From assembly GCA_049520395.1 (NCBI GenBank), contig JBEKPV010000004.1, positions 4,672-68,671 of the forward strand: 64,000 bases of DNA, in the 5' to 3' direction. The notes beneath the pieces were generated by a model that saw nothing but the letters and a program-made list of their open reading frames with translations, made no database searches and was not told where the DNA came from. Of the stretch, positions 1 through 64,000 are shown piece by piece (positions within the stretch are counted from its first letter, which is position 1; each line of letters opens with the position of its first letter). Made by a program: the position numbers and the translations under genes. The DNA comes from Tepidisphaeraceae bacterium (lineage in GTDB: Bacteria; Planctomycetota; Phycisphaerae; Tepidisphaerales; Tepidisphaeraceae).

Positions 1-660
1 GCCGAGGATTCGGAAGGATAGGTCGCGCAATTCGGCGGGCTTGCGGTCGAGCGCATCGAGCAATAATTCGACGCGTTTCATCGGGTCGAGGCGTGATACG
101 ATCAGAACGTTTGCGATTCCGCCGGTATAAGCGGCGCGGCGGGGGGCGGCGGCGAGATATTCGGCGGGAAGAAAATTGGTGACGACTTCGATTTTATCGG
201 CGCGCACGCCGTGGGCGATCATGCGCTGGCGGGCGTAATCGGAGACGGTGACGAACGTGACGGGGGCGTGGTTGAGCCATTTTTTGCGGCCGAAGCTGCC
301 GCGTTCGTCGGTGCCGCCGTGGACGATGTGGATGTGGTTGATTTTTCGGCGGTAGAGGAGGTTCAAGGCGATGCAGACGGCGGATTGCACGACGCCGGTG
401 GCGACGAAGGTGAGGGATCGGCGCTGCCGGAGTTCGGGGCGGAGGACTTTGGCGAACTCTTTGGCGCCGCGGAATCGGCGGGCGGCGAAGCCCAATTGCT
501 CGGCCAAGTCCATCGCCTCGCCGGGGGGTCCGAAAAGGATGGGGGTAAATTGGTCGGTCAGTCCGCGCACGGTGGCCAGGGCCATGCGCTCGGTGCCGAA
601 AAGATGGCTCGAATGCAGGACGTAGAGCAGAGGTTGCGGGTCGGTGGCGGGCAAGTTCAC
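1..660 (-). CDS. Glycosyltransferase, GT4-like (N-terminal part only; C-terminus lies beyond the window start)
   Basis: Absent from the ORF track because it runs off the window. My minus-strand translation from GTG at 660 gives VNLPATDPQPLLYVLHSSHLFGTERMALATVRGL...VTFVTVSDYARQRMIAHGV. This is clearly paralogous to the 657..1745 product (LVFVLHSSNLYGTERMSL..., ITFVTVSNYSRDKLLQYGV). The GTG start overlaps the upstream TGA stop (GTGA). Confidence 0.7.
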   Translation of the reverse strand, partial: MNLPATDPQPLLYVLHSSHLFGTERMALATVRGLTDQFTPILFGPPGEAMDLAEQLGFAARRFRGAKEFAKVLRPELRQRRSLTFVATGVVQSAVCIALNLLYRRKINHIHIVHGGTDERGSFGRKKWLNHAPVTFVTVSDYARQRMIAHGVRADKIEVVTNFLPAEYLAAAPRRAAYTGGIANVLIVSRLDPMKRVELLLDALDRKPAELRDLSFRILG

Positions 661-1745
661 GTCTCCGGAGCGAATAGGCGGCGATATTTTTCCAGGGACG
701 CTTTTTGCGAAAATTGAGTTTCCAGCGCGGCGGCGGCGCTGTCGACGATCGAATTCAAACGCGCGGGATCGGCTTGGCGCAGCTCAATTAAACGTTCGGC
801 GAAACTGATCGGATCGTCGGCCATGAATTTGAAGCCGGTTCGATTCTCCTCGACCAGCGACGCGGTGCCTCCCTGATCGGGCACCAGGACGGGCAGATGG
901 GCGGCCATCGCCTCCAGGACCACCAGGCCGAAGGCCTCGGTCGGACAGGCGTGGATCAACAGATCGCTTGTGGCGTATGCATTCACCGCGTCGGCGCGGA
1001 AGCCCAGGAATTTGACGCTCGCATATTTTCGCGCCCGGCGGTGGAGCATCTCCCGATCCGGGCCGTCGCCGATGATTTCGACCGGGAAATCGCCTAATTC
1101 CGGCCGGCAATCCAGCGCATCGAAAAACAGATCGACGCGTTTTAGGGTGACCAGGCGGCTGACGATCAGGGCCTTGGCGATCGGTGCCTCGAACCGGGCA
1201 CGGCGCGGAATTCCCCGAATCTGATCGTCGGGAATGAAATTGCCGACCACTTCGATCGGTCGGCGTACGCCGTATTGGAGCAACTTGTCGCGGGAATAAT
1301 TCGAAACCGTCACAAACGTGATGTTCAGCGGATTCAGGACCCATTTGCGGCCGTAATCCTTCAGTTCGCCGGCGCCGGCGTGAACCATCTGAATGTGCCT
1401 GATTTTTCGCCAGTAAATTAAATTCAGCGCCATGGCGACCAGGGAATAGCGCGGGCCGGTGGCGACGAGGGTGAGGGATTTTTTTTCGCGCAGGATCGGC
1501 CGCAAGGCTTTGGCCAGATCGTAGGACGTTCGATACTCGGCGGTGGAGTATCCCAGCCGAGCGGCTTCGATCAGCGCCGGCCCCGGAGGCCCTATGAAAA
1601 TGGATTCGAATTCATCGGCCAAGCCCTGCGCGGTCGACAGGGACATTCGCTCGGTGCCGTATAAATTGCTGCTGTGAAGGACAAAGACGAGCGGATGGCG
1701 CGACGGCATAGCGCATGAAGGTAACGATATTGCGCGGCTTGTCAC
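657..1745 (-). CDS. Glycosyltransferase family 4 (GT-B, group 1)
   Basis: 362-aa ORF. The C-terminal LIHACPTEAFGLVVLEAMAAHLPVLVPDQGGTASLVEE is the typical GT4 E-x7-E region. The GTG at 1745 overlaps the stop of the upstream gene (GTGA). An alternative ATG start lies at 1709. Confidence 0.8.
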   Translation of the reverse strand: MTSRAISLPSCAMPSRHPLVFVLHSSNLYGTERMSLSTAQGLADEFESIFIGPPGPALIEAARLGYSTAEYRTSYDLAKALRPILREKKSLTLVATGPRYSLVAMALNLIYWRKIRHIQMVHAGAGELKDYGRKWVLNPLNITFVTVSNYSRDKLLQYGVRRPIEVVGNFIPDDQIRGIPRRARFEAPIAKALIVSRLVTLKRVDLFFDALDCRPELGDFPVEIIGDGPDREMLHRRARKYASVKFLGFRADAVNAYATSDLLIHACPTEAFGLVVLEAMAAHLPVLVPDQGGTASLVEENRTGFKFMADDPISFAERLIELRQADPARLNSIVDSAAAALETQFSQKASLEKYRRLFAPET

Positions 1746-2554
1746 TGGCCGCGCAGGAGACGGAAGTATTGCCGGAAATCATCGGCGGATATTTCCATCA
1801 GCGCCTCGGCAAAACCGTGGCCGCGAAGCGATTGCAGGGAACGATAATGATTCAATCCGAGAATCGCGCCGGCGTAATCGTAGGTGGAGACCTGGCTGGT
1901 GAACGCGTTGATCGCTTGGCGTTTCAGATCGGCCACCGCCGTGATATCGACGAGCCGATTGGCGGGCAGAGGGGTCCAGACCTCGTAGCCGCGGATGATC
2001 AGGCGAAGCGCTACGTCGGGGGGCAATTGTGCTAAAAGCATGTTCAGGATGGAATTGGTCGCCCAATGGTCGTGGTGCTGGTCGGTCAGTGCGGGGAGAT
2101 AAATATATTTTGGCTGGTGTTTGCGGATGATTTTCTGAAGCGCGTCCAGAATTTCCCTAGTTTCGGATAAGTTTCCATCCGGGGCGTCGAGGAAGACGGG
2201 AGCCTGGGTGCCCAGGATTTGGGCGGCGCGGATGCTTTCGGCCTTTCGGCGCTGGCAGAGCGTGTGGTCGGGATCGTAGCCGCCCCATTTTCCGTCGGTG
2301 AGGACGACCACGGCGACCGGCGCGCCGGCCAGGACGTGGCGGCGGACGGCGCCGCCGGGGCCGATGACTTCGTCGTCGGGGTGCGGCGCCAGGACTAGGA
2401 CGGGCTGGGAATCGAATCGATCGATGGAGATGGAATCCGCGTCGCCGGCTCGCAGCCACGGCCACGGTCCCGGCGGCGTTTGTTCGCGCCCGATCAGGCG
2501 GCGAACCCAACGCGAAGCGCTAGAACGGCAGCGATTGATCCATCCAGTCGTCAT
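1742..2554 (-). CDS. PIG-L / LmbE family deacetylase
   Basis: 270 aa. It has the family signature VLVLAPHPDDEVIGPGG, and later HHDHWAT. ATG at 2554 overlaps the end of the SecA-like gene. Confidence 0.8.
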   Translation of the reverse strand: MTTGWINRCRSSASRWVRRLIGREQTPPGPWPWLRAGDADSISIDRFDSQPVLVLAPHPDDEVIGPGGAVRRHVLAGAPVAVVVLTDGKWGGYDPDHTLCQRRKAESIRAAQILGTQAPVFLDAPDGNLSETREILDALQKIIRKHQPKYIYLPALTDQHHDHWATNSILNMLLAQLPPDVALRLIIRGYEVWTPLPANRLVDITAVADLKRQAINAFTSQVSTYDYAGAILGLNHYRSLQSLRGHGFAEALMEISADDFRQYFRLLRGQ

Positions 2555-4457
2555 TCTTGAGGACTTGCTTGCGATTGAATCGGGCGAGTTTTTCCGCCCG
2601 GGCCTGGGCGATGGCGATCAAACGTGCGGCGGTGATGGCGCGCCAGCGGAAGCGGAGATAGGGGACGTGCCGGACGAACAGATCGTCCTGGGCACAGGCG
2701 AACAACTGAGCGCAACCGGGATCGCCCTGACGGGCGGCGCGGCCGTAAAGCTGTCGATCGACGCGGCCGGAGGCGTGCGGCTCGGTGGCGATGACGTGCA
2801 AGCCGCCGATTTCGGCGATTTCGCGCGCCAGTTTGATATCGGTGCCGCGTCCGGCCATGTTGGTGGCGACGGTGATTTTTCCGTGGCCGCCGGCCTCGGC
2901 GACGATGTTGGCTTCCTGCGCGGTTTGCGTGGCGTTGAGGACGCGATGGGGCCGTCCCAGGGTGGCGAGTCGGCGGCTGACTTCCTCCGACGCCAGGACG
3001 CTGCGCGTGCCGACGAGCACGGGGGCGCCGGTGTCGTTGATTTCGCAGACGCGCTGGACGACGGCTTCCCATTTTTCCAGCGCCGTGTCGAACATGCGAA
3101 GCGGCAGTTGCTGGCGGATACAGGGCTTGTTGGTGGGAATACGAACGATCGGGCGGTGATAGATCGACCAGAGTTCGCCGCGGGCTTCCCAGGCGGTGCC
3201 GGTCATCCCCGCCATGATCGGATATTGCCGGAAAAATCGCTGGAAACTCAATCGCGCGAGGTTTTCCTTGTCGGCGGTGACGGGCGCGCCTTCCTTGACT
3301 TCGATCGCCTGATGCAGGCCGTGGCGCCAGGAGCGGTCGGCCATGACGCGGCCGGTGAATTCGTCGATGATCTGCACTTTTCCATCGGCGGCGACGAGAT
3401 ATTGTTCGTCGCGCACGAAGCAATAGCGCGCGGTGAGGGATTGAGTAACCAGTTCCTCGCGGCGGCGCTGACCTTTCCAGAAGCCGCTGTCGTCGCGGGC
3501 CAGTTCGTCGAGATGGGCCTGGCCGCGCGGGGTTAAATCGACGGAGCGAACCGTCCAGTCGATCGTGAAATCCTGCTTGAGGACCAGTTGCGCCGCCAGC
3601 GCGTCGGCGCGCTGATACAGCTGGGCGTTGCCCTCGGCTTGCGGGGAACTGGAAATAATCAGGGGGGTGACCCCTTCGTCGATGAGCAGACTGTCGGCTT
3701 CGTCGACGAGCACGCGCCAGAGCCCGGGGACGAGCAAGCGGCCCTGCTGCGCGGAGACGCCGAGCATTCCCACGGCCGTCTGCACGGCGGTGCGCAAATC
3801 GCCCAGGGCGATCTGATCGCGGAGGAAATCGGCGACCAGTTCCTTGCTGGTGACGTAGACCACGTTGCGGCGGTAATGATCGTGCCGCTCGTGCGACGGG
3901 GAATCGTGGACGACGTGCCCGACTTTCAGGCCGAGCATTTCGTAAATCGGACTCATTTCCTCGGCGTCGCGTTGGACGAGGTAATCGTTGACGGTGATGA
4001 CGTGGACGGGGCGGCCGTTCCAGCCCCAGATGCTCGCTGCCATGGCGGCGGTGAGGGTTTTGCCTTCGCCGGTCGCCATTTCGATGATGACGCCCTGGCA
4101 CATGCCCAGGGCGCCGGCGATTTGGACGAGGAAGGGGCGGAGTCCGAGCGATCGGACGACGGCTTCGCGGGCGACGGCCATGGCGCGGTCCATCTTGGCG
4201 CCTTCGAGGCGGCCGAGACGCGCGATATCGCGCGATTCCTGAATCGCTTCGTGAAAATGGTGGGAACTGAGCTGTTGGATCTCTTTTTCCAGGGCGTCGA
4301 TTCGATGCGCCTGCGCCATCAATTTGGGCAGAACCCGCCGTTTGTTTTTGAACCAGCCGACGATGTTATGGCAGGCGAGGTCCAGATTTTTGAGATTGGG
4401 GGCTTTGACGCGGCGTGCGTCGAAGACGGACCAGAGATCAGGCAGTGCGGAGGACAT
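2520..4457 (-). CDS. SecA-like motor ATPase, short (645 aa): DEAD motor plus preprotein cross-linking region, no C-terminal scaffold/wing/linker domains
   Basis: SecA hallmarks are present: MATGEGKTL (Walker A), ITVNDYLVQRDAEEM, VDEADSLLIDEGVTPLIIS, IIDEFTGRVMADRSWRHGLHQAIEVKEG, LAGMTGTA, TNMAGRGTDIKL, GGLHVIATEPHASGRVDRQLYGRAARQGDPG. The ORF ends about 70 aa after the last motif. Confidence 0.8.
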   Translation of the reverse strand: MSSALPDLWSVFDARRVKAPNLKNLDLACHNIVGWFKNKRRVLPKLMAQAHRIDALEKEIQQLSSHHFHEAIQESRDIARLGRLEGAKMDRAMAVAREAVVRSLGLRPFLVQIAGALGMCQGVIIEMATGEGKTLTAAMAASIWGWNGRPVHVITVNDYLVQRDAEEMSPIYEMLGLKVGHVVHDSPSHERHDHYRRNVVYVTSKELVADFLRDQIALGDLRTAVQTAVGMLGVSAQQGRLLVPGLWRVLVDEADSLLIDEGVTPLIISSSPQAEGNAQLYQRADALAAQLVLKQDFTIDWTVRSVDLTPRGQAHLDELARDDSGFWKGQRRREELVTQSLTARYCFVRDEQYLVAADGKVQIIDEFTGRVMADRSWRHGLHQAIEVKEGAPVTADKENLARLSFQRFFRQYPIMAGMTGTAWEARGELWSIYHRPIVRIPTNKPCIRQQLPLRMFDTALEKWEAVVQRVCEINDTGAPVLVGTRSVLASEEVSRRLATLGRPHRVLNATQTAQEANIVAEAGGHGKITVATNMAGRGTDIKLAREIAEIGGLHVIATEPHASGRVDRQLYGRAARQGDPGCAQLFACAQDDLFVRHVPYLRFRWRAITAARLIAIAQARAEKLARFNRKQVLKNDDWMDQSLPF

Positions 4458-4464
4458 GATTTGT

Positions 4465-6672
4465 TCAGAGCCATTTACCGGTGTCGTTCACGGCGATCAA
4501 TTGCAGTGCGCGGCGCCACCACTGCCAGATGAGCGGTTTGCGGTCGAGGGTGAGGCGCACATAGGCGCGCTGGCCGGCGCAAATGCGTTCGCCGACGTTG
4601 TCGAGTTTGACGAGGGCTTCGAATTGCGGCGTGGTGGAGCGGATGCCGTTGGGGTCGCGAGGATCGACGAGGATTTCGCCGCCGCCGAGTTGGCCGAGGG
4701 CGGGGTGCGCCAGTTCGGTGACGGCGGCGGGGTAGACCGTCACATCGGTGCCGGGGAGGTTTTGTTCGATTGATCCCGAGAGGCGGATTTCCGCCTTTAC
4801 GCCGCTGACTTGTTTGACCAATTCACCGTCTTTTTGCTCGATGTCGCCCTTGACGATCAGTTTGTCGAGGACGGCGACGCTGCCGATTTCGGTTCCGCGC
4901 GCCAGGTAAGTGCCGATGACATCATCCAGTTTGGGAGCGACTAAGCGGCCGGAGAAGGGCGCTTTGATCTGCAAGGCGGCGTTTTTCTGCATGGCGTCGT
5001 CCAGGCGGCTTTGCCAGGCGGCCAATTCGGCCTGGGCCTTGATCAGCGCGTTCTGGTCGGTGGCCTGTGCCAAACGGATCAGGGCGTTGCTCTCGTCAAT
5101 TTTGGATTGGCACCACTGGATATCGTGATCGACTTCGGGGTTGGCGAGTTGGGCGATGACCTCGCCGGATTGAACGAGTTGTCCGTCGTGGGCGTTAACG
5201 GAGACGAGGCGTCCTTCCATGCCGGTTTTGAGGTCGCCGCTGATAATGCGTCCGGAGGCGTCGGAGGGATCATCCGGCTGGACGACGCCGGCGAAATCGA
5301 CGTGGACGGGAAACTTGATCAGCCCGATCACAATGACGATCGCCGCCAGAACCGTGCCGCAGAAGGCGAAGGCGCGGCCGCGTTTGCGATGGAGTTCCTG
5401 ATCGATCAGGAGATAGCGACCCAGACGGACGACGGGGACGACCAGCCAGGTGATGAGGCCGCCGAGGCCCATGAGGACGCCGAGTACGGGGACTTTATAG
5501 ATGACCAGCAGGACGATCACGAACCCGATGAAGACGCGATAAATGCTGCTGGCGATGGCGTAGGTGAGCAGCCAGGCGCGCTGGCCGACCGATGGCAGTG
5601 GTTGCTGCAGCTTGAGGCGGAAGACGTGGCGTTTGATCAAGCCGGTGGCGTATTCGGTGCTTTTCTGCCGAAGGTTGGGAATCTCAAGCAGGTCGGACAG
5701 GATGTAGTAACCGTCATACCGAAGCAGCGGATTGGCGTTGAAAATGAGGGTGGAAACGCTGGCGATGAACATGGCGTTATACGCCAGTTGGCTGATCAGC
5801 GGGTCGGTTTGCGGATTGGTAAAGTGCCAGATGAAGGCGCATATGGCGGCGATGAAAAGCTCGACGATCATCCCCGCGGAGCCGACGAAAATGCGCTGCC
5901 ACTTGCTGGGAAAGGCCCAGGCGGTGGAGGCGTCGACGTAAGGCGTGGGGACGAGCACCAGCAGCATGATGCCCAGTTCGTGACATTCTCCGCCAAAGCG
6001 CCGGCATGAGGCGGCGTGGCCCCATTCGTGGCAGAACTTGATCGCCACGAAGACGGCATAGAGATAGAAGAGATTTTCCCAATTGTGCTGCATGTCCAGA
6101 GCGTGCGCGGTGGCGGTTTGGAGATCGTGCCACTGCGGCAGGATTGTCGCCAGGGCGGCGATCATGACCACGATCCAGATCGCCGCGCCCAGCTTGCTGA
6201 AGAGCACTTTGGTGACAGGCATCCAACGGCGTAAAAATCGGTCCGGGTCCCAGATCGGAATGCGCGGGAAGAGGACATTCATCAGGCGATTCTGCATCTG
6301 CCGCTGCACCATCTGTTTGTGGCGGCGAAGCAGAACCGTGGCGTCGGGGGTGATGTCGGTCGCCAGCAGATTCGCGGAATAGAGCTGGGAAAGAATTTGG
6401 ATGACTTCAGGCTGGGTGGGGGCGTCGTCGGCGAGTTGGCCGCCGACGAGTTCCCAGGCTTCGGAGACGGTTCGGCGTCCGTCGAGGAGTCCGACGAAGC
6501 GGTAAGCCGCGTCGCTGAGACGATGGAACTGATTCCCCGCCAGATCGCGCACGACATACCAGCGTTCGCCGCGGAAGAATTGGCGGGAGATCTGCGCGCC
6601 CGAGCGCAGCCGCGGCCGCAATTCCGCGACGCGGTACCAGGACTCGGAAAATGTCGGGCGGAGTTGAAGCAT
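4465..6672 (-). CDS. Fusion protein: PqqD-like N-terminal domain + polytopic M50 (site-2-protease-like) metalloprotease + periplasmic HlyD-type adaptor domain
   Basis: 735 aa. The N-terminus HRLSDAAYRFVGLLDGRRTVSEAWELV...EVIQILSQLYSANLL resembles PqqD. The HExxH motif is in KFCHEWGHAASC, surrounded by hydrophobic helices. The C-terminal half has a lipoyl-like half-motif, a Gln/Ala-rich coiled coil (ALIKAQAELAAWQSRLDDAMQKNAALQIKAPFSGRLV) and a barrel-like tail. It lies 7 nt upstream of the SecA-like start. Confidence 0.7.
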   Translation of the reverse strand: MLQLRPTFSESWYRVAELRPRLRSGAQISRQFFRGERWYVVRDLAGNQFHRLSDAAYRFVGLLDGRRTVSEAWELVGGQLADDAPTQPEVIQILSQLYSANLLATDITPDATVLLRRHKQMVQRQMQNRLMNVLFPRIPIWDPDRFLRRWMPVTKVLFSKLGAAIWIVVMIAALATILPQWHDLQTATAHALDMQHNWENLFYLYAVFVAIKFCHEWGHAASCRRFGGECHELGIMLLVLVPTPYVDASTAWAFPSKWQRIFVGSAGMIVELFIAAICAFIWHFTNPQTDPLISQLAYNAMFIASVSTLIFNANPLLRYDGYYILSDLLEIPNLRQKSTEYATGLIKRHVFRLKLQQPLPSVGQRAWLLTYAIASSIYRVFIGFVIVLLVIYKVPVLGVLMGLGGLITWLVVPVVRLGRYLLIDQELHRKRGRAFAFCGTVLAAIVIVIGLIKFPVHVDFAGVVQPDDPSDASGRIISGDLKTGMEGRLVSVNAHDGQLVQSGEVIAQLANPEVDHDIQWCQSKIDESNALIRLAQATDQNALIKAQAELAAWQSRLDDAMQKNAALQIKAPFSGRLVAPKLDDVIGTYLARGTEIGSVAVLDKLIVKGDIEQKDGELVKQVSGVKAEIRLSGSIEQNLPGTDVTVYPAAVTELAHPALGQLGGGEILVDPRDPNGIRSTTPQFEALVKLDNVGERICAGQRAYVRLTLDRKPLIWQWWRRALQLIAVNDTGKWL

Positions 6673-6683
6673 GGTTCTTAAGA

Positions 6684-6718
6684 AGTTGCTAGTTGCCAGT
6701 TGCTAGTTGCTAGTTGTT
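6684..6718. repeat. Tandem heptamer array (AGTTGCT x5, with variants AGTTGCC and AGTTGTT), partly complementary to 6745..6755
   Basis: Read directly: agttgct agttgcc agttgct agttgct agttgtt. aactagcaact at 6745..6755 is the reverse complement of agttgctagtt. It is intercistronic, between the GAF-HlyD gene and the M50-HlyD gene. Confidence 0.8.
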
Positions 6719-6764
6719 GGTTAAAAAAGACGCTCGCTTCCGAGAACTAGCAACTCTTTCCCGT

Positions 6765-8556
6765 TCACATCCACAATTTCAGTCGGACGTAATCCATGAG
6801 TCGGTGCGTCCAGATCCAGACCAGGCGGCGTTTGCCGATATCGACGCGGGCTTCGCCGGCCATGCCGGGGCGCCAGGCGTCGGAGGATTGATCCAGATGA
6901 GCGTAGACGGTGAAGATGTTTTCGCCCTCTTTGGCGGACGGAAAGATTGGCCCGCAATCCGCTGGTGGCGGCGACGGTGAAAAGTTCATCGCCCTGTTTT
7001 TTGGGGGCCAGAACCTGATCGGTGAGATCGCCGCTCATGACGACGCCGTCAAAGGGGGCTTTGACCTGGGCTTTGTCGATTTGATATTGATAAAGCCGCG
7101 AGTCGGCGAGGGCGGCGTTTTCCTCCGCCAGCGCGATCGCCGCGTCGGCCTGTTTTTCCGGATTGGCGATGTCCTTGGTGTATTCGGCTTTATTCTTGGC
7201 GGCCTCGGCGTTGGAGCTGGCGAGCTTTAATTGGATGTCGGAGACGTCCATGGTCAGCAAGACCTGACCCTGGACGATGGAATCGCCGGGCTTGACCAGG
7301 ACGGATTTGATGTAGCCGTCGATGGGGGCGTCGAGCTTTCGTTTATCGAGCGATTCGAACTGGAACGGCGCGCCGACGTGATACATCGGCTTGAAAAGGC
7401 AGATGAAGATGATGGCCGCGGGAATGAACACGATCAGCAATTTGGCGATCATGTGCTCGGGGCCGATGGCTTTCTTGCCGAGTTCGCGGATGCTAAGCCC
7501 GGTTTTGGTGATGAGCCAGCGATCGTTCTGGTACCGGTCGTATAATTGCGGCGCCAGCAGATCGACCGCGACGGATAACCCGGTGGAGGCCTGGGGCGAA
7601 AGTTTGTGGCCCGGAGGAAATTCCAGGACGATGGCGCCGACGATATCGGCGCGGCGGCGCAGCGGGAGGGTGAGAACCGTGTTTCCGCCTTCGATGCGCG
7701 AGAGATTTTGAGCCGACCGGCTGACGTTGCCGCTGCCGGCGCCGTCGGGGTCGTAGAGGACGGTTTCTTCCTGATCGATGCTTTCTTCCATGACGGTTTC
7801 GATCTGTTTGATCAGGTCTTGTTTTTTGTCGAATTGTTCGGTGTGGGAGAGGGCTTTGACGCGGACGGTTCGGCCTTTGATCCAGCCGAGCGCGACGCGG
7901 CCGGCGCCGGTGCGGGTCGCCAGTTCGTTGCAAAGATTCATGGCGGCGGATTCAAATCCCTCGGCGGTGGCAACGGCGGTGGCGAGCTGCAAGACGTGCT
8001 GATGCGAATGGGCGACGATCTGCGACTGCTCGCTCTGGCGGCGCAGGGTGTATAAATCGAAATAGCCGGCGACCAGTTGCATCGACATCAGGCGCTGATG
8101 AGCCCGCTCCAGATTGCGGCAGCGGGTGATCACGGCGCTGGCGGCAATCACATCGCCCTCGGCGCGGAGCAGCGTCACCAGGCAGTACTGGGCCTCGGAG
8201 GAGACGTCGCCGCCTTGCACTTCGATGGCGCCGTCTTTTTGCTGCTCGATGCAGGGTTTAAGAATGTCCTGAAACGCGGAGATGGCGGCGGCGCGCGTTT
8301 CGGCGGTGCTGTTGTCGGGACGAACGTGGGCGATGTTGCGAAGGGAAAATCCCTGCTCGGATTTTTCGACGATGAAGCCGGCGGCTTCGGTGCCGGCGAC
8401 GACAACCGCCTGGGCGGTCAGGAGATCGTTGATGAACTGCGGCAGATTCGCCGAGGCCGTCAGCAGGCGCTGAACCAGCTTGGAACGGCCGGTGCCCCGC
8501 TGCTGCAACTGTTCGTCGTTCTGATTTTCCTGCGGTTCGACGATTCCTGAAGACAC
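6765..8556 (-). pseudogene. Tandem GAF-like cytoplasmic domains + TM + HlyD-type periplasmic adaptor; reading frame broken near 6933..6945
   Basis: The track ORF 6721..8556 reads sensibly up to ...GDELFTVAATSGLRANLSV, then becomes Arg-rich nonsense. The conserved-looking C-terminus (AKEGENIFTVYAHLDQSSDAWRPGMAGEARVDIGKRRLVWIWTHRLMDYVRLKLWM) sits in the +1 frame (track ORF 6765..6989) and ends at TGA 6765. Part of the beta-barrel segment seems to be missing between the two pieces. Confidence 0.55.
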
Positions 8557-8592
8557 GGTTCACCTGCTAATAAATGCCCAGCGATCACCCGA

Positions 8593-9450
8593 TTACGGAA
8601 GACGGACGTTCACCTGCAATCCGGCGGGCTTGTTTTCCTCGTTTTCCAATTCCAGGCGAACGGTCTGCTGATCGACCGTCGCATCCACCACGGGATCGAA
8701 ATAAATGACGGTTCCGGTGATCCAGTTATCCGGATCGCTCACATACGCGACCGAAAGCTTGTCGCCGAGTTTCAGTTTCTGCGTTTGCTCCATGGTCAGG
8801 TGCATGTCCACCCAGAGCGGCTTGATTTTGACGACCGTCAAGGCGCCGTCCGGCTGATTGGGATCGACGACTTCGCCGGAGTGAAGACTGACCTTCTCGA
8901 CGATTCCGTCGACGGGACTGAGCAATTTCATTTTGTCGACTTTAAGCTGTTGTTTGTCGAGTTCGGCCAATTTTTCGTCGTGAAGTTCCTTGGCCATTTG
9001 AATTTCAATGACGGCTTCGTCGTAATCGAGCTTGGCTTCCTCGACTTCCTCGAGATTCGCCGCCCCGCCGGTCTGGTAGGCCTTTTGTTTGTTTTGCCAC
9101 TGGCGACGCTTGGATTCGGCGTCGACCTTGGCGGCGTCGATCTTGCTGGTCGATTCCGCATCGATTTTCAGGGCTTTTAGATCCATTTCGTCCAGGTCGC
9201 TGTCTTCCTGGGCGAGGACTTGGCCGACGGTGACGACGTCGCCGGGCTTGACCAGCACATCCTTGAGCACGCCGACATCCATGAAGGAGAGATTGTGCTT
9301 TGAAGAGGGGGTGCTGAGGCCCTGAACGACGGTCGGGGTGGCGGCGGCCGTGGAATCCGGCGCGACGGCCGGCTCATCGGCGACGGCAGACCGAAGGAGA
9401 CAAACGCTCGACGCCACCAGGACGCTGTGGATCCATTTGCTGCGTTTCAT
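8593..9450 (-). CDS. Secreted HlyD-like / biotin-lipoyl-like periplasmic adaptor protein
   Basis: Signal peptide MKRSKWIHSVLVASSVCLLRSAVA follows ATG 9450, with GAGGAAG about 9 nt upstream. Lipoyl halves are VLVKPGDVVTVGQVLAQED and LLSPVDGIVEKVSLHSGEVV, flanking a Lys/Glu-rich coiled coil. I prefer this start over the track start at 9546. Confidence 0.65.
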   Translation of the reverse strand: MKRSKWIHSVLVASSVCLLRSAVADEPAVAPDSTAAATPTVVQGLSTPSSKHNLSFMDVGVLKDVLVKPGDVVTVGQVLAQEDSDLDEMDLKALKIDAESTSKIDAAKVDAESKRRQWQNKQKAYQTGGAANLEEVEEAKLDYDEAVIEIQMAKELHDEKLAELDKQQLKVDKMKLLSPVDGIVEKVSLHSGEVVDPNQPDGALTVVKIKPLWVDMHLTMEQTQKLKLGDKLSVAYVSDPDNWITGTVIYFDPVVDATVDQQTVRLELENEENKPAGLQVNVRLP

Positions 9451-9713
9451 GATTAAAGACTTCCTCACCGCGTCAAGAAAGCTGAACCGCGCCCTCCCCA
9501 AGGGGCTGGGCTGGCGAGCATAAGCGCCGCCAAACAACCTGTCCACGACAAAATTGCGATCCTACCCAGCTTAAATAGCGCTTGGTCGAATCAGCCCGGG
9601 GCCTTCGCAGACCCCAATTATTATCGGCAATTTCGATTGCGGTCCATTTGGGAATCATTCGTAAACCCATAATGTCTGGTTAGTTATATCGTATCTGTCG
9701 ATCCTGACGGAAG

Positions 9714-10094
9714 TTATCGGTAGCCCAGTTGCTCCAGATCCTCTTCCTTCAATCCGAAAAGGTGGCCAATTTCATGCAAGACGGTGATGCGCACCTGGCG
9801 GATGAGGTCGGGCTCGGAATTGCAGACGGATTCGATTGGTTTTTGGAAGATATAGATGACGTCGGGGAGGACGCCGGAATCTTCCACATGGCGAGCGGTC
9901 AGCGGCCGGCCGTGGTAGAGGCCGAGCAGGGTCGATCCCGGCCCGACGCCGGCGGTCTGAAGCTGTTTGGCGGAGGGATAATCCATCACCTCGACCGGAA
10001 CTTCCTCGAGGAATGAGGCGAATTGCGGCGGTAACTCGGCCAGCGCCCGCTCCACGAGCTTGGAGAATTGCGCTTTGCTCACCGAGCAGGGCAC
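9714..10094 (-). CDS. Small zincin-like metallopeptidase family protein (DUF1025 / COG3824-like)
   Basis: 126 aa with a C-terminal HEIGHLFGLKEEDLEQLGY (HExxH) motif, typical of this small family. Confidence 0.65.
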   Translation of the reverse strand: MPCSVSKAQFSKLVERALAELPPQFASFLEEVPVEVMDYPSAKQLQTAGVGPGSTLLGLYHGRPLTARHVEDSGVLPDVIYIFQKPIESVCNSEPDLIRQVRITVLHEIGHLFGLKEEDLEQLGYR

Positions 10095-10151
10095 GGCTAA
10101 AATCTCCCGACAACGGCAAACATTGTAACACCCTTGGAAAAAGAGGAATTC

Positions 10152-11123
10152 ATGCGAACCGGCCTGTTTCTCGGTCTGGCGCTTTTGCTATCTGGATGCG
10201 GAATGCCCAGTTTTCTGGTTACTCCCGTTTCAGGAACATACGAATTGCATGAGGAGGTGGTTCAGCCGGGAAAGGGGCTTTTTCCCGATAAAATCGCATT
10301 GATTCCGGTCGAAGGCATGCTGCTGGACGCGCGTAGCGGCGGGTTGCTGCAGGCTCAGGAGAATCCGATGAGCCTGTTTATCGAGGAACTGGATCAGGCG
10401 GCGGCCGATCCGTCGGTTAAGGCGGTGGTTTTGCGGGTCAATTCGCCGGGGGGGTCGGTGACGACATCGGACACGATGTACGACGCGATTCTTCGATTCA
10501 AGGACAAGACGCACAAGCCGGTGATCGCCTCGGCACAAGAGGTGGATGCCAGCGGGGCTTATTACGTGAGTTGCGGGGCGGACAAGATCGTGGCCAGTCC
10601 GACCAGCGTGGTGGGGAGCATTGGGGTGATTTTCGAGACGTTCGATTTCGTGGGGACCATGCAAATGCTGGGGGTTCAATCGGACGCGATTAAGAGCGCG
10701 GAATTGAAGGATATGGGGTCGCCCTTCAAGCATATGACACCGCACGAGCGTGCGCTGATGCAGGAAATGGTCAACGAGTATTACGCTCGATTCAAGTCGG
10801 TGGTGTTTAGTCACCGATCCATCAAGGACGCGGATACGCAGACGCTGGTGACCGACGGACAGGTTTTCAGCGGTGAAAAGGCGGTTGATTTGGGTTTGGT
10901 CGACGAAACGGGCCGGCTGGACGATGCGCTGGATATGGCCAGGCAGATGTCCGGAAGCCCCGATGCCGAGGCAGTGATGTACAAGCGACCCTACGGCTAT
11001 ACCGGCTCGATCTATGCGGATACCTCGGTTCCGACGCCCAGCAGTAGCTCACAGATGAACCTTCAGCTCCCCCTCGCCCAAGAAATGGTGCCCAGCGGGT
11101 TTTATTACCTGTGGCGGCCGTAA
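10152..11123 (+). CDS. sppA: Signal peptide peptidase SppA, 36K type (lipoprotein-like N-terminus)
   Basis: Motifs VLRVNSPGGSVTTSD, ASGAYYVSCGADKIVASPTSVVGSIGV and a lipobox LLLSGCG. ATG 10152 is preceded by AAGAGGAA. The track start at 10134 is a TTG. Confidence 0.8.
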   Translation: MRTGLFLGLALLLSGCGMPSFLVTPVSGTYELHEEVVQPGKGLFPDKIALIPVEGMLLDARSGGLLQAQENPMSLFIEELDQAAADPSVKAVVLRVNSPGGSVTTSDTMYDAILRFKDKTHKPVIASAQEVDASGAYYVSCGADKIVASPTSVVGSIGVIFETFDFVGTMQMLGVQSDAIKSAELKDMGSPFKHMTPHERALMQEMVNEYYARFKSVVFSHRSIKDADTQTLVTDGQVFSGEKAVDLGLVDETGRLDDALDMARQMSGSPDAEAVMYKRPYGYTGSIYADTSVPTPSSSSQMNLQLPLAQEMVPSGFYYLWRP

Positions 11124-11131
11124 GTTGAAGA

Positions 11132-11488
11132 ATGATTCGAATTTCGTGCACAAGCTGCAAGGCCGTGCTGACGGTTGACGACGCCTTTGCGGGCGGGGTT
11201 TGCCGGTGCCAGCATTGCGGGACGATTCAAGTCGTGCCGGCGAATCTCAAGCCTGGCGCCAAGGCGGCGGTCGCGAAAACACCGGCGGTCGCGGGGAAAG
11301 CGCCCGGCGTTGCCGCGGCGGGCGGTAGTTCGGGGACGGCGACGGCTTCCCTTCCGCAAAAAAGCGCCCCGCCGGCGAAGGGCGGGGTCCATCTGGACGG
11401 CAAACTGCTCAAACTCAGCGTCATCATCGCGTTCGTGTTGTTTTTGCTCCTGATCGCGGTGATTTTCATCTACATGCGCGAAGCATGA
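11132..11488 (+). CDS. Zinc-ribbon protein with a C-terminal transmembrane helix (hypothetical)
   Basis: N-terminus CTSC...CRCQHC (two CxxC pairs), an Ala/Gly/Pro-rich linker, then the hydrophobic LSVIIAFVLFLLLIAVIFIY. Confidence 0.5.
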   Translation: MIRISCTSCKAVLTVDDAFAGGVCRCQHCGTIQVVPANLKPGAKAAVAKTPAVAGKAPGVAAAGGSSGTATASLPQKSAPPAKGGVHLDGKLLKLSVIIAFVLFLLLIAVIFIYMREA

Positions 11489-11753
11489 AGTGTCATTTCG
11501 TCGCAGGCGTGTCGGAACGCCTGGAAGTCCAGCGGTGTTTCCGGACTTGCGGGATGTGACGGAACAAGCAGCAGACGTCCGTTAAAACACTGTATCTGAT
11601 GCGAGTTGCGCTTAACGGCAGGGACGGCGCGGGCGGAGCCGAATGACTTATTCCTCATCACTTAACCAACAAATTTGCGACTGTGCGAAAATTTTCGCAA
11701 CGAAGTTGTAGGGAGATTGCCGATGAATTTAGCACAGGCCGCTGGGGCCTTTT

Positions 11754-12416
11754 ATGGGACCCAGCGCGGGAAATCCAGCGGTCGCCGATCAATTTAATTC
11801 GCGGGCGGACGTCGTTGTGAAAAAATCCAAACGTAAGGTTGTTGTCCTAACCACATTAGTGGCGTTGCTGACTTTCACGAGTGCGCTATTGCTGGCGCTG
11901 GCGCCGCCGCCTTTGAATGGCGATTCGTTCAGCAGTCTTTCCGCCAGCGATCGCGGGCAGTTCCTGGACGATATCTTCAAGACCGCCGTTCCGACCAAGG
12001 CGGATCAGTGGAAATACATTTACATTCACCACAGCGGGACAGCGGCGGGCAATGCCCAGACGCTGGCCTCGACGGGTGGGGAATTATGCGATCACTTTGT
12101 GATCGGCAATGGGCAGGGATGCCAGGACGGGGAGATTCAGATTGGTCCGCGCTGGAGCCAGCAGCAGCCTGCCGCCGCGCCGCCCGGAGTGGCGAGCATC
12201 GAACCGGATTGCATCAGCATCTGCCTGATCGGTGATTTTGATCATTCGATGCCGACGCCGACCCAATTGCGGCGGCTGACGGAACTGGTGACGACTCTGC
12301 AGAGCCAGATTCGGATTGCCGGGCAGCGGGTGATTGTATTGAACGAAACGGGGACGCCGAGCAGTGTGGGGCGCTATTTTCCGGTGACCGCGTTCCGCGA
12401 CCAGATTTTGCCCTAG
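11754..12416 (+). CDS. Membrane-anchored N-acetylmuramoyl-L-alanine amidase (Amidase_2 / PGRP-like) domain protein
   Basis: TM segment VVVLTTLVALLTFTSALLLALA, then WKYIYIHHSGT, HFVIGNGQGCQDGEIQIGPRW and ISICLIGDFDHSMPTPTQLRRLTELV, which match the Amidase_2 pattern. Confidence 0.6.
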   Translation: MGPSAGNPAVADQFNSRADVVVKKSKRKVVVLTTLVALLTFTSALLLALAPPPLNGDSFSSLSASDRGQFLDDIFKTAVPTKADQWKYIYIHHSGTAAGNAQTLASTGGELCDHFVIGNGQGCQDGEIQIGPRWSQQQPAAAPPGVASIEPDCISICLIGDFDHSMPTPTQLRRLTELVTTLQSQIRIAGQRVIVLNETGTPSSVGRYFPVTAFRDQILP

Positions 12417-12705
12417 TTAACGCGCGCCGCAAGACGGATTTTCTTGCCAACGGTGGGTCATTAGCATATTGTAAGGGGGCTTGTGGGACAGGCAGGGGAT
12501 CGGTCTGATGACGCCACGTCGTTTTGGCATTCCCCCTTCTTTTCCCAGACCGTTAGAGTACGTCGATTAGCGAATCGGCGCGTGCCCAGGCGGATGTTTT
12601 TATACTATCCGTTTTATCCTCCTCCTTGGGTTACCTTCTCGGCCTGTCGCCATCCGGCACGCGGGGGAGATCGCGCGTGCGATTCCGGATGGATCGTGAA
12701 GTGTA

Positions 12706-13554
12706 ATGCCGCAGAAGCTCCTCAATTACGAGGTCCTGGAGCGCTTGGGAGAAGGTGCGCGTAGCGTGATCTACGCCGTCAGCGACCCGGCGACTCGTCA
12801 GGTCTACGCCCTTAAGCATGTGGTGCGCAGTGAGGTCAAGGACATCCGCTTCATCGAACAGATGGAGGCGGAGTTCGAGATCAGCAAGCAGTTTACCCAT
12901 CCAAATCTACGGCGGTCCTTTGACTTGAAGGTCATCAAGACCCTCATGAGGAGGGTGACGGAAGCGTTTTTGCTCATGGAGTTGTTCGACGGCAAGCCGC
13001 TGGATGTACGGCCGCCGGAGGGGATGATGAATATCCTGGATACGTTCATCCAGGCGGCGCAGGGTTTGAAGGCGATGCACGCGCTGGGGTTTGCGCATTG
13101 CGATATTAAGCCGAACAACATTTTGCGCAACGATGCGGGGCTGGTGAAGATCATCGATTTTGGGCAAAGCTGTAAAATCGGGACGGTGAAGGAGCGGATT
13201 CAGGGGACGCCGGATTACATCGCTCCCGAGCAGGTCGCACGGCGGCCGATTTCGGTTCAAACCGATGTCTATAACCTGGGCGCGACGATGTACTGGGTGG
13301 CCACCCGGACCAATATCCCGACGCTTTATACGGTTAACAAAAAGGGTGAGAACAGCTTCCTGCTGGACCAGACGATCCAGACGCCTGAGCAACTAAACCC
13401 GCGCGTTCCCGCTGGACTGTCGAATCTGATCATGGAATGCGTGGCGACGCGCCCGGCCAAACGGCCGGCGGATATGGATCAGATCATCACGCGGCTGGAA
13501 CTGGTTAAGCACGTGCTTGGCAAATCGGATATCTCGCTGGGGCAGACGGGTTAG
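12706..13554 (+). CDS. Serine/threonine protein kinase (kinase domain only, 282 aa)
   Basis: Hanks motifs YALKHV, HCDIKPNNIL, DFGQS and GTPDYIAPEQ. Confidence 0.85.
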   Translation: MPQKLLNYEVLERLGEGARSVIYAVSDPATRQVYALKHVVRSEVKDIRFIEQMEAEFEISKQFTHPNLRRSFDLKVIKTLMRRVTEAFLLMELFDGKPLDVRPPEGMMNILDTFIQAAQGLKAMHALGFAHCDIKPNNILRNDAGLVKIIDFGQSCKIGTVKERIQGTPDYIAPEQVARRPISVQTDVYNLGATMYWVATRTNIPTLYTVNKKGENSFLLDQTIQTPEQLNPRVPAGLSNLIMECVATRPAKRPADMDQIITRLELVKHVLGKSDISLGQTG

Positions 13555-13671
13555 CGAAGCGAGGAGCTTCGCTCGTCGTCGACGGATGGGCCTGGGGTGG
13601 TTGCGCGGCTTATTGGGGCGATTTCGGGGAGACTTGACCGCCTGCCTACAATCAGGTGAAAGGCGGAAGTC

Positions 13672-14652
13672 ATGACGCAAACAATTGATTTTGCGCCCGG
13701 CGATACGGCTTTGCTGGACGCTTATTCTCGAGCCGTGATCGGGGCGGTCAAACAGGTCAGCCCGGCTGTCGTTAATATCGAGGTTCGTAAGGGCGATTCG
13801 CCGGAAGGCCGGCGCGGACAGCGCGGAGGCGGCGGGAGCGGGTCGGGGTTTATCTTTACCCCGGACGGATTCATTCTCACCAACAGCCATGTTGTCCATG
13901 ATGCAGGTCGGATCGAGGCGAGTTTGCCCGATGGGCGGAAATTCCATGCGGAACTCGTGGGGGACGATCCGGATACGGATTTGGCGGTGGTGCGCATCGA
14001 CGGGCCGAATTTGCCGCATGTGGTGCTGGGGGATTCCTCGGCATTGCAGGTGGGGCAATTGGTGGTGGCGATCGGGAATCCGTATGGGTTTCAATACACG
14101 GTGACCGCGGGCGTCGTTAGCGCCACGGCCCGCAGTTTTCGATCCAATTCGGGACGATTGATCGACAACATTATTCAGACCGACGCGGCCTTGAATCCGG
14201 GCAATAGCGGCGGGCCGCTGGTTAGCAGCCAGGGGGAAGTGATCGGCGTGAACACGGCGGTCATTCTTCCGGCGCAGGGATTGTGCTTTGCGATCCCGAG
14301 CAATACGGCGACGTTCGTGGCGGCACAGCTGCTGCGGTTTGGGCGGGTGAAACGGAGTTACATCGGGCTGGGCGGGCAGGATGTGCCGCTGCACCGGAAA
14401 CTGGTCCGGTTTCATAATCTGGAGAACGATTATGGGGTTCTGGTCTCGCAGATCGAGCCGGAAAGCCCGGCGGCGGCGGCGGAGCTTCGTGAAGGCGATA
14501 TCGTCGTGCGGTTCGATTCCGAGGCGGTGGCGCGGGTGGACGATCTGCATCGACTGCTGACCGAGCAGCGGGCGGGGAAGAGCGCGGATATGGAGGTGCT
14601 GCGCGGGACGGAGAAATTGACGGTGAAGATTACGCCGCGGGAGAAGCCGTGA
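13672..14652 (+). CDS. HtrA/DegP-family trypsin-like serine protease with a C-terminal PDZ domain
   Basis: GSGFIFTPDGFILTNSHVV (His), DLAVV (Asp), GNSGGPLV (Ser), then a PDZ-like tail (SYIGLGGQDV...GVLVSQIEPESPAAAAELREGDIVV). Confidence 0.85.
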   Translation: MTQTIDFAPGDTALLDAYSRAVIGAVKQVSPAVVNIEVRKGDSPEGRRGQRGGGGSGSGFIFTPDGFILTNSHVVHDAGRIEASLPDGRKFHAELVGDDPDTDLAVVRIDGPNLPHVVLGDSSALQVGQLVVAIGNPYGFQYTVTAGVVSATARSFRSNSGRLIDNIIQTDAALNPGNSGGPLVSSQGEVIGVNTAVILPAQGLCFAIPSNTATFVAAQLLRFGRVKRSYIGLGGQDVPLHRKLVRFHNLENDYGVLVSQIEPESPAAAAELREGDIVVRFDSEAVARVDDLHRLLTEQRAGKSADMEVLRGTEKLTVKITPREKP

Positions 14653-17600
14653 CGGCTGGGGGTTCGATCTGGGACGCGGATGGGACGAGCTCTGGCGTCA
14701 GGGCCGCTTCGGCGGCGGCCCGCGCCCGCTCCATTTTCGGATAGCGGACTTCGCGGTAGCCGGTGACTTCTTCGGGGGATTTCAGGGCGAGAAGCGCCTG
14801 GTCGTATGAGGCGTCGTCGGAGAGATTCACCCGGTCGAGCAGGTCCGTGTACCAATCGCGGAAGGCGACTTCGCGGTGATGCCAGCCGGGCAGGCGGCGC
14901 CACCATTTCATGCAGCGGACGATTTGCAGCTGCCAGTCGGAGGTGGTGATCCGGAATCGGATGCGGCGCTTGCCGAGGTTGAATTCGGGGTTGGTGTGAT
15001 GGCGGTAGCGGAGGCGATCGCCGTTGAGCGTGTCGATGTTGTATTTCACGAGGTCGCGCTGTCTCTTTTCGTATCGCGTCAGGAGATAGGCGACGTACGG
15101 CTCGTCCTTGATGAGAGTCACCTTGGCGAGATTCCAGATGGCGGCGACCGTGGCGGCGAAGCCGCGTTCGGCGCGATCGCGCTTGTAGATGCCGCGGACG
15201 GATTCGATATAGCGGCGGGCGGCGGCGAAATCCTGATACTGGGCTACGTCGTAAATTCGCAGGGCCAGGTCGTATTTCGCCGGATCGGGGAGGCTGCGCA
15301 TCTGTTTGATGGAACTGACCACCAATTTTTCATAGCGGCGCGAGACGATAGCGCCCCAGAGGCGGGTTTTGCGCAGGACGCGGATTTTATTGGTGACCAG
15401 TTGCTCCCAGGTTTCGGGCTGCGGTTTTTTGGGCAGGGCGTGCGGCTCCAGGGCGAGCTTTCGTCCGATGTTGAAGGCTTTGACGTTTTTACGGTGGTCG
15501 CGGCGAATGGTGTCCTTGATCGCCCAGGCAACCGAGCGCGTGGAGACCGGGATCAGGCCGAGCTGATAGGCGACGCCGAGCATGAGGATGTTGACGAACT
15601 GCTTGCTGCCCAGGCGGCGCTCGCAGATTTCGGCCCAATTGGCGGCGTAGCTGAGCTGCGGATTGCAATGCTCGAGAATTTCCTCGCGCAGGACTTCGGG
15701 ATCGAAATCTTCCTTGCCCAGGAGGGTGTAGACGGTGGGCTGTTTGTGGAGATTGAGGACGGCGGCCGTGTGTTCGGGAGAGGCGATGCGGAACTGCTCG
15801 CGCGGATCGATGGCGCGGGCGGCCTCGAGGACGTCGATGCCGAGGAGGAGATCGGCTTTGCCGTAGGGGATGGAGCCGCTGGTTGGCGGGGAGCCGGGGG
15901 ACGATTCGGAGTGATTGACGAAAGTGATTTGGGAGAAGACGCCGCCGTTACGGATGGCGAGGCCTTTTTTGTCCTGGAAGGCGACGTGATAGCCTTCCTT
16001 GTGACCGGCGCGGACGAGGATGGCGCCGACGACGCCGATGCCCATGCCGCCGACGCCGCTCATGTGGACGCGCCAGATTTTTCCCGGTTCGGTCATGTCG
16101 TGGACCTTTTTGGGTTCGGGAAGGCGCGCGAGATCCATGTTGGGCAGCGTGTAGCGGCGGCGCTTGTGGCGGATGACGGTTACCTGCTCGAAGCTCGGGC
16201 AGGGCTTGACGGATTCGGCGATTTCGTTGCTGGTGCGCACGCGTTCGCAGGCGCCGTCGTTGACGCACCAGGTGAGATCGGTGTCGATTTTTTTGCCGTA
16301 ATCGGTTTCCAGAGTCGTCAGCCCCGGGCAGGCGGTGGCCTTGGTGCATTCGAGGCAGTTTTCGCAGACTTCGGGGGTGATGTTCATGTGGGTTTTTTTG
16401 GGGAGATATCCGAAGTCCTTGATGATTTGCCGTTCCTGGCGGAATTGTTTGCGGTTGTAAGTGATGCCGCATTCTTTGTCGGCGATGACGACTTTTACGC
16501 CGCCGGCGAGGATGGCTTTTTCGAGAGCGGCTTTGTAATTGGTTCGATCGGCGGGGGAGAGTTTTACGACGGTCAGGGGGCTGGTTCCGGCCATGGCGCG
16601 GACGATTTGTTCAATGTCCTGGATATAGGAATGGTTGCCCAGGACGTCGAGTTCGGTGCCGGGGTGTTCCTGGTGGCCGGTCATGGCCGTGGTTTTGTTT
16701 TCGAGAATGATGTAGGCGATGTCCTGATTGGCCTTGATGGAATTGCTGATGGCGATTTGGCCGGAATGGAAGAAGGTTCCGTCGCCCATGAAGACGAGTT
16801 GTTTGTTGGTGATGAAGGGGTCGATCCCGGAGCCGGTTCCGCCGCCGAGGCCCATGCCGCTGTAGTTGTGCATGAGTTGTTCGGTGGGGGCGAACATGAG
16901 CATGGTGTAGCAGCCGGTGTCGCCGTGGGCGACGAGGTCGACGGTGCCCATGTTGTGCTTGCGGCTCATATAAGCCGGGTCGGCGAAATTTTGGCGGATT
17001 TCCAGGAGGGCGGCGGAGCTGTCGCGGTGCGGGCAGCCGGGGCAGAAGGTGGGGGTGCGGGCGACGACTTTCTTGTTGAAGACTTCGAGCTTGGGTTTGC
17101 TGGCGGCGCGGAGGCGATGGATTTCGGCGCTGAGCCGGCCGTTGCGTCGCGGGGCGGGGATTTCCTCCATATCCTGGAAGAGGGGTATTAGCTTTTGGGC
17201 GAGCACGGAATAATTCAGGCCGCGGGTTTCGGGGATGCCTTCGTGTCCGCCGGGGAAAGTTTTGCCGAAGAGGCGGCTGGTCAGCTCGGCGGCCTCGGCG
17301 TGGGGAAGGACGTGGAAGGCTTCGTCGCGAATGTTCTTTTCCAGGAAACTTCGCCGCTCCTCGATGACGATCATGTTTCGGCAAAGCGCGGAAAATTCCT
17401 GAACGAGCTGCGCGTCGGCGGGATAACTCAAGCCCATCTGCAGGATCGGGAAAAGACCCAGCATTCCCAAATCGGAAAGCACGTGATTGAGATAGGGCCC
17501 GGCCATCCCCGTGACGATGAAACCGATGGGGGCGGGCTCGGCGGATTTGTCGTGCGGAATGATCTTGTTGATTCCGAGCTGGCGAGCGACGCGCATGGTG

Positions 17601-18310
17601 TCGGCGAAACGCTTGGTGAAGAGCAACTCGCGTTTCCAGGTGCGCGGGGGGAGGAGGACTTTTTCCAGATCGATGCGCGCGGTTTCGAGGGCGACCTTTT
17701 GCTGCGTATTGATCGCGGGGAACTGATTGGGGCGGCAGATCACGCTGCCGCCGCCGTCGGCCTGGGCGACGGTGGCGATGTAGCCGATGTATAGCCCGGC
17801 GGCCTGGCTGAGTTTGAAGCTGAGGTTGATCCAATCCTTGAATTGCTGGGGCCCGCCGGATTCCACGACGGCCATGCGAAGATGTTCGCAGAGGAATCGG
17901 CTGTCGGCGGGGACCTGGGTGCTGTCGCACCAGGGATCGTCGCCGATGATGATGACGGCTCCGCCCTGTGCGTTGGCGCCGGCGAGATTTCCCAGGGCCA
18001 GGGCGTCGGAGGCGACGTGCGCGCCAACGCTTTTGAACGTGGCGATGGCGCGGGCGGCGACCATCTGACTGCCGTTGACGGCGGCGGCGGCGAGGGCTTC
18101 GTTGTTGGCCTGATAGGCGCGGACCCCATTGGTTGTCAGGAGATCGCGCAGGTCGCCCAGGCAATCGAAAAATCCGGCAACGGGGGAGCCTGGGTAGCCG
18201 GTTAAAAGATGGACGCCGCCTTCGGTTTCGAGGGCGCCTTTGATGAGCAGTTCGTTGCCGGTAAAAATTTCACGGCCGGAATCGGCCAGGAAGCGCGGGT
18301 CGGTCGCCAT
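14630..18310 (-). CDS. Indolepyruvate ferredoxin oxidoreductase family protein (fused alpha/beta, about 1226 aa)
   Basis: N-terminus FTGNELLIKGALE...GYPGSPV, the TPP region FCPGCPHR...GDTGCYT...GGGTGSGIDPF...FMGDGTFFHSG, Cys clusters, and a C-terminal beta-like domain. ATG 18310 is preceded by GGAAGGA and preferred over the track start at 18358. Confidence 0.85.
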   Translation of the reverse strand: MATDPRFLADSGREIFTGNELLIKGALETEGGVHLLTGYPGSPVAGFFDCLGDLRDLLTTNGVRAYQANNEALAAAAVNGSQMVAARAIATFKSVGAHVASDALALGNLAGANAQGGAVIIIGDDPWCDSTQVPADSRFLCEHLRMAVVESGGPQQFKDWINLSFKLSQAAGLYIGYIATVAQADGGGSVICRPNQFPAINTQQKVALETARIDLEKVLLPPRTWKRELLFTKRFADTMRVARQLGINKIIPHDKSAEPAPIGFIVTGMAGPYLNHVLSDLGMLGLFPILQMGLSYPADAQLVQEFSALCRNMIVIEERRSFLEKNIRDEAFHVLPHAEAAELTSRLFGKTFPGGHEGIPETRGLNYSVLAQKLIPLFQDMEEIPAPRRNGRLSAEIHRLRAASKPKLEVFNKKVVARTPTFCPGCPHRDSSAALLEIRQNFADPAYMSRKHNMGTVDLVAHGDTGCYTMLMFAPTEQLMHNYSGMGLGGGTGSGIDPFITNKQLVFMGDGTFFHSGQIAISNSIKANQDIAYIILENKTTAMTGHQEHPGTELDVLGNHSYIQDIEQIVRAMAGTSPLTVVKLSPADRTNYKAALEKAILAGGVKVVIADKECGITYNRKQFRQERQIIKDFGYLPKKTHMNITPEVCENCLECTKATACPGLTTLETDYGKKIDTDLTWCVNDGACERVRTSNEIAESVKPCPSFEQVTVIRHKRRRYTLPNMDLARLPEPKKVHDMTEPGKIWRVHMSGVGGMGIGVVGAILVRAGHKEGYHVAFQDKKGLAIRNGGVFSQITFVNHSESSPGSPPTSGSIPYGKADLLLGIDVLEAARAIDPREQFRIASPEHTAAVLNLHKQPTVYTLLGKEDFDPEVLREEILEHCNPQLSYAANWAEICERRLGSKQFVNILMLGVAYQLGLIPVSTRSVAWAIKDTIRRDHRKNVKAFNIGRKLALEPHALPKKPQPETWEQLVTNKIRVLRKTRLWGAIVSRRYEKLVVSSIKQMRSLPDPAKYDLALRIYDVAQYQDFAAARRYIESVRGIYKRDRAERGFAATVAAIWNLAKVTLIKDEPYVAYLLTRYEKRQRDLVKYNIDTLNGDRLRYRHHTNPEFNLGKRRIRFRITTSDWQLQIVRCMKWWRRLPGWHHREVAFRDWYTDLLDRVNLSDDASYDQALLALKSPEEVTGYREVRYPKMERARAAAEAALTPELVPSASQIEPPAVTASPAA

Positions 18311-18627
18311 AATCAGTCTGTCCTTCCGCGGGCCCGTTGTTTGAACTCCGGGCGGCATGGCTTATCCCGAATGAACCGGGACAGGGGATGCCGATTTCAC
18401 CACGGCGTAAGAGACTCTTGGCCCCGGCGGGATTTCATGGCCAGCCGAGGCCGTGCCCCACATCCGTTATCGGACGCGCTGGGCATTGACAGTGAAAATT
18501 GTACCCTGCCAGACTGGCAAGTCCATGCAAATGCGGGAATCGTGCGGAAAAGCGCTGTTTCGGGCTAAAAAAAGGGGAACGCGGAGACGGCGGGGAAACG
18601 CAACTAGGCCCGAGGGGAAAGTTCGCG

Positions 18628-20113
18628 TCAGAAAAGCTGGATCACGGGGCCCAGGTCGCTTGAGCCGCGGAGGAACGCATCGACGCCTCGGGCGGCTTGG
18701 CGGCCTTCACTGATGGCCCAAACAATCAGGCTTTGGCCGCGGCGATTGTCGCCGGCGGCGAAGACGCCGGGGACGTTGGTGGCATAGTTGGCGTCGCAGA
18801 TGATGTTGCCGCGATTGTCCAGTTTGATTCCCAATTGCTCGATGGGGCCTTCTTTTTCGGGATGAACGAAGCCCAGGGCGAGGAGGCATAGATCGCAGGG
18901 GAGGTCGAATTCGCTGCCGGGGGTTTCTTTCATGGTGTGTTTGCCGTGTGCGTCGCGGGTCCATTCCAGGCGGACGGCATGCAGTTTTTTCACGTGGCCG
19001 TTTTCGCCGGTGAAGGCTTTGGTGTTGATCGAGAAATCGCGGATTTCGCCGCCGGCCAAGACGTTGGCCTCCTCATGCGCGCCGCTGGTGCGGAAAATCG
19101 TCGGCCAGTAGGGCCAGGGCTGGACTTTTCCTTCGACGACGAGGTCGCCGCTGCGCGATTCGGGGGGGCGCGGGAGAAGCTCGAACTGGCGGACGCTCTT
19201 GCAGCCCTGGCGGATGGAGGTGCCGAGGCAATCGGCGCCGGTATCGCCGCCGCCGAGGATGATGACGTGTTTGTCTTTGGCGTCGATCATTTGCTCCTGG
19301 AAGATCTGGTCGCCGAGATTTTTTTTGTTTTGCAGGGGGAGGTAGGTCATCGCCAGGTGGATGCCTTTGAGATCGCGGCCGGGGACCTGGATGTCGCGGG
19401 CCTTGGTGGCGCCGCCGCAGAGGACAATGGCGTCGAAATCGCGGCGGAGTTCGTCCACTTTGATGTTGAATCCGACGTTGGCATTGCAGATGAATTTGAT
19501 TCCCTCGGCCTCCATGATTTTGAGCCGGCGCTCGACGAATTTCTTTTCGAGTTTGAAATTGGGGATTCCGTACATGAGGAGTCCGCCGGGGCGGTCGGCG
19601 CGTTCGAAGACGGTGACGGAGTGGCCGGCCTTGTTGAGCTGAGCGGCGGCGGCCAAACCCGCCGGGCCTGAGCCTACGACGGCGACACTGTTGCCGGTGC
19701 GCGTTTCGGGCGGCTGGGGCTGAATCCAGCCGTTTTCGAAGGCGTGCTCGATGATCGACAGTTCGATATTTTTGATGGTCACCGGCTTGTCGTTGATGCC
19801 CAGGACGCACGCCTCTTCGCAGGGGGCGGGGCAGACGCGGCCGGTGAATTCGGGGAAATTGTTGGTCTTCAGGAGCATTTCCAGCGCTTCGTGCCAGCGG
19901 TTCGTTCCATTCGGGGATGATGTTTCCCAGCGGGCAGCCGTGATTGGAATTGCAGAAGGGGACGCCGCAATCCATGCAGCGGGCGCCCTGCTTGCGGAGC
20001 TTGTCTTCGGGGAGATCGAGATAGACCTCGTTCCAGTCGGCGAGGCGCAGCTTGACATCGCGCCGTTTAGGCATTTCGCGGGCGATTTCCTTGAATCCGG
20101 TTGGTTTTCCCAT
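18628..20113 (-). pseudogene. gltD: Glutamate synthase small subunit (NADPH), reading frame broken near 19900
   Basis: The N-terminus [19 protein letters not shown]...[26 protein letters not shown] is in one frame (track ORF 19073..20113). The rest, [28 protein letters not shown]...[14 protein letters not shown]...[24 protein letters not shown], is in the +1 frame (track ORF 18628..20058). The junction reads gaatggaacgaaCcgctggcac. Confidence 0.8.
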
Positions 20114-20125
20114 GGTTTTTTAGTG

Positions 20126-20419
20126 TTAAGCCGTTCGCCTCGAAGGCGAAATTCGCAGTCTCTTCTTGTCCGCCGCGATCGCCTCTTCTTCCAGCGGGGT
20201 CATGGTCAGAATGAACGAAACCTTGTGGCGGTCTTCGGAGTTCGGCAAGGAATTGATCGCATTGCGAAGTTTGACCTGCCGGTCAATTTGGGCCATCCCA
20301 TCGAAACCATCCCAAACCAAGCTGCCCCCGATTTGTCCATCCTGTTTCGAGAGATGGACTTTTGAGCGCGGGAAAGTCTTGGCGATGATCCGCTTGACGT
20401 TGGCGATCATTTTGTCCAC
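20126..20419 (-). CDS. Hypothetical 97-aa protein (weak BolA/IbaG-like pattern)
   Basis: The ORF overlaps the end of the HEPN-like gene by 13 nt. The pattern [25 protein letters not shown]......[12 protein letters not shown] loosely recalls BolA-type proteins. No firm family assignment is possible. Confidence 0.4.
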
Positions 20420-20883
20420 TGCATCACTCCAAGTTGCACGAGTTCAACTGCTCCGGATGAAAGCCTGCGCGCCAGTTCCTTCACAGCGTCGCCTTTAACT
20501 CCTCGATCCAATCCGCGTCTCTTGATGTAGGTGCGAATCGCATTTTCAGAGCAAAACCGGTGGCTGTTTTGCCACCCGAGAATCATATCGACCAGCGCCG
20601 CGTCAAATCGAGTTCGATCGGCGCTAGGAATCAACCCGGGAAACCCTGCGTCGCGCGAAAGAGCCTCAAGCGAATGATCCGATCGGAACGCCAATCCTTT
20701 CTGCGCTCGAAACGCCCGGAAGAGGCATTCGGCGGCCAGCCCCGCTACGTAAATTGTCAACACTTACCATTGGTTATCATACAGCGTGGATAACGCCCCG
20801 GCATGTTGCCGGGCAGCATCCAGATAAATGTTGGCCTCATGCCGGGGATCGCGGCCTGGTGATTTCCTGGCCGAAGACTTCAT
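20407..20883 (-). pseudogene. HEPN-like domain protein interrupted by one in-frame TAA (20764..20766)
   Basis: ATG 20883 overlaps the gltB TGA (ATGA). The two track ORFs 20764..20979 and 20407..20763 are in the same frame, separated only by TAA, which is immediately followed by GTG. The joined product ...EANIYLDAARQHAGALSTLYDNQW*VLTIYVAGLAAECLFRAFRAQKGLAFRSDHSLEAL... fits a HEPN helix-1 / helix-2 / H-x-L-x-x-L layout. Confidence 0.5.
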
Positions 20884-23800
20884 GCCTGTCTTTGGGCAAG
20901 CTTCTTGGCCCTTTCCTCCACTTCCTTCTGATGCTCCAGCACGCGGCGGTAATCGATCGGCATCACTTTGACGAACCATTTAATTTCGTTGTCGAAGTCG
21001 TCCAGGATCGCGCCGGCGACGGGGCTGGACGTATATTTGCGGTGGTTTTCGAGCAGACGGCGCAGCGTATGAATATCGTCGGGGCGGTCGGGGCGTTCGA
21101 GTTCGACCATTTCCAGGTTGCATAGGTCTTTGAATTGGCCGGAGGTGTCGTGGACGTAGGCGATTCCGCCGGACATGCCGGCGGCGAAATTTCTGCCGGT
21201 GGGGCCGATGACGACGACTCGGCCGCCGGTCATGTATTCGCAGCCGTGATCGCCGCAACCTTCGACGACGGCATGTGCGCCGCTGTTGCGGACGCAGAAG
21301 CGTTCGCCGACGACGCCGCGGAGATAGATTTCGCCGGTGATCGCGCCGTAGCAGATGACGTTGCCGGCGATGATGTTCTCCTCGGGCTTAAAGGTGGATT
21401 GCCTGGGCGGGTAGATGATGATTTTTCCGCCGGAGAGGCCCTTGCCGGCGTAATCGTTGGCGTCGCCTTCGAGTTCGAGCGTGACGCCGTGGGAGAGGAA
21501 GCAGCCGAAGCTCTGGCCGGCCGAGCCGTTGAACTTGAAGTGGATGGTGCCGTCCGGGAGGCCGGTGTGCCCGTGACGCTTGGCGATTTCGCTGGAGAGA
21601 ATTGTGCCAACGGTGCGGTTGACGTTTTGGATGGTTAGTTCGGAATAGACTTTTTTGCCTTCCTCGAGCGCGGGTTTTGCGATTTCGAGGAGCTTGTTGT
21701 CCAGGGCGGCGTCGAGGCCGTGATCCTGCTTTTGCACGTTGCGGATAGCGACCTTGGGGCCGGTTGGGGGGCGATAGAGCACGACGGACAAATCGAGGGA
21801 TTTGGCTTTCCAGTGCTGGCTGACGTCCGTGAATTCGAGGCGCTGGGATTGGCCGACCATCTCATCGAATTTTCGGAAACCGAGTTCGGCCATGTAGCGG
21901 CGGACTTCCTCGGCGATGAAGAACATGAAATTGATGACGTGCTCGGGCTTGCCGGTGAATTTTTTTCGAAGCTCGGGGTCCTGGGTGGCGATTCCGACGG
22001 GGCAGGTGTTGAGATGACAGACCCGCATCATGATGCAACCGGTGGCGATCAGCGGCCCGGTGCTGAATCCAAATTCCTCGGCGCCGAGCAGCGCGGCGAC
22101 GACGACATCGCGGCCGGTTTTGAACTGTCCGTCGGTTTGCAGAACGATGCGGCCGCGCAGGTCGTTCATGACCAGGGTTTGCTGGGTTTCGGCGACGCCG
22201 AGTTCCCAGGGGAGGCCGGCGTACTTGATGCTGGTGAGCGGGCTGTTGCCGGTGCCGCCGCTGTCGCCGGAGATGAGAATGTGATCCGCTTTGGCTTTGG
22301 CGACGCCGGCGGCGACCGTTCCGACGCCGACTTCGCTGACGAGTTTCACGCTCACCCGCGCCTCGCGGTTGCTGTTTTTCAGATCGTGGATGAGTTGCGC
22401 CAGATCTTCGATGGAATAGATGTCGTGGTGTGGCGGCGGGGAGATCAATCCGACGCCGGGCGTGGAGTGGCGGATTTTTCCGATGTATTCGTCGACCTTA
22501 TTGCCGGAGAGCGCGCCGCCTTCGCCGGGCTTGGCGCCCTGGGCCATTTTGATCTGAAGCTCATCGGCGTTGATGAGGTATTCGGCGGTGACGCCGAAGC
22601 GCGCGGAAGCGACTTGCTTGATGGCACTGCGGCGCCAATCGCCGTTGGCGTCGCGTTTGAAACGTTCGGGGTCTTCGCCGCCTTCGCCGGTGTTGCTTTT
22701 GCCGCCGATGCGGTTCATGGCGATGGCGAGGGTTTCGTGGGCTTCCTTGCTGATGGAGCCGAAGCTCATGGCGCCGGTGACGAAGCGTTTGACGATCTCG
22801 CTGGCGGGTTCGACTTCGTCGAGCGGCACGGGCTGGGCGTCCTTCTTGAATTTGAGCAGACCGCGCAGGGTGCAGCGGTGGCGCGATTCGTCGTCGACCA
22901 GCTTGGTGTATTCCTGGAAGGTTTTGAAGCCGTCGATGGGTTTATTGATTCCGACGCGGACGGCATGCTGCATTTTGGCGATGGTGTCGGGGTTCCACAT
23001 GTGGTATTCCCCGTCGCGGCGGTATTGATAGAGGCCGCCGCTTTCCAGCACCTGGCCGTTGACGCGGATGGGCGGGAAGCCATGGCGGTGGCGCATGAGC
23101 GATTCGCGGGCGATGACGTCCAGGTCCACGCCGTTGATTCGATTGGCGGTTCCGCAGAAATATTTGTCCACCAGCCGGCTGCTTAAGCCGATGGCTTCGA
23201 AAATCTGCGCGCCGCGATAGCTCTGGACGGTGCTGATTCCCATCTTGCTGGCGACTTTGAGGATCGCCTTGTTGGCGGCCTTGAGATAATTCTTCTTGGC
23301 GGATTCGAGCGTGAGTTCCGCCGGGAACATGCCGTCTTTGTGCAGGTCTTCGATGGTTTCCATCGCCAGATAAGGATTGACCGCGCCGGCGCCGAAGCCG
23401 ATGAGCAGGCAAAAGTGATGCGATTCGCGGGCTTCGCCGGTTTCGATCACCAGGCCGCATTGGGTGCGGGTTCCCTGGCGGATGAGATGGTGATGGACCG
23501 CCGCGGTGGCGAGCAAACTGGGAATGGGGGCGTGATCAGAATCCACGCCGCGATCGGAAAGCACCAGGATCGACGCGCCGTGATGGACCGCCTTGGCGGC
23601 GGCTTCGCACAATTCCTCGACGGCTTTCTCCAAACCCGCTTCGCCCTCGGCTACTTTGAAAACCATGGGCAGCGTCTTGGCGCGCAAATCGCCATGAGCC
23701 ACTTCGCGCAATTTTTCCAAATCGGCATTGGAAATAATCGGATACTTCAGCTTGATCAAATGGCAGTTCTTGGGCACCTCGCTGAGCAAATTCCCTTCGC

Positions 23801-25448
23801 GACCGAGGTAGGTGTAAAGACTGGTGACCAGTTCCTCGCGGATGGCGTCCAGCGGAGGGTTGGTCACCTGCGCGAAGAGCTGGCGGAAATAATTGTAAAG
23901 CAACTGCGGCTTGTCGCTCAGGCAGGCCAGCGGGGTGTCCGCCCCCATGCTGCCGACGGCTTCCTGTCCGGTGATGGACATCGGCATCATGAGAATCTTC
24001 AAATCTTCCACCGTGTACCCGAAGGCGTGCTGCCGAACGCGCAGCGTTTGCGAATCCGCCTCGATGGTCTTCCGCGGCGCGGGAAGATCGTCCAGGGGAA
24101 TCATGTATTCCTTGAGCCAATCTTTCCACGGGCGTTTCTCAACGAGGTCGCGTTTGATTTCGGTGTCGTCGATGATGCGGCCTTGTTTGAAGTCGATCAG
24201 GAAAATCTTGCCGGGCTGCAATCGCCATTTCTTGACGACGTTGCGGGGATCGACGGGGAGGACTCCGACTTCGCTGGCCATGATGACCAGGTCGTCCTTG
24301 GTGACGTAATAGCGGCTGGGGCGGAGGCCATTACGATCGAGGACGGCGCCGACCTGATGGCCGTTGGTGAAGACGATGCTCGCGGGACCATCCCACGGTT
24401 CCATCAGGCAGGCGTGATATTCATAAAAGCTCTTGAGTTCCTCGTCCATCTTGTGGTTGTTCTGCCATGCCTCGGGGATGAGCATGAGCATGGAATGCGC
24501 CATTTCGCGGCCATTGAGCGTGAGGAACTGGAGGGCGTTGTCGATGGTGGCGGTGTCGGAGCCGCTTTCGGTGAGGATGGGGAACATTTTCTGGAGTTCG
24601 TCGCCGAAGACGTCGGATTGGAGGGAGCCGTACCGGGCGCGCATCCAATTACGGTTGCCGCGGAGGGTGTTGATCTCGCCGTTGTGGGCCAGGTAGCGAT
24701 ACGGGTGGGCACGGTCCCAGGAAGGGAACGTGTTGGTGCTGAAGCGCGAGTGCACGACGCCGAGGGGCGATTCGAAATCGGGATCGGAGAGGTCCGGGAA
24801 ATACTGGCGGACCTGATGGGCGGTCAGCATTCCCTTGTAGATGATGCGGGTGGCGGAGAGGGCGCAGATATAAAACATATTGCGCGCCGTTTCGGGAAGG
24901 TTGCTGAATTCGACGCCGTTTTCGGCGCGCTGGCGGACGAGATAGAGGCGCCGGTCGAAATCCTGGCGGTTGTAAAAGGTGTTTCCCATCCCCACGAAGA
25001 TTTGGCGGATGCGCGGCTCGGATTGTTTGGGGGTTGGGCCGATGTGCTTGTTCTCGACGGGCACATCGCGCCAGCCGAGGACGGTCATGCCATAATCGAG
25101 CACGACCTTTTCCAGCATTTGCTCGCATTCGCGGCGCTGGACCACGTCCTGCGGAAGAAAGATCTGGCCGACGCCAAATTGCCCCAGCGGGGGCAGAGTG
25201 ATCCCCAGGCTTGCGCATTTTTTGCGCAGGAATTTTTCCGGAAGGCGGGTGAGGATGCCGGCTCCGTCGCCGCTGTCCGGTTCACAGCCGCAGGCACCCC
25301 GATGATTCATGTTTTCCAGCATCTGCAACGCCTGTAAGACGATGCGGTTACTGGCTTTGCCTTTGATATGGCAAAGAAACCCGACGCCGCAGGCGTCGTG
25401 TTCAAACTGTGGATCATACAAGCCCACGGGGGGGCGCTGGTCGCTCAT
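20880..25448 (-). CDS. gltB: Glutamate synthase large subunit
   Basis: N-terminus [24 protein letters not shown] (amidotransferase Cys), with central FMN and C-terminal GXGXG domains readable throughout ([32 protein letters not shown]). ATG 25448 is preferred over the track start at 25496. Confidence 0.95.
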
Positions 25449-25560
25449 AAAGGTGTTTCTGGATAGAATGCCGGCAAACAGCGGCCGAATGGGCAATTTT
25501 AGCGATTGCCCGCGTGCTTAACAAATATTTCGATCGGTCGATGCCGTAAATCTACGGACG

Positions 25561-27258
25561 GTGCCTCTTTCAGCGGATTGGTTCTCCAGACAATATCCAG
25601 CCGTGCACAAATTAGTCAACCAAAACCTTCCCCAGACGGCATCCGTGCCTGAATCGGTTCCGGGGGGGGAGGGGTGGGTTTGGATCGCCTGGCTGGGGGT
25701 GGCGGCTGGGATAGCCATTCGTTTCGCCCGGATGGGCCGGCAAAGCCTGTGGATGGATGAGGGATATACGGCCTGGATGGTGACCCATTCCTCGGCCGAG
25801 ATTCTCCGGCTGGTCCGAGCGGATACCGCCCCGCCGCTCTATTACGTGCTGCTGCACCTTTGGACGGGGCCATTTGGGCATTCTGAGGCGGCGTTGCGGT
25901 CGCTGACGGCTGTTTTTAGTTCGGTGACTTTGATTCTGTCCGTCGGAATCGCCCGGCGAATCCTGGTTTCGCCGCCGGCCGTGGCGGCGGCGGTCTGGTT
26001 TTTGGCGATTGGATATCACCAGCCCTATTTCGCGCAGGAGGCGCGTTTCTATGCCATGATGGCGCTGATGCTGGTTGCGGCGGTGGATTGCCTGCAACGA
26101 CATTTGCTTGCCGAGCACCGCCGGTGGCTGATTCCGATTTCGGTGATCCTGGCAACGTCGCTTTATGTTCACAACATGATGATGCCGTATCTGCCGGCGT
26201 TTTTTCTTGCGTGGATGGTGTTTCCTTCCGGGCAGGCGTTCCGCAGGCGGGTTGCGGACATGGGGATCGTTTTGCTTGGGATCGGATTGCTCTACTCGCC
26301 GTGGCTGGTCGGGGGATTGCCGGCGCAAATTCGGCTTATAGGCCATGGATTCTGGGCGACGCGGCCGGAAATTCATGACGTGCTGAATATTGTCATTTGG
26401 GCGTTCGATATGCCGTTGAGGCTGGAGTGGAATCGCACGCTTCAGTTCCTTCATCTTCCGTTCCAGGTCAATTACACGCCGATTGTTGTTGGGGTCGTTT
26501 TGATCGTCGCCTCCCTGGGGGTTTCATTGACCTTCCTGCGCGGCCCGCGGCTTCGCAACGCACTGGGAATGCTTTCGCTGGTTCTGCTGCCCATCACGCT
26601 GGTGACGATTTACAGCCTGGTGCGTACGCCGCTGCTGATCGACAAGGAATTTCTTCCCTCGGCCGCGCTGGCGCCGATGCTGATGTTGCTGCCGTTATCG
26701 ATCCGGTTGCCGCGGCCGGGGCGGCGGGCTGTGATTGCGGGTGTGGTCGTGCTCTCGATTTTTTCGCTGGCCAGTCTGATCGCATACGAATTTACGTTTA
26801 AAAAAGAGGATTGGCGCACGACCGCCCGATACGTTGCCCAACTTCCCCCCATGCGGCGGCTGATCGTTTTCACGGTTAACGACGGGCAACTCCCGTTTGA
26901 ATATTATTGCCCGCCGGGACCGGATCGGGAGATGACGGGTACGCCCGCGGGGTTTTTCGATCGCGATCCGCCGCGGGCGATGCTGCGGGTTTTCAGCACC
27001 AACGATTTGGCGAATCTGCGGCGGCGAATTGCCGAAAACTCGTACGATCAGATCGTTCTGGTGATTTCCCACATCGGCTGGGGTGACGAGAATTGGCTGA
27101 CCTTCAAAATGTTAAACGGCATTTGCCACGAGGAATCGCGCGTGAAATATAGTCCGGGGATCATCGTGATTCTATTTTCGCCGCCGCTGATTCCGGCTCA
27201 CCAACTGACGAGCACGACGGTCGCGTCGTCGGAAAGATTTTCGGTACCGGCGAATTGA
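25561..27258 (+). CDS. Polytopic membrane glycosyltransferase, GT39/ArnT-PMT-like
   Basis: 565 aa with many hydrophobic helices. SLWMDEGYTAWM near the N-terminus resembles the DE motif loop of GT-C enzymes. The soluble C-terminal domain is of unknown type. Confidence 0.6.
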   Translation: MPLSADWFSRQYPAVHKLVNQNLPQTASVPESVPGGEGWVWIAWLGVAAGIAIRFARMGRQSLWMDEGYTAWMVTHSSAEILRLVRADTAPPLYYVLLHLWTGPFGHSEAALRSLTAVFSSVTLILSVGIARRILVSPPAVAAAVWFLAIGYHQPYFAQEARFYAMMALMLVAAVDCLQRHLLAEHRRWLIPISVILATSLYVHNMMMPYLPAFFLAWMVFPSGQAFRRRVADMGIVLLGIGLLYSPWLVGGLPAQIRLIGHGFWATRPEIHDVLNIVIWAFDMPLRLEWNRTLQFLHLPFQVNYTPIVVGVVLIVASLGVSLTFLRGPRLRNALGMLSLVLLPITLVTIYSLVRTPLLIDKEFLPSAALAPMLMLLPLSIRLPRPGRRAVIAGVVVLSIFSLASLIAYEFTFKKEDWRTTARYVAQLPPMRRLIVFTVNDGQLPFEYYCPPGPDREMTGTPAGFFDRDPPRAMLRVFSTNDLANLRRRIAENSYDQIVLVISHIGWGDENWLTFKMLNGICHEESRVKYSPGIIVILFSPPLIPAHQLTSTTVASSERFSVPAN

Positions 27259-28883
27259 AAGAGAGCCTGAAAGATTCGGGCGACGGCCTGCTCCTCGGTT
27301 TCTCCGCGGGCGGCGGCCATGGCCTTTTGCACGCCGGAAATCTCGAATTGGTTTCGCATGCCGCCGGGGCCGGAGGCTTGTTCGGATTCAAATTGTTCGG
27401 CGATTCCGTCGCTGATGATCAGGACGCGTTCGCCGGGCGAGATTTTCGCGGTCGCGGGTACGTAACGGGTTTCGGGCATGATGCCGACGGGCAGCCCGTC
27501 GCCATGGCGGAGCTGCTCGAATTGCCCGGTGGGCTTGGCGAGCAGGGCGTAACCGTGACCCGCGTCGACGTAGTGGACGGTCATCGCTTTGGTATCGAAG
27601 ACGCCGGACCAGAGGGTGACGAATTTTCCCTCCGGGCGGCGGGGGAGCAAAAATTCGTTTAGATCGCTGACGGCGCGGGCGACGTCGCCGTGGATGAGGA
27701 GGGCCGCGTGCAGGAATCCCTGGGCGGCGGTCATGAGCACCGAGGCGGCGACGCCGTGACCGCTGACATCGCCGAGGCTCACCGCGACTTTACCATCGGG
27801 CAGAACCAGCGCGTCGAAGAAGTCGCCGCCGAGATAGGCGCCGGGGCGACTGGTTCCGACGCAGACCAGATTTTCACATTGAGTGGGGCCGCGCGGCAGA
27901 ATCCATTTCTGAGCGGCGGCGCCGGCGTGCAATTCCGCCTCGATGATGGCGGCACGCCGTTCGACGTCCATCCGTTTCAGGTTCGCCAGCGCGAGTCCGG
28001 CCATTTTCGCCAGCGCCAGGCAGAAGGCGGCGGCGTTGGAGCGGAGCTTGCGGGGAACTTCGGCGCCGCTGCGCGAATCAAGATACAGGTAGGCGGCGAC
28101 GGTGGTTCCCAGCATCAGGGGGACACAAATCGCGGCGTCGATCTGCAATTCGAGGATGCTTTGCGAAGCGCTGCCGCTTTCGCTGGTGGCGGCGGATAAT
28201 TCGGCGACGACGCCGGTGGAGGCGGTCGCCAGGAGGGTTCGGCTATAGACCGCGCCGGTCGCTTCCTTGAGCGCCGGCCCGACCCGGCGAGCGAGGACTT
28301 CGATTCGCCCCGCGGAATCCAGCGCCCGCAAGACCGCGGCGTGCGGTAGTCCGGTGCCCCGGCAGGCGATGTCCATCAGCACGTTGGCCAGTGTCTTTTC
28401 ATCGGGCGCGCCGTGAATGGCGGTCGCGCTCTCCAGGAGCAGATTCACCATCTCATCCTGAAGCGGCCCGGATTGCGACGGGGCGATGGTGTGGATCATC
28501 GTCACGGTTGACTCGTGATCGTCCACCGACAAGAGCGCGCGCCGCGGCGCGGAGGTGCCGAGATTAAAGCTGAAGGTCCAGGGGACAATTCGGATGAGGT
28601 CCGCGTCATTTAGCGGGATGGCGCGCTGGGGGGCGAGGCGGACGCCGTTGACGAACGTTCCCCAGCGGCTGCCCAGATCGACGACGCGCCAGACATCGTC
28701 TTCAAGCGTGAAGCGTGCGTGTTGGCGGGAGACCTGTTCGGCGTCGGCGGGGAGGGGCGCGTCGCAAAGCTCGTGGCGGCCGACGACCACGCCGCCGGGT
28801 TTGACGCGTAATTCCACCTGACTGAGCGGCGGTCCGCCCGGCAGAGGAACCAGCCAGGCCGATTTCGCTTGAGGTTGCGACAT
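27198..28883 (-). CDS. FHA domain - GAF-like domain - PP2C/SpoIIE family protein phosphatase
   Basis: FHA: VVVGRHELCDAPLP...VSRQHARF...WRVVDLGSRWGTFVNGVRL. PP2C/SpoIIE: GGDFFDAL...LGDVSGHGVAASVLM...ISDGIAE. Confidence 0.8.
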   Translation of the reverse strand: MSQPQAKSAWLVPLPGGPPLSQVELRVKPGGVVVGRHELCDAPLPADAEQVSRQHARFTLEDDVWRVVDLGSRWGTFVNGVRLAPQRAIPLNDADLIRIVPWTFSFNLGTSAPRRALLSVDDHESTVTMIHTIAPSQSGPLQDEMVNLLLESATAIHGAPDEKTLANVLMDIACRGTGLPHAAVLRALDSAGRIEVLARRVGPALKEATGAVYSRTLLATASTGVVAELSAATSESGSASQSILELQIDAAICVPLMLGTTVAAYLYLDSRSGAEVPRKLRSNAAAFCLALAKMAGLALANLKRMDVERRAAIIEAELHAGAAAQKWILPRGPTQCENLVCVGTSRPGAYLGGDFFDALVLPDGKVAVSLGDVSGHGVAASVLMTAAQGFLHAALLIHGDVARAVSDLNEFLLPRRPEGKFVTLWSGVFDTKAMTVHYVDAGHGYALLAKPTGQFEQLRHGDGLPVGIMPETRYVPATAKISPGERVLIISDGIAEQFESEQASGPGGMRNQFEISGVQKAMAAARGETEEQAVARIFQALFQFAGTENLSDDATVVLVSW

Positions 28884-29056
28884 GCGGGACCAAACTTACG
28901 GCTAAGGTCTGCGCCGGGCAAGCAAATAGCGCCGGGGCAAGTTTGGTGTTTGGCAGGTGCAAATTGGGTTGACCGTTGCGACCGATGGTTTAAGCTTTGG
29001 TTAAGCGATCTGGAGGAAGTTCGCCGGCAGGTCTGTTTTTCGGGGCGAAGATAAAA

Positions 29057-31858
29057 ATGAAGGTGCATTGTCCATACTGCGCGCACGAGATGCAGATCAA
29101 GGGAGGGCGCGCCGGGCGTTTTGGTCCGCGCTGCGCGGAGTGTTCCAAGAAATTCCTGCTGGTGCTTTTTGACGATCCAGCCGCGGAACCTCTGGTAGTG
29201 GCGGTGGATAATATGGAAACCGTCTCTGGAGACGTCGCCAAGGCGCTGGGGATCCAGGCGCCCAAACCGAAGAAAAAGGGACCCGGGGCGTCGATGTCGG
29301 GATCGCCGGTGGTGCCGTCGCCCGCGCCCGCCCCGCCGCCGGCGCCTTCGGCGATGCAGACCGCGCTTGCGCCGCCGGCCGCGCGCGGCGCCGATCAGAC
29401 CGAAACCGCGATCGGCGTGGAAAAGAAAGCCGCGCCGCCGGTGGCGGATTTAACGGGCAAACATCTGGGCGGGTATGAAATCCTCCAGAAGCTGGGGCAG
29501 GGAGGGATGGGCTCGGTGTATCTGGCGCGGCAATTGTCTCTGGATCGAAAAGTCGCGGTTAAGGTTCTCAATTCCCGGCTCGCCCAGGACCCGGTCTTCA
29601 TCGCCCGATTCACGCGCGAGGCGTACGCCGCGGCGCAACTCACGCATCACAATATCGTGCAGATTCACGACATCGGGGAAGATAAGGCATCCTACTTTTT
29701 CAGTATGGAATTTGTGGAGGGGCAGACTCTGGCGGGCCTGGTGCGCGACGCCGGGCGGTTAGACGCTGAATCGGCGGTGGGGTTGGTGCTGCAGGCGGCG
29801 CGCGGGCTGAAATTCGCTCACGATCACGCGATGATCCACCGGGACGTGAAGCCTGAGAATCTGCTCATGAGCGATCAGGGGATGGTGAAAGTCGCCGATC
29901 TGGGTCTGGTGAAGCGGCAGGGGAATGCGGAGGTGACGGTGACGCCCGCGCTGGCCGCCGCATCGGACGCGAGCGTTACCGGCGCGGCGCTATCGATGGG
30001 GACTCCGGCGTACATGGCTCCGGAGCAGGCGCGGGACGCCGCCGGAGTCGATGTTCGGGCGGATATTTATTCGCTGGGGTGTACCTTGTACGACTTGCTC
30101 ACGGGGCGGCCTCCGTTTTTGGGGCGAACGGCCGTTGAGGTGATCACCAAACACGCCACCGAGCCCGTCAAGCTTCCCGAGGTGGTCGCCGCTAATGTTC
30201 CCGCGAATTTACCGGCGATTCTGATGCAAATGATGGCCAAGCGTCCGGAGGATCGTTACGCGAACATGGGGGAGGTGATCGTGGCATTGGAGGAGTTTCT
30301 GGGGGTCGTTAGCGGGGACGCCAGGCGATTTACGCCGCGCGAGGAACACACGCGAGCGCTGGAATTCGCGGTCAATGAATTCAACAGTTCGGTCTGGGGC
30401 GCCGTGCGCGATAAACTCATTCCCATCTATTTCGCGCTGTGCGGGTTGACGGCGCTGCTCCTGGTTTATTTCGGGCATCTACAGGCGTCGCTGGGAATCC
30501 TGGCGATGGGATTTTTCACCTTCGCGTTCTATGTGATCCTCAGCGGTATCACGCGCGGGACGTACCTTTTTCGGCAAATCCGCAGGTATGTTTTCGGAGC
30601 CGGCGTCTTCGATTGGATCAAATCACTGCTGCTGGCCGGTGTGGTGGTGGGAGCGATCGTTTTGTTCGATTTGCACTGGTGGGTGCTTGGATTCCTGAAT
30701 GCCGCGATCGTGATCGCCCTGCTGTTCCATTTCACGATCGACCGGATGGCTTACGATCAGAAACAGACCTACGTGATTCCCGTGGAGGGGATGCTCAAGA
30801 ATCTCCGCCTGCGCGGGCTCGACGAGGAGAATCTGCGGCAATTCGTCTGCAAATTCGCCGGGGTTCACTGGGAGGAATTTTACGAATCGCTTTTCGGTTA
30901 CGAATCCAAGATGCGCGCCCGGGGGCTTTATCTGCGCGGAACCTCCGGCGCCGGTCGGAAAAAATGGGGAGCCTGGCGCGATCCGATCATCGCCTGGATC
31001 GAAGCGCGCACGCGCTTGCGCCGGCAGGAGAAGGAACGGCGACATCTGGCCAAGGTGGAAGAACGAAAACTGCGGGCGCAGGGCGTGGCGCAGATTGACG
31101 CCAAGGCGCAGGCGCAAATCTCCGCCGGGGACATGCTGATTCAGGCGAGCCGGATGCGGCGTCAGATCGTGTCGATGCGCGCCGCTCCCACGGCGGCGCC
31201 CAAGCCCGCGCCGGCCGTCGCCCCCCCGGCCGCTCGGGGCCGCCCTCCTGCGATACCGAGGCCCCCCGCCGCCCCGGCCGTTGTCGTTGCAGACGATGAC
31301 GATGAACCGCGCGTCCGGGGTTCTTACATGCAGCGCAAATACGGCGGATTCTGGGGCCTGCTCCTGGGCTCCCAAGCAAGATTCCTGGTCGGCATGGTTT
31401 TCCTGATCCCCTTCCTCTTTTGGATGTATCAGAATAATCCTCATTTTCTGCAAGAGGCTGGTAAAAAAGGAGTTGAGTCGATCAGCGGCGTGCATGATCA
31501 ACTCTCGGGCGTTGCCCCCGATGGAACCGCCTCCCAGGCCGGTCCGACGCTGAACGAAAATCCCGAAGAATTGGCCGCCGGAGGTTCGCCGGCGGATCGA
31601 TTTGTAACCCCTCAAACCCAACGCAGCGTTTTGGGGATTCTTGGCTCTTATCCGAGCGGAATGGTCGGTGGAATCCTCGTTTTCTCGGCCCTTTTCAGGG
31701 GTCGCAAGATGGGGCTTTACATGCTTGCGGCGACGCTATTAATATTATGTGGTAACTATTTGCATCTGCCATCATTTGGTCTGGTCAACTCAGAACATCT
31801 GGGCATGGATTTAGGTGGAATAGTGGCGCTGGGGGGAATCTTTTTCGGACGGGAATAA
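29057..31858 (+). CDS. Serine/threonine protein kinase with an N-terminal zinc ribbon and a multi-pass membrane C-terminal region
   Basis: MKVHCPYCAHEM...PRCAECSKKF; kinase motifs GQGGMGSVYLA, VAVKVL, HRDVKPENLL, DLGL and GTPAYMAPEQ; then several hydrophobic helices and a coiled/charged segment. ATG 29057 is preferred over the track start. Confidence 0.85.
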   Translation: MKVHCPYCAHEMQIKGGRAGRFGPRCAECSKKFLLVLFDDPAAEPLVVAVDNMETVSGDVAKALGIQAPKPKKKGPGASMSGSPVVPSPAPAPPPAPSAMQTALAPPAARGADQTETAIGVEKKAAPPVADLTGKHLGGYEILQKLGQGGMGSVYLARQLSLDRKVAVKVLNSRLAQDPVFIARFTREAYAAAQLTHHNIVQIHDIGEDKASYFFSMEFVEGQTLAGLVRDAGRLDAESAVGLVLQAARGLKFAHDHAMIHRDVKPENLLMSDQGMVKVADLGLVKRQGNAEVTVTPALAAASDASVTGAALSMGTPAYMAPEQARDAAGVDVRADIYSLGCTLYDLLTGRPPFLGRTAVEVITKHATEPVKLPEVVAANVPANLPAILMQMMAKRPEDRYANMGEVIVALEEFLGVVSGDARRFTPREEHTRALEFAVNEFNSSVWGAVRDKLIPIYFALCGLTALLLVYFGHLQASLGILAMGFFTFAFYVILSGITRGTYLFRQIRRYVFGAGVFDWIKSLLLAGVVVGAIVLFDLHWWVLGFLNAAIVIALLFHFTIDRMAYDQKQTYVIPVEGMLKNLRLRGLDEENLRQFVCKFAGVHWEEFYESLFGYESKMRARGLYLRGTSGAGRKKWGAWRDPIIAWIEARTRLRRQEKERRHLAKVEERKLRAQGVAQIDAKAQAQISAGDMLIQASRMRRQIVSMRAAPTAAPKPAPAVAPPAARGRPPAIPRPPAAPAVVVADDDDEPRVRGSYMQRKYGGFWGLLLGSQARFLVGMVFLIPFLFWMYQNNPHFLQEAGKKGVESISGVHDQLSGVAPDGTASQAGPTLNENPEELAAGGSPADRFVTPQTQRSVLGILGSYPSGMVGGILVFSALFRGRKMGLYMLAATLLILCGNYLHLPSFGLVNSEHLGMDLGGIVALGGIFFGRE

Positions 31859-31985
31859 GTCCGCAAAAAGTTGAACGGACGGGGCTTAAGGATTTTGTTG
31901 CCTGTGGAGAAGGATGTAGCTAACCTCCACGCGATAAATATCTACGAACGTCGGAACGAGGATAACAAGAAGCGGGCGGGGCCGG

Positions 31986-34900
31986 ATGTCTCAGCCAAAA
32001 CAGCGAGTCGGTGAATATGTATTGGACGAGCCTAACGGGCGCTGTCCATATGCGGAGGTTTGGCGCGCCCATCACCACATGTGGTCGGATCAACTGGCGA
32101 GTGTAAAAATACCCACGGAGCCGACGTATATCGCCAATTTAAGCAGCCCGAGTTTGCGTCTTCCCCGGTTGCAGCATCCCAATATCGTTCAGCCGCTCGG
32201 CTTCGATCCGACGGCCAAGCCGCCGTATGTCATTACTGAATATCTCGCCGGCGGATCGCTGCGGCCATGGATTGAAAAGCGCAAACTGACGGTGGCGCAG
32301 ACGATCAACATTCTGCGCCAGGTTCTGACGGCGCTTCAATATGCCTTTGAGCACGGCGTCGTTCACGGGGACATCAAGCCGGAAAATATTCTCTTTACGC
32401 CCACGGCGGTCTCCAGCAATTTCGCCGAGCATGGCTCGGTGAAGGTGTCGGATTTTGGCGTCGGGGTGGCGATGGCGCTGACGGCCACGGGCGGCGGAGC
32501 GGCGGTGGTCGGAACGGATCGAATGGCTTATGTCGCGCCGGAGCAACGCACCGGCGCCGCGCCGGACGTCAAATCCGACATTTATGCCATTGGCGTTACG
32601 CTCTTTGAGATGCTCGCCGGAGAACGCCCCAGCGGCGCGGAGGTGCCCGGTGATCTCAATCCCGATGTTCCCGCGTGGCTGAACGACGTTTTCCGGAAAT
32701 CCTATGCGCGGCGCGAGCGGCGGTTTGAAACGCCGCTGGAACTCTTGGCGGCGCTTCCGCCTGATCCGCAGGAGGAAGAGGGGATTCTGCGGCTGGCGGA
32801 CGCTCCGCCTGAGCCGGCTCCGGTTTCCGTGGCTCGGCCTCCGGCGCGACCTCCGGCGCGACCGCCGGCGCCGCCGCCGCCGCGTGCCGCCGCCCCCCCG
32901 CCGCGGGCTCCGGTTCAGGAAATTCCCGTCGCCCCCCCGCCGCCCCCAGCGGCGCCCGAGCCGGCGGCTGCGCAGTCGTTCGGGGCTTTGGAGGTGCCGC
33001 TGGAGGACGATACACATGGTTTTGAAGAAGAGGAACAGGAGGCGACCGCCGTGGCTCCGGCCACCGCCGGGCCGGCCAAGTCCGCGATCCCGCGCGCCCC
33101 TTCGCGTGCCGAGCCGAAGGCGCTTTTCGACGAACAGGCGGGGAAGCAGGTTCGCACCGCCGACGATTTGCGGCTGGCGCTCAAACTGTTTTTCCAGGGT
33201 CGCCGGATGGACGAGGGGGAATCGGCGAATATTCGCCTGCGGTTGATCAAATGGGCCGGGACTCTTTCCGGCGGTCAGCCGAATCTGGATCAGAACATTC
33301 TGCTCAACCAGGCCTCCAACCGCCCGCTTTACATCGCCAAAATCATCACGCGCACGATGGACGATCGCGAATACTCCAATAGCGCGGTGGTCGATCATCC
33401 GGCGGCCAAGGCGGTTCAAATTTTGAAGGACGATGATTACCGCGCGGTGGCGCATATATCGGGGGATGTGATCGACGACAAATTTATGGAAGCGGCGCCG
33501 ATGGGTCCGCTGCGCAGTACGCTGGTCGCACTGACGCAGGACGCCCGGCGGCTTTATTGGGGGAGGGTGGCGCGGCAGGACATCATCCTGTATCGCGTGA
33601 ACGCCATCGTCGCCGAATACGAATTCGACGGGCATCCGTACCGGGCGTTTCTGGCGGGTAATGGGCTGCAGCCCTTTGCCGATGCCGAGCCGTTCACGAA
33701 AATCCGCCAGGAACCGACCAAGCGCGCCGCGACTCTGCTGGACGGCGAGCAAATCCGACTGGGCATCCGCGAACTGCATCGCGGGCTCGAGACTCCGCAG
33801 TGGCAGGCAAAAAGTGGGGCGATCCTCAGCGCCCTGCGCGGGAAGCTCGCGGCCGCCTATATGGCCGAGGCGAAAGCTTCGTTCGATAATTTCGGGTGGC
33901 TGGAAAGCCTGGAATATAGCGGCTGCGCGGCGCAATTGGCCCCCTCCAGCGATGAGCCGATCCGGCATATCGCTAAAGTGCGAACCTACGTTTCGCGCAT
34001 GCAATGGGCGCCGGGGGTGCTGATTTGTCTGGCGTTTGTGGGGCTGGCGATTCTTTGGGGCATGAGCGCGACGCCGCGCACGTTTGGGAACGTGGCGGTG
34101 CAGGTCATGGTGCATCCGTTTTTTGCCGGCGGGATCGCGGCGCTGATCGCCACGTTCTGGGCGGCGGCGATTTTGGATATTCGCATGGCGCGGACGGATG
34201 TCGCTTTTTATCACGCCATGCTCCTGCCGACCGCGGTGGCGGGGATTTTGGCGCTGGCGGCGGTCTCGGAAAACCAGTTTCGCGATTGGAAGGTGGACCT
34301 GAACTGCGCCGGGGCCCTGGTCGCGGTGATCGCGGCGGACCTGCTGCTTTTCAAATATTTTCGCGGGCATTTGATGCGATCGCCGCCGCAGGGGGATCTG
34401 GTGGGCGATGAAAACCTGATTCTCTCGAAGATCGAGACGATGCTGGATCGGGATTGGGAGCGCATTTTGCCGCATTACCTGGCGCTGGACCCGCTCTATA
34501 AATATACCGGCGTGCAGGCCGCCAGTTGGCAGCATCCGGCGGTTCTCAGCCGGGGCGAGGAAGAGGAGAATTTTGGGGACGGTCTTGCGGTCGCGGAGGC
34601 GCCGGCGCAGAGCGATCCGAAAATCTCGCGGCTGGTGGCGCAGATCGAGCAGCGCATATCGGAATCGGCCCGCGGCCTGGCCGGCCCGGCGCAAATGCTG
34701 CTGGCGGTCATCGCGGAATATTCCAAAGCCGCCGGCGCTCGGAATACGGCGGTGATGCAGACCAGCGCTTCCAAAATCGAACAAAAGGGGCAGGAGCTGA
34801 CGGCGAAGCTGGCCGATTTTGATCGGCTGTGCCGCTCCCCCGCGCTGGCGGAAGCGGGGCGAAGCGAGCAGCTTCGCGCCATCGCCAATCGCTTCGCCCA

Positions 34901-35048
34901 GATGTCCGAGGGGCCGGATATCCAGCTTTTGCGCACGATTGGGGACTACGCACGCACGTTCCGCGCCAACCCGGCGGAAGCAATAGCTGCGTTAAGTCCG
35001 CTGGTTTTGCAGGCCGAGGGCGTGGTTGAGAGGCTTAACCTAAGTTAA
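31986..35048 (+). CDS. Serine/threonine protein kinase with a Pro-rich linker and a large C-terminal region containing TM helices
   Basis: HGDIKPENILF, DFGV and AYVAPEQ; linker ARPPARPPARPPAPPPP; a hydrophobic cluster around LICLAFVGLAILWG...FFAGGIAALIATFWAAAIL. Confidence 0.85.
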   Translation: MSQPKQRVGEYVLDEPNGRCPYAEVWRAHHHMWSDQLASVKIPTEPTYIANLSSPSLRLPRLQHPNIVQPLGFDPTAKPPYVITEYLAGGSLRPWIEKRKLTVAQTINILRQVLTALQYAFEHGVVHGDIKPENILFTPTAVSSNFAEHGSVKVSDFGVGVAMALTATGGGAAVVGTDRMAYVAPEQRTGAAPDVKSDIYAIGVTLFEMLAGERPSGAEVPGDLNPDVPAWLNDVFRKSYARRERRFETPLELLAALPPDPQEEEGILRLADAPPEPAPVSVARPPARPPARPPAPPPPRAAAPPPRAPVQEIPVAPPPPPAAPEPAAAQSFGALEVPLEDDTHGFEEEEQEATAVAPATAGPAKSAIPRAPSRAEPKALFDEQAGKQVRTADDLRLALKLFFQGRRMDEGESANIRLRLIKWAGTLSGGQPNLDQNILLNQASNRPLYIAKIITRTMDDREYSNSAVVDHPAAKAVQILKDDDYRAVAHISGDVIDDKFMEAAPMGPLRSTLVALTQDARRLYWGRVARQDIILYRVNAIVAEYEFDGHPYRAFLAGNGLQPFADAEPFTKIRQEPTKRAATLLDGEQIRLGIRELHRGLETPQWQAKSGAILSALRGKLAAAYMAEAKASFDNFGWLESLEYSGCAAQLAPSSDEPIRHIAKVRTYVSRMQWAPGVLICLAFVGLAILWGMSATPRTFGNVAVQVMVHPFFAGGIAALIATFWAAAILDIRMARTDVAFYHAMLLPTAVAGILALAAVSENQFRDWKVDLNCAGALVAVIAADLLLFKYFRGHLMRSPPQGDLVGDENLILSKIETMLDRDWERILPHYLALDPLYKYTGVQAASWQHPAVLSRGEEEENFGDGLAVAEAPAQSDPKISRLVAQIEQRISESARGLAGPAQMLLAVIAEYSKAAGARNTAVMQTSASKIEQKGQELTAKLADFDRLCRSPALAEAGRSEQLRAIANRFAQMSEGPDIQLLRTIGDYARTFRANPAEAIAALSPLVLQAEGVVERLNLS

Positions 35049-35085
35049 TTTGCCAGTCGCCGGCTAAAGGCCTACGCTTTTAGCG

Positions 35086-36114
35086 ATGAGCAGCGCCCCC
35101 GCCGCCCCCCCGCCGCCGCCCCTTCCGGCCTTCGCGCCGGCGGATCCGAAGGAATTTAACCGCCTTAATCTGGATTATCACAAGCCCATGCCGCGCCCGC
35201 CCGTGCGCGGGAAGATCGTCGATTTTCATTGCCACCTTCTGGCCGCGCGGCACGGTAAGGTTTGGTTCGAAACGGCGGCGCATTACGGGATCGATGTCTT
35301 CGCCACCATGGGCCCGTTGGAAGAAGCGCTGCATCTTCAGCGCGATTGGCCGGGCCGGCTTCATTTCATCACCGTGCCGCAGTGGCAAAATCCAACCATC
35401 GACGACTGGCTGCGCCGTTTGGAAATGTTCTACAACCTCGGCAGCCGGATCATCAAATTCCATATGGCGCCCGGCACCATGGCGCGGCGGCATATCCGGC
35501 TCGATTCGCCGGAACTGCGGCCCGTCCTCCGCGAGGCCGCGGCGCGGGGGATGATTTTCATGAGCCATATGGGCGATCCCGATATTTGGTATCGCGGGCG
35601 ATACGCGGATGCGTCTCAATTCGGCACCCGCGACGAGCATTACAAAATGTGGGCCGATGTCCTGGAGGAATACCGCGACCGGCCGTGGGTCGGGGCGCAC
35701 ATGGGCGGCAACCCGGAGGATTTGCATCGCCTGCAAAATCTGCTGGACCGATTTCCCAATTTATATCTGGATAACAGCGCGACGCGATGGATGGTGCGCG
35801 AGATCAGTCTTCGCCGGGAGGAGGCCCGCGCGTTTCTGATTCGCAACGCCGATCGGATTTTGCTGGGGACGGATCAGGTAAGCGGGGATGACCGCGGGTT
35901 TGATTTCCTGGCGAGCCGATTTTGGGCGCATCGGATGTTGTGGGAGAGCGATTATTCGGGGCCGAGTCCGATTGCCGACCCCGATCTTCCGCCGGACCAG
36001 CAGCCGCAATTGCGGGGGCTGGCGCTACCGATCGACGTGCTGCAGAAGATTTATCACGACAATGCCGCCAGGCTGCTGGGCCGCGTGGGAGCGGCCGCGG
36101 AATTGGGGTTGTGA
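35086..36114 (+). CDS. Amidohydrolase-family (TIM-barrel metal-dependent hydrolase) protein
   Basis: IVDFHCHL near the N-terminus, then KFHMAPG, FMSHMGDP and GAHMGGNPEDL spaced as expected for the His/Asp ligands of COG2159-type hydrolases. Confidence 0.55.
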   Translation: MSSAPAAPPPPPLPAFAPADPKEFNRLNLDYHKPMPRPPVRGKIVDFHCHLLAARHGKVWFETAAHYGIDVFATMGPLEEALHLQRDWPGRLHFITVPQWQNPTIDDWLRRLEMFYNLGSRIIKFHMAPGTMARRHIRLDSPELRPVLREAAARGMIFMSHMGDPDIWYRGRYADASQFGTRDEHYKMWADVLEEYRDRPWVGAHMGGNPEDLHRLQNLLDRFPNLYLDNSATRWMVREISLRREEARAFLIRNADRILLGTDQVSGDDRGFDFLASRFWAHRMLWESDYSGPSPIADPDLPPDQQPQLRGLALPIDVLQKIYHDNAARLLGRVGAAAELGL

Positions 36115-36561
36115 TTACTCCGCGGTTGCGGTGACGGGGTAGAGTTTGCCGTCATGGAAAATCTCGACGGTCTGGAGCGGGTTGCGGCCGCCGAGGGTTT
36201 CGAAGTGATGGCCGTCGCGGTCGTAGAACATGGTGAAATCGAGTTTCTCATCGACCATATTTTTCCATTCGGGGACGTAAACGACGTAGAGATGATTGAT
36301 CCAGACCTCGACGTTATTCCAGTCCTGGTTGCTGAGATTGACGACATCCAGGCGTTTGGACATGAGTTCATATTCGCCGCGCGCTTGGGTGGAGTCGCCG
36401 CGCGGGGCGTCGGCCTCGAAATTCCGCTTGGCGGCGTCGGCGGCGAATTCGGTGGAACTCTTGTTTAGATTTCCATCCGGATTCGGGATCACCGAAACCA
36501 CCCCATCGGTCGAACAGCCTGCCAGACCCAATCCCAACGCCAGGAGCACCAGATATTTCAT
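36115..36561 (-). CDS. Lipoprotein, function unknown
   Basis: MKYLVLLALGLGLAGCS lipobox after ATG 36561. Its stop codon directly abuts the convergent amidohydrolase stop. Confidence 0.5.
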   Translation of the reverse strand: MKYLVLLALGLGLAGCSTDGVVSVIPNPDGNLNKSSTEFAADAAKRNFEADAPRGDSTQARGEYELMSKRLDVVNLSNQDWNNVEVWINHLYVVYVPEWKNMVDEKLDFTMFYDRDGHHFETLGGRNPLQTVEIFHDGKLYPVTATAE

Positions 36562-36623
36562 GCGCAACCTCTGTAAAGTCCCGTGTTGTTATCGGACGAA
36601 TGGGCGGCGGAGGTTGAATCAAT

Positions 36624-37244
36624 TTAGTCGATTTTATTGGCCGCCAGGGCGAAGAAGGGGCGGCCGGCGCGGCGGTATTTGCGCTCGAAATTGGTGCCGG
36701 CGATTTCTCCCTCGACGGCTCCGGCGAGGGAGTAAGGCGTTTCCTGTAATCCCGATCCCGCGATGACTTGCTGAATCTGCGAAAAGTAATCAGCATGATC
36801 GGTGACCATGCGCGTGATTCCCGCCGGGCACAGAACGCGGCGGACTTCGGCGATGAAGGCCGGCTGAATCAGCCGCCGCTTGTGGTGCCGTTTTTTGGGC
36901 CACGGATCGGGGAAATAGATGTGCACCGCCGCCAGCGAGCCGCTGGTCACAAATTCGCGCAGGAAGAAGAAAGCCTCGGCGCGGATGGTGCGGGCGTTGA
37001 GGCAATGGTTTCGCCGAAGCCGGTCGCTGGCATAGCGCCAGAACCAGCGGGCGTATTCGACGCCGAAGAAATTCGTGTCCGGCCGCGTCTTGGCCTGGCC
37101 GACGAGAAACGTTCCCTTGCCCATTCCGATTTCCAATTCCACCGGGTGATCGTTGCCGAAAAGTTCCCGCCAGACGATGGGCCTGGCCAGCGTTTCCACG
37201 TCCAGGCCGATCGGCTCGACCACCAATTCGCGTGTCGATTGCAT
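36624..37244 (-). CDS. trmB: tRNA (guanine46-N7)-methyltransferase
   Basis: LEIGMGKGTFL, FFGVEY and IYFPDPWPKKRHHKRRL are diagnostic TrmB motifs. Confidence 0.85.
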   Translation of the reverse strand: MQSTRELVVEPIGLDVETLARPIVWRELFGNDHPVELEIGMGKGTFLVGQAKTRPDTNFFGVEYARWFWRYASDRLRRNHCLNARTIRAEAFFFLREFVTSGSLAAVHIYFPDPWPKKRHHKRRLIQPAFIAEVRRVLCPAGITRMVTDHADYFSQIQQVIAGSGLQETPYSLAGAVEGEIAGTNFERKYRRAGRPFFALAANKID

Positions 37245-37250
37245 AACGAT

Positions 37251-38840
37251 TCAATGCTTGAAGTGGCGCCGCCCGGTCAGCACCAGTGCCGCGCCGCGGG
37301 AATCGACCAGGTCGATGGTTTCCTGATCCTTCAGCGATCCGCCGGGGTGAACGATGGCGGTAACGCCGGCGTCGAGCAAAAGCCGCGGCCCGTCCGGGAA
37401 CGGGAAAAACGCGTCGCTGGCGGCGACGGAACCGGCGACATTCCCGGCGGCTTTTTCGATCGCCAGCCTCGCGGCGCTGGGCCGGTCCATTTGCCCCGCC
37501 CCCGCCCCCAGCAGCATGCGATTCTTGCACACGACAATCGCGTTGCTTTTGACGTGTTTGCACACGAGCCAGGCGAATTTCAGATCGACCAGTTCCTCGT
37601 GGGTGGGCTTTCGGCGCGAGACGATTTTCCAGGCCACCTCATCAATTCCCGCCAGATCGCGTTTTTGCACCAGGTATCCGCCGGCAATTTTGTGCATGTG
37701 CCATTCCGCGGCGTCGCGCTCCCCCAGCGGGCCGACAGCCAGGAGGCGGACATTTTTCCATCGATCCTTCAGCAGCGCCAGCGCATCGTCGTCGAACCCC
37801 GGCGCGACGATGACTTCCAGAAGTTTGTCGATGGAGACGATCGCCTCGGCGGCGGGGAGATCGACCGGGCGGTTTAGCGCCACGATTCCGCCGAACGCCG
37901 CCAGCGGGTCTCCCTCGAAGGCGCGGCCGAATGCGGTGGCGACGTCGTGCGCCTCGGCGCAGCCGCACGGCGTCGTGTGTTTCACGATGCAGGCCGCCGG
38001 CTCGGAAAATTCCTTCACGCACGAGAGCGCCCCGTCGGCATCGAGCAGATTGATGTAGGACAATTCCTTCCCGTGCAATTGCGTCGCGCGGGCGACGGAG
38101 GCCTCGGCGCTTTTGCGATCGTCCACATAGAGCGCCCCAGGCTGATGCGGATTCTCGCCGTAACGCAGGACCTGTTTGCGCGTCAGATTCAATTCCATCC
38201 GCTCCGGAAGCGCCTGGGGCGATTCGTTCGGCTCCTCCAGTTGCTTTTCGAGATAGCGCCCGATCGCGGCGTCATAGGCGGCGGTATGGCTGAAGGCCAA
38301 TTGCGCCTGCTTAAATCGGTGTTTTCCGCACGAACTACCGGCATGTTTGCGCAGATCGCCCAGCACTTTTTCATATCGATCCGGGCTGGTGACGACCAGC
38401 ACAAAGCGGTGGTTTTTCGCCGCCGAGCGAATCATGGATGGGCCGCCGATGTCGATATTTTCGATCGCTTCCTCCAGCGCCACATTCGGCCTGGCGACGG
38501 TCTGCTCGAAGGGATAGAGATTCACGCAGACCAGATCGATCGGCAGAATTCCGTGCTCCTTCATTGCCGCGGCATGTTCCGGCTTATCGCGCAGCGCCAG
38601 CAAGCCGCCGTGAATTTTCGGGTGCAGCGTTTTGACGCGCCCGTCCATCATTTCGGGAAACCCGGTTATCTCGGAGACATCCACCACCTTTAATCCCGCG
38701 CTTCGCAGGAACGCGGCGGTGCCGCCGGTGCTGATGAGTTCGATCTTGAATTCGCGCTGCAGCGCGCCGGCGAAATCCGCCAGGCCGGTCTTGTCGGATA
38801 CGCTGATGAGTGCTCGTTGGACGGGGACCAGATCGGACAT
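37251..38840 (-). CDS. purH: Bifunctional AICAR transformylase / IMP cyclohydrolase
   Basis: RALISVSDKTGL, ISTGGTA, VKTLHPKIHGG and the C-terminal GGSLKDQE...TGRRHFKH. Confidence 0.95.
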   Translation of the reverse strand: MSDLVPVQRALISVSDKTGLADFAGALQREFKIELISTGGTAAFLRSAGLKVVDVSEITGFPEMMDGRVKTLHPKIHGGLLALRDKPEHAAAMKEHGILPIDLVCVNLYPFEQTVARPNVALEEAIENIDIGGPSMIRSAAKNHRFVLVVTSPDRYEKVLGDLRKHAGSSCGKHRFKQAQLAFSHTAAYDAAIGRYLEKQLEEPNESPQALPERMELNLTRKQVLRYGENPHQPGALYVDDRKSAEASVARATQLHGKELSYINLLDADGALSCVKEFSEPAACIVKHTTPCGCAEAHDVATAFGRAFEGDPLAAFGGIVALNRPVDLPAAEAIVSIDKLLEVIVAPGFDDDALALLKDRWKNVRLLAVGPLGERDAAEWHMHKIAGGYLVQKRDLAGIDEVAWKIVSRRKPTHEELVDLKFAWLVCKHVKSNAIVVCKNRMLLGAGAGQMDRPSAARLAIEKAAGNVAGSVAASDAFFPFPDGPRLLLDAGVTAIVHPGGSLKDQETIDLVDSRGAALVLTGRRHFKH

Positions 38841-38844
38841 GGCT

Positions 38845-40074
38845 TTACCGCTGCTCCGGCGTCGCCCAGACCAGTTCGCCGATGGTTCCCGGGGTCAGAT
38901 CCGCGCGGATCGACATGACTTCCCCGTCCGCGGTCGCGGCGTAGATCGTGGAATCTTTCATATTCACGGCAAACGCCGTCAGATCATGCCGCCGCGAGGT
39001 GAAGACCACTTGCCCCGTTTGCTTGTCCAGAGCCAGTAGCGAATTGGAATCGCTTTGCGCGTAAACGTACTGGTCGTCCTGCGCGACGAAGGCCAGCGCA
39101 TCGGGAGCGAACCATCGAGCGGAGTGGATCGGCTCTTCGCCCATCAATTTGCCGGGCTGCGAATCGAGGGTGATCGGCTCATTCTTGTCGATCGCGGCCA
39201 GTCCTTTGCCCGGAACGTAGAGATAGACCGTGGTGGAGGTGACAGCCGGCGCCGTTAGCAGCGGCGTGCCGGCGAAGTAGCGCCATTTGATCCGCCCGCT
39301 GGCGCGGTCGATGCAATAGAGCGATTGGTCACCCGAGACGGCATAGACGCCGGACTTATCCGCTTTAATATCCGCCACGATCGGTCCGCCGGTTTTGAAT
39401 TTGTAATCGTCCAGGAGGGGCCAGAGGGTATTTCCATCGGAATCGACTCCGATGACGCTGCCATCTTCGCTGCCGCAGTAGATTTCTTTTTCGAGGGTCG
39501 CCGGCGCGCCGTCCACGCGGCCGCCGGTCAGCACGTCCCAGACCGTCGGATTGGCGTCGCGGGAAATATCGATGCAGCGCAGGCGGCCGTTGAGTTCCGC
39601 GACGCCCATGAAAACGGTGTTATCCGGTCCCGCCGCGCCGGGGCTGGTAGCCCCTTCGTCGCAGGGGATCGAGCGCTGCAATCTTCCATGTTCGTTGTAG
39701 ATTTCCAGGGAATGACTGGTGACGTAGGCCACTCCATTATCGAGTAGCACCGGCGGACCCATCACCGGGGTTCCCGGCGGCGCGATTTGATTGAAATAAA
39801 GTAATTCTCCGCCGCTGGCGGTCAGGGCGTGGTCGATATTCTGATCGGTCATGATGTGCAGATTGTCGCCGACCAGGGAAATCGCCTTGACCGATTCCCC
39901 GCCGGTTAGCCGGATTTGATAATTCCATTGCTGAATGAATCCCGGATCGGAGAGGGTTACAAATTCCGGCCCTTGTGCCGCCGGCGCTGCGTGCGACGGC
40001 GCGCAAGCCGCCAGGGCCAAACAGAACAAAACCAGGGCGGCGGCGTCGGCGGTCGACTTTAGCGGTTGGATCAC
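38845..40074 (-). CDS. PQQ-like beta-propeller repeat lipoprotein (BamB-like)
   Basis: Lipobox LALAAC after the GTG at 40074, which has GGAG 6 nt upstream. The track start at 40182 is less likely. Repeated ...G.vYv.s.dg.l.aiD..tG...W... blades run throughout. Confidence 0.6.
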   Translation of the reverse strand: MIQPLKSTADAAALVLFCLALAACAPSHAAPAAQGPEFVTLSDPGFIQQWNYQIRLTGGESVKAISLVGDNLHIMTDQNIDHALTASGGELLYFNQIAPPGTPVMGPPVLLDNGVAYVTSHSLEIYNEHGRLQRSIPCDEGATSPGAAGPDNTVFMGVAELNGRLRCIDISRDANPTVWDVLTGGRVDGAPATLEKEIYCGSEDGSVIGVDSDGNTLWPLLDDYKFKTGGPIVADIKADKSGVYAVSGDQSLYCIDRASGRIKWRYFAGTPLLTAPAVTSTTVYLYVPGKGLAAIDKNEPITLDSQPGKLMGEEPIHSARWFAPDALAFVAQDDQYVYAQSDSNSLLALDKQTGQVVFTSRRHDLTAFAVNMKDSTIYAATADGEVMSIRADLTPGTIGELVWATPEQR

Positions 40075-40266
40075 GGCGATCTCCAGATCAATACATTGGG
40101 GTCTGAAGCACCCAAGGCTCCAGCGGCCCGGAGGGATTGAGATCAAGGATAGTCGATCCCTACTATAAGGGTCAAACCGCATTTATGGCCCCGATTGCGG
40201 GGCAACATCGGTGGCGGAATCGATTCCGATAACGTTGGAGCCCTCCAATCCGACCCATCGGCCGTA

Positions 40267-40294
40267 TTGACATCGGTTTGTAACGATTTATACT
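40267..40294 (+). promoter_or_regulatory. Sigma70-type promoter candidate for the tRNA-Thr / tuf / rpmG transcription unit
   Basis: TTGACA (40267..40272), a 16-nt spacer, then TATACT (40289..40294), about 80 nt upstream of the tRNA-Thr 5' end. Confidence 0.45.
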
Positions 40295-40375
40295 CTCCGC
40301 CCTTCTTCGGCTTGCGGTACGCGCCAGCCGGGCGGTACCGCCGGCAGAGCCGTTCGACCGTGAGTTGGCGGTGGC

Positions 40376-40447
40376 GCTGGCATAGCTCAGCGGTAGAGCG
40401 CCACCTTGGTAAGGTGGAGGTCCTGGGTTCAATCCCCAGTGCCAGCT
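40376..40447 (+). tRNA. tRNA-Thr (anticodon GGU)
   Basis: Hand-folded cloverleaf: GCTGGCA TA GCTC AGCGGTA GAGC G CCACC TTGGTAA GGTGG AGGTC CTGGG TTCAATC CCCAG TGCCAGC T. No CCA is encoded. Confidence 0.9.
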
Positions 40448-40604
40448 TTGCACGGCGCTTCTTATCCTTAGCGGCGTCCCTTTTGTGCGGGACGCGGGTT
40501 CACCGAAGTAAGCGACCTATTTACGACGACGGACCGATACGGGATATTGGCGTCCCGATCGACCACTGTGGCGAGATAAAAATTCAGATCCGGAGGTATT
40601 GGAC

Positions 40605-41801
40605 ATGGCCAAGGGCGTATTCGAACGCAAAAAACCGCACGTGAACGTTGGAACCATTGGGCACATCGACCACGGGAAGACCACTCTGACCGCGGCGCTC
40701 AGCGCCCGGGCGTCCGCCCGATTTGGCACCGAGGCCAAGGACTACAAGTCCATCGCCAAGGGCGGCACCGAACGCGACGCGACCAAGACGGTGACCATCT
40801 CCGCCGCCCACGTCGAGTACGAATCGGAGAAGCGGCACTACGCCCACGTCGACTGTCCCGGTCACGCCGACTACATCAAGAACATGATCACCGGCGCCGC
40901 GCAAATGGACGGGGCGATTCTGGTCGTCTCCGCCGCGGATGGGCCCATGCCGCAGACCCGCGAGCACATTCTTCTGGCGCGTCAGGTGGGCGTGCCCAAG
41001 ATCGTGGTCTTCCTCAATAAGATCGATCTGGTCGACGATCCGGAGCTGCTCGAACTGGTCGAGATGGAAATCCGCGAACTGCTGACCAAGTACGGTTTCC
41101 CCGGCGACAGCACGCCGGTCATTCGCGGCTCGTCCCTGCCGGCCTATCAGAACCCCAAGGACGACAAGGCCTGCAAGCCGATCGACGATCTGGTCAAGGC
41201 TCTGGACGATTACATTCCGATTCCGCAGCGCGAAATCGACAAGCCCTTCCTGATGCCGATCGAAGACGTCTTCAGCATCAAAGGTCGAGGCACGGTCGGA
41301 ACCGGGCGTATCGAACGCGGCCGCGTGAAGGTTGGCGACACCATCGAAATCGTCGGGCTCAAGCCGAATAAAAATTCGGTCGTCACCGGCGTCGAGGCGT
41401 TCAACAAGACGCTGGACGAAGGACAAGCCGGCGAAAACGTCGGCGTGCTGCTCCGCGGCATCGAAAAAGAGGAACTCGAACGCGGCCAGGTGCTGGCGGC
41501 TCCCAAGAGCATCACCCCGCACACCAAGTTCGAGGCCGAGGTTTACATCCTGACCAAGGAGGAAGGGGGTCGTCATACCCCGTTCTTCACCGGATATAGG
41601 CCGCAGTTCTATTTCCGGACGACCGACGTTACCGGCACCGCCAAACTGCTCGGCGGCGCGGAAATGGTCATGCCCGGCGATAACATCACCATGGAAGTGG
41701 AATTGCAGGCCCCCATCGCCATGGAGGAAAAACTCCGCTTCGCCGTACGCGAAGGCGGGAAAACCGTCGGGTCGGGCGTCGTGGTCAAGATCCTGGCGTA
41801 A
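40605..41801 (+). CDS. tuf: Elongation factor Tu
   Basis: [28 protein letters not shown]..., [16 protein letters not shown] 40605 lies 8 nt after GGAGG. The track start at 40599 is a TTG. Confidence 0.97.
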
Positions 41802-41817
41802 TTAAAGAAGTGTTCCC

Positions 41818-41982
41818 ATGGCCAAAGAAAACCGAGAAATGGTCTGGCTCCAGTGCACCGAAACGGGCGATCTGAATTACCGCACCGAACTGAAGGTCCT
41901 GGGCGGCGCCCCGAAGATCGAGCTCAAGAAATATTGCCCCAGGCTCAGGCGCCATACCATGCATAAGATCAAGAGGAAATGA
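41818..41982 (+). CDS. rpmG: 50S ribosomal protein L33
   Basis: Below the ORF-track size cutoff. My translation is MAKENREMVWLQCTETGDLNYRTELKVLGGAPKIELKKYCPRLRRHTMHKIKRK (54 aa), and it sits in the canonical position after tuf. Confidence 0.9.
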   Translation: MAKENREMVWLQCTETGDLNYRTELKVLGGAPKIELKKYCPRLRRHTMHKIKRK

Positions 41983-41987
41983 GAGAT

Positions 41988-42089
41988 AATGCTGAATGCT
42001 GAATGCTGAATGATGAATGATGAATTGAAATGCAGGATGCAGGTTTTGCCCTTAATTCATCATTCAGCATTCATCATTCAGCATTCATT
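41988..42089 (+). repeat. Long imperfect hairpin built from tandem heptamers (TGAATGC x3, TGAATGA x2 and their complements)
   Basis: The left arm aatgctgaatgctgaatgctgaatgatgaatgatgaatt (41988..42026) pairs with the right arm aattcatcattcagcattcatcattcagcattcatt (42054..42089). It lies between the rpmG stop and tRNA-Trp. Confidence 0.75.
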
Positions 42090-42102
42090 TAGATCGCCTG
42101 CT

Positions 42103-42175
42103 ACGCCAGTAGCTCAATTGGCAGAGCGGCCGTCTCCAAAGCGGCAGGTTGGGGGTTCGATTCCCTCCTGGCGTG
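42103..42175 (+). tRNA. tRNA-Trp (anticodon CCA)
   Basis: Hand-folded: ACGCCAG TA GCTC AATTGGCA GAGC G GCCGT CTCCAAA GCGGC AGGTT GGGGG TTCGATT CCCTC CTGGCGT G. It is in the classic position upstream of secE-nusG. Confidence 0.9.
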
Positions 42176-42181
42176 TGAAAC

Positions 42182-42721
42182 ATGACGACACCAAACATTA
42201 GCCAGGGAAACCGGGGAATGACCACCGCGGATAAATCCGAGCCGCCTGGCAAGCCTCCAAAAGGCCCCGAAGGCCCGTCCCCCTCCGAAGGCGGATCGGG
42301 CGGGTATTTCACCATCTATAAAAAGGGCCAGGGGTATTGGACGCGCATGGGGACGGTATCGGCCGTCTCCCTCATCGGAATCGCCTTTGCCCACTTCCTC
42401 TATGAGGAGCGGCTTTTCTTCAATCTTTCGGAGATGCAAATCTACGGCGTGATCGCGGTTCTGGGCGCGCTGTATGCCGGGTTCGCATATCACATGCTGA
42501 ACAAGCCGTCGAACGTCGATTTTCTGATCTCCACCGACAGCGAAATGAAGCGCGTGAACTGGACGAGCCAGAAGGACCTCGTCGGCTCCACGCGCGTGGT
42601 GATCGCTTTCGTGTTCATCATGGCTTGCGTCCTCTTTATTTACGATCTGTTTTTCCAGACCGTGTTCTATTTGGTTGGAGTGCTCAAGACGCCTCCGCCG
42701 TTCTTTCCAGTCAAGCATTGA
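42182..42721 (+). CDS. secE: Preprotein translocase subunit SecE (three-TM form with a Pro/Gly-rich N-terminal extension)
   Basis: C-terminal FLISTDSEMKRVNWTSQKDLVGSTRVVIAFVFIMACVLFIYDLFF is the SecE signature region. The position before nusG supports the call. The start is uncertain, with an alternative ATG at 42218. Confidence 0.8.
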   Translation: MTTPNISQGNRGMTTADKSEPPGKPPKGPEGPSPSEGGSGGYFTIYKKGQGYWTRMGTVSAVSLIGIAFAHFLYEERLFFNLSEMQIYGVIAVLGALYAGFAYHMLNKPSNVDFLISTDSEMKRVNWTSQKDLVGSTRVVIAFVFIMACVLFIYDLFFQTVFYLVGVLKTPPPFFPVKH

Positions 42722-42729
42722 GCACATTT

Positions 42730-43275
42730 ATGCAATTTTTCGTTTTGAGAGTCGCCAGCAACAAGGAAGACCGCGTCCGCGAGTCGCTGGTCCGCAAGGT
42801 CAAAATTGAGGCCCTGGAGGCCCAGGTGGGGCGAATCCTCGTCCCGGTTGAGAAGGTGCGCCAGATCAAGGACGGAAAACGCCGCGATACCGACCGCAAG
42901 CTCTACCCCGGCTACGTTTTCATCGAACTGCAGCTGGATCCCAACGGCATGATCCCGGAAAAAGTCTGGTTCATGATCAAGGAAACCGACGGCGTCGGCG
43001 ATTTCATCGGCTCCAACGGCAAACCCACCCCGATGAGCCCCAAAGACCAGGCCAAAATGCTCGAAGAGGCCGAGCGCCCCGACGACTCCGGCCCGACCAT
43101 CCAGACCGCCTACAAGCGCGGCGACCGCATCAAGGTCACCGAAGGCCCCTTCGTCAATTTCGAAGGGGACGTCGACGAAATCATCGCCGACAAAGGGATG
43201 GTCCGCATCATCGCCACCATCTTCGGCCGCCCCACCCCCCTCGAACTCGAATACTGGCAGATCGAAAAACTCTAA
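42730..43275 (+). CDS. nusG: Transcription termination/antitermination factor NusG
   Basis: MQFFVLRVASNKEDRVRESL...YPGYVFIEL... with a KOW region GDRIKVTEGPFVNFEGDVDEI. ATG 42730 is preferred over the track start at 42625. Confidence 0.9.
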   Translation: MQFFVLRVASNKEDRVRESLVRKVKIEALEAQVGRILVPVEKVRQIKDGKRRDTDRKLYPGYVFIELQLDPNGMIPEKVWFMIKETDGVGDFIGSNGKPTPMSPKDQAKMLEEAERPDDSGPTIQTAYKRGDRIKVTEGPFVNFEGDVDEIIADKGMVRIIATIFGRPTPLELEYWQIEKL

Positions 43276-43326
43276 TCCGCCCGGGTACAATTCAACCAGG
43301 GGACGCCCCAGCGGCCCCGTTGCGGC

Positions 43327-45501
43327 ATGGATCCACTTACGATCCAACAGATTCTCCAACTGGCGCTCAGCCGCCAGCAAGCCGGACAATTCCACGAAGC
43401 CGAGCAACTCTATCGGCAACTCCTCACCATCCACCCCGAGCATTTCCTCGCGCTGCATCATCTCGGCGTGATCGCCCTCCAGACGGGTCGAAACGATCTG
43501 GCCATCGATTTAATCCGCCGCGCCATTGCGGTCGACCCGGCCCACGCCGAAGTCTACGGCAATCTCGGCATCGCCCTAAACCGCGCCGGCAAATTCGATG
43601 AAGCCATTGCCTCATATCAAAGGGCCATCGCCCTCAATCCCAATCTCGCCCAGGTTCACGCCAATCTAGGCAACGCCCTCAAGGATAAAGGGAGGCTCAA
43701 TGACGCTATCGCCGCCTATCGGCAGGCGATCGCCCTGAAACCCCAGTTTCCCGAGGCATTCACCAATCTCGGCAATGTGCTGAGAAACATCGGCCGACTT
43801 CAGGAATCCATCGCCGCTTCAAAGCAAGCCATCTCCCTTAAACCCGACTACGCCGAAGCCTACAGCAATCTCGGCAACGCACTGAAAGATGCCAGACAAC
43901 TCGTCGAAGCGATAGCCGCCTATCGCCAGGCCCTCGCCCTCAAACCCAACTTTCCCGACGCTCAGAACAATCTCGGAAGCGCACTGCGAGACGGCGGCCA
44001 GCTCCCGGAGGCAATTACCGCCTTTCGCCAGGCCATCGCCCAGAAGCCGGACTTCCCCGAAGCCCATTTCAATCTAGGCAATGCCCTCGCCGCCTGTGGC
44101 CAACTCGACCAGGCCATTGCCGCCTATCGCCAGGCCATCGCCCTCCGGCCCGGCTTCGCCGACGTCTTTAGCAATCTCGGAGTCGCCCTGAAGCTCAAGG
44201 GAAATCTCGACGAGGCCCTCGCCGCCTATCGCCAGGCCCTTGCCCTCAGGCCGAATTTCGTCGCAGCCCACAGCAATCTCGTCTACGCGCTGCACTATCA
44301 TCCCGACTACGACGCCCCGGCCATCTTGGCCGAACATAGCCAGTGGGATCAGCGGCATGCCGCTCCATTTCGCAACGCCTCGCCATCTCACGACAACGAC
44401 CCTTCGCCCGATCGACGACTGAAGATCGGCTACGTCTCACCCGATTTCCGCGACCATGTCGTCGGACAAAATATTCGCCCCCTCTTTCGTCACCACGATC
44501 GCACGCTTTTCGATATCACCTGCTACGCCCAGGTGCTCCACCCCGATGAGATGACCCGCCAGTTTCAGCAAGACGCCGGCAGCTGGCGCGACATCGTCGG
44601 ACTCAGCGACGAACAAGTAGCCGCCCAAATCCGTGGCGATCGCATCGACATCCTGGTGGATTTAGCCTTGCACATGCACGGCAGCCGCCTGCTCGTTTTC
44701 GCCCGCCGGCCGGCCCCGATACAAATTACCTTCGCCGGTTACCCGGGCACCACGGGCCTGACCGCCATCGATTTTCGGCTCACCGATCCCTATCTCGATC
44801 CCCCCGGCGAGCAGGATGATTTCTACTCCGAAAAATCGATTCGCCTCTCCAACTCCTTCTGGTGTTACGACCCCGCCGCCGAAATGCCCGACGTCGGCCC
44901 GCTCCCCGCGGCAACAAACGGCCACATCACCTTCGGCTGCCTCAATAATTTCTCCAAAGTCACCGATCCCACACTTTCCCTCTGGTCCGCCATCCTGAGG
45001 GCCGTCCCGCGCTCCCGATTGATCCTTCTCTCCCCCCACGGCGAGCATCGCCAGCGAGTGCTGACCCAACTCGCTATCGAACCCAGCCGCGTCGAAATCA
45101 TCGAGCACCAGCCGCGCGACCAATACCTCCGAACCTATCACCGCATCGATCTTTGTCTCGACACGTTCCCCTACAACGGCCACACCACCAGCCTGGATTC
45201 CCTCTGGATGGGCGTCCCCGTGATCACCCTGTGCGGAAAAACAGCCGTCTCGCGCGCGGGCTACAGCCAGTGCAAGAATTTAGGATTAGCCGATGAACTC
45301 GTCGCACAAACTCCCCAGGAGTTTGTTCAACGGGCGATCGATCTGGCCGCTCAACCCAATCGTCTGGCTGAATTGCGCTCGAGCCTGCGATCGCGCATGG
45401 AAAACTCCCCATTAATGAACCCGCGGCAATTTGCCGCAAATATCGAATCCGTCTACCGCCGGCTTTGGCGAGACTTCTGTCATGCCGGCGCCAAGCGCTG
45501 A
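43327..45501 (+). CDS. TPR-repeat protein with a C-terminal GT41 (O-GlcNAc transferase / SPINDLY-like) domain
   Basis: About nine 34-aa TPR units (A..Y..AL.L.P.....NLG..L), then IGYVSPDFRDH, ITFGCLNNFSKVT and LDTFPYNGHTTSLDSLWMGVPVITL. Confidence 0.8.
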   Translation: MDPLTIQQILQLALSRQQAGQFHEAEQLYRQLLTIHPEHFLALHHLGVIALQTGRNDLAIDLIRRAIAVDPAHAEVYGNLGIALNRAGKFDEAIASYQRAIALNPNLAQVHANLGNALKDKGRLNDAIAAYRQAIALKPQFPEAFTNLGNVLRNIGRLQESIAASKQAISLKPDYAEAYSNLGNALKDARQLVEAIAAYRQALALKPNFPDAQNNLGSALRDGGQLPEAITAFRQAIAQKPDFPEAHFNLGNALAACGQLDQAIAAYRQAIALRPGFADVFSNLGVALKLKGNLDEALAAYRQALALRPNFVAAHSNLVYALHYHPDYDAPAILAEHSQWDQRHAAPFRNASPSHDNDPSPDRRLKIGYVSPDFRDHVVGQNIRPLFRHHDRTLFDITCYAQVLHPDEMTRQFQQDAGSWRDIVGLSDEQVAAQIRGDRIDILVDLALHMHGSRLLVFARRPAPIQITFAGYPGTTGLTAIDFRLTDPYLDPPGEQDDFYSEKSIRLSNSFWCYDPAAEMPDVGPLPAATNGHITFGCLNNFSKVTDPTLSLWSAILRAVPRSRLILLSPHGEHRQRVLTQLAIEPSRVEIIEHQPRDQYLRTYHRIDLCLDTFPYNGHTTSLDSLWMGVPVITLCGKTAVSRAGYSQCKNLGLADELVAQTPQEFVQRAIDLAAQPNRLAELRSSLRSRMENSPLMNPRQFAANIESVYRRLWRDFCHAGAKR

Positions 45502-45558
45502 TCCGGAGTTTCCGCGGTTGCCTCATTTCCGCCGTCAGGTTAAACCAGCCACCGCCGC

Positions 45559-46608
45559 ATGCCCAAACGCCCCCGAAACCTCGGCTTCACTCTCGTCGAG
45601 TTGCTCGTCGTCATCGGCATCATCGGCATCCTGGCGGGCATCCTGCTCCCCGTCATCTCCCGCGCCCAGCAGCAAGCCCGCGCCATTAAGTGCTTATCGA
45701 ACCTGCGGCAGATCGCCATGGGCCTGGTGGACTATTCCTCGCAGAATTACGGTTATGTCGTCCCCGCCTATAACATGCCTTTCGCGCCGGGAGCCACGAC
45801 CAATATCAACGGCGGACCGCAGCAGCCGTTCGACGGATGGGCTTCCATCCTCGTCCGCGACGGTTTCGTTCCCACCAGTGGCTTCAATCAGCCGCCGGGG
45901 CAGTCGGCGTACGTTGTTGATACCAACAGCGCTTTCTATTGCCCCGACACGTATGAAGTCGCCGGCGTAGCCGACGGCCAGACCAGCCCCACCGGCACCA
46001 TCGTCGATCAGGCCAATCCGCGCGGGTATTGCGATTGGCCGATGGTCTTCCCCGTGGTCGGCGGCGACGGCGGGGTGAAACTCGACACCACCATCCCCTC
46101 CGAAGGATTCAACAAAGTTTTCCGCGTCTCCTATTGGTTCAACGCCTACAACCCCATCGGCGGCGCGGTCGCCAATATCTCCCAGGCTGATCTCTATTAT
46201 TCCGCCTCCGTCGGCTACGGCCCCGATTCAACCGGCGCATACATTCATCTTCACAAAGTTTCCAGCATCAAACATTCGTCGCAGTTGATCGTGGCCGCCG
46301 ACGGGCTTTACATGGGCCGCCAATCCGTCGATCAGGTCGGCATGACCAATTGCCGCATCGGCTATCGCCATCGCGGCGTTTTGGGGCCGAACACCGTGGC
46401 CAACGCGGCCTTTGCCGATGGACACGTCGAGGCGCTCAGCGGCAATCAATTCCCCTGCTCCTACGCCAAGACAACCAGCTATACCGGAAATAAAGGCACG
46501 ACGACGCTATCCAAGCAGCAAACGGAGAACCTCACCGGCCCCACGGTTTACGCCGACCCCGCGATGGCGTTGCGCATTTTCATGCTGCTTAATCCCGGCG
46601 CGCATTAG
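45559..46608 (+). CDS. Prepilin-type N-terminal cleavage/methylation domain protein, DUF1559 / H-X9-DG family
   Basis: GFTLVELLVVIGIIGILAGILLP, CLSNLRQI and a C-terminal NAAFADGHVEAL. Confidence 0.8.
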   Translation: MPKRPRNLGFTLVELLVVIGIIGILAGILLPVISRAQQQARAIKCLSNLRQIAMGLVDYSSQNYGYVVPAYNMPFAPGATTNINGGPQQPFDGWASILVRDGFVPTSGFNQPPGQSAYVVDTNSAFYCPDTYEVAGVADGQTSPTGTIVDQANPRGYCDWPMVFPVVGGDGGVKLDTTIPSEGFNKVFRVSYWFNAYNPIGGAVANISQADLYYSASVGYGPDSTGAYIHLHKVSSIKHSSQLIVAADGLYMGRQSVDQVGMTNCRIGYRHRGVLGPNTVANAAFADGHVEALSGNQFPCSYAKTTSYTGNKGTTTLSKQQTENLTGPTVYADPAMALRIFMLLNPGAH

Positions 46609-46775
46609 GCCGCGATGTGCTAACGTTGCATGGCCACGAAAAACGGGTGCCATCAACCATCGTTCGTGCCCAATTCCCCCGACCCGGTTTTTGCGGGTCA
46701 ATTGTGTGCTAATACCCCATCGAAAGCCGATGCCTTATTGCGGAATTCAAGCTATAGTAAGACCGAGGTCATCCT

Positions 46776-47024
46776 ATGACATGGAGCGTTTCTCTTTCAC
46801 GTAAAGCCGAGGCGAAGCTCAAGCGGCGGGCGGCCGCCGAGGGCAAAGACCCGAGGGATTACGCATCCGATCTGCTGGAGCACGCCGTCACTCGCCCCAG
46901 CCTGCAGGAATTGCTCGCGCCCTCGCAAGCGGAGTTCGCCAAAACCGGAAAGACCAAAGAGCAGGTCATGGCAATGGGCCGTCGGATTGTTGATCGAGTT
47001 CGCCGCACGAAGGGCGATCGATAG
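46776..47024 (+). CDS. Small ribbon-helix-helix-like protein (putative antitoxin)
   Basis: 82 aa, with GAGG 7 nt upstream. The N-terminus VSLSRKAEAKLKRRAAAEGKDPRDYASDLLEHAV fits an RHH strand-helix-helix pattern. The stop overlaps a GTG (TAGTG). Confidence 0.45.
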   Translation: MTWSVSLSRKAEAKLKRRAAAEGKDPRDYASDLLEHAVTRPSLQELLAPSQAEFAKTGKTKEQVMAMGRRIVDRVRRTKGDR

Positions 47025-47086
47025 TGACTCCGCGGGCGGTCTATGACGTCATGGTCTTTTTCCAGCGAGTGGCTTGGCGAGATTGA
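47024..47086 (+). pseudogene. Possible 20-codon remnant of a PIN-type toxin gene
   Basis: The GTG overlapping the antitoxin stop opens VTPRAVYDVMVFFQRVAWRD*, reminiscent of the PIN N-terminus (v.lDtnV...). It ends after 20 codons, just before the convergent PHP gene. Confidence 0.25.
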
Positions 47087-47112
47087 TCCCATCCTCCCCC
47101 CAATCAAACCCT

Positions 47113-47838
47113 CTATTCCATCAGCAACCGCGGATTCAGCACCGTGAGCTTTTCCATCATTTTTTCCCCCCCGATTTCTCCCGCCTTTTTCAATCCGCGC
47201 GAGCGATACCCCATCCCCGCCGGCTTGTGCGTATCGGAGCCGATCAAAAAATATTTATCTTCCGTCAGCCACCGCGACGCGGCTTCGTAAAGAGGCTTGT
47301 CCACGCGCTCGCTGAGGCAATAGCTGTTGAGTTGAAGCAGGGCGCCCAGTTCGCGGACGCGTTCGATTGCGCCCGGCTCGCGCATGGCGGCGATCCGCTC
47401 AGGATGCCCCATGATCGGCTTCAGTCCCCTGGAAACCAGATTTCCAATCGCCGCTTCCAAATCCTCCCGGCATTCCGCCCAGGTGTCGGCCCAGAAATCG
47501 AAGAGCAGATATTTGCCCGCCATCCCGTAGGTGACGATTTGCTCGTCCTGCAATTCCGCGATCTGCGGCCAGGCCTCCAGGAGATTGATCTCGCCGCCCG
47601 GCATGAGCTTGAGCGCGATATTTTCTGAATCCAGATGAGCTTGCAGATTCGCCACCGCCGCGGCAATCGACAGCGGATTATTCGAAAGGGACCGCCAGAC
47701 ATGCGGCGTGCAAAAGGCGTGGGTGTACCCTTCCGCCACCAACGCTTTGGCGCATGCCAGCGATTCGGCTGCGTCCGCGCACCCGTCATCCAGGCCCGGC
47801 AGCAAATGCGAATGAACGTCGATCCGGCCCGTTTCCAT
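47113..47838 (-). CDS. PHP-family phosphoesterase, CpsB/YwqE-like protein-tyrosine phosphatase
   Basis: N-terminus IDVHSHLLPGLDDG, then HPERI and GSDTH. Confidence 0.75.
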   Translation of the reverse strand: METGRIDVHSHLLPGLDDGCADAAESLACAKALVAEGYTHAFCTPHVWRSLSNNPLSIAAAVANLQAHLDSENIALKLMPGGEINLLEAWPQIAELQDEQIVTYGMAGKYLLFDFWADTWAECREDLEAAIGNLVSRGLKPIMGHPERIAAMREPGAIERVRELGALLQLNSYCLSERVDKPLYEAASRWLTEDKYFLIGSDTHKPAGMGYRSRGLKKAGEIGGEKMMEKLTVLNPRLLME

Positions 47839-47842
47839 CCCC

Positions 47843-49018
47843 TTATCTTAATCGGGATTCGCTGTTCCCGATGCCCCGCAGCGCCAGATTCAGCGCATCC
47901 ACGTTGCTCGCCAGTCGCTTGGCCTCGGTGACATCGATGATCTGCTTCTGAAACAACTCCGTCAAATGCTGATCGAAGCTCATGCTGCCCGATTCGCGGT
48001 TGCCGACGAGGCCTTTTAGCTTATCGAATTCACCGTCCAGTATATATTTCCGCACCAGCGGCGTATTGAGCATGATCTCCACCGCCGGCACGCGTCCCTT
48101 GCCCTCGCGCCGTTTGGCCAATCGCTGGCAAACCACGCCGACCAGGTTCAACCCCAACTGCGTCTGCTGCAATTCCTTCTGGTCGGGTTCAAAAAACGAA
48201 ACCAGGCGCTCGATGGTCATGGGCGCGTTGGCCGCGTGCACGGTGCTGAAGACCAGGTGCCCCGTATCCGCCGCCCTCAGCGCCACCGAAAGCGAAAACG
48301 TGTCGCGAATTTCGCCGATGAGGATCGTATCCGGATCCTGCCGCAGCATTTCGCGCAGGGCGTATTCGTAGCTCTCGCTGTCCGTCCCGACTTCGACCTG
48401 GCTGACCAGGCTCTTGATGTTTTCGTGTTGATATTCGATCGGGTCTTCGATGGTGATGATCCGCTCGCTGCGCGTGCGGTTGATCTTGCCGATCATGGCC
48501 GCCAGGGTCGTCGATTTGCCCATGCCGGTGGTACCCGAAACCACCACCAGTCCCCGATTGTTGTCGGCCAGCTCTTCCACGCCCGGCGGCAGATTCAATT
48601 CGTCAAACTGCGGAATTCGCGTCACGATCCGCCGCATCACGATCGCGTATTTCTCGCGGCTGCGGAAAATATTGGTCCGAAATCGCGCCACTCCCGGAAA
48701 GGTGTGCGCCACGTCCACCGCCCCGCGATGCACCAGGATATCCCGTTTCTTATCCGCATCGGAATGCCCCGCCAGAATCTGCGTGACGAAATCCGCCGCC
48801 ATCTCATCGGACAGCGGCGCCGTATCCAAAAACCGCGCCCGCCCGTCCACCCGAATCATCGGCACGCTCCCAGCCTGCAAATGCACGTCCGATCCATTCA
48901 GCTTGACGCAGGTCCGGAGGAAATCATGCAGCGTTAGCTTCCGCTCCTCGACATGAATTTGAGGCGGCGGCGCCCCCTCCGGCCCCGATCCCGTGGTAGC
49001 GCTAGGTGTTGACGACAT
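47843..49018 (-). CDS. pilT: Type IV pilus retraction ATPase (PilT family)
   Basis: SDVHLQAGSVPMIRVDG, Walker A SGTTGMGKSTTLAAMI, ITIEDPIEY, ILIGEIRD and HLVFSTVHA. ATG 49018 is preceded by GAGGAAAAG and preferred over the track start at 49135. Confidence 0.8.
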   Translation of the reverse strand: MSSTPSATTGSGPEGAPPPQIHVEERKLTLHDFLRTCVKLNGSDVHLQAGSVPMIRVDGRARFLDTAPLSDEMAADFVTQILAGHSDADKKRDILVHRGAVDVAHTFPGVARFRTNIFRSREKYAIVMRRIVTRIPQFDELNLPPGVEELADNNRGLVVVSGTTGMGKSTTLAAMIGKINRTRSERIITIEDPIEYQHENIKSLVSQVEVGTDSESYEYALREMLRQDPDTILIGEIRDTFSLSVALRAADTGHLVFSTVHAANAPMTIERLVSFFEPDQKELQQTQLGLNLVGVVCQRLAKRREGKGRVPAVEIMLNTPLVRKYILDGEFDKLKGLVGNRESGSMSFDQHLTELFQKQIIDVTEAKRLASNVDALNLALRGIGNSESRLR

Positions 49019-49089
49019 CGATCTTTTCCTCGATTTCGAATCCGCGCCCCCATTATCCAATTGCCATCGCCGTTCTACAACATAAACTA

Positions 49090-49899
49090 ATGCTAATGAA
49101 GCCGTCCACGCTGATTCTTCGCACCGCAGGGACAAATTGCGAAATGGAGAGCGCTTACGCCTTTGAATTGGCCGGCGCCGAAACGCAATTCTTGCACGTT
49201 AATCGACTCTTAGAAAACCCCGCCCTTCTTGAGGATTTCCAAATCCTCGTCTTCCCGGGCGGATTCAGCTACGGCGACGATATCGCCGCCGGAAAGATAT
49301 TGGCCAATCAGATCTCCCATCATCTTTCCGATGACCTGCGCCGATTTGTCGAATCCGGCAAGCCAATCATCGGAATCTGCAACGGCTTTCAGGTTCTGGT
49401 AAAAACCGATCTTCTCCCCGGCCCCCTGGCGGGCCGAACCGGGCAAACCGCCACGCTCACCAATAACGATTGCGGCCGTTTCGTCGATCGCTGGATTCGC
49501 CTCGCGCCCCGCGGAAACAAATGCATCTGGACCGCCGGCATCGGCTCAATCGAACTCCCCATCGCCCATGGCGAAGGCAAATTCCTCCCCGCCAATGAAT
49601 CCGTCCGCAAGGCGCTTTGGGAGAACGATCAGGTTGCGCTGGTTTATGCGAAGCCCGACAATTCCTCCGCCGGCGGGCAATTTCCCGAAAATCCCAACGG
49701 CTCGATCGACGATATCGCCGGCGTCTGCGACTCCACCGGCCTGGTCTTCGGACTCATGCCGCATCCTGAACGTCATGTCGATGCCACCCAGCATTTTGCC
49801 TGGACCGCCATCGCACGAAAGGACCGCCCTCCCGAAGGGGACGGGCTGCAGATTTTCAGGAACGCGGTTAAGCATGTGGCTGACGCCGTGGGGGTTTGA
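49090..49899 (+). CDS. purQ: Phosphoribosylformylglycinamidine synthase, glutaminase subunit
   Basis: VFPGGFSYGDD, GICNGFQ, HGEG and MPHPER. The start is ATG 49090 or 49096. It is divergent from pilT. Confidence 0.9.
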   Translation: MLMKPSTLILRTAGTNCEMESAYAFELAGAETQFLHVNRLLENPALLEDFQILVFPGGFSYGDDIAAGKILANQISHHLSDDLRRFVESGKPIIGICNGFQVLVKTDLLPGPLAGRTGQTATLTNNDCGRFVDRWIRLAPRGNKCIWTAGIGSIELPIAHGEGKFLPANESVRKALWENDQVALVYAKPDNSSAGGQFPENPNGSIDDIAGVCDSTGLVFGLMPHPERHVDATQHFAWTAIARKDRPPEGDGLQIFRNAVKHVADAVGV

Positions 49900-49900
49900 G

Positions 49901-49990
49901 GAAATGCGGAATGATGAATGCGGAATGATGAATTAAAAGCCCGGCGGGTGCATTTGATTTTTATTCATCGTTTTGTATTCATCCATCATC
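49901..49990 (+). repeat. Heptamer-based repeat and partial hairpin (GGAATGA / TGAATGC units), related to the element at 41988..42089
   Basis: gaaatgc ggaatga tgaatgc ggaatga tgaatt at 49901..49934. Downstream, attcatc occurs twice (49963..49969 and 49977..49983), complementary to gatgaat. The element lies directly after the purQ stop. Confidence 0.55.
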
Positions 49991-50015
49991 TTTTTCGCAC
50001 GACGGAGATGACGCC

Positions 50016-51050
50016 ATGAAATACGCATCGATTTTCCTCTTAACCCTGCTGGCCAACATCGCTGCGGCCGCGACGCCTCCCGATCAATTAACTCTCTCCG
50101 ATCTGGTCAATCACCCCGACCGCTGGCCGGCGACGGTGACTCTCCCGAGCGACATCACGTTTTCAAATGGCATGGTGGTTCACCAGGGCCAGCAAGTAGG
50201 CGTCGCCGCGTTCGACGGCACAAATTGTATTCTGGTTGCTCAGGGCAACTTTCGTTTTAGAGCCTCCGCCGCCGACGTCGGGCTTCTGGACGCCGCGAAT
50301 CAGGCGTGGGCCGCTCTCACGCCGGCGCAGCGCGCGATCGATCCCGATTCGCTCGCCGCCGACATGACTCTCTGGCCGGTGCAGGTTAAGACCAACACCA
50401 CCATCACTTGCTCATTCGGAAGCCTGCCGCCGGGAACCTCCATGAGCGTGGTCACCATCACCAACAAGGGCACCGATCTGGCGTGGCCAAATTCCCCCAA
50501 TCGCCTGAACCTCGGTTTCAATTTCACCGACGCGATCGCCCAGGCCCGGCAACTGGCGCTGCTCGATCCGGACAAACGCCCCTCGCGCATCGCCGCGGCT
50601 CTGCAGGGAATCATGGTCGATTCCGACGGTAACCCCTATAAAGACGATCATCTCCAGGACAAGAAAATGTTCGCCCTCTATTTCGGCGCCAACTGGTGCG
50701 CCCCGTGCCATTCGTTCTCCCCAGGCTATGTCTCCTTCATGACCGACGCCCTGGCCCAGCATCCGGAACTGGCGGCCGTCTTCATGAACGAGGACCCACA
50801 ACTCGATCAAATGCTCGGCTATATGAAAGATGAAAAAATGCCGTTCCCCGGCGTGCCACAGTCAAGCTGGCAGCAAAACAATGTTGTAGCGCAATACGCC
50901 GGCAAAATAATTCCGGATTTGGTGATCATCGATCGATTCGGCAAAATTCTCGTCTCGCGCGAAGACCCCAATGGCCAAATGAGCGGCGCCGATGATGCGC
51001 TGGCCGCTTTCAAGACATTCTTAGCCGCTCAGCCCGCGACGCAGCAGTAA
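50016..51050 (+). CDS. Secreted thioredoxin-fold (nucleoredoxin-like) protein with an N-terminal domain of unknown function
   Basis: Signal peptide MKYASIFLLTLLANIAAA. The C-terminal domain has FALYFGANWCAPCHSFSP (CxxC). Confidence 0.65.
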   Translation: MKYASIFLLTLLANIAAAATPPDQLTLSDLVNHPDRWPATVTLPSDITFSNGMVVHQGQQVGVAAFDGTNCILVAQGNFRFRASAADVGLLDAANQAWAALTPAQRAIDPDSLAADMTLWPVQVKTNTTITCSFGSLPPGTSMSVVTITNKGTDLAWPNSPNRLNLGFNFTDAIAQARQLALLDPDKRPSRIAAALQGIMVDSDGNPYKDDHLQDKKMFALYFGANWCAPCHSFSPGYVSFMTDALAQHPELAAVFMNEDPQLDQMLGYMKDEKMPFPGVPQSSWQQNNVVAQYAGKIIPDLVIIDRFGKILVSREDPNGQMSGADDALAAFKTFLAAQPATQQ

Positions 51051-51586
51051 TCGAACAGCGTCTTCCATTCCAGCCGTTGCAGCGCCACCGCGGTTGCGAA
51101 AATCGGATTGCGACGTTCGTCGTGGATTTCCTCCACAAGATCAACGAATGCGCCGGGGTTCCAGCCATTTCCCGTGATGCGCAGCAGTCGCTTGTCTGCC
51201 GGCAGCGGATTGACCAGCGCCGCCGCCTGTTGTCCCAAAATCGCCAGCGCCGGATGCCCCGCCCCCCGCGCGTACCAATATTTACTGTTGGAAAAATCCC
51301 CTTCCCGCCGGTGCATGATGGCGTGCCAGAAACTGCCGGTCGGATTTCCAAGCGATTGGCTGATCCGATGCGATTCTTCAAGCCCATCCAGCCAGAGCCA
51401 GAGCCCGGCCAGCACCGCGGAAGCCCTCTCAGCGCTCGCCCCCCGTGCGCTGAGCAATCGACCGGCCTGAACTTTCCCCAGCAGCGTGCGCGCCATTTCC
51501 GGCGTCGCACCCTCCACCACCAGCGCCCCATAGGCGTTGGGATTCGCATCGATAATCTTCGTCGCCAGCGGTTGCACATCGTCCAT
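51029..51586 (-). CDS. Hypothetical protein (185 aa)
   Basis: Clean ORF with normal composition and a distinctive FWHAIMHRREGDFSNSKYWY segment. I could not name a family. Confidence 0.45.
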   Translation of the reverse strand: MDDVQPLATKIIDANPNAYGALVVEGATPEMARTLLGKVQAGRLLSARGASAERASAVLAGLWLWLDGLEESHRISQSLGNPTGSFWHAIMHRREGDFSNSKYWYARGAGHPALAILGQQAAALVNPLPADKRLLRITGNGWNPGAFVDLVEEIHDERRNPIFATAVALQRLEWKTLFDYCCVAG

Positions 51587-51955
51587 GGAGAAATCCTAAT
51601 CCGATGACACGGCTTCGTCGCCCACAAAGGTCAAAGGATGGCAGAGTAGTTAAGCGGCATCCATTTGATCGTGTTATCCACGCGAACTCATTGAAATGAC
51701 ACCCAGCCCGCTTTCTAGGCAAAAATGGACTGCCAGGGGGACCCTTGCGTATTTTCCTAACAACCTAAATGTCGCCGCCGCAAAATTTTCCGGAATTTCC
51801 GCCGAGCACGGGATTTGCAGAGGAAAATTAGCCGCTGTGGCTGCGGTGTCAATTTGGTTGACCACTGCCCATTTGCCCGGCCTACGGACCGCCCGCGCAT
51901 TACGGTACGCTACCGTCATTCGCCCTCTCGATTAGAAACGGAGAACTAAACTCTC

Positions 51956-52981
51956 ATGGCAAAGTTCAAATTGGAATATATCTGGCTCGATGGCTACACC
52001 CCCGTGCCAAACATCCGTGGCAAAACCCTTGTCAGGGACTTCGAAGGCTTCCCGGAACTGGAACAACTCCCCAACTGGGCCTTCGACGGCAGTTCGACCA
52101 ATCAGGCCGAAGGGCATAGCTCCGATATGGTGCTCAAGCCGGTCGCCAGGTATTTCGACGCCACCGTCAAGAATGGCGCGATCGTTCTGTGCGAAGTTCT
52201 CCATACCGACCTAACCCCCCATTCCACCAATGCAAGAGCGACGATTCTGGATGATCCGGAAACCTGGTTCGGTTTCGAACAGGAATATTTCCTTTACAAG
52301 AACGGCCAGCCGCTCGGATTCCCCGAAGAAGGCTTCCCCAAGGAAGGCCAAGGCCGCTACTACTGCGGCGTCGGCTATTCGCTGATGGGCAACATCGCCC
52401 GCGAAATCGTCAACAAGCATCTCGATCTCTGCCTCGAGGCAGGCATCAATCATGAAGGGATCAATTCCGAAGTGGCCAAGGGCCAGTGGGAATTCCAGAT
52501 CTTCGGCAAAGGCTCCAAAAAGGCCGCCGACGAAATGTGGGCCGCCCGCTACATCCTCGCCCGCCTCTGCGAAAAATACGAGGTGGACGTGAACTGGCAC
52601 TGCAAACCCCTCGGCAAAACCGACTGGAACGGCTCGGGAATGCACTCCAACTTCTCCACCAAATACATGCGCGAAGTCGGCGGCAAAGCCTATTTCGAGG
52701 CCCTCATGGCCGCATTCGAAAAATACAAAGACGAGCACATCGCCGTCTACGGCCCGGACAATCATCTGCGCCTCACCGGGCTGCACGAGACGCAGGCGAT
52801 CGACAAATTCTCCTACGGCGTCGCCAATCGTGGCGCTTCAATCCGCGTCCCACCGAGCATGCCGAAGAACGATTACCGAGGCTATCTGGAAGATCGGCGT
52901 CCCAATTCCCAGGGCGATCCCTACAAAATCGCCAGCCGAATCCTCCAGACGATCCAAACCGTGCCGCATCCCAAGAGGTAA
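51956..52981 (+). CDS. glnII: Glutamine synthetase, type II (eukaryote-like, 341 aa)
   Basis: [62 protein letters not shown] and RGASIRVP. Confidence 0.85.
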
Positions 52982-53015
52982 TTCGGGCAGGTTTGTTCAA
53001 TTTGCAAGACTTAGC

Positions 53016-53051
53016 GCGACGCCGCCCCCAAAACGGGCGGCGTTGCTTTTT
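53016..53051 (+). terminator. Rho-independent terminator of glnII
   Basis: A 12-bp stem gcgacgccgccc / gggcggcgttgc (one G.U pair) with loop ccaaaac, followed by TTTTT. Confidence 0.75.
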
Positions 53052-53192
53052 GGGTTGGCGCGATTGCCCGATGCTTCACGGCACCACGACATTCAATGTC
53101 GTCGCGCGCTCCCCGTTACTGCAGGTAAACGATCCCCCCAGCGCCGCCGCCGCGAAAAGCAACAACAAAATCCAATTCAATCGGCGCACGAT

Positions 53193-54401
53193 TTAAATCT
53201 CCAAAAAATTCGCCGCCGACCCGGCCGACTGCGCAGGCTGATTTTCCGGCCGGACCAGAAGCGCGTTCGCCCGCGCCAGCGTAAAAATATCGGCCGATCC
53301 CTTCCACGCCAGCGGCTCAATTTTCCGCCCGTCAAAAATCGCCGGCTGATAAAATTGCCGCGGACCGTTGGCCTCCAGAGTCAGGCTCAACGGCGCCGTC
53401 CGAATCCATTCCCCCGCTTCGCCCCCCGACCATCGTTCGATCAGCCGCCGGATCAGCGTGACCGCGCAGACAAATGCGCTCAGCGGATTCCCCGGCAACC
53501 CGAAAACAAACTTCCCCCCCGGCATCCGCGCAAAAATAAACGGCTTCCCCGGCTTGATCCGCAATTTCGTGATCTTCATCTCCGCCCCCAGTTCCCGCAA
53601 AATCCCCGGCACATAATCACGCTCCCCCACGCTCATCCCCCCGCTGATCAGCAGAATATCGCTCTCCAATCCGCGCTCGATCGATTGTCGGATCAGCTTC
53701 GGATCGTCGCGCACAAATCCCAGATCCGTTGTCCGGCATTGCCAGCGATGGAGCAGAGTCGCCAGCATCGCGTTATTCGCCGCGCGAATCTGCGCCCCCG
53801 CCGGCTTCGTTCCGATCTGCACCAGTTCGTCCCCATTGCCCAGAACCGCCGCCGCCGGCCGGTCGTATGCCAGGACGGTATCCTTCCCCACACTGGCCAG
53901 CACCGCCACCTGTGCCGCCCCAATTCGCGTCCCGGCTCCCAGCGCGATATCCCCCTCCCGGGCTTCACTTCCGCGCCGCGTCACGAATCGCCCCGGCGAA
54001 GCTGCCCGCAATATTCTCACCCGCCCCGTCGCCCGATCGACCTCCGCTTCTTCGATCGGCACCACGGCATCCGCCCCCTCCGGCAGCGGCGCACCGGTCA
54101 TAATCGCCATGATTTCCCCGGCTTTGATTGGAAGCCGCGCCGATTCCCCCGCCGCGACTTTTCCTTGCGGAATCAGGTCCGCCGATTCCCGCGCCAAATC
54201 CGCGCTGCGCACCGCGAACCCGTCCATCAAGCTTTTATCAAACGGCGGCGAATCGCGGTCGCACCGAATCTCCTCCGCCAATCGCAATCCCGCGGCCTCC
54301 CCCACCGCCACGCGGATAATCCGCCGCGGCAAATCCGCCGCGTCCACGATCCGCGTCGCCGCTTCCACGCTCAAAAGTTGTGAAACATCCAGTTCCGTCA
54401 T
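53193..54401 (-). CDS. moeA: Molybdopterin molybdotransferase
   Basis: SLMDGFAVRSADL, ISGGMSVGERDYV, ITKLRIKPGKP and GLPGNPLSA. Confidence 0.85.
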   Translation of the reverse strand: MTELDVSQLLSVEAATRIVDAADLPRRIIRVAVGEAAGLRLAEEIRCDRDSPPFDKSLMDGFAVRSADLARESADLIPQGKVAAGESARLPIKAGEIMAIMTGAPLPEGADAVVPIEEAEVDRATGRVRILRAASPGRFVTRRGSEAREGDIALGAGTRIGAAQVAVLASVGKDTVLAYDRPAAAVLGNGDELVQIGTKPAGAQIRAANNAMLATLLHRWQCRTTDLGFVRDDPKLIRQSIERGLESDILLISGGMSVGERDYVPGILRELGAEMKITKLRIKPGKPFIFARMPGGKFVFGLPGNPLSAFVCAVTLIRRLIERWSGGEAGEWIRTAPLSLTLEANGPRQFYQPAIFDGRKIEPLAWKGSADIFTLARANALLVRPENQPAQSAGSAANFLEI

Positions 54402-54427
54402 ACAAATTCGGGCCGATTGTAATCCAA

Positions 54428-56194
54428 ATGATCCGTTGCAAAAGTCGCATTTTGGCGTGTCTGGCGGCCGCGCTGGTCACCGGCCTCTACGCCGCCGCCG
54501 CCTGGCACAACGCCTTCGTCTACGACGACCACGAAGTCATCGAAAACCAGTTTCCGCTCCATTCCTGGCAAGACCTATCCGAAATCTTCCGCGAACCGCA
54601 TTATCTCAATTTCCCATATTACCGGCCCATCACGCGGAGCACCTTCGCCATCCAGCGCGCGATCTCCGGCAACAATCCCCGCCCCTACCACCTCTTCAAC
54701 GCGCTCTTAGCCGGATTAGCGACGCTCGCCGCCTACGGCCTCCTGCGGCAACGTATCTTCGCCTTAACGCCGCCGGCCGCCCTGCTGGCCGCGCTCTGGT
54801 TTTCCCTGCATCCCGCGATGTCGGAATGCGTCTACCCCGCCGCCAGCGGCCGCGAAACTCTCCTGGCAAACCTCCTCATGCTCCTCTCCACCTGGGCCTA
54901 CCTACACCCCTCCATCCCCTCTCCCCGGTACCCCGGGGAGAGGGCCAGGGTGAGGGGCAGCACACCCAACAGTCCAAGTTCACCCCCCCACCCCACCGAT
55001 GCATGGAAAGGCGCAGCCACCTATTCCCTCGCCATGTTCTTCTTCGCCGCCGCATTACTCGCCAAAGAACAAGCCGCGGTCCTCCCGGCAATTTTTATTC
55101 TCGCCGATCTTCTGCTCCAAAAGCCGCGATCGCATCGTTTACTCAGATATCTCCCCCCATTCATATTGCTAGCCGGCTATTTCCTCCTCCGCCATCTGAT
55201 CTTCCAATCTCCCACACTAAATTGGGACATCCAGAACCATCCCTTCGCCCCGCTCCTAAGTCTCCTCTACGGCCTGCAAACCGCCATCGCTCCCTTTACG
55301 ACTCTACACTACGAACCCCCCCTTCACGTGTGGCTGGATCCTCCCCTGACGACAACCTGTCTAATCGTCCTCACCCTCCTGTGCGTCTGGATCGCCCGCA
55401 GCAAATCTCCCATCCCGCGCATCGCCCTCTTTTGGCTCGGGTGGTTCATTCTCATGCAATTACCCACCGCCCACATTTTCCGCCAGGAGGCGCCCTATTC
55501 CGAGCGTTACGTCGCGCTCGCTCTTCTAGCGGTTGCCGGCTCCGGTGCGATGCTCATCCAAAATCTCAAACGCCCGCTGGCTCGATATTCCGCGGCTGCC
55601 GTAGCCGTCCTCTGGATCGCCGGGCTCGGATTCGTCAGCGTGCTCCGCGCCAGTTCTTATACCGACGACACATCGTTCGCCCTGCAATGGCTCAACACCA
55701 ATCCCGAATCCGCCGGCGCCCACAACGGCCTGGGGCTCGTCGCCCAATCCGAACACAAGCCTTCGGTTGCCATCGATCAGTACACGCAGGCTCTGGAATT
55801 GGATCCCGACTCCAAAACCGCCCACAACAATCTCGCCAATTTATTGGCCGACCGAAACGACTATGCTGCAGCCGCCGTGCATTACCGCTGGCTCCTGACT
55901 CAAAATGCCGAAGACGTTTCCGCCCTGGTGAATTACGCCCACATGCTCGGCCAGCAGGCCTACGCCCAGCACAATCCGGCCCTCCGCGATCAGGCTCATG
56001 CGATTCTGATTGATGCGATCAACCTCCGCCCCAATTACGCCCAGGCCCATTACATTCTGGCCATTTGGAACGAGACTTTCTCGACGCGCGATTCCGCCAT
56101 TGCCGAATTTCAAAAGGCATTAGCCCTCCGCCCCGATCTCCCCGGCGCGCGCGATCGCCTGAACGCTCTGTTGTCGCTCACGTCGCGCCCATAA
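54428..56194 (+). CDS. Polytopic membrane protein with C-terminal TPR repeats (TMTC / PMT-like O-glycosyltransferase architecture)
   Basis: NAFVYDDHEVIENQ near the N-terminus, about ten hydrophobic helices, then TPR units (AHNGLGLV..., AHNNLANLL..., AHYILAIW...). The ATG 54428 start avoids overlap with moeA. Confidence 0.55.
   Translation: MIRCKSRILACLAAALVTGLYAAAAWHNAFVYDDHEVIENQFPLHSWQDLSEIFREPHYLNFPYYRPITRSTFAIQRAISGNNPRPYHLFNALLAGLATLAAYGLLRQRIFALTPPAALLAALWFSLHPAMSECVYPAASGRETLLANLLMLLSTWAYLHPSIPSPRYPGERARVRGSTPNSPSSPPHPTDAWKGAATYSLAMFFFAAALLAKEQAAVLPAIFILADLLLQKPRSHRLLRYLPPFILLAGYFLLRHLIFQSPTLNWDIQNHPFAPLLSLLYGLQTAIAPFTTLHYEPPLHVWLDPPLTTTCLIVLTLLCVWIARSKSPIPRIALFWLGWFILMQLPTAHIFRQEAPYSERYVALALLAVAGSGAMLIQNLKRPLARYSAAAVAVLWIAGLGFVSVLRASSYTDDTSFALQWLNTNPESAGAHNGLGLVAQSEHKPSVAIDQYTQALELDPDSKTAHNNLANLLADRNDYAAAAVHYRWLLTQNAEDVSALVNYAHMLGQQAYAQHNPALRDQAHAILIDAINLRPNYAQAHYILAIWNETFSTRDSAIAEFQKALALRPDLPGARDRLNALLSLTSRP
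54917..54944. repeat. Perfect 12-bp inverted repeat (ccctctccccgg tacc ccggggagaggg) embedded in frame in the CDS
   Basis: Read directly. It is followed by ccagggtgaggggc and translates as ...SPRYPGERARVRG... inside a low-complexity loop of the membrane protein. Confidence 0.6.
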
Positions 56195-56195
56195 C

Positions 56196-56900
56196 CTAAG
56201 AAAGCTTCAGCTCCAGGATTTTGGCAACCGCCCGCTGATACTCCGGCTTGAGATGCCGCCGTTTTTTTTCCCTCAAAATTGGCCTCACCTTGGCTCGATC
56301 CAAATTCAGATTTCGCACCAGCGGCAATTCCCACGATTCATATTCATCCGGCTTGCAGGTCTTCGTTTTTCCCAATGCCAATTGGATTCCCCTCACCGCA
56401 TGCACCGCCAATTTCCGCTGAAAGGCTCGCGGGTCTGAGTTACTTTTCTTGTAAAGCTCAATCGAGTTCACAAAAACCGTCGCCGACTCATCGTGGCAAA
56501 ACATCAGGTTAAACGGCACGCTGGTCGTCTTGCGCACCGTCACGGAATCCCCAAACCGCTTCCCCACATCGCTGACATTCCTGAAATCGGATCGAAATTG
56601 CACCCGCGGCATTCCCAGCATGCTCGCCACCATATATTCCGCCACCGTCCCCGAATCCAATTCCAACCCATTCATATTCGCCAGCACAAAATCCCGCTCG
56701 ATCATCGCCAGATAATCTTCCGCGCGAATCGCTCGATCGCGACCCTCCTCCTGCGTCGCCATATCCTGCGGCAAATCGATCCGAATCATCCCCCGCGAGA
56801 CTCGCTCGATCTCCCCCGCCAGCGCCCGATTACCGATCAATTCCTGCCCGGAAAAAAGCCCACCGGCGAAATACCCGGCAAGTCTCACAGCACTTCCCAT
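56196..56900 (-). CDS. Nucleoside 2-deoxyribosyltransferase-like N-terminal domain protein with an uncharacterised C-terminal half
   Basis: LAGYFAGGLFSGQELIGNRALAGEIE...IDLPQD...IRAEDYLAMIERDFVLANMNGLELDSGTVAEYMVASMLGMPRV matches the YLAGPLF...N..L...LPQ...D...DSGT..E.G.A pattern of PF05014-type proteins. The gene looks A/T-richer than its neighbours by eye. Confidence 0.5.
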   Translation of the reverse strand: MGSAVRLAGYFAGGLFSGQELIGNRALAGEIERVSRGMIRIDLPQDMATQEEGRDRAIRAEDYLAMIERDFVLANMNGLELDSGTVAEYMVASMLGMPRVQFRSDFRNVSDVGKRFGDSVTVRKTTSVPFNLMFCHDESATVFVNSIELYKKSNSDPRAFQRKLAVHAVRGIQLALGKTKTCKPDEYESWELPLVRNLNLDRAKVRPILREKKRRHLKPEYQRAVAKILELKLS

Positions 56901-56939
56901 GTAAGCGACTTTACCGAAACGCGAAGCCCCCGCAATATT

Positions 56940-58724
56940 TCACGGCGCGGTTTTCCACGTCTGCCAAACCCGGTAAATCGTGCCATTGTCCACGGCCACA
57001 TAGTCCACGTTGCCCGAAGCATCGAACGGGTGCTGATCGGCGCTGATCGAAACGATGTGGTCGTACCGGGGACCCGCGACCCCGTCGATTGCCACAAACC
57101 ATTTATTCCCGATCTCCCCCTCGTATACGAAATGTTTGCTGTCGGCGCTGAACGCGTCCGATTTCGGCAGGAATTCGTCGCACAGCGGACCCTCCACGTT
57201 GTCCACCACAGCGACTTTGCTTTTCTTTTCCTTCACCGCCCAATACGCAACGCGCCTTCCGTCGGGGCTGAAGACCAGGGTGTCGAGCATAATCCACGGG
57301 TAAGGCGCCCCCTCTTTCCCGTCGACGACCACAAATTCGCTGGTGCCTCTTTTGGCGTAATACGCGAAATGCCTGCCGTCGGCGCTAAATACCATGCTGC
57401 CCGCGCCGACGCCGTCGTACTGCGGACTTTCCACGCCGTCCAAAACAACCACCCATTTCGTATCTTTTCTGGCCGCGTACGCGCAATGTTTTCCATCCGC
57501 GCTGAACGTGACGGAATCCGAAACGCCGCTATAGGGCTGCGGCTTCTCTCCATCCACCACGACTTCCCATTGGTGGTCGTTGGCCGCGACATAGGCCAGC
57601 CGTTTCCCGTCCGGGCTGAATTGGAAAGACCGGTCGATAACCACGTCGTTAACCGGGCCCGGCTTGCCGTCGCGCATCACAAACATCTTTCCCGCCTGTG
57701 CCACGCGGTACACAAAATGTTGACTGTCGGCGCTGAAAACGAACGCACGGGACGATCCGCGAATGATGTCCGATGGCGGTCCCTCCTGGCCGTCATAAAT
57801 CACCACGCAGGTGTGGTCCTTGAAAGCCAGATACGCGAAGTGTTTGCTGTCCGGCGAGAACGCCATGGTTGGCAGCGCGATTCCCTGATAGAGCGGCCCG
57901 CCCTGGTTATCGACCACGACGCGCAACATCGAGGGACCCAGATAGGCCAGATACATGAGGCGATTGCTGTCGGGGCTGAACCGGATGGATTCCTGCACCA
58001 CGCCGTTGTTTGTCGGCCCTTCTTTGCCGTCCACCACCACGACATATTTGTCCAGCTTTTTTACGATATAGGCGACGTGCTTGCCGTCCGGACTGAAGAC
58101 CAGGGACTCTTTGGCGATGGAGTCGTAAGCCGGACTCCACTGCCGATCCACGACCGCAAACCACTTCCCGCCGCTGGCGGCGAGATACGCCAAATGTTTG
58201 CCGTCAGGACTGAAAACCGGACCCTCCGGGCCCAGCGTGTCGCAGACTTGTCCGGCCCGTCCGTCGGCGACCACGAGCCATTGCTTGCCGATCCCCGCGA
58301 CATAGACAACGCGCCGACTATCGGCACCAAATTTCAACGAATTGACTCCGATCGCGTCATACGAATTTCCATCTTCCTTCCCATCGACCACCGCGAGCCA
58401 TTTAGCGCCGCTTCGGGCGACGTATCCCCATCGACTGCTGTCCGGGCTAAAAATCAGACTGCGCGCGGAAACAAAATCGTACTTTTTTCCCGCTCGTCCA
58501 TCCAAAACCGCGAACCATCCCGTCGCCGAACGGCATACCGACGCGATGTGCCGACGATCTTTACTGTGCATTGAAAAAACGACCCCATCCGGCATCGGTC
58601 CCAGCGCCACCACCTTCACAGCGGCCACCGCCGCCGGACGAGATGTCTGCCCAAACGCAGCCGCCGCCGCGGCAAAAATCAGCACCCAAACCCATAAAAT
58701 TCTTCGACAGACCATAGATCGCAT
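56940..58724 (-). CDS. Secreted PD40 / WD40-like beta-propeller repeat protein (13 repeats)
   Basis: Signal peptide MRSMVCRRILWVWVLIFAAAAAAFG after ATG 58724. I counted 13 copies of the motif F-S-[PA]-D-[GS]-x-[HR]-x-x-Y, each preceded by W.VVVDG.EGP.YD. The track start at 58973 is implausible. Confidence 0.7.
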   Translation of the reverse strand: MRSMVCRRILWVWVLIFAAAAAAFGQTSRPAAVAAVKVVALGPMPDGVVFSMHSKDRRHIASVCRSATGWFAVLDGRAGKKYDFVSARSLIFSPDSSRWGYVARSGAKWLAVVDGKEDGNSYDAIGVNSLKFGADSRRVVYVAGIGKQWLVVADGRAGQVCDTLGPEGPVFSPDGKHLAYLAASGGKWFAVVDRQWSPAYDSIAKESLVFSPDGKHVAYIVKKLDKYVVVVDGKEGPTNNGVVQESIRFSPDSNRLMYLAYLGPSMLRVVVDNQGGPLYQGIALPTMAFSPDSKHFAYLAFKDHTCVVIYDGQEGPPSDIIRGSSRAFVFSADSQHFVYRVAQAGKMFVMRDGKPGPVNDVVIDRSFQFSPDGKRLAYVAANDHQWEVVVDGEKPQPYSGVSDSVTFSADGKHCAYAARKDTKWVVVLDGVESPQYDGVGAGSMVFSADGRHFAYYAKRGTSEFVVVDGKEGAPYPWIMLDTLVFSPDGRRVAYWAVKEKKSKVAVVDNVEGPLCDEFLPKSDAFSADSKHFVYEGEIGNKWFVAIDGVAGPRYDHIVSISADQHPFDASGNVDYVAVDNGTIYRVWQTWKTAP

Positions 58725-58972
58725 TCCATGAGTGGCACTGGCTTTAGCGCCCTCCCCATTCTGCTCGGCAAATTCAGCAAGCGCCTTCAATATTCCGCGC
58801 TCCCCCGCCGCTGCCGATTCCGCGCCAGATTCGTAATCCGCTGCAGTATAAAGACTTATACAATTGTGCGGTCGTCCGATTCGCGCCGATATCTGCTTCG
58901 GGCCGCTACAATTGTCCATTTCCCCATCGTCGCGCACATTGCTCGGCTGTAGAGTCTCACAGGGCCGGTTCA

Positions 58973-61288
58973 ATGGACGCCACTCAGGTACTTCAGGAAT
59001 ACGCCGCCAGTCGTTCCGACGACGCCTTCCGATCCCTCGTCGATCAATATCTCGGCCTGGTTTATTCCGCCTGTCTTCGCCAATTGAAGGACCGCCACCA
59101 TGCCGAGGACGCCACCCAGGCCGTCTTCATCTTGCTCAGTCAAAAAGCCGGCGCCTTACACCAGAATTATCTCACCGGTTGGCTGCTGACCACCTCACGC
59201 TATGTCTGCGCCAACATCCGAAAACGGGAAACGCGCCTCAAGCGTCGCCAGCAGGAAGCGGCCATGAACCCAACCCATCAAATCCAATCGCCCCGCCTCG
59301 ATCTCGTCGATCTTCTCGATGAAGCTCTTTGCCATTTAAGTTCCACCGACCGCGAGGCCCTGGTCCTCCGCTATTTGAAGGAGCAGCCGATCGAGGATGT
59401 CGCCCAGCAGCTCGGCCTCTCCCCCGAGGCCGCCCGCAAGCGCATCTTCCGCGGCCTGGAAAAACTTCGCGCCTATTTCTCGCGCCGCGGCGTCGCCGCC
59501 ACCTCCGCCGCTCTCGGCACACTCCTCACCGAGCAACTCCCCGGCGCGGCGCTAACTTCCGCCCTGCGCCAGTCCCTCACACAAGGCATTCTCCAAGTCT
59601 GTCACGCCGGCGCACACTCCGCCGCGGCAAGCGTCGCCGTCGCCAAAGGAGCCAAAACCATGATGATGCTGGCCAAACTAAAAACCGCCGCCGCCGTGGC
59701 CGTGATCGTCGCCGCCCTGGGAACCACCGGCTGGATGATCTCCCGCGCCTCGGCCGACAACGCGCCCCTCCCCCAAGCCGCCGCCCCCGTGACCGCTCCG
59801 CCAACCGCCCCACCGCAATCCGCGCCCCCCGCGCCGACCCTCCCTTCCACCGCCCCGACCGCGCTGACCGACGTCGCTCAGATTCTCCGCTGGAGCGTTC
59901 TTCTCGACGACGCCGGCTACGACACCCTCAAGCAAACCGTTCCCCAGGCCGTCGAAAGCCCGACCAAAAATCTAATCCCCGGCACATGCGAAACCGAAGC
60001 GCTCCACGGCGCCATACTTCAAGCCATGCAAACCAACGGTGCCGTTTGCGTCTCCGATCTGCGCAGCTATTCCCACAACACCTGGGCCACAGCCGCAACC
60101 GCCCCCGTCTACCTCGATCTCAGCGCCAAATCCCCCGAAGGAACTCTTTCCATCCGCGGCGGCGGATCCGGAAAACTCAATTCCACTCTGATCGATCCCG
60201 ACCACCGCAACATCCAGCTCGATTTCCCAAATCTCAAGCTCGACCTTCGCGATTCCCCCGATCAGACCGCTTCCGCCTCTTTGACCCTCACCTATACCGG
60301 CGTCCTGACCACCGGCAATTCCCTCGTCTTCGTCGCCAATATCCCCACCTCCCCCGGCCCCTCGTATCATCTGCTCATCGCCTACGAAGCGGTCAAGCTT
60401 CCCGATTGGCAGATGCCCTATTTCGCCCTCGTCAGTGATCTGCAATGGTATTTAAATTCCACCCCGGAAACCGTTTCCGCCATGGCCAGGCGCGCCCTCG
60501 TATGGGCCGCCAGCGCGCGGCATGATCCTTATACCGTGCCACCGAAATTCCGAAAACAATTGCCCGACGGAACCATCGCCGAGGTCACCGCCGTCAATTT
60601 TCTAAACGAGTACCCCTTTTGCTGGTGGGACGGCGAAGGTCAGCCGATCGACGCCGATCAAGACGTTTTTTACACCCAGCGCAATCTCGACCGCCCCGCC
60701 TATTCGGAAATCGCCGTCCTCGGTCCCGGCGGCGATTTTAATAACGCCTTCCCTCTGGGTCGGTCGAAAGGCGCATATTATCCGAACTTCATGATGCACG
60801 GCGATTACCTCTCCATGGGCCACAGCGGCCACGCCTCTTTCTGGGCCCCCTTCGGCCCCTGGACCCAAATCGGCCAAATCACCCCGGGCGGCTCCATCGT
60901 CGAAAGTGGCATCACCTATAATTTGATCGACGTCACCGGCGCTCCCCCCGAACAAATCGTCGCCAATCTCCAGCCCAACACCACCGGCGGCGACGCCATC
61001 GTACTCACCGCCGTCTTAAACGATGGAAGGGAAATCGGCAGCCTCTATCCCAACGAAATTCTGGGAAAGCGAGACTACAACCCCCCCTCGGAATTCACAG
61101 GCATCGACCCCAAAGACATAAAATTCTTTCACGTCTGGAAGCGCCAGCGCCAGCTAGTCACCTTTTCCGGCCTCCCCACGGTCCCCGCCGTCACACCCGA
61201 GGACAACCCAACCCCGGGCGAAGTCGCCGCCGCTTTGGCGAAGCTCAATATGCCGCAAGAGAATCCATCCACACAGCCGACCCGATAG
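58973..61288 (+). CDS. ECF-type sigma-70 factor fused to a TM helix and a ~500-aa extracytoplasmic domain
   Basis: Region 2: FRSLVDQYLGLVYSACLRQLKDRHHAEDATQAVFILL. Region 4: REALVLRYLKEQPIEDVAQQLGLSPEAARKRIFRGLEKLR. TM helix: AAAVAVIVAALGTTGWMI. A Pro-rich linker follows, then a large C-terminal domain of unknown type. Confidence 0.75.
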   Translation: MDATQVLQEYAASRSDDAFRSLVDQYLGLVYSACLRQLKDRHHAEDATQAVFILLSQKAGALHQNYLTGWLLTTSRYVCANIRKRETRLKRRQQEAAMNPTHQIQSPRLDLVDLLDEALCHLSSTDREALVLRYLKEQPIEDVAQQLGLSPEAARKRIFRGLEKLRAYFSRRGVAATSAALGTLLTEQLPGAALTSALRQSLTQGILQVCHAGAHSAAASVAVAKGAKTMMMLAKLKTAAAVAVIVAALGTTGWMISRASADNAPLPQAAAPVTAPPTAPPQSAPPAPTLPSTAPTALTDVAQILRWSVLLDDAGYDTLKQTVPQAVESPTKNLIPGTCETEALHGAILQAMQTNGAVCVSDLRSYSHNTWATAATAPVYLDLSAKSPEGTLSIRGGGSGKLNSTLIDPDHRNIQLDFPNLKLDLRDSPDQTASASLTLTYTGVLTTGNSLVFVANIPTSPGPSYHLLIAYEAVKLPDWQMPYFALVSDLQWYLNSTPETVSAMARRALVWAASARHDPYTVPPKFRKQLPDGTIAEVTAVNFLNEYPFCWWDGEGQPIDADQDVFYTQRNLDRPAYSEIAVLGPGGDFNNAFPLGRSKGAYYPNFMMHGDYLSMGHSGHASFWAPFGPWTQIGQITPGGSIVESGITYNLIDVTGAPPEQIVANLQPNTTGGDAIVLTAVLNDGREIGSLYPNEILGKRDYNPPSEFTGIDPKDIKFFHVWKRQRQLVTFSGLPTVPAVTPEDNPTPGEVAAALAKLNMPQENPSTQPTR

Positions 61289-61350
61289 AAAAAATCCCCC
61301 CACAAACCCCACAGGGAAATTACAGATAGCGTGGCAGGAGACTTACGTCT

Positions 61351-61413
61351 GAAATCTGAGATCTGAGATTCGAGATTCGAGATTCGAATTTCGAATTTCG
61401 AATTTCGAATTAT
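61351..61413. repeat. Nine tandem heptamers drifting GAAATCT, GAGATCT, GAGATTC x3, GAATTTC x3, GAATTAT
   Basis: Read directly. GAGAUUC can pair with GAAUUUC (one G.U pair per unit) only in the plus-strand RNA, giving a long hairpin after the ECF gene. The array lies in the convergent intergenic region with the ABC ATPase gene. Confidence 0.85.
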
Positions 61414-61472
61414 CTTCCCGCTTGTCCCCGCGTCGTCTGCACGAATTCCATTTCTTCAATCCGACGCGCAGT

Positions 61473-62330
61473 TCACCCCGCCCCCTTCTCCACCGGCCTC
61501 TTCTGCAACCCCGGCATCGCATCAAAATACGGCCGAATAACCGGCGAATCCGATTGCTGAAACGATTCGTACGTGCCGTCGAAAAAAACCACCCCGTCAT
61601 GCAGCATCACCACCCGCGGCCGCAATCGCCGCAGCAGATCCTTGTCGTGCGTGATAATCAGCGATGTCCGCCGAACCCCCCCCACCTCCTTTTGATGCGT
61701 CTGAAAAATCAAATCCTGAATCAATTCCGCATAATGCGGATCCAGCCCCGTCGTCGGCTCATCATAAAAAATCAGCAGCGGCTTCAGCGCCAGCGCCCGG
61801 GCAATCGCCACCCGCTTGGCCATCCCCCCCGACAATTCCTCCCGTTCCAAACCCAGAATTTCATCCGGATTCAGACCCACCGCCTCCACCGCCCGGCGAG
61901 ACCGCTCGTGAGCCTCCTTTTCGTCCATCCCCTTCACAAATTCCAACGCCAGCGAAATGTTGTATTCCACCGTCCCGGAAAAAAGCCCATTCCCCTGAAA
62001 CACCACCGCCCAGTGAATTCGCAATTGATCCATCCCCGCTTCGTCCAACTTGCAAAGATCCACCAGCGGCGACCCAGGCAGCTCATGATCCGCCAGCCAA
62101 ATCTCACCCGAGTCGGCTCGCAGATGACCGATCAAATGCTGCATCAAAACCGTCTTCCCCGACCCCGACCCGCCAACGATCGCGATCATCTCCCCGCGCG
62201 AAACCGACAGATTGATCCCCCGCAGCACCGCGGTAGTGCCAAACGATTTATAGAGATTCACCACGCGAATCTCCAGCGGATCGGAATGCGGGGCTTCAGG
62301 ATCCATAATCGCTCTCGTCGCCTCCCCCAA
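61473..62330 (-). CDS. ABC transporter ATP-binding protein (MlaF/Mkl-like)
   Basis: Walker A GGSGSGKTVLMQHL, signature LSGGMAKRVAIARAL, Walker B LIFYDEPTTGLDP. Confidence 0.85.
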   Translation of the reverse strand: MGEATRAIMDPEAPHSDPLEIRVVNLYKSFGTTAVLRGINLSVSRGEMIAIVGGSGSGKTVLMQHLIGHLRADSGEIWLADHELPGSPLVDLCKLDEAGMDQLRIHWAVVFQGNGLFSGTVEYNISLALEFVKGMDEKEAHERSRRAVEAVGLNPDEILGLEREELSGGMAKRVAIARALALKPLLIFYDEPTTGLDPHYAELIQDLIFQTHQKEVGGVRRTSLIITHDKDLLRRLRPRVVMLHDGVVFFDGTYESFQQSDSPVIRPYFDAMPGLQKRPVEKGAG

Positions 62331-62386
62331 ACCACGCCCGACATTCTACAGTTCCGCCCCATCCCGGTCGCCCTTAGCGCCAAACC

Positions 62387-62417
62387 AAAAAAAAAGCCCC
62401 GCACGCGCGTGCGGGGC
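62387..62417 (-). terminator. Rho-independent terminator of the GH28 gene
   Basis: On the minus strand, GCCCCGCAC GCGC GTGCGGGGC (9-bp GC stem) is followed by nine T, about 20 nt after the stop codon. Confidence 0.8.
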
Positions 62418-62438
62418 TCGGTAGAAGAAAGAATAAGT

Positions 62439-63692
62439 TTAGTACAGCGTCGTGGTAATCCCGCTGACGGTCGCGTCCCAGGTCTGCACGTCCGGCCCGC
62501 TCGACGCGGTGATCACACTCCCCTTGGTGAACGTCACGTCACTGGCATAATAAATATACAGCCCTGTTTTCGCCTTGATATTCACGTTGCTCAGCGTGAT
62601 CGCTCCAACGGGTTCCTCCGGCATACCGTAAATATCGCCCGCATGGGTCGCCCCGGTCGCCGTCAGATTCGTGATCGTTATCCCTTTCCAAATCGGCGTC
62701 GTGCTGTCCGGCGTGGTGCTCGCCACCGTCTTCGGATCGCTCGGATTGCTGTCATACCAACTGGTGATCTCAATCGGCGTCTCCACATCCGTCATCGTGA
62801 TATTCGTATACGAGCAGTTCTGCACCAGCCCGCCGTTCCCCTCCGAGGCCTTCAGGCGGATGCCGTACTGCGTCCCATTAAACGTGCAGTTGCTGACGGT
62901 CACTCCGTTCACCCCGTCATTGGTCTGCGCGCCGATCGACAACCCGTGCCCGGTCCCGAACGTGCAGTTGGTCACCGTGATATTGTTCGAGGCGGCATCC
63001 GCGGCCTTGATCGCAATGTCGTCGTCGCCGGTCGAAATATTGCAGTTCTCGATCACATAATTCGACCCGCAAGGATCGATCCCGTCCGTATTCGGCGACG
63101 TGCTCGGAGCGCTGATCGTAACGTGATTGCAAACCACGTTATTGGTGGCGTCGAAGGTAATGAATTCCTTCGGCGAATTGACCATCGTCACGTTGGAAAC
63201 CGTCACGCCATTGCATTTATTAAACCCGATCAGTGTCGGCCGATCGCTCGAACTCCACCACCCCGCCCCGTTACCGTTAATAGTCCCCGGCCCGGTGATG
63301 GCGACATTGCTGTCGTCATTAAATTGGATGAATTTGTTTTCGTAGCTTCCATAGTTGCTCATGGCGACCGCCTCCAGCACGCCGCCGCTGGCAATTTCCA
63401 AAGTGATGTTGTTGTAATTCGTGGTGATCGATTTGCTGAGGAAAGTTCCCGCCGGCACTTCCACCGTTCCGCCCCCCGCCTTATTGGCGGCCGTCAGCGC
63501 CGCTTCGATCGCCGCCGAGTTATCCGACGAGCTGGTGCTGGCGCCGTAGGAGGTGATCAGAAATGTTCCAGACAGATATTGCCGGCTTTCCAGCGTTTCC
63601 AGCATCCCAAAGCTCCGCGCCGAACCCTTATGCTTCTTGTTGGCACGCGCCGACACTTCACCCTTGCTCGACTTACCGAATCGAAGGAACAT
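62439..63692 (-). CDS. Glycoside hydrolase family 28 (polygalacturonase-like right-handed beta-helix), secreted
   Basis: NTDGIDP, GDDDIAIKA, GHGLSIG and GIRLKA are the GH28 catalytic-strand motifs. The N-terminus has FGMLETLESRQYLS. ATG 63692 is preceded by GGAGAA. Confidence 0.8.
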   Translation of the reverse strand: MFLRFGKSSKGEVSARANKKHKGSARSFGMLETLESRQYLSGTFLITSYGASTSSSDNSAAIEAALTAANKAGGGTVEVPAGTFLSKSITTNYNNITLEIASGGVLEAVAMSNYGSYENKFIQFNDDSNVAITGPGTINGNGAGWWSSSDRPTLIGFNKCNGVTVSNVTMVNSPKEFITFDATNNVVCNHVTISAPSTSPNTDGIDPCGSNYVIENCNISTGDDDIAIKAADAASNNITVTNCTFGTGHGLSIGAQTNDGVNGVTVSNCTFNGTQYGIRLKASEGNGGLVQNCSYTNITMTDVETPIEITSWYDSNPSDPKTVASTTPDSTTPIWKGITITNLTATGATHAGDIYGMPEEPVGAITLSNVNIKAKTGLYIYYASDVTFTKGSVITASSGPDVQTWDATVSGITTTLY

Positions 63693-64000
63693 TTCTTCTC
63701 CGTGCTGGTAGTGATTTACAAAAACCCCGATGATGCACAAACCGGCCTCTCCACATTGGAGATGCAGTCGATTCGCGTCACTGGCTGACTAGACAGGAAT
63801 CAAATACAATACAAGTGTTAAAAAAAGCCAATCCGCCGCGCATTTTTTACCAAGTCCAATAAAAACCCGCCCCGCCCCCGCAGGCCAGGAAAGATAAGCC
63901 CCCGTCCCACATTAGCCCGATGCGGCGGCAGTTTCCCCTCCGCCACATGCAAATCCGTCCTTCAACTCCCACAAGCCTCCGCCCACGGCAAAAATCTAAC

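What the first reader, a model, noticed from the sequence alone, without database searches (positions are those of the whole stretch)
1..9450. Co-directional ~9.4 kb operon joining a motor-only SecA paralogue, an S2P/M50 protease, three HlyD-type adaptors and a glycosylation trio
**What the sequence shows**
- Seven minus-strand genes are packed with 4-nt overlaps or gaps of at most about 90 nt.
- In order they are: secreted HlyD-like adaptor, GAF-TM-HlyD, PqqD-like/M50/HlyD fusion, short SecA-like ATPase, PIG-L/LmbE deacetylase, and two paralogous GT4 enzymes. The last GT4 gene runs off the window.

**Why it is unusual**
- HlyD-type adaptors normally partner ABC, RND or MFS inner-membrane pumps. 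No such pump gene is present here.
- The only energy source encoded is a SecA-type motor. The only polytopic component is the M50 protease fusion.
- The nearest known logic is the Gram-positive accessory Sec system (SecA2 plus GtfA/GtfB GT4 enzymes). That system has no HlyD adaptors or S2P protease, and no SecY2 is seen here.

**Interpretation**
I infer a candidate uncharacterised envelope-spanning system that processes and exports a glycosylated substrate or a glycoconjugate.
Basis: partly seen in the sequence, partly recalled or inferred. Interest (0 to 1): 0.8.

Follow-up and report, generated by a model that had tools for sequence, protein, structure and literature searches.

The report
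SecA-like giant-protein export module, GT4 add-on
This operon is a planctomycete copy of a widespread, still untested gene module, first described in 2015, that probably exports giant surface proteins; here it is followed by sugar-modifying genes found only in this bacterial family.

Summary
Window 1-9450 carries seven tightly packed minus-strand genes: periplasmic HlyD-type adaptor, GAF-TM-adaptor, PqqD-like/M50/adaptor fusion, 645-aa SecA reduced to its motor, PIG-L deacetylase and two paralogous GT4 enzymes. One gene (GAF-adaptor) is frameshifted here by a 113-nt gap absent from the otherwise identical public contig.

The four-gene core is not new. Kamneva et al. 2015 (PMC4452313) described it as a conserved "secondary SecA_DEAD / type-I-secretion-like" locus of unknown function. 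I confirm the order GAF-adaptor, M50-adaptor, SecA-like in about 62 of 66 and 69 of 70 loci from at least 10 phyla, with no ABC, RND or MFS pump.

The glycosylation genes are not part of that module. The GT4 pair follows the SecA-like gene only in a Tepidisphaeraceae clade, and PIG-L only in the window's subclade.

New lead: in other phyla the module sits next to giant proteins (up to 12,918 aa). All 13 whose N-terminus I could assess carry the LEPR-XLL motif. The M50 protein's N-domain resembles a leader-peptide-binding RRE domain.

Best reading: a SecA-motor-driven, leader-cleaving, type-I-like exporter of giant proteins. The cargo in this genome was not seen, and a glycosylation role is unproven.

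The parts
8593..9450 (-). Periplasmic HlyD/MFP-type adaptor, 285 aa. The N-terminus MKRSKWIHSVLVASSVCLLRSAVA looks like a signal peptide by eye.
   Evidence: - Pfam HlyD_D23 1.4e-15 and HlyD_3 5e-13.
- NCBIfam RND_mfp 3.5e-22, below its cut-off.
- A homologous stand-alone adaptor lies first (24 loci) or last (20 loci) in the module, among 49 loci with enough flank.
6765..8556 (-). GAF-TM-HlyD adaptor: cytoplasmic GAF-like region, one TM helix and a periplasmic MFP. It is frameshifted in the window by a 113-nt gap between 6936 and 6937. The literal ORF is 6721-8556; the true C-terminus is read in ORF 6765-6989.
   Evidence: - Frameshift seen. The intact 634-aa gene is in the public contig (L001 5789-7693).
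- HlyD_3 scores 7.7e-17 on the intact protein.
- GAF is E=0.029 here, but 54 of 63 family members hit GAF.
- The family profile matches MacA and EmrA adaptors in the PDB.
- It lies directly upstream of the M50 gene in about 69 of 70 loci.
4465..6672 (-). Fusion protein of 735 aa: N-terminal PqqD/RRE-like domain (about residues 20-105), polytopic M50/site-2-protease domain (HEWGH at 215-219; NPLLRYDGY at 312-322), a further TM helix and a C-terminal periplasmic MFP with an alpha-hairpin.
   Evidence: - Pfam M50 4.3e-8, above its cut-off; HlyD_3 3.4e-7; PqqD 1e-3.
- NCBIfam daptide_HExxH leader peptidase 5.3e-49 and YydH/LiaK 8e-13, both below cut-off.
- Invariant H215, E216, H219, N312, D320 and G321 in 28 diverse homologues.
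- AlphaFold model with pLDDT 85.
- C-terminal part matches MexA, MacA and AcrA at E about 1e-12.
- N-domain matches the TbiB1 RRE-leader complexes, TM(target) 0.64-0.68 and probability 0.99.
2520..4457 (-). Motor-only SecA paralogue, 645 aa: NBD1 + preprotein cross-linking domain + NBD2 and a short C-terminal helix. It has no wing/scaffold domain, two-helix finger or SEC-C motif.
   Evidence: - Pfam SecA_DEAD 9e-86, SecA_PP_bind 1.7e-26 and P-loop_SecA 4.6e-48; no SecA_SW hit.
- All SecA and SecA2 NCBIfam models score below their cut-offs.
- Walker A (GEGKT), the DEAD motif and TNMAGRGTDI are invariant in 35 homologues.
- All 35 homologues show the same three domains only.
- It lies directly downstream of the M50 gene in about 62 of 66 loci.
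1742..2554 (-). PIG-L/LmbE-family GlcNAc-conjugate deacetylase, 270 aa. Its start overlaps the SecA-like stop by 35 nt. It is a subclade-specific addition.
   Evidence: - Pfam PIG-L 3.6e-27.
- BshB1 scores 88.9 bits against a cut-off of 182.5.
- It is present at this position only in the window's own contigs (L001-L003) and in L005.
- Closest other homologues (63% identity or less) are stand-alone genes in unrelated contexts.
657..1745 (-). GT4 glycosyltransferase #1. Public gene calls give 350 aa from ATG 1709; the ORF extends to GTG 1745. The EX7E motif is present.
   Evidence: - Pfam Glycos_transf_1 5.8e-24 and Glyco_transf_4 5.6e-8.
- The best NCBIfam hit is BshA, at 81.8 bits against a cut-off of 273.7.
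- EX7E motif found.
- Homologues lie downstream of the SecA-like gene in L005, L008, L162-L164 and L166.
1..660 (-). GT4 glycosyltransferase #2, a paralogue 51% identical to #1. The first 220 of 357 codons are in the window; the gene runs off the window start.
   Evidence: - Translation.
- Pfam Glyco_transf_4 1.7e-8.
- The full gene is followed by a convergent Orn/DAP decarboxylase gene in L001.
- Identity to GT4 #1; EX7E motif.
9451..9713 (-). Intergenic region upstream of the first adaptor gene. It is the inferred promoter region of the operon.
   Evidence: This is inference only. Three sigma-70-like matches lie on the minus strand at 9646-9449, but the total count in the region is not above shuffles (4 against 2.5 +/- 1.4).

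Best explanation
**What it is (shown)**
Window 1-9450 is a Tepidisphaeraceae (Planctomycetota) copy of the widely conserved "secondary SecA_DEAD" module. It comprises a periplasmic membrane-fusion adaptor, a GAF-TM-adaptor, an RRE-like/M50-protease/adaptor fusion and a SecA paralogue reduced to NBD1-PPXD-NBD2.

**How it probably works (inferred)**
- The module is a type-I-secretion-like trans-envelope exporter.
- The SecA-like ATPase and the polytopic M50 protein take the place of the missing ABC transporter.
- The three adaptors build the periplasmic conduit to a TolC-type outer-membrane channel encoded elsewhere.
- The cargo is a very large, repeat-rich, non-Sec surface protein. It carries a basic N-terminus followed by the LEPR-XLL motif ([L/F]E.LEPRxLLSAD).
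- The RRE-like domain binds this leader and the M50 protease removes it.
- The motor feeds the unfolded chain N-terminus first.
- The GAF domain gates the process.

**The glycosylation genes**
- The two GT4 genes are a Tepidisphaeraceae-specific extension of the operon and are probably co-transcribed. PIG-L is an addition in the window's subclade only.
- They may modify the cargo, by analogy with GtfA/GtfB and SecA2. They may equally be a neighbouring cell-envelope cassette.

**Open point**
The cargo gene of this genome was not seen.

**Confidence**
- Membership in the module: about 0.95.
- The export mechanism as stated: about 0.5.
- A functional link to glycosylation: about 0.25.
For: **The module is real and conserved**
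- Domain content was confirmed.
- The module was already described as a conserved locus by Kamneva et al. 2015.
- I sampled 80 species-representative genomes from at least 10 phyla.
  - The SecA-like gene follows the M50 gene in about 62 of 66 loci with enough flank.
  - The GAF-adaptor gene precedes it in about 69 of 70.
- The M50-adaptor family is large, with 4,075 clusters at 50% identity scoring E<1e-30.

**Catalytic competence**
- HExxH and NPLLRxDGY are invariant in the M50 domain.
- Walker A, the DEAD motif and motif VI are invariant in the SecA-like protein.

**Secretion context**
- The adaptors resemble MacA, EmrA, MexA and AcrA.
- A TolC/OEP gene is adjacent in about 14 genome loci and in 2 plasmid loci.
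- There is no HlyB-type ABC gene in any locus.

**Leader handling**
- The M50 domain is closest to RiPP leader peptidases.
- The N-domain has a beta3-alpha3 topology. Its best structural matches are TbiB1 RRE-leader complexes.

**Cargo**
- Giant ORFs of 1,000 aa or more occur in 32 of 80 module loci against 4 of 74 control loci.
- They lie immediately next to the module in about 27 genome loci and in 8 of 9 plasmid loci.
- All 13 whose N-terminus could be assessed carry LEPR-XLL.
  - 7 are in genome loci. 6 of these pass NF012209, and the seventh (L020) shows the motif by pattern match only.
  - 6 are on plasmids.
  - Of the 6 on plasmids, one (Pontibrevibacter) rests on the PGAP product name alone.

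**Independent literature**
- Giant proteins of Omnitrophota and Actinobacteriota carry fused SecA_DEAD+PPXD domains lacking the wing/scaffold (10.1101/2023.11.21.568195).
Against: - There is no experiment on any member. In Methylobacterium most module genes were barely expressed in exponential growth.
- The window, and all Tepidisphaerales loci seen, lack an adjacent LEPR-XLL giant, a TolC gene and DUF3467. Cargo and channel for this genome are therefore assumed, not seen.
- Nothing shows how a site-2-type protease plus single-pass adaptors would form a protein-conducting channel, or how the SecA-like protein docks.
- No structural match to a solved S2P was returned for the N-terminal half.
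- The RRE assignment rests on a sub-threshold Pfam hit and weak Foldseek E-values (0.35-0.5), despite good TM-scores.
- The Thalassospira locus has a LEPR-XLL giant and the adaptors and M50 gene but no SecA-like gene. The motor may therefore be dispensable or encoded elsewhere.
- The GAF-adaptor gene is frameshifted in this window.
Confidence: 0.5

Rival explanations
1. The seven genes form one dedicated machine that makes and exports a glycosylated protein or a glycoconjugate. The two GT4 enzymes and PIG-L are integral components, comparable to SecA2 with GtfA/GtfB.
For: - The genes are co-directional and tightly packed, and the PIG-L start overlaps the SecA-like stop by 35 nt.
- A GT4 pair, or a triple, follows the SecA-like gene in at least 7 distinct Tepidisphaeraceae lineages: L001, L005, L008, L162, L163, L164 and L166. 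Gaps are 19-67 nt in L163, L164 and L166.
- At least 22 further contig-size coincidences link SecA-like and GT4 homologues.
- Both GT4 proteins keep the EX7E motif.
- Omnitrophota giant proteins with fused SecA-like domains also carry glycosyltransferase domains.
Against: - GT4 and PIG-L are absent next to the module in all 74 non-Tepidisphaerales genomes. They are also absent in Humisphaera, L006, L009, L011 and L012.
- In L162 a Fic/HTH/PIN cassette separates the SecA-like gene from the GT4 pair.
- The same slot holds unrelated genes in sister lineages.
- The downstream housekeeping synteny is conserved just as well, so adjacency may simply be inherited.
- The best GT4 matches are BshA-like and generic, not GtfA.
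- A 59%-identical GT4 homologue sits in an unrelated context.
- PIG-L relatives are stand-alone genes.
Confidence: 0.15
2. The module is a regulated-intramembrane-proteolysis or signalling complex rather than an exporter. The S2P-type protease would cleave a membrane-bound regulator under control of the GAF sensor, and the SecA-like ATPase would act as an unfoldase or extractor.
For: - Peptidase family M50 is best known for site-2 cleavage of anti-sigma factors (established knowledge).
- A GAF domain is present in 54 of 63 homologues.
- PAS-GGDEF-EAL genes lie nearby in 9 loci, and one GAF-adaptor homologue has a PilZ domain.
Against: - Three periplasmic adaptors per module and adjacent TolC genes have no role in such signalling.
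- The M50 domain is closest to RiPP leader peptidases and carries an RRE-like domain instead of a PDZ domain.
- No sigma or anti-sigma pair is a recurrent neighbour.
- Giant LEPR-XLL proteins are the dominant neighbour.
Confidence: 0.1
3. The module is an exporter and maturation system for a small ribosomal peptide such as a bacteriocin or RiPP. The RRE would bind the precursor, M50 would remove the leader and the adaptors would export the peptide.
For: - There is an RRE-like N-domain, and the closest protease families are daptide and epipeptide leader peptidases.
- A small conserved DUF3467 gene lies just upstream of the GAF-adaptor gene in 23 genome loci and in 6 plasmid loci.
Against: - No RiPP-modifying enzyme (radical SAM, YcaO or lanthionine synthetase type) is a recurrent neighbour.
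- A SecA-type polypeptide motor with a PPXD domain is unnecessary for a short peptide.
- DUF3467 shows no leader/core pattern. It is absent from the window and from all Tepidisphaerales loci.
- Giant LEPR-XLL proteins account for the RRE equally well.
Confidence: 0.08

Closest known systems
"Secondary SecA_DEAD / type-I-secretion-related" conserved locus of Kamneva, Poudel and Ward 2015 (PLoS One 10:e0129066; PMC4452313)
   Same: - It has the same four proteins: a short SecA_DEAD protein lacking the wing/scaffold, a Peptidase_M50+HlyD protein, a GAF+HlyD protein and a HlyD/Biotin_lipoyl protein.
- It has the same proposal that SecA_DEAD and M50 substitute for the ABC transporter.
- The taxonomic spread is similar (PVC, Proteobacteria, Nitrospirae, Chlorobi), and OEP genes are sometimes adjacent.
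   Different: - That paper reports no PqqD/RRE-like domain, no DUF3467 partner, no cargo and no glycosyltransferases.
- The window adds a clade-specific GT4 pair and PIG-L.
Type I secretion systems (HlyB-HlyD-TolC; the LapEBC system for the giant adhesin LapA)
   Same: - Membrane-fusion adaptors with MacA/EmrA/HlyD-like folds.
- TolC-family partner genes in some loci.
- Giant RTX/Calx-beta repeat proteins encoded next to the system.
- Possible c-di-GMP-related neighbours.
   Different: - There is no ABC transporter.
- The energy source is a SecA-type motor.
- There are three different adaptors, two of them fused to cytoplasmic or polytopic modules.
- The candidate signal is N-terminal (LEPR-XLL), not C-terminal.
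- A membrane metalloprotease is built in.
Accessory Sec system of Gram-positive bacteria (SecA2/SecY2, Asp1-3, GtfA/GtfB)
   Same: - A second SecA paralogue dedicated to very large repetitive surface proteins.
- In this window it sits next to two paralogous GT4-family genes.
   Different: - There are no SecY2 or Asp genes.
- The SecA-like protein lacks the whole C-terminal third and scores far below the SecA2 model cut-offs.
- The organism is diderm, and the module has adaptors and an M50 protease.
- The GT4 genes are not GtfA-like by NCBIfam and are limited to one family.
Peptidase-containing bacteriocin exporters and RiPP leader peptidases (PCAT ABC exporters; M50 proteases of daptide and epipeptide clusters; RRE/PqqD domains such as TbiB1)
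   Same: - The logic of recognising a leader, cutting it and exporting the product.
- The M50 domain is most similar to these leader peptidases.
- The N-domain has the RRE fold.
   Different: - The substrates inferred here are proteins of thousands of residues.
- There are no modifying enzymes.
- The motor is SecA-like, not ABC.
SecA_DEAD+PPXD domains fused into giant proteins of Omnitrophota and Actinobacteriota (West-Roberts et al. 2023, bioRxiv 10.1101/2023.11.21.568195)
   Same: - A motor-only SecA lacking the wing/scaffold, associated with giant proteins and proposed to drive their export.
- Glycosyltransferase and peptidase domains occur alongside.
   Different: - There the motor is part of the giant polypeptide.
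- Here it is a separate 645-aa protein in an operon with adaptors and an M50 protease.
- No LEPR-XLL link is reported there.

Membership tests
Kamneva-type secondary SecA_DEAD module | Short SecA_DEAD protein lacking the wing/scaffold domain | tested here: met
   Only SecA_DEAD, SecA_PP_bind and P-loop_SecA are detected. The same holds in 35 of 35 homologues.
Kamneva-type secondary SecA_DEAD module | Adjacent Peptidase_M50 + HlyD fusion protein with TM helices | tested here: met
   - M50 scores 33.2 bits against a cut-off of 27.2, and HlyD_3 is detected.
- The AlphaFold model shows about 9 TM helices plus an MFP domain.
Kamneva-type secondary SecA_DEAD module | Adjacent GAF + HlyD protein | tested here: met
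   - The HlyD part is clear.
- GAF is only E=0.029 in this copy.
- The protein aligns full-length with a family in which 54 of 63 members hit GAF.
- The gene is frameshifted in the window.
Kamneva-type secondary SecA_DEAD module | Additional stand-alone HlyD/Biotin_lipoyl adaptor and gene order conserved across phyla | tested here: met
   - The order is conserved in about 62 of 66 and 69 of 70 loci.
- The stand-alone adaptor is first in 24 loci and last in 20.
Type I secretion system | ABC transporter (HlyB type) as the inner-membrane energiser | tested here: not met
   - None is present in the window.
- Only 3 of 80 loci hold any ABC-ATPase-like ORF, all of 259 aa or less.
Type I secretion system | Membrane fusion protein | tested here: met
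   Three are present. Sequence and fold match MacA, EmrA, MexA and AcrA.
Type I secretion system | TolC-family outer-membrane factor | tested here: inconclusive
   - None is present in the 64-kb window.
- One is adjacent in about 14 of 80 genome loci and in 2 plasmid loci.
- The rest of this genome could not be searched.
Type I secretion system | Substrate with a C-terminal, uncleaved secretion signal | not tested
   The candidate cargo carries a conserved N-terminal LEPR-XLL motif instead. C-termini were not analysed.
Accessory Sec system (SecA2/SecY2) | SecA2 equivalog | tested here: not met
   - TIGR03714 scores 450.7 bits against a cut-off of 930.
- TIGR04221 scores 438.4 against 725.
- TIGR04397 scores 475.5 against 1085.
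Accessory Sec system (SecA2/SecY2) | SecY2 channel and Asp1-3 accessory proteins in the locus | tested here: not met
   The genes in the locus all have other assignments, and no such family appears among the recurrent neighbours. This is an indirect test.
Accessory Sec system (SecA2/SecY2) | GtfA/GtfB glycosyltransferase pair acting on the cargo | tested here: inconclusive
   - Two paralogous GT4 genes are present (51% identity).
- Their best NCBIfam hits are BshA-like and generic. No GtfA model is among the 25 matches listed.
- The cargo is unknown.
Site-2 protease (Peptidase M50) | HExxH and a downstream NxxPxxxxDG zinc-binding motif within TM helices | tested here: met
   HEWGH at 215-219 and NPLLRYDGY at 312-322 are invariant in 28 homologues.
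Site-2 protease (Peptidase M50) | Structural similarity to a solved S2P | tested here: inconclusive
   No S2P entry appears among the top Foldseek matches for residues 1-455. There is no sequence match in the PDB.
RiPP recognition element (PqqD-like) | Three-stranded sheet plus three-helix winged-helix fold that binds a leader peptide | tested here: inconclusive
   - Fold met: beta3-alpha3 at residues 26-99.
- TbiB1-leader complexes match with TM(target) 0.64-0.68.
- Pfam PqqD scores 19.9 bits against a cut-off of 23.4.
- Leader binding was not tested.
Bacillithiol/mycothiol-type GlcNAc transfer plus deacetylation (BshA/BshB, MshA/MshB) | Equivalog-level match to BshA and BshB | tested here: not met
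   - BshA scores 81.8 bits against a cut-off of 273.7.
- BshB1 scores 88.9 bits against 182.5.
- No BshC-like gene is present.

The most novel reading that the evidence does not exclude
The GAF-adaptor / RRE-M50-adaptor / motor-only SecA / adaptor module, with a TolC partner, would be a distinct and widespread secretion pathway for giant proteins carrying the N-terminal LEPR-XLL leader.
- Proteins of 4,000 to 12,900 aa were seen next to the module here.
- The class plausibly includes the 20,647- and 36,806-aa proteins of Chlorobium chlorochromatii.
- The leader would be bound by the RRE-like domain and cut by the M50 protease.
- In Tepidisphaeraceae a GtfA/GtfB-like GT4 pair, plus PIG-L in this lineage, would have been recruited into the operon to glycosylate the cargo.
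Probability: 0.35. Interest if true: 0.85.

Novelty: new variant of a known kind. Interest (0 to 1): 0.55.

Why it matters
- The core module was noticed in 2015 but has never been studied experimentally.
- It is very widespread: thousands of protein clusters across at least 10 phyla, including cultivable rhizobia, roseobacters and methanotrophs.
- If it is what it appears to be, it is a secretion route in diderm bacteria that uses a SecA-type motor and a membrane protease instead of an ABC transporter.
- It would also explain how LEPR-XLL giant proteins leave the cell. A 2026 preprint describes these proteins as lacking any known export signal.
- The association found here gives a directly testable cargo-machine pair in cultivable strains.
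- For this particular window the added value is smaller. It shows a family-specific extension of the operon with glycosylation genes whose role is open.

Tried and rejected
- **Premature conclusion on the GT4 pair.** From the species-representative genomes I first concluded the GT4 pair was limited to the window's own subclade. A protein search with GT4 #1 and four more neighbourhood look-ups overturned this. The pair is common in a Tepidisphaeraceae clade.
- **Metagenome scan with GT4 #1.** It returned only distant GT4 genes (42% identity or less over short stretches) and was uninformative.
- **DUF3467 as a SecB-like chaperone.**
  - The DUF3467 profile found nothing in the PDB.
  - No literature was found.
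- **Fold search with the full-length M50-adaptor model.** It was dominated by the adaptor domain. I re-modelled residues 1-455 separately. That model gave RRE matches but no S2P match.
- **Promoter and terminator scan of 1-10300.** Counts were not above shuffles. It neither supports nor contradicts a single transcript.
- **Bacillithiol- or mycothiol-type pathway for GT4 plus PIG-L.** Rejected, because scores are far below the equivalog cut-offs.
- **Proteins in the slot downstream of the SecA-like gene as shared cargo.** I compared the L006 734-aa PEP-CTERM beta-helix protein with the Humisphaera 515-aa protein. They are not homologous to each other, have no match in the window and carry no LEPR motif.
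- **Partners in the rest of the window.** No TolC/OEP, DUF3467 or LEPR-motif protein was found. Ten other large ORFs are housekeeping or typical planctomycete genes.

Full report
**1. What is in the window**

ORF listing and translation with Pfam and NCBIfam scans confirm seven co-directional minus-strand genes.
- 8593-9450: a 285-aa HlyD-type adaptor with a signal-peptide-like N-terminus.
- 6765-8556: a cytoplasmic domain, one TM helix and a HlyD adaptor.
- 4465-6672: a 735-aa fusion of three parts.
  - A weak PqqD-like N-domain (E=1e-3).
  - A Peptidase_M50 domain (33.2 bits against a cut-off of 27.2).
  - A HlyD-type adaptor.
- 2520-4457: a 645-aa SecA paralogue with SecA_DEAD, the preprotein cross-linking domain and NBD2. 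It has no wing/scaffold or SEC-C domain.
- 1742-2554: a PIG-L/LmbE deacetylase.
- 657-1745: a GT4 glycosyltransferase.
- 1-660: the first 220 codons of a second GT4.

Gaps between genes are 36, 92 and 7 nt, followed by a 35-nt overlap. PIG-L to GT4 #1 is a 4-nt overlap or a 32-nt gap depending on the start codon. GT4 #1 to GT4 #2 is a 4-nt overlap.

The exact SecA-like protein is on a public JGI contig of 77.7 kb, and NCBI names its source a Tepidisphaeraceae MAG. That contig shows the second GT4 is 357 aa. It is followed by a convergent Orn/DAP decarboxylase gene, so the operon ends there. The two GT4 proteins are 51% identical and both keep the EX7E motif.

**2. A flaw in the window copy**

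The window is 100% identical to the public contig except for 113 nt, which are missing between window 6936 and 6937. This shifts the frame of the GAF-TM-adaptor gene.
- The literal ORF ends in an Arg-rich out-of-frame tail.
- The true C-terminus lies in ORF 6765-6989.
- The intact gene encodes 634 aa, and all relatives are intact.
- No flanking direct repeat is evident.
- I cannot tell whether this is a sequence-version artefact or a recent deletion.

**3. The core is already published**

A literature search found Kamneva, Poudel and Ward 2015 (PMC4452313). They described:
- secondary SecA_DEAD proteins lacking the wing/scaffold domain;
- a conserved locus with a Peptidase_M50+HlyD protein, a GAF+HlyD protein and a HlyD/Biotin_lipoyl protein;

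They also proposed that SecA_DEAD supplies ATPase activity and that the M50 protein supplies the membrane component in place of an ABC transporter. No experimental follow-up was found.

**4. How conserved is it?**

The M50-adaptor protein has 4,075 relatives (50%-identity cluster representatives) at E<1e-30, mostly full-length at about 715 aa. In 28 diverse members H215, E216, H219 (HExxH) and N312, D320, G321 (NPLLRxDGY) are invariant.

A scan of species-representative genomes returned 80 loci. They come from:
- Planctomycetota, Verrucomicrobiota and Lentisphaerota;
- Nitrospirota and Methylomirabilota;
- alpha-, beta- and gamma-Proteobacteria;
- Desulfobacterota and Myxococcota;
- Spirochaetota and Bacteroidota.

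I labelled ORFs with the window's proteins.
- The SecA-like gene follows the M50 gene in 61 of 66 loci with 2 kb or more of flank. This is 62 after correcting one over-extended ORF.
- The GAF-adaptor gene precedes the M50 gene in 68 of 70, or 69 after correction.
- The stand-alone adaptor is first in 24 loci, mostly PVC. It is last in 20 loci, mostly Proteobacteria and Nitrospirota.

Other family-wide checks:
- GAF is detected in 54 of 63 family members.
- All 35 SecA-like members tested have only the three motor domains.
- Those 35 keep invariant Walker A, DEAD and motif VI residues.
- No HlyB-type ABC gene is present in any locus.

**5. Are the glycosylation genes part of it?**

Evidence against:
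- No PIG-L or GT4 homologue lies next to the module in any of the 74 non-Tepidisphaerales genomes.
- The cultured Humisphaera borealis has the four-gene core and the same upstream genes (Zincin_1, SppA). It carries an unrelated 515-aa protein after the SecA-like gene.
- Lineage L006 has a 734-aa PEP-CTERM beta-helix protein in that position.
- The closest PIG-L relatives outside the window's subclade (63% identity or less) are stand-alone genes in unrelated contexts.

Evidence for a clade-level link:
- A protein search with GT4 #1 found many 45-63% homologues. Their contig sizes coincide with those of SecA-like homologues in at least 22 cases.
- Direct look-ups confirmed adjacency in several lineages.
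  - L163: SecA-like, GT4, GT4.
  - L164: SecA-like followed by three GT4 genes.
  - L166: the full core followed by GT4, GT4, with a different upstream context.
  - L162: SecA-like, a Fic/HTH/PIN insert, then GT4, GT4.
  - L008: the GT4 pair without PIG-L.
- One 59%-identical GT4 homologue sits elsewhere.

Conclusion:
- The GT4 pair is a stable extension in a Tepidisphaeraceae clade. Its members have SecA-like proteins 74-100% identical to the window's in the lineages checked directly.
- PIG-L is a later insertion in the window's subclade.
- The downstream housekeeping genes are syntenic across the same clade. These are the Orn/DAP decarboxylase, AP endonuclease, AIRS, STAS and Kdo genes. Adjacency alone therefore does not prove a shared function.
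- Same-strand packing makes co-transcription likely. A promoter and terminator scan was uninformative.

**6. What else travels with the module?**

I clustered all other ORFs in the 80 loci and ran Pfam on representatives. Recurrent neighbours were:
- a small DUF3467 protein just upstream of the GAF-adaptor gene in 23 loci;
- TolC/OEP genes in about 14 loci;
- PAS-GGDEF-EAL genes in 9 loci;
- very large RTX/Calx-beta proteins.

None of the first two is in the window.

**7. The giant-protein link**

Enrichment:
- ORFs of 1,000 aa or more occur in 32 of 80 module loci (36 in 1.30 Mb).
- They occur in 4 of 74 unrelated control loci (4 in 0.65 Mb).
- About 27 giants lie immediately next to the module.
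  - They are upstream on the same strand in Proteobacteria and Nitrospirota.
  - They are downstream of the SecA-like gene in PVC genomes.

N-terminal motif in genome loci:
- All seven giants whose N-terminus lies inside the fetched locus show a basic stretch followed by [L/F]E.LEPRxLLSAD.
- They have no hydrophobic Sec-type core.
- Six pass the NCBIfam LEPR-XLL model NF012209, scoring 24.7-30.7 bits against a cut-off of 17.
- The seventh (L020) shows the motif by pattern match only.

Independent check in PGAP-annotated plasmids. Eight of nine loci examined have a giant gene directly upstream of the module:

| Plasmid host | Giant protein | Motif evidence | Notes |
|---|---|---|---|
| Pseudosulfitobacter sp. 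DSM 107133 | 12,918 aa | PGAP name "LEPR-XLL domain-containing protein"; motif read | SapC gene inside the module |
| Pontibrevibacter nitratireducens | 10,603 aa | PGAP name only | |
| Thalassospira marina | 4,033 aa | PGAP name; motif read | no SecA-like gene in the locus; TolC present |
| Mesorhizobium ciceri R30 | 10,518 aa | motif read | |
| Methylosinus sp. C49 | 8,847 aa | motif read | TolC present |
| Alisedimentitalea scapharcae | 8,148 aa | motif lies in frame just upstream of the annotated start | |
| Ensifer adhaerens | over 6,023 aa | N-terminus not seen | |
| Pseudohalocynthiibacter aestuariivivens | over 2,547 aa | N-terminus not seen | |

In total, 13 of 13 giants whose N-terminus could be assessed carry the motif. 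PGAP names the SecA-like gene variously "prepilin peptidase", "DEAD/DEAH box helicase", "SecA" or "hypothetical". All match the window's protein at E<=1e-125.

**8. Structure**

An AlphaFold model of the M50-adaptor protein has mean pLDDT 85. It shows:
- an N-terminal beta3-alpha3 domain;
- about nine TM helices with the S2P-type hairpin;
- a C-terminal adaptor with an alpha-hairpin.

The adaptor part matches MexA, MacA and AcrA at E about 1e-12.

A separate model of residues 1-455 has pLDDT 82. Its best meaningful matches are TbiB1, a lasso-peptide RRE, bound to its leader peptide. These have probability 0.99 and TM(target) 0.64-0.68, but weak E-values.

By NCBIfam the protease domain is closest to RiPP leader peptidases. 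The hits are daptide HExxH at 5e-49 and YydH/LiaK at 8e-13, both below cut-off.

**9. Literature that fits**
- West-Roberts et al. 2023 report giant proteins of Omnitrophota and Actinobacteriota with fused SecA_DEAD+PPXD domains lacking the wing/scaffold. These sit alongside glycosyltransferase and peptidase domains and were proposed to serve self-export.
- A 2026 preprint notes the N-terminal LEPRxLL motif on the 36,806- and 20,647-aa proteins of Chlorobium chlorochromatii. It says they lack known transport signals.
- That preprint also reports sapC and tolC neighbours and a horizontally acquired secA in the same genome.
- No paper in the library links LEPR-XLL to the Kamneva module.

**10. 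Interpretation**

Shown:
- The window holds a member of the conserved module.
- The catalytic motifs are intact.
- There is no ABC, RND or MFS pump.
- The glycosylation genes are clade-specific.

Inferred:
- The module is a type-I-like exporter driven by a SecA-type motor.
- The LEPR-XLL leader is bound by the RRE-like domain and removed by the M50 protease.
- The chain is fed N-terminus first through an adaptor-TolC conduit.

Unknown for this genome:
- The cargo and the outer-membrane channel.
- Whether the GT4 and PIG-L enzymes act on the cargo.

The main rivals are less well supported. They are an integral glyco-export machine, an intramembrane-proteolysis signalling complex and a small-peptide exporter. 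The reasons are given under each rival.

**11. Verdict**
- The core is already known as an uncharacterised module.
- The window is a new variant, with a family-specific GT4 (and PIG-L) extension.
- The most valuable outcome is the cargo lead, which makes the module's function testable in cultivable bacteria.

Noticed in passing
window 6936/6937 (compare L001 7409-7521): The window lacks 113 nt that are present in the otherwise 100% identical public contig Ga0439231_0000069. This frameshifts the GAF-TM-adaptor gene. No flanking direct repeat is evident, so it may be an artefact or a recent deletion.
   Followed up: partly
L018, L020, L032, L037, L055, L068, L074; plasmid loci L167, L168, L170, L175, L177, L179: Giant proteins (up to 12,918 aa) with an N-terminal LEPR-XLL motif lie directly next to the SecA-like/M50/adaptor module. 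All 13 whose N-terminus could be assessed carry the motif. No paper in the library makes this link.
   Followed up: yes
L014, L018, L025, L038 and others (23 genome loci); L167, L175, L177-L179: A small DUF3467 protein (about 110 aa) is encoded immediately upstream of the GAF-adaptor gene in many non-Tepidisphaerales loci. It has no PDB relative, no detectable relation to SecB and no literature. It is absent from the window.
   Followed up: partly
L167, L168, L175, L179 (RefSeq plasmids): PGAP names the motor-only SecA paralogue inconsistently: "prepilin peptidase", "DEAD/DEAH box helicase", "hypothetical protein" or "preprotein translocase subunit SecA". The M50-adaptor fusion is named "PqqD family protein", "biotin/lipoyl-binding protein" or "site-2 protease family protein".
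   Followed up: yes
L162 11221-13718; L164 2068-3595: Toxin-antitoxin and defence-type cassettes are inserted into the Tepidisphaeraceae locus. Fic + HTH + PIN lie between the SecA-like gene and the GT4 pair in L162. DarT + Macro lie upstream of the first adaptor in L164. TIR-domain genes are nearby in L162.
   Followed up: no
L177 (Thalassospira marina pCSC3H3): This locus has a LEPR-XLL giant, DUF3467, the GAF-adaptor, the M50-adaptor, an adaptor and TolC, but no SecA-like gene. The motor may be encoded elsewhere or be dispensable in some systems.
   Followed up: no
L168 20245-21066; compare Chlorobium chlorochromatii Cag_662 in the 2026 preprint: A SapC-family gene sits inside the module in Pseudosulfitobacter. 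A sapC homologue also neighbours the LEPRxLL giants of Chlorobium chlorochromatii. It may be another accessory component.
   Followed up: no
window 9714-10094 (-) and 10134-11123 (+): A Zincin_1 metallopeptidase-like gene and a signal peptide peptidase SppA gene lie upstream of the operon. Both are syntenic with the module across Tepidisphaeraceae, but not in L166 or in other phyla.
   Followed up: partly
window 27198-35048: An FHA-SpoIIE (PP2C-type) phosphatase gene lies next to two very large Ser/Thr kinase genes (953 and 1,020 aa).
   Followed up: no
window 43327-45501: A TPR-rich protein has a C-terminal Glyco_transf_41 (O-GlcNAc-transferase-like) domain. It is followed at 45559-46608 by a protein with a prepilin-type N-terminal methylation motif.
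   Followed up: no
9 loci including L021, L023, L038, L058 (e.g. L058 16099-17835); one member of alignment A2: PAS-GGDEF-EAL genes recur near the module, and one GAF-adaptor homologue carries a PilZ domain. This hints at cyclic-di-GMP control, as in the LapD/LapG system for the giant adhesin LapA.
   Followed up: no
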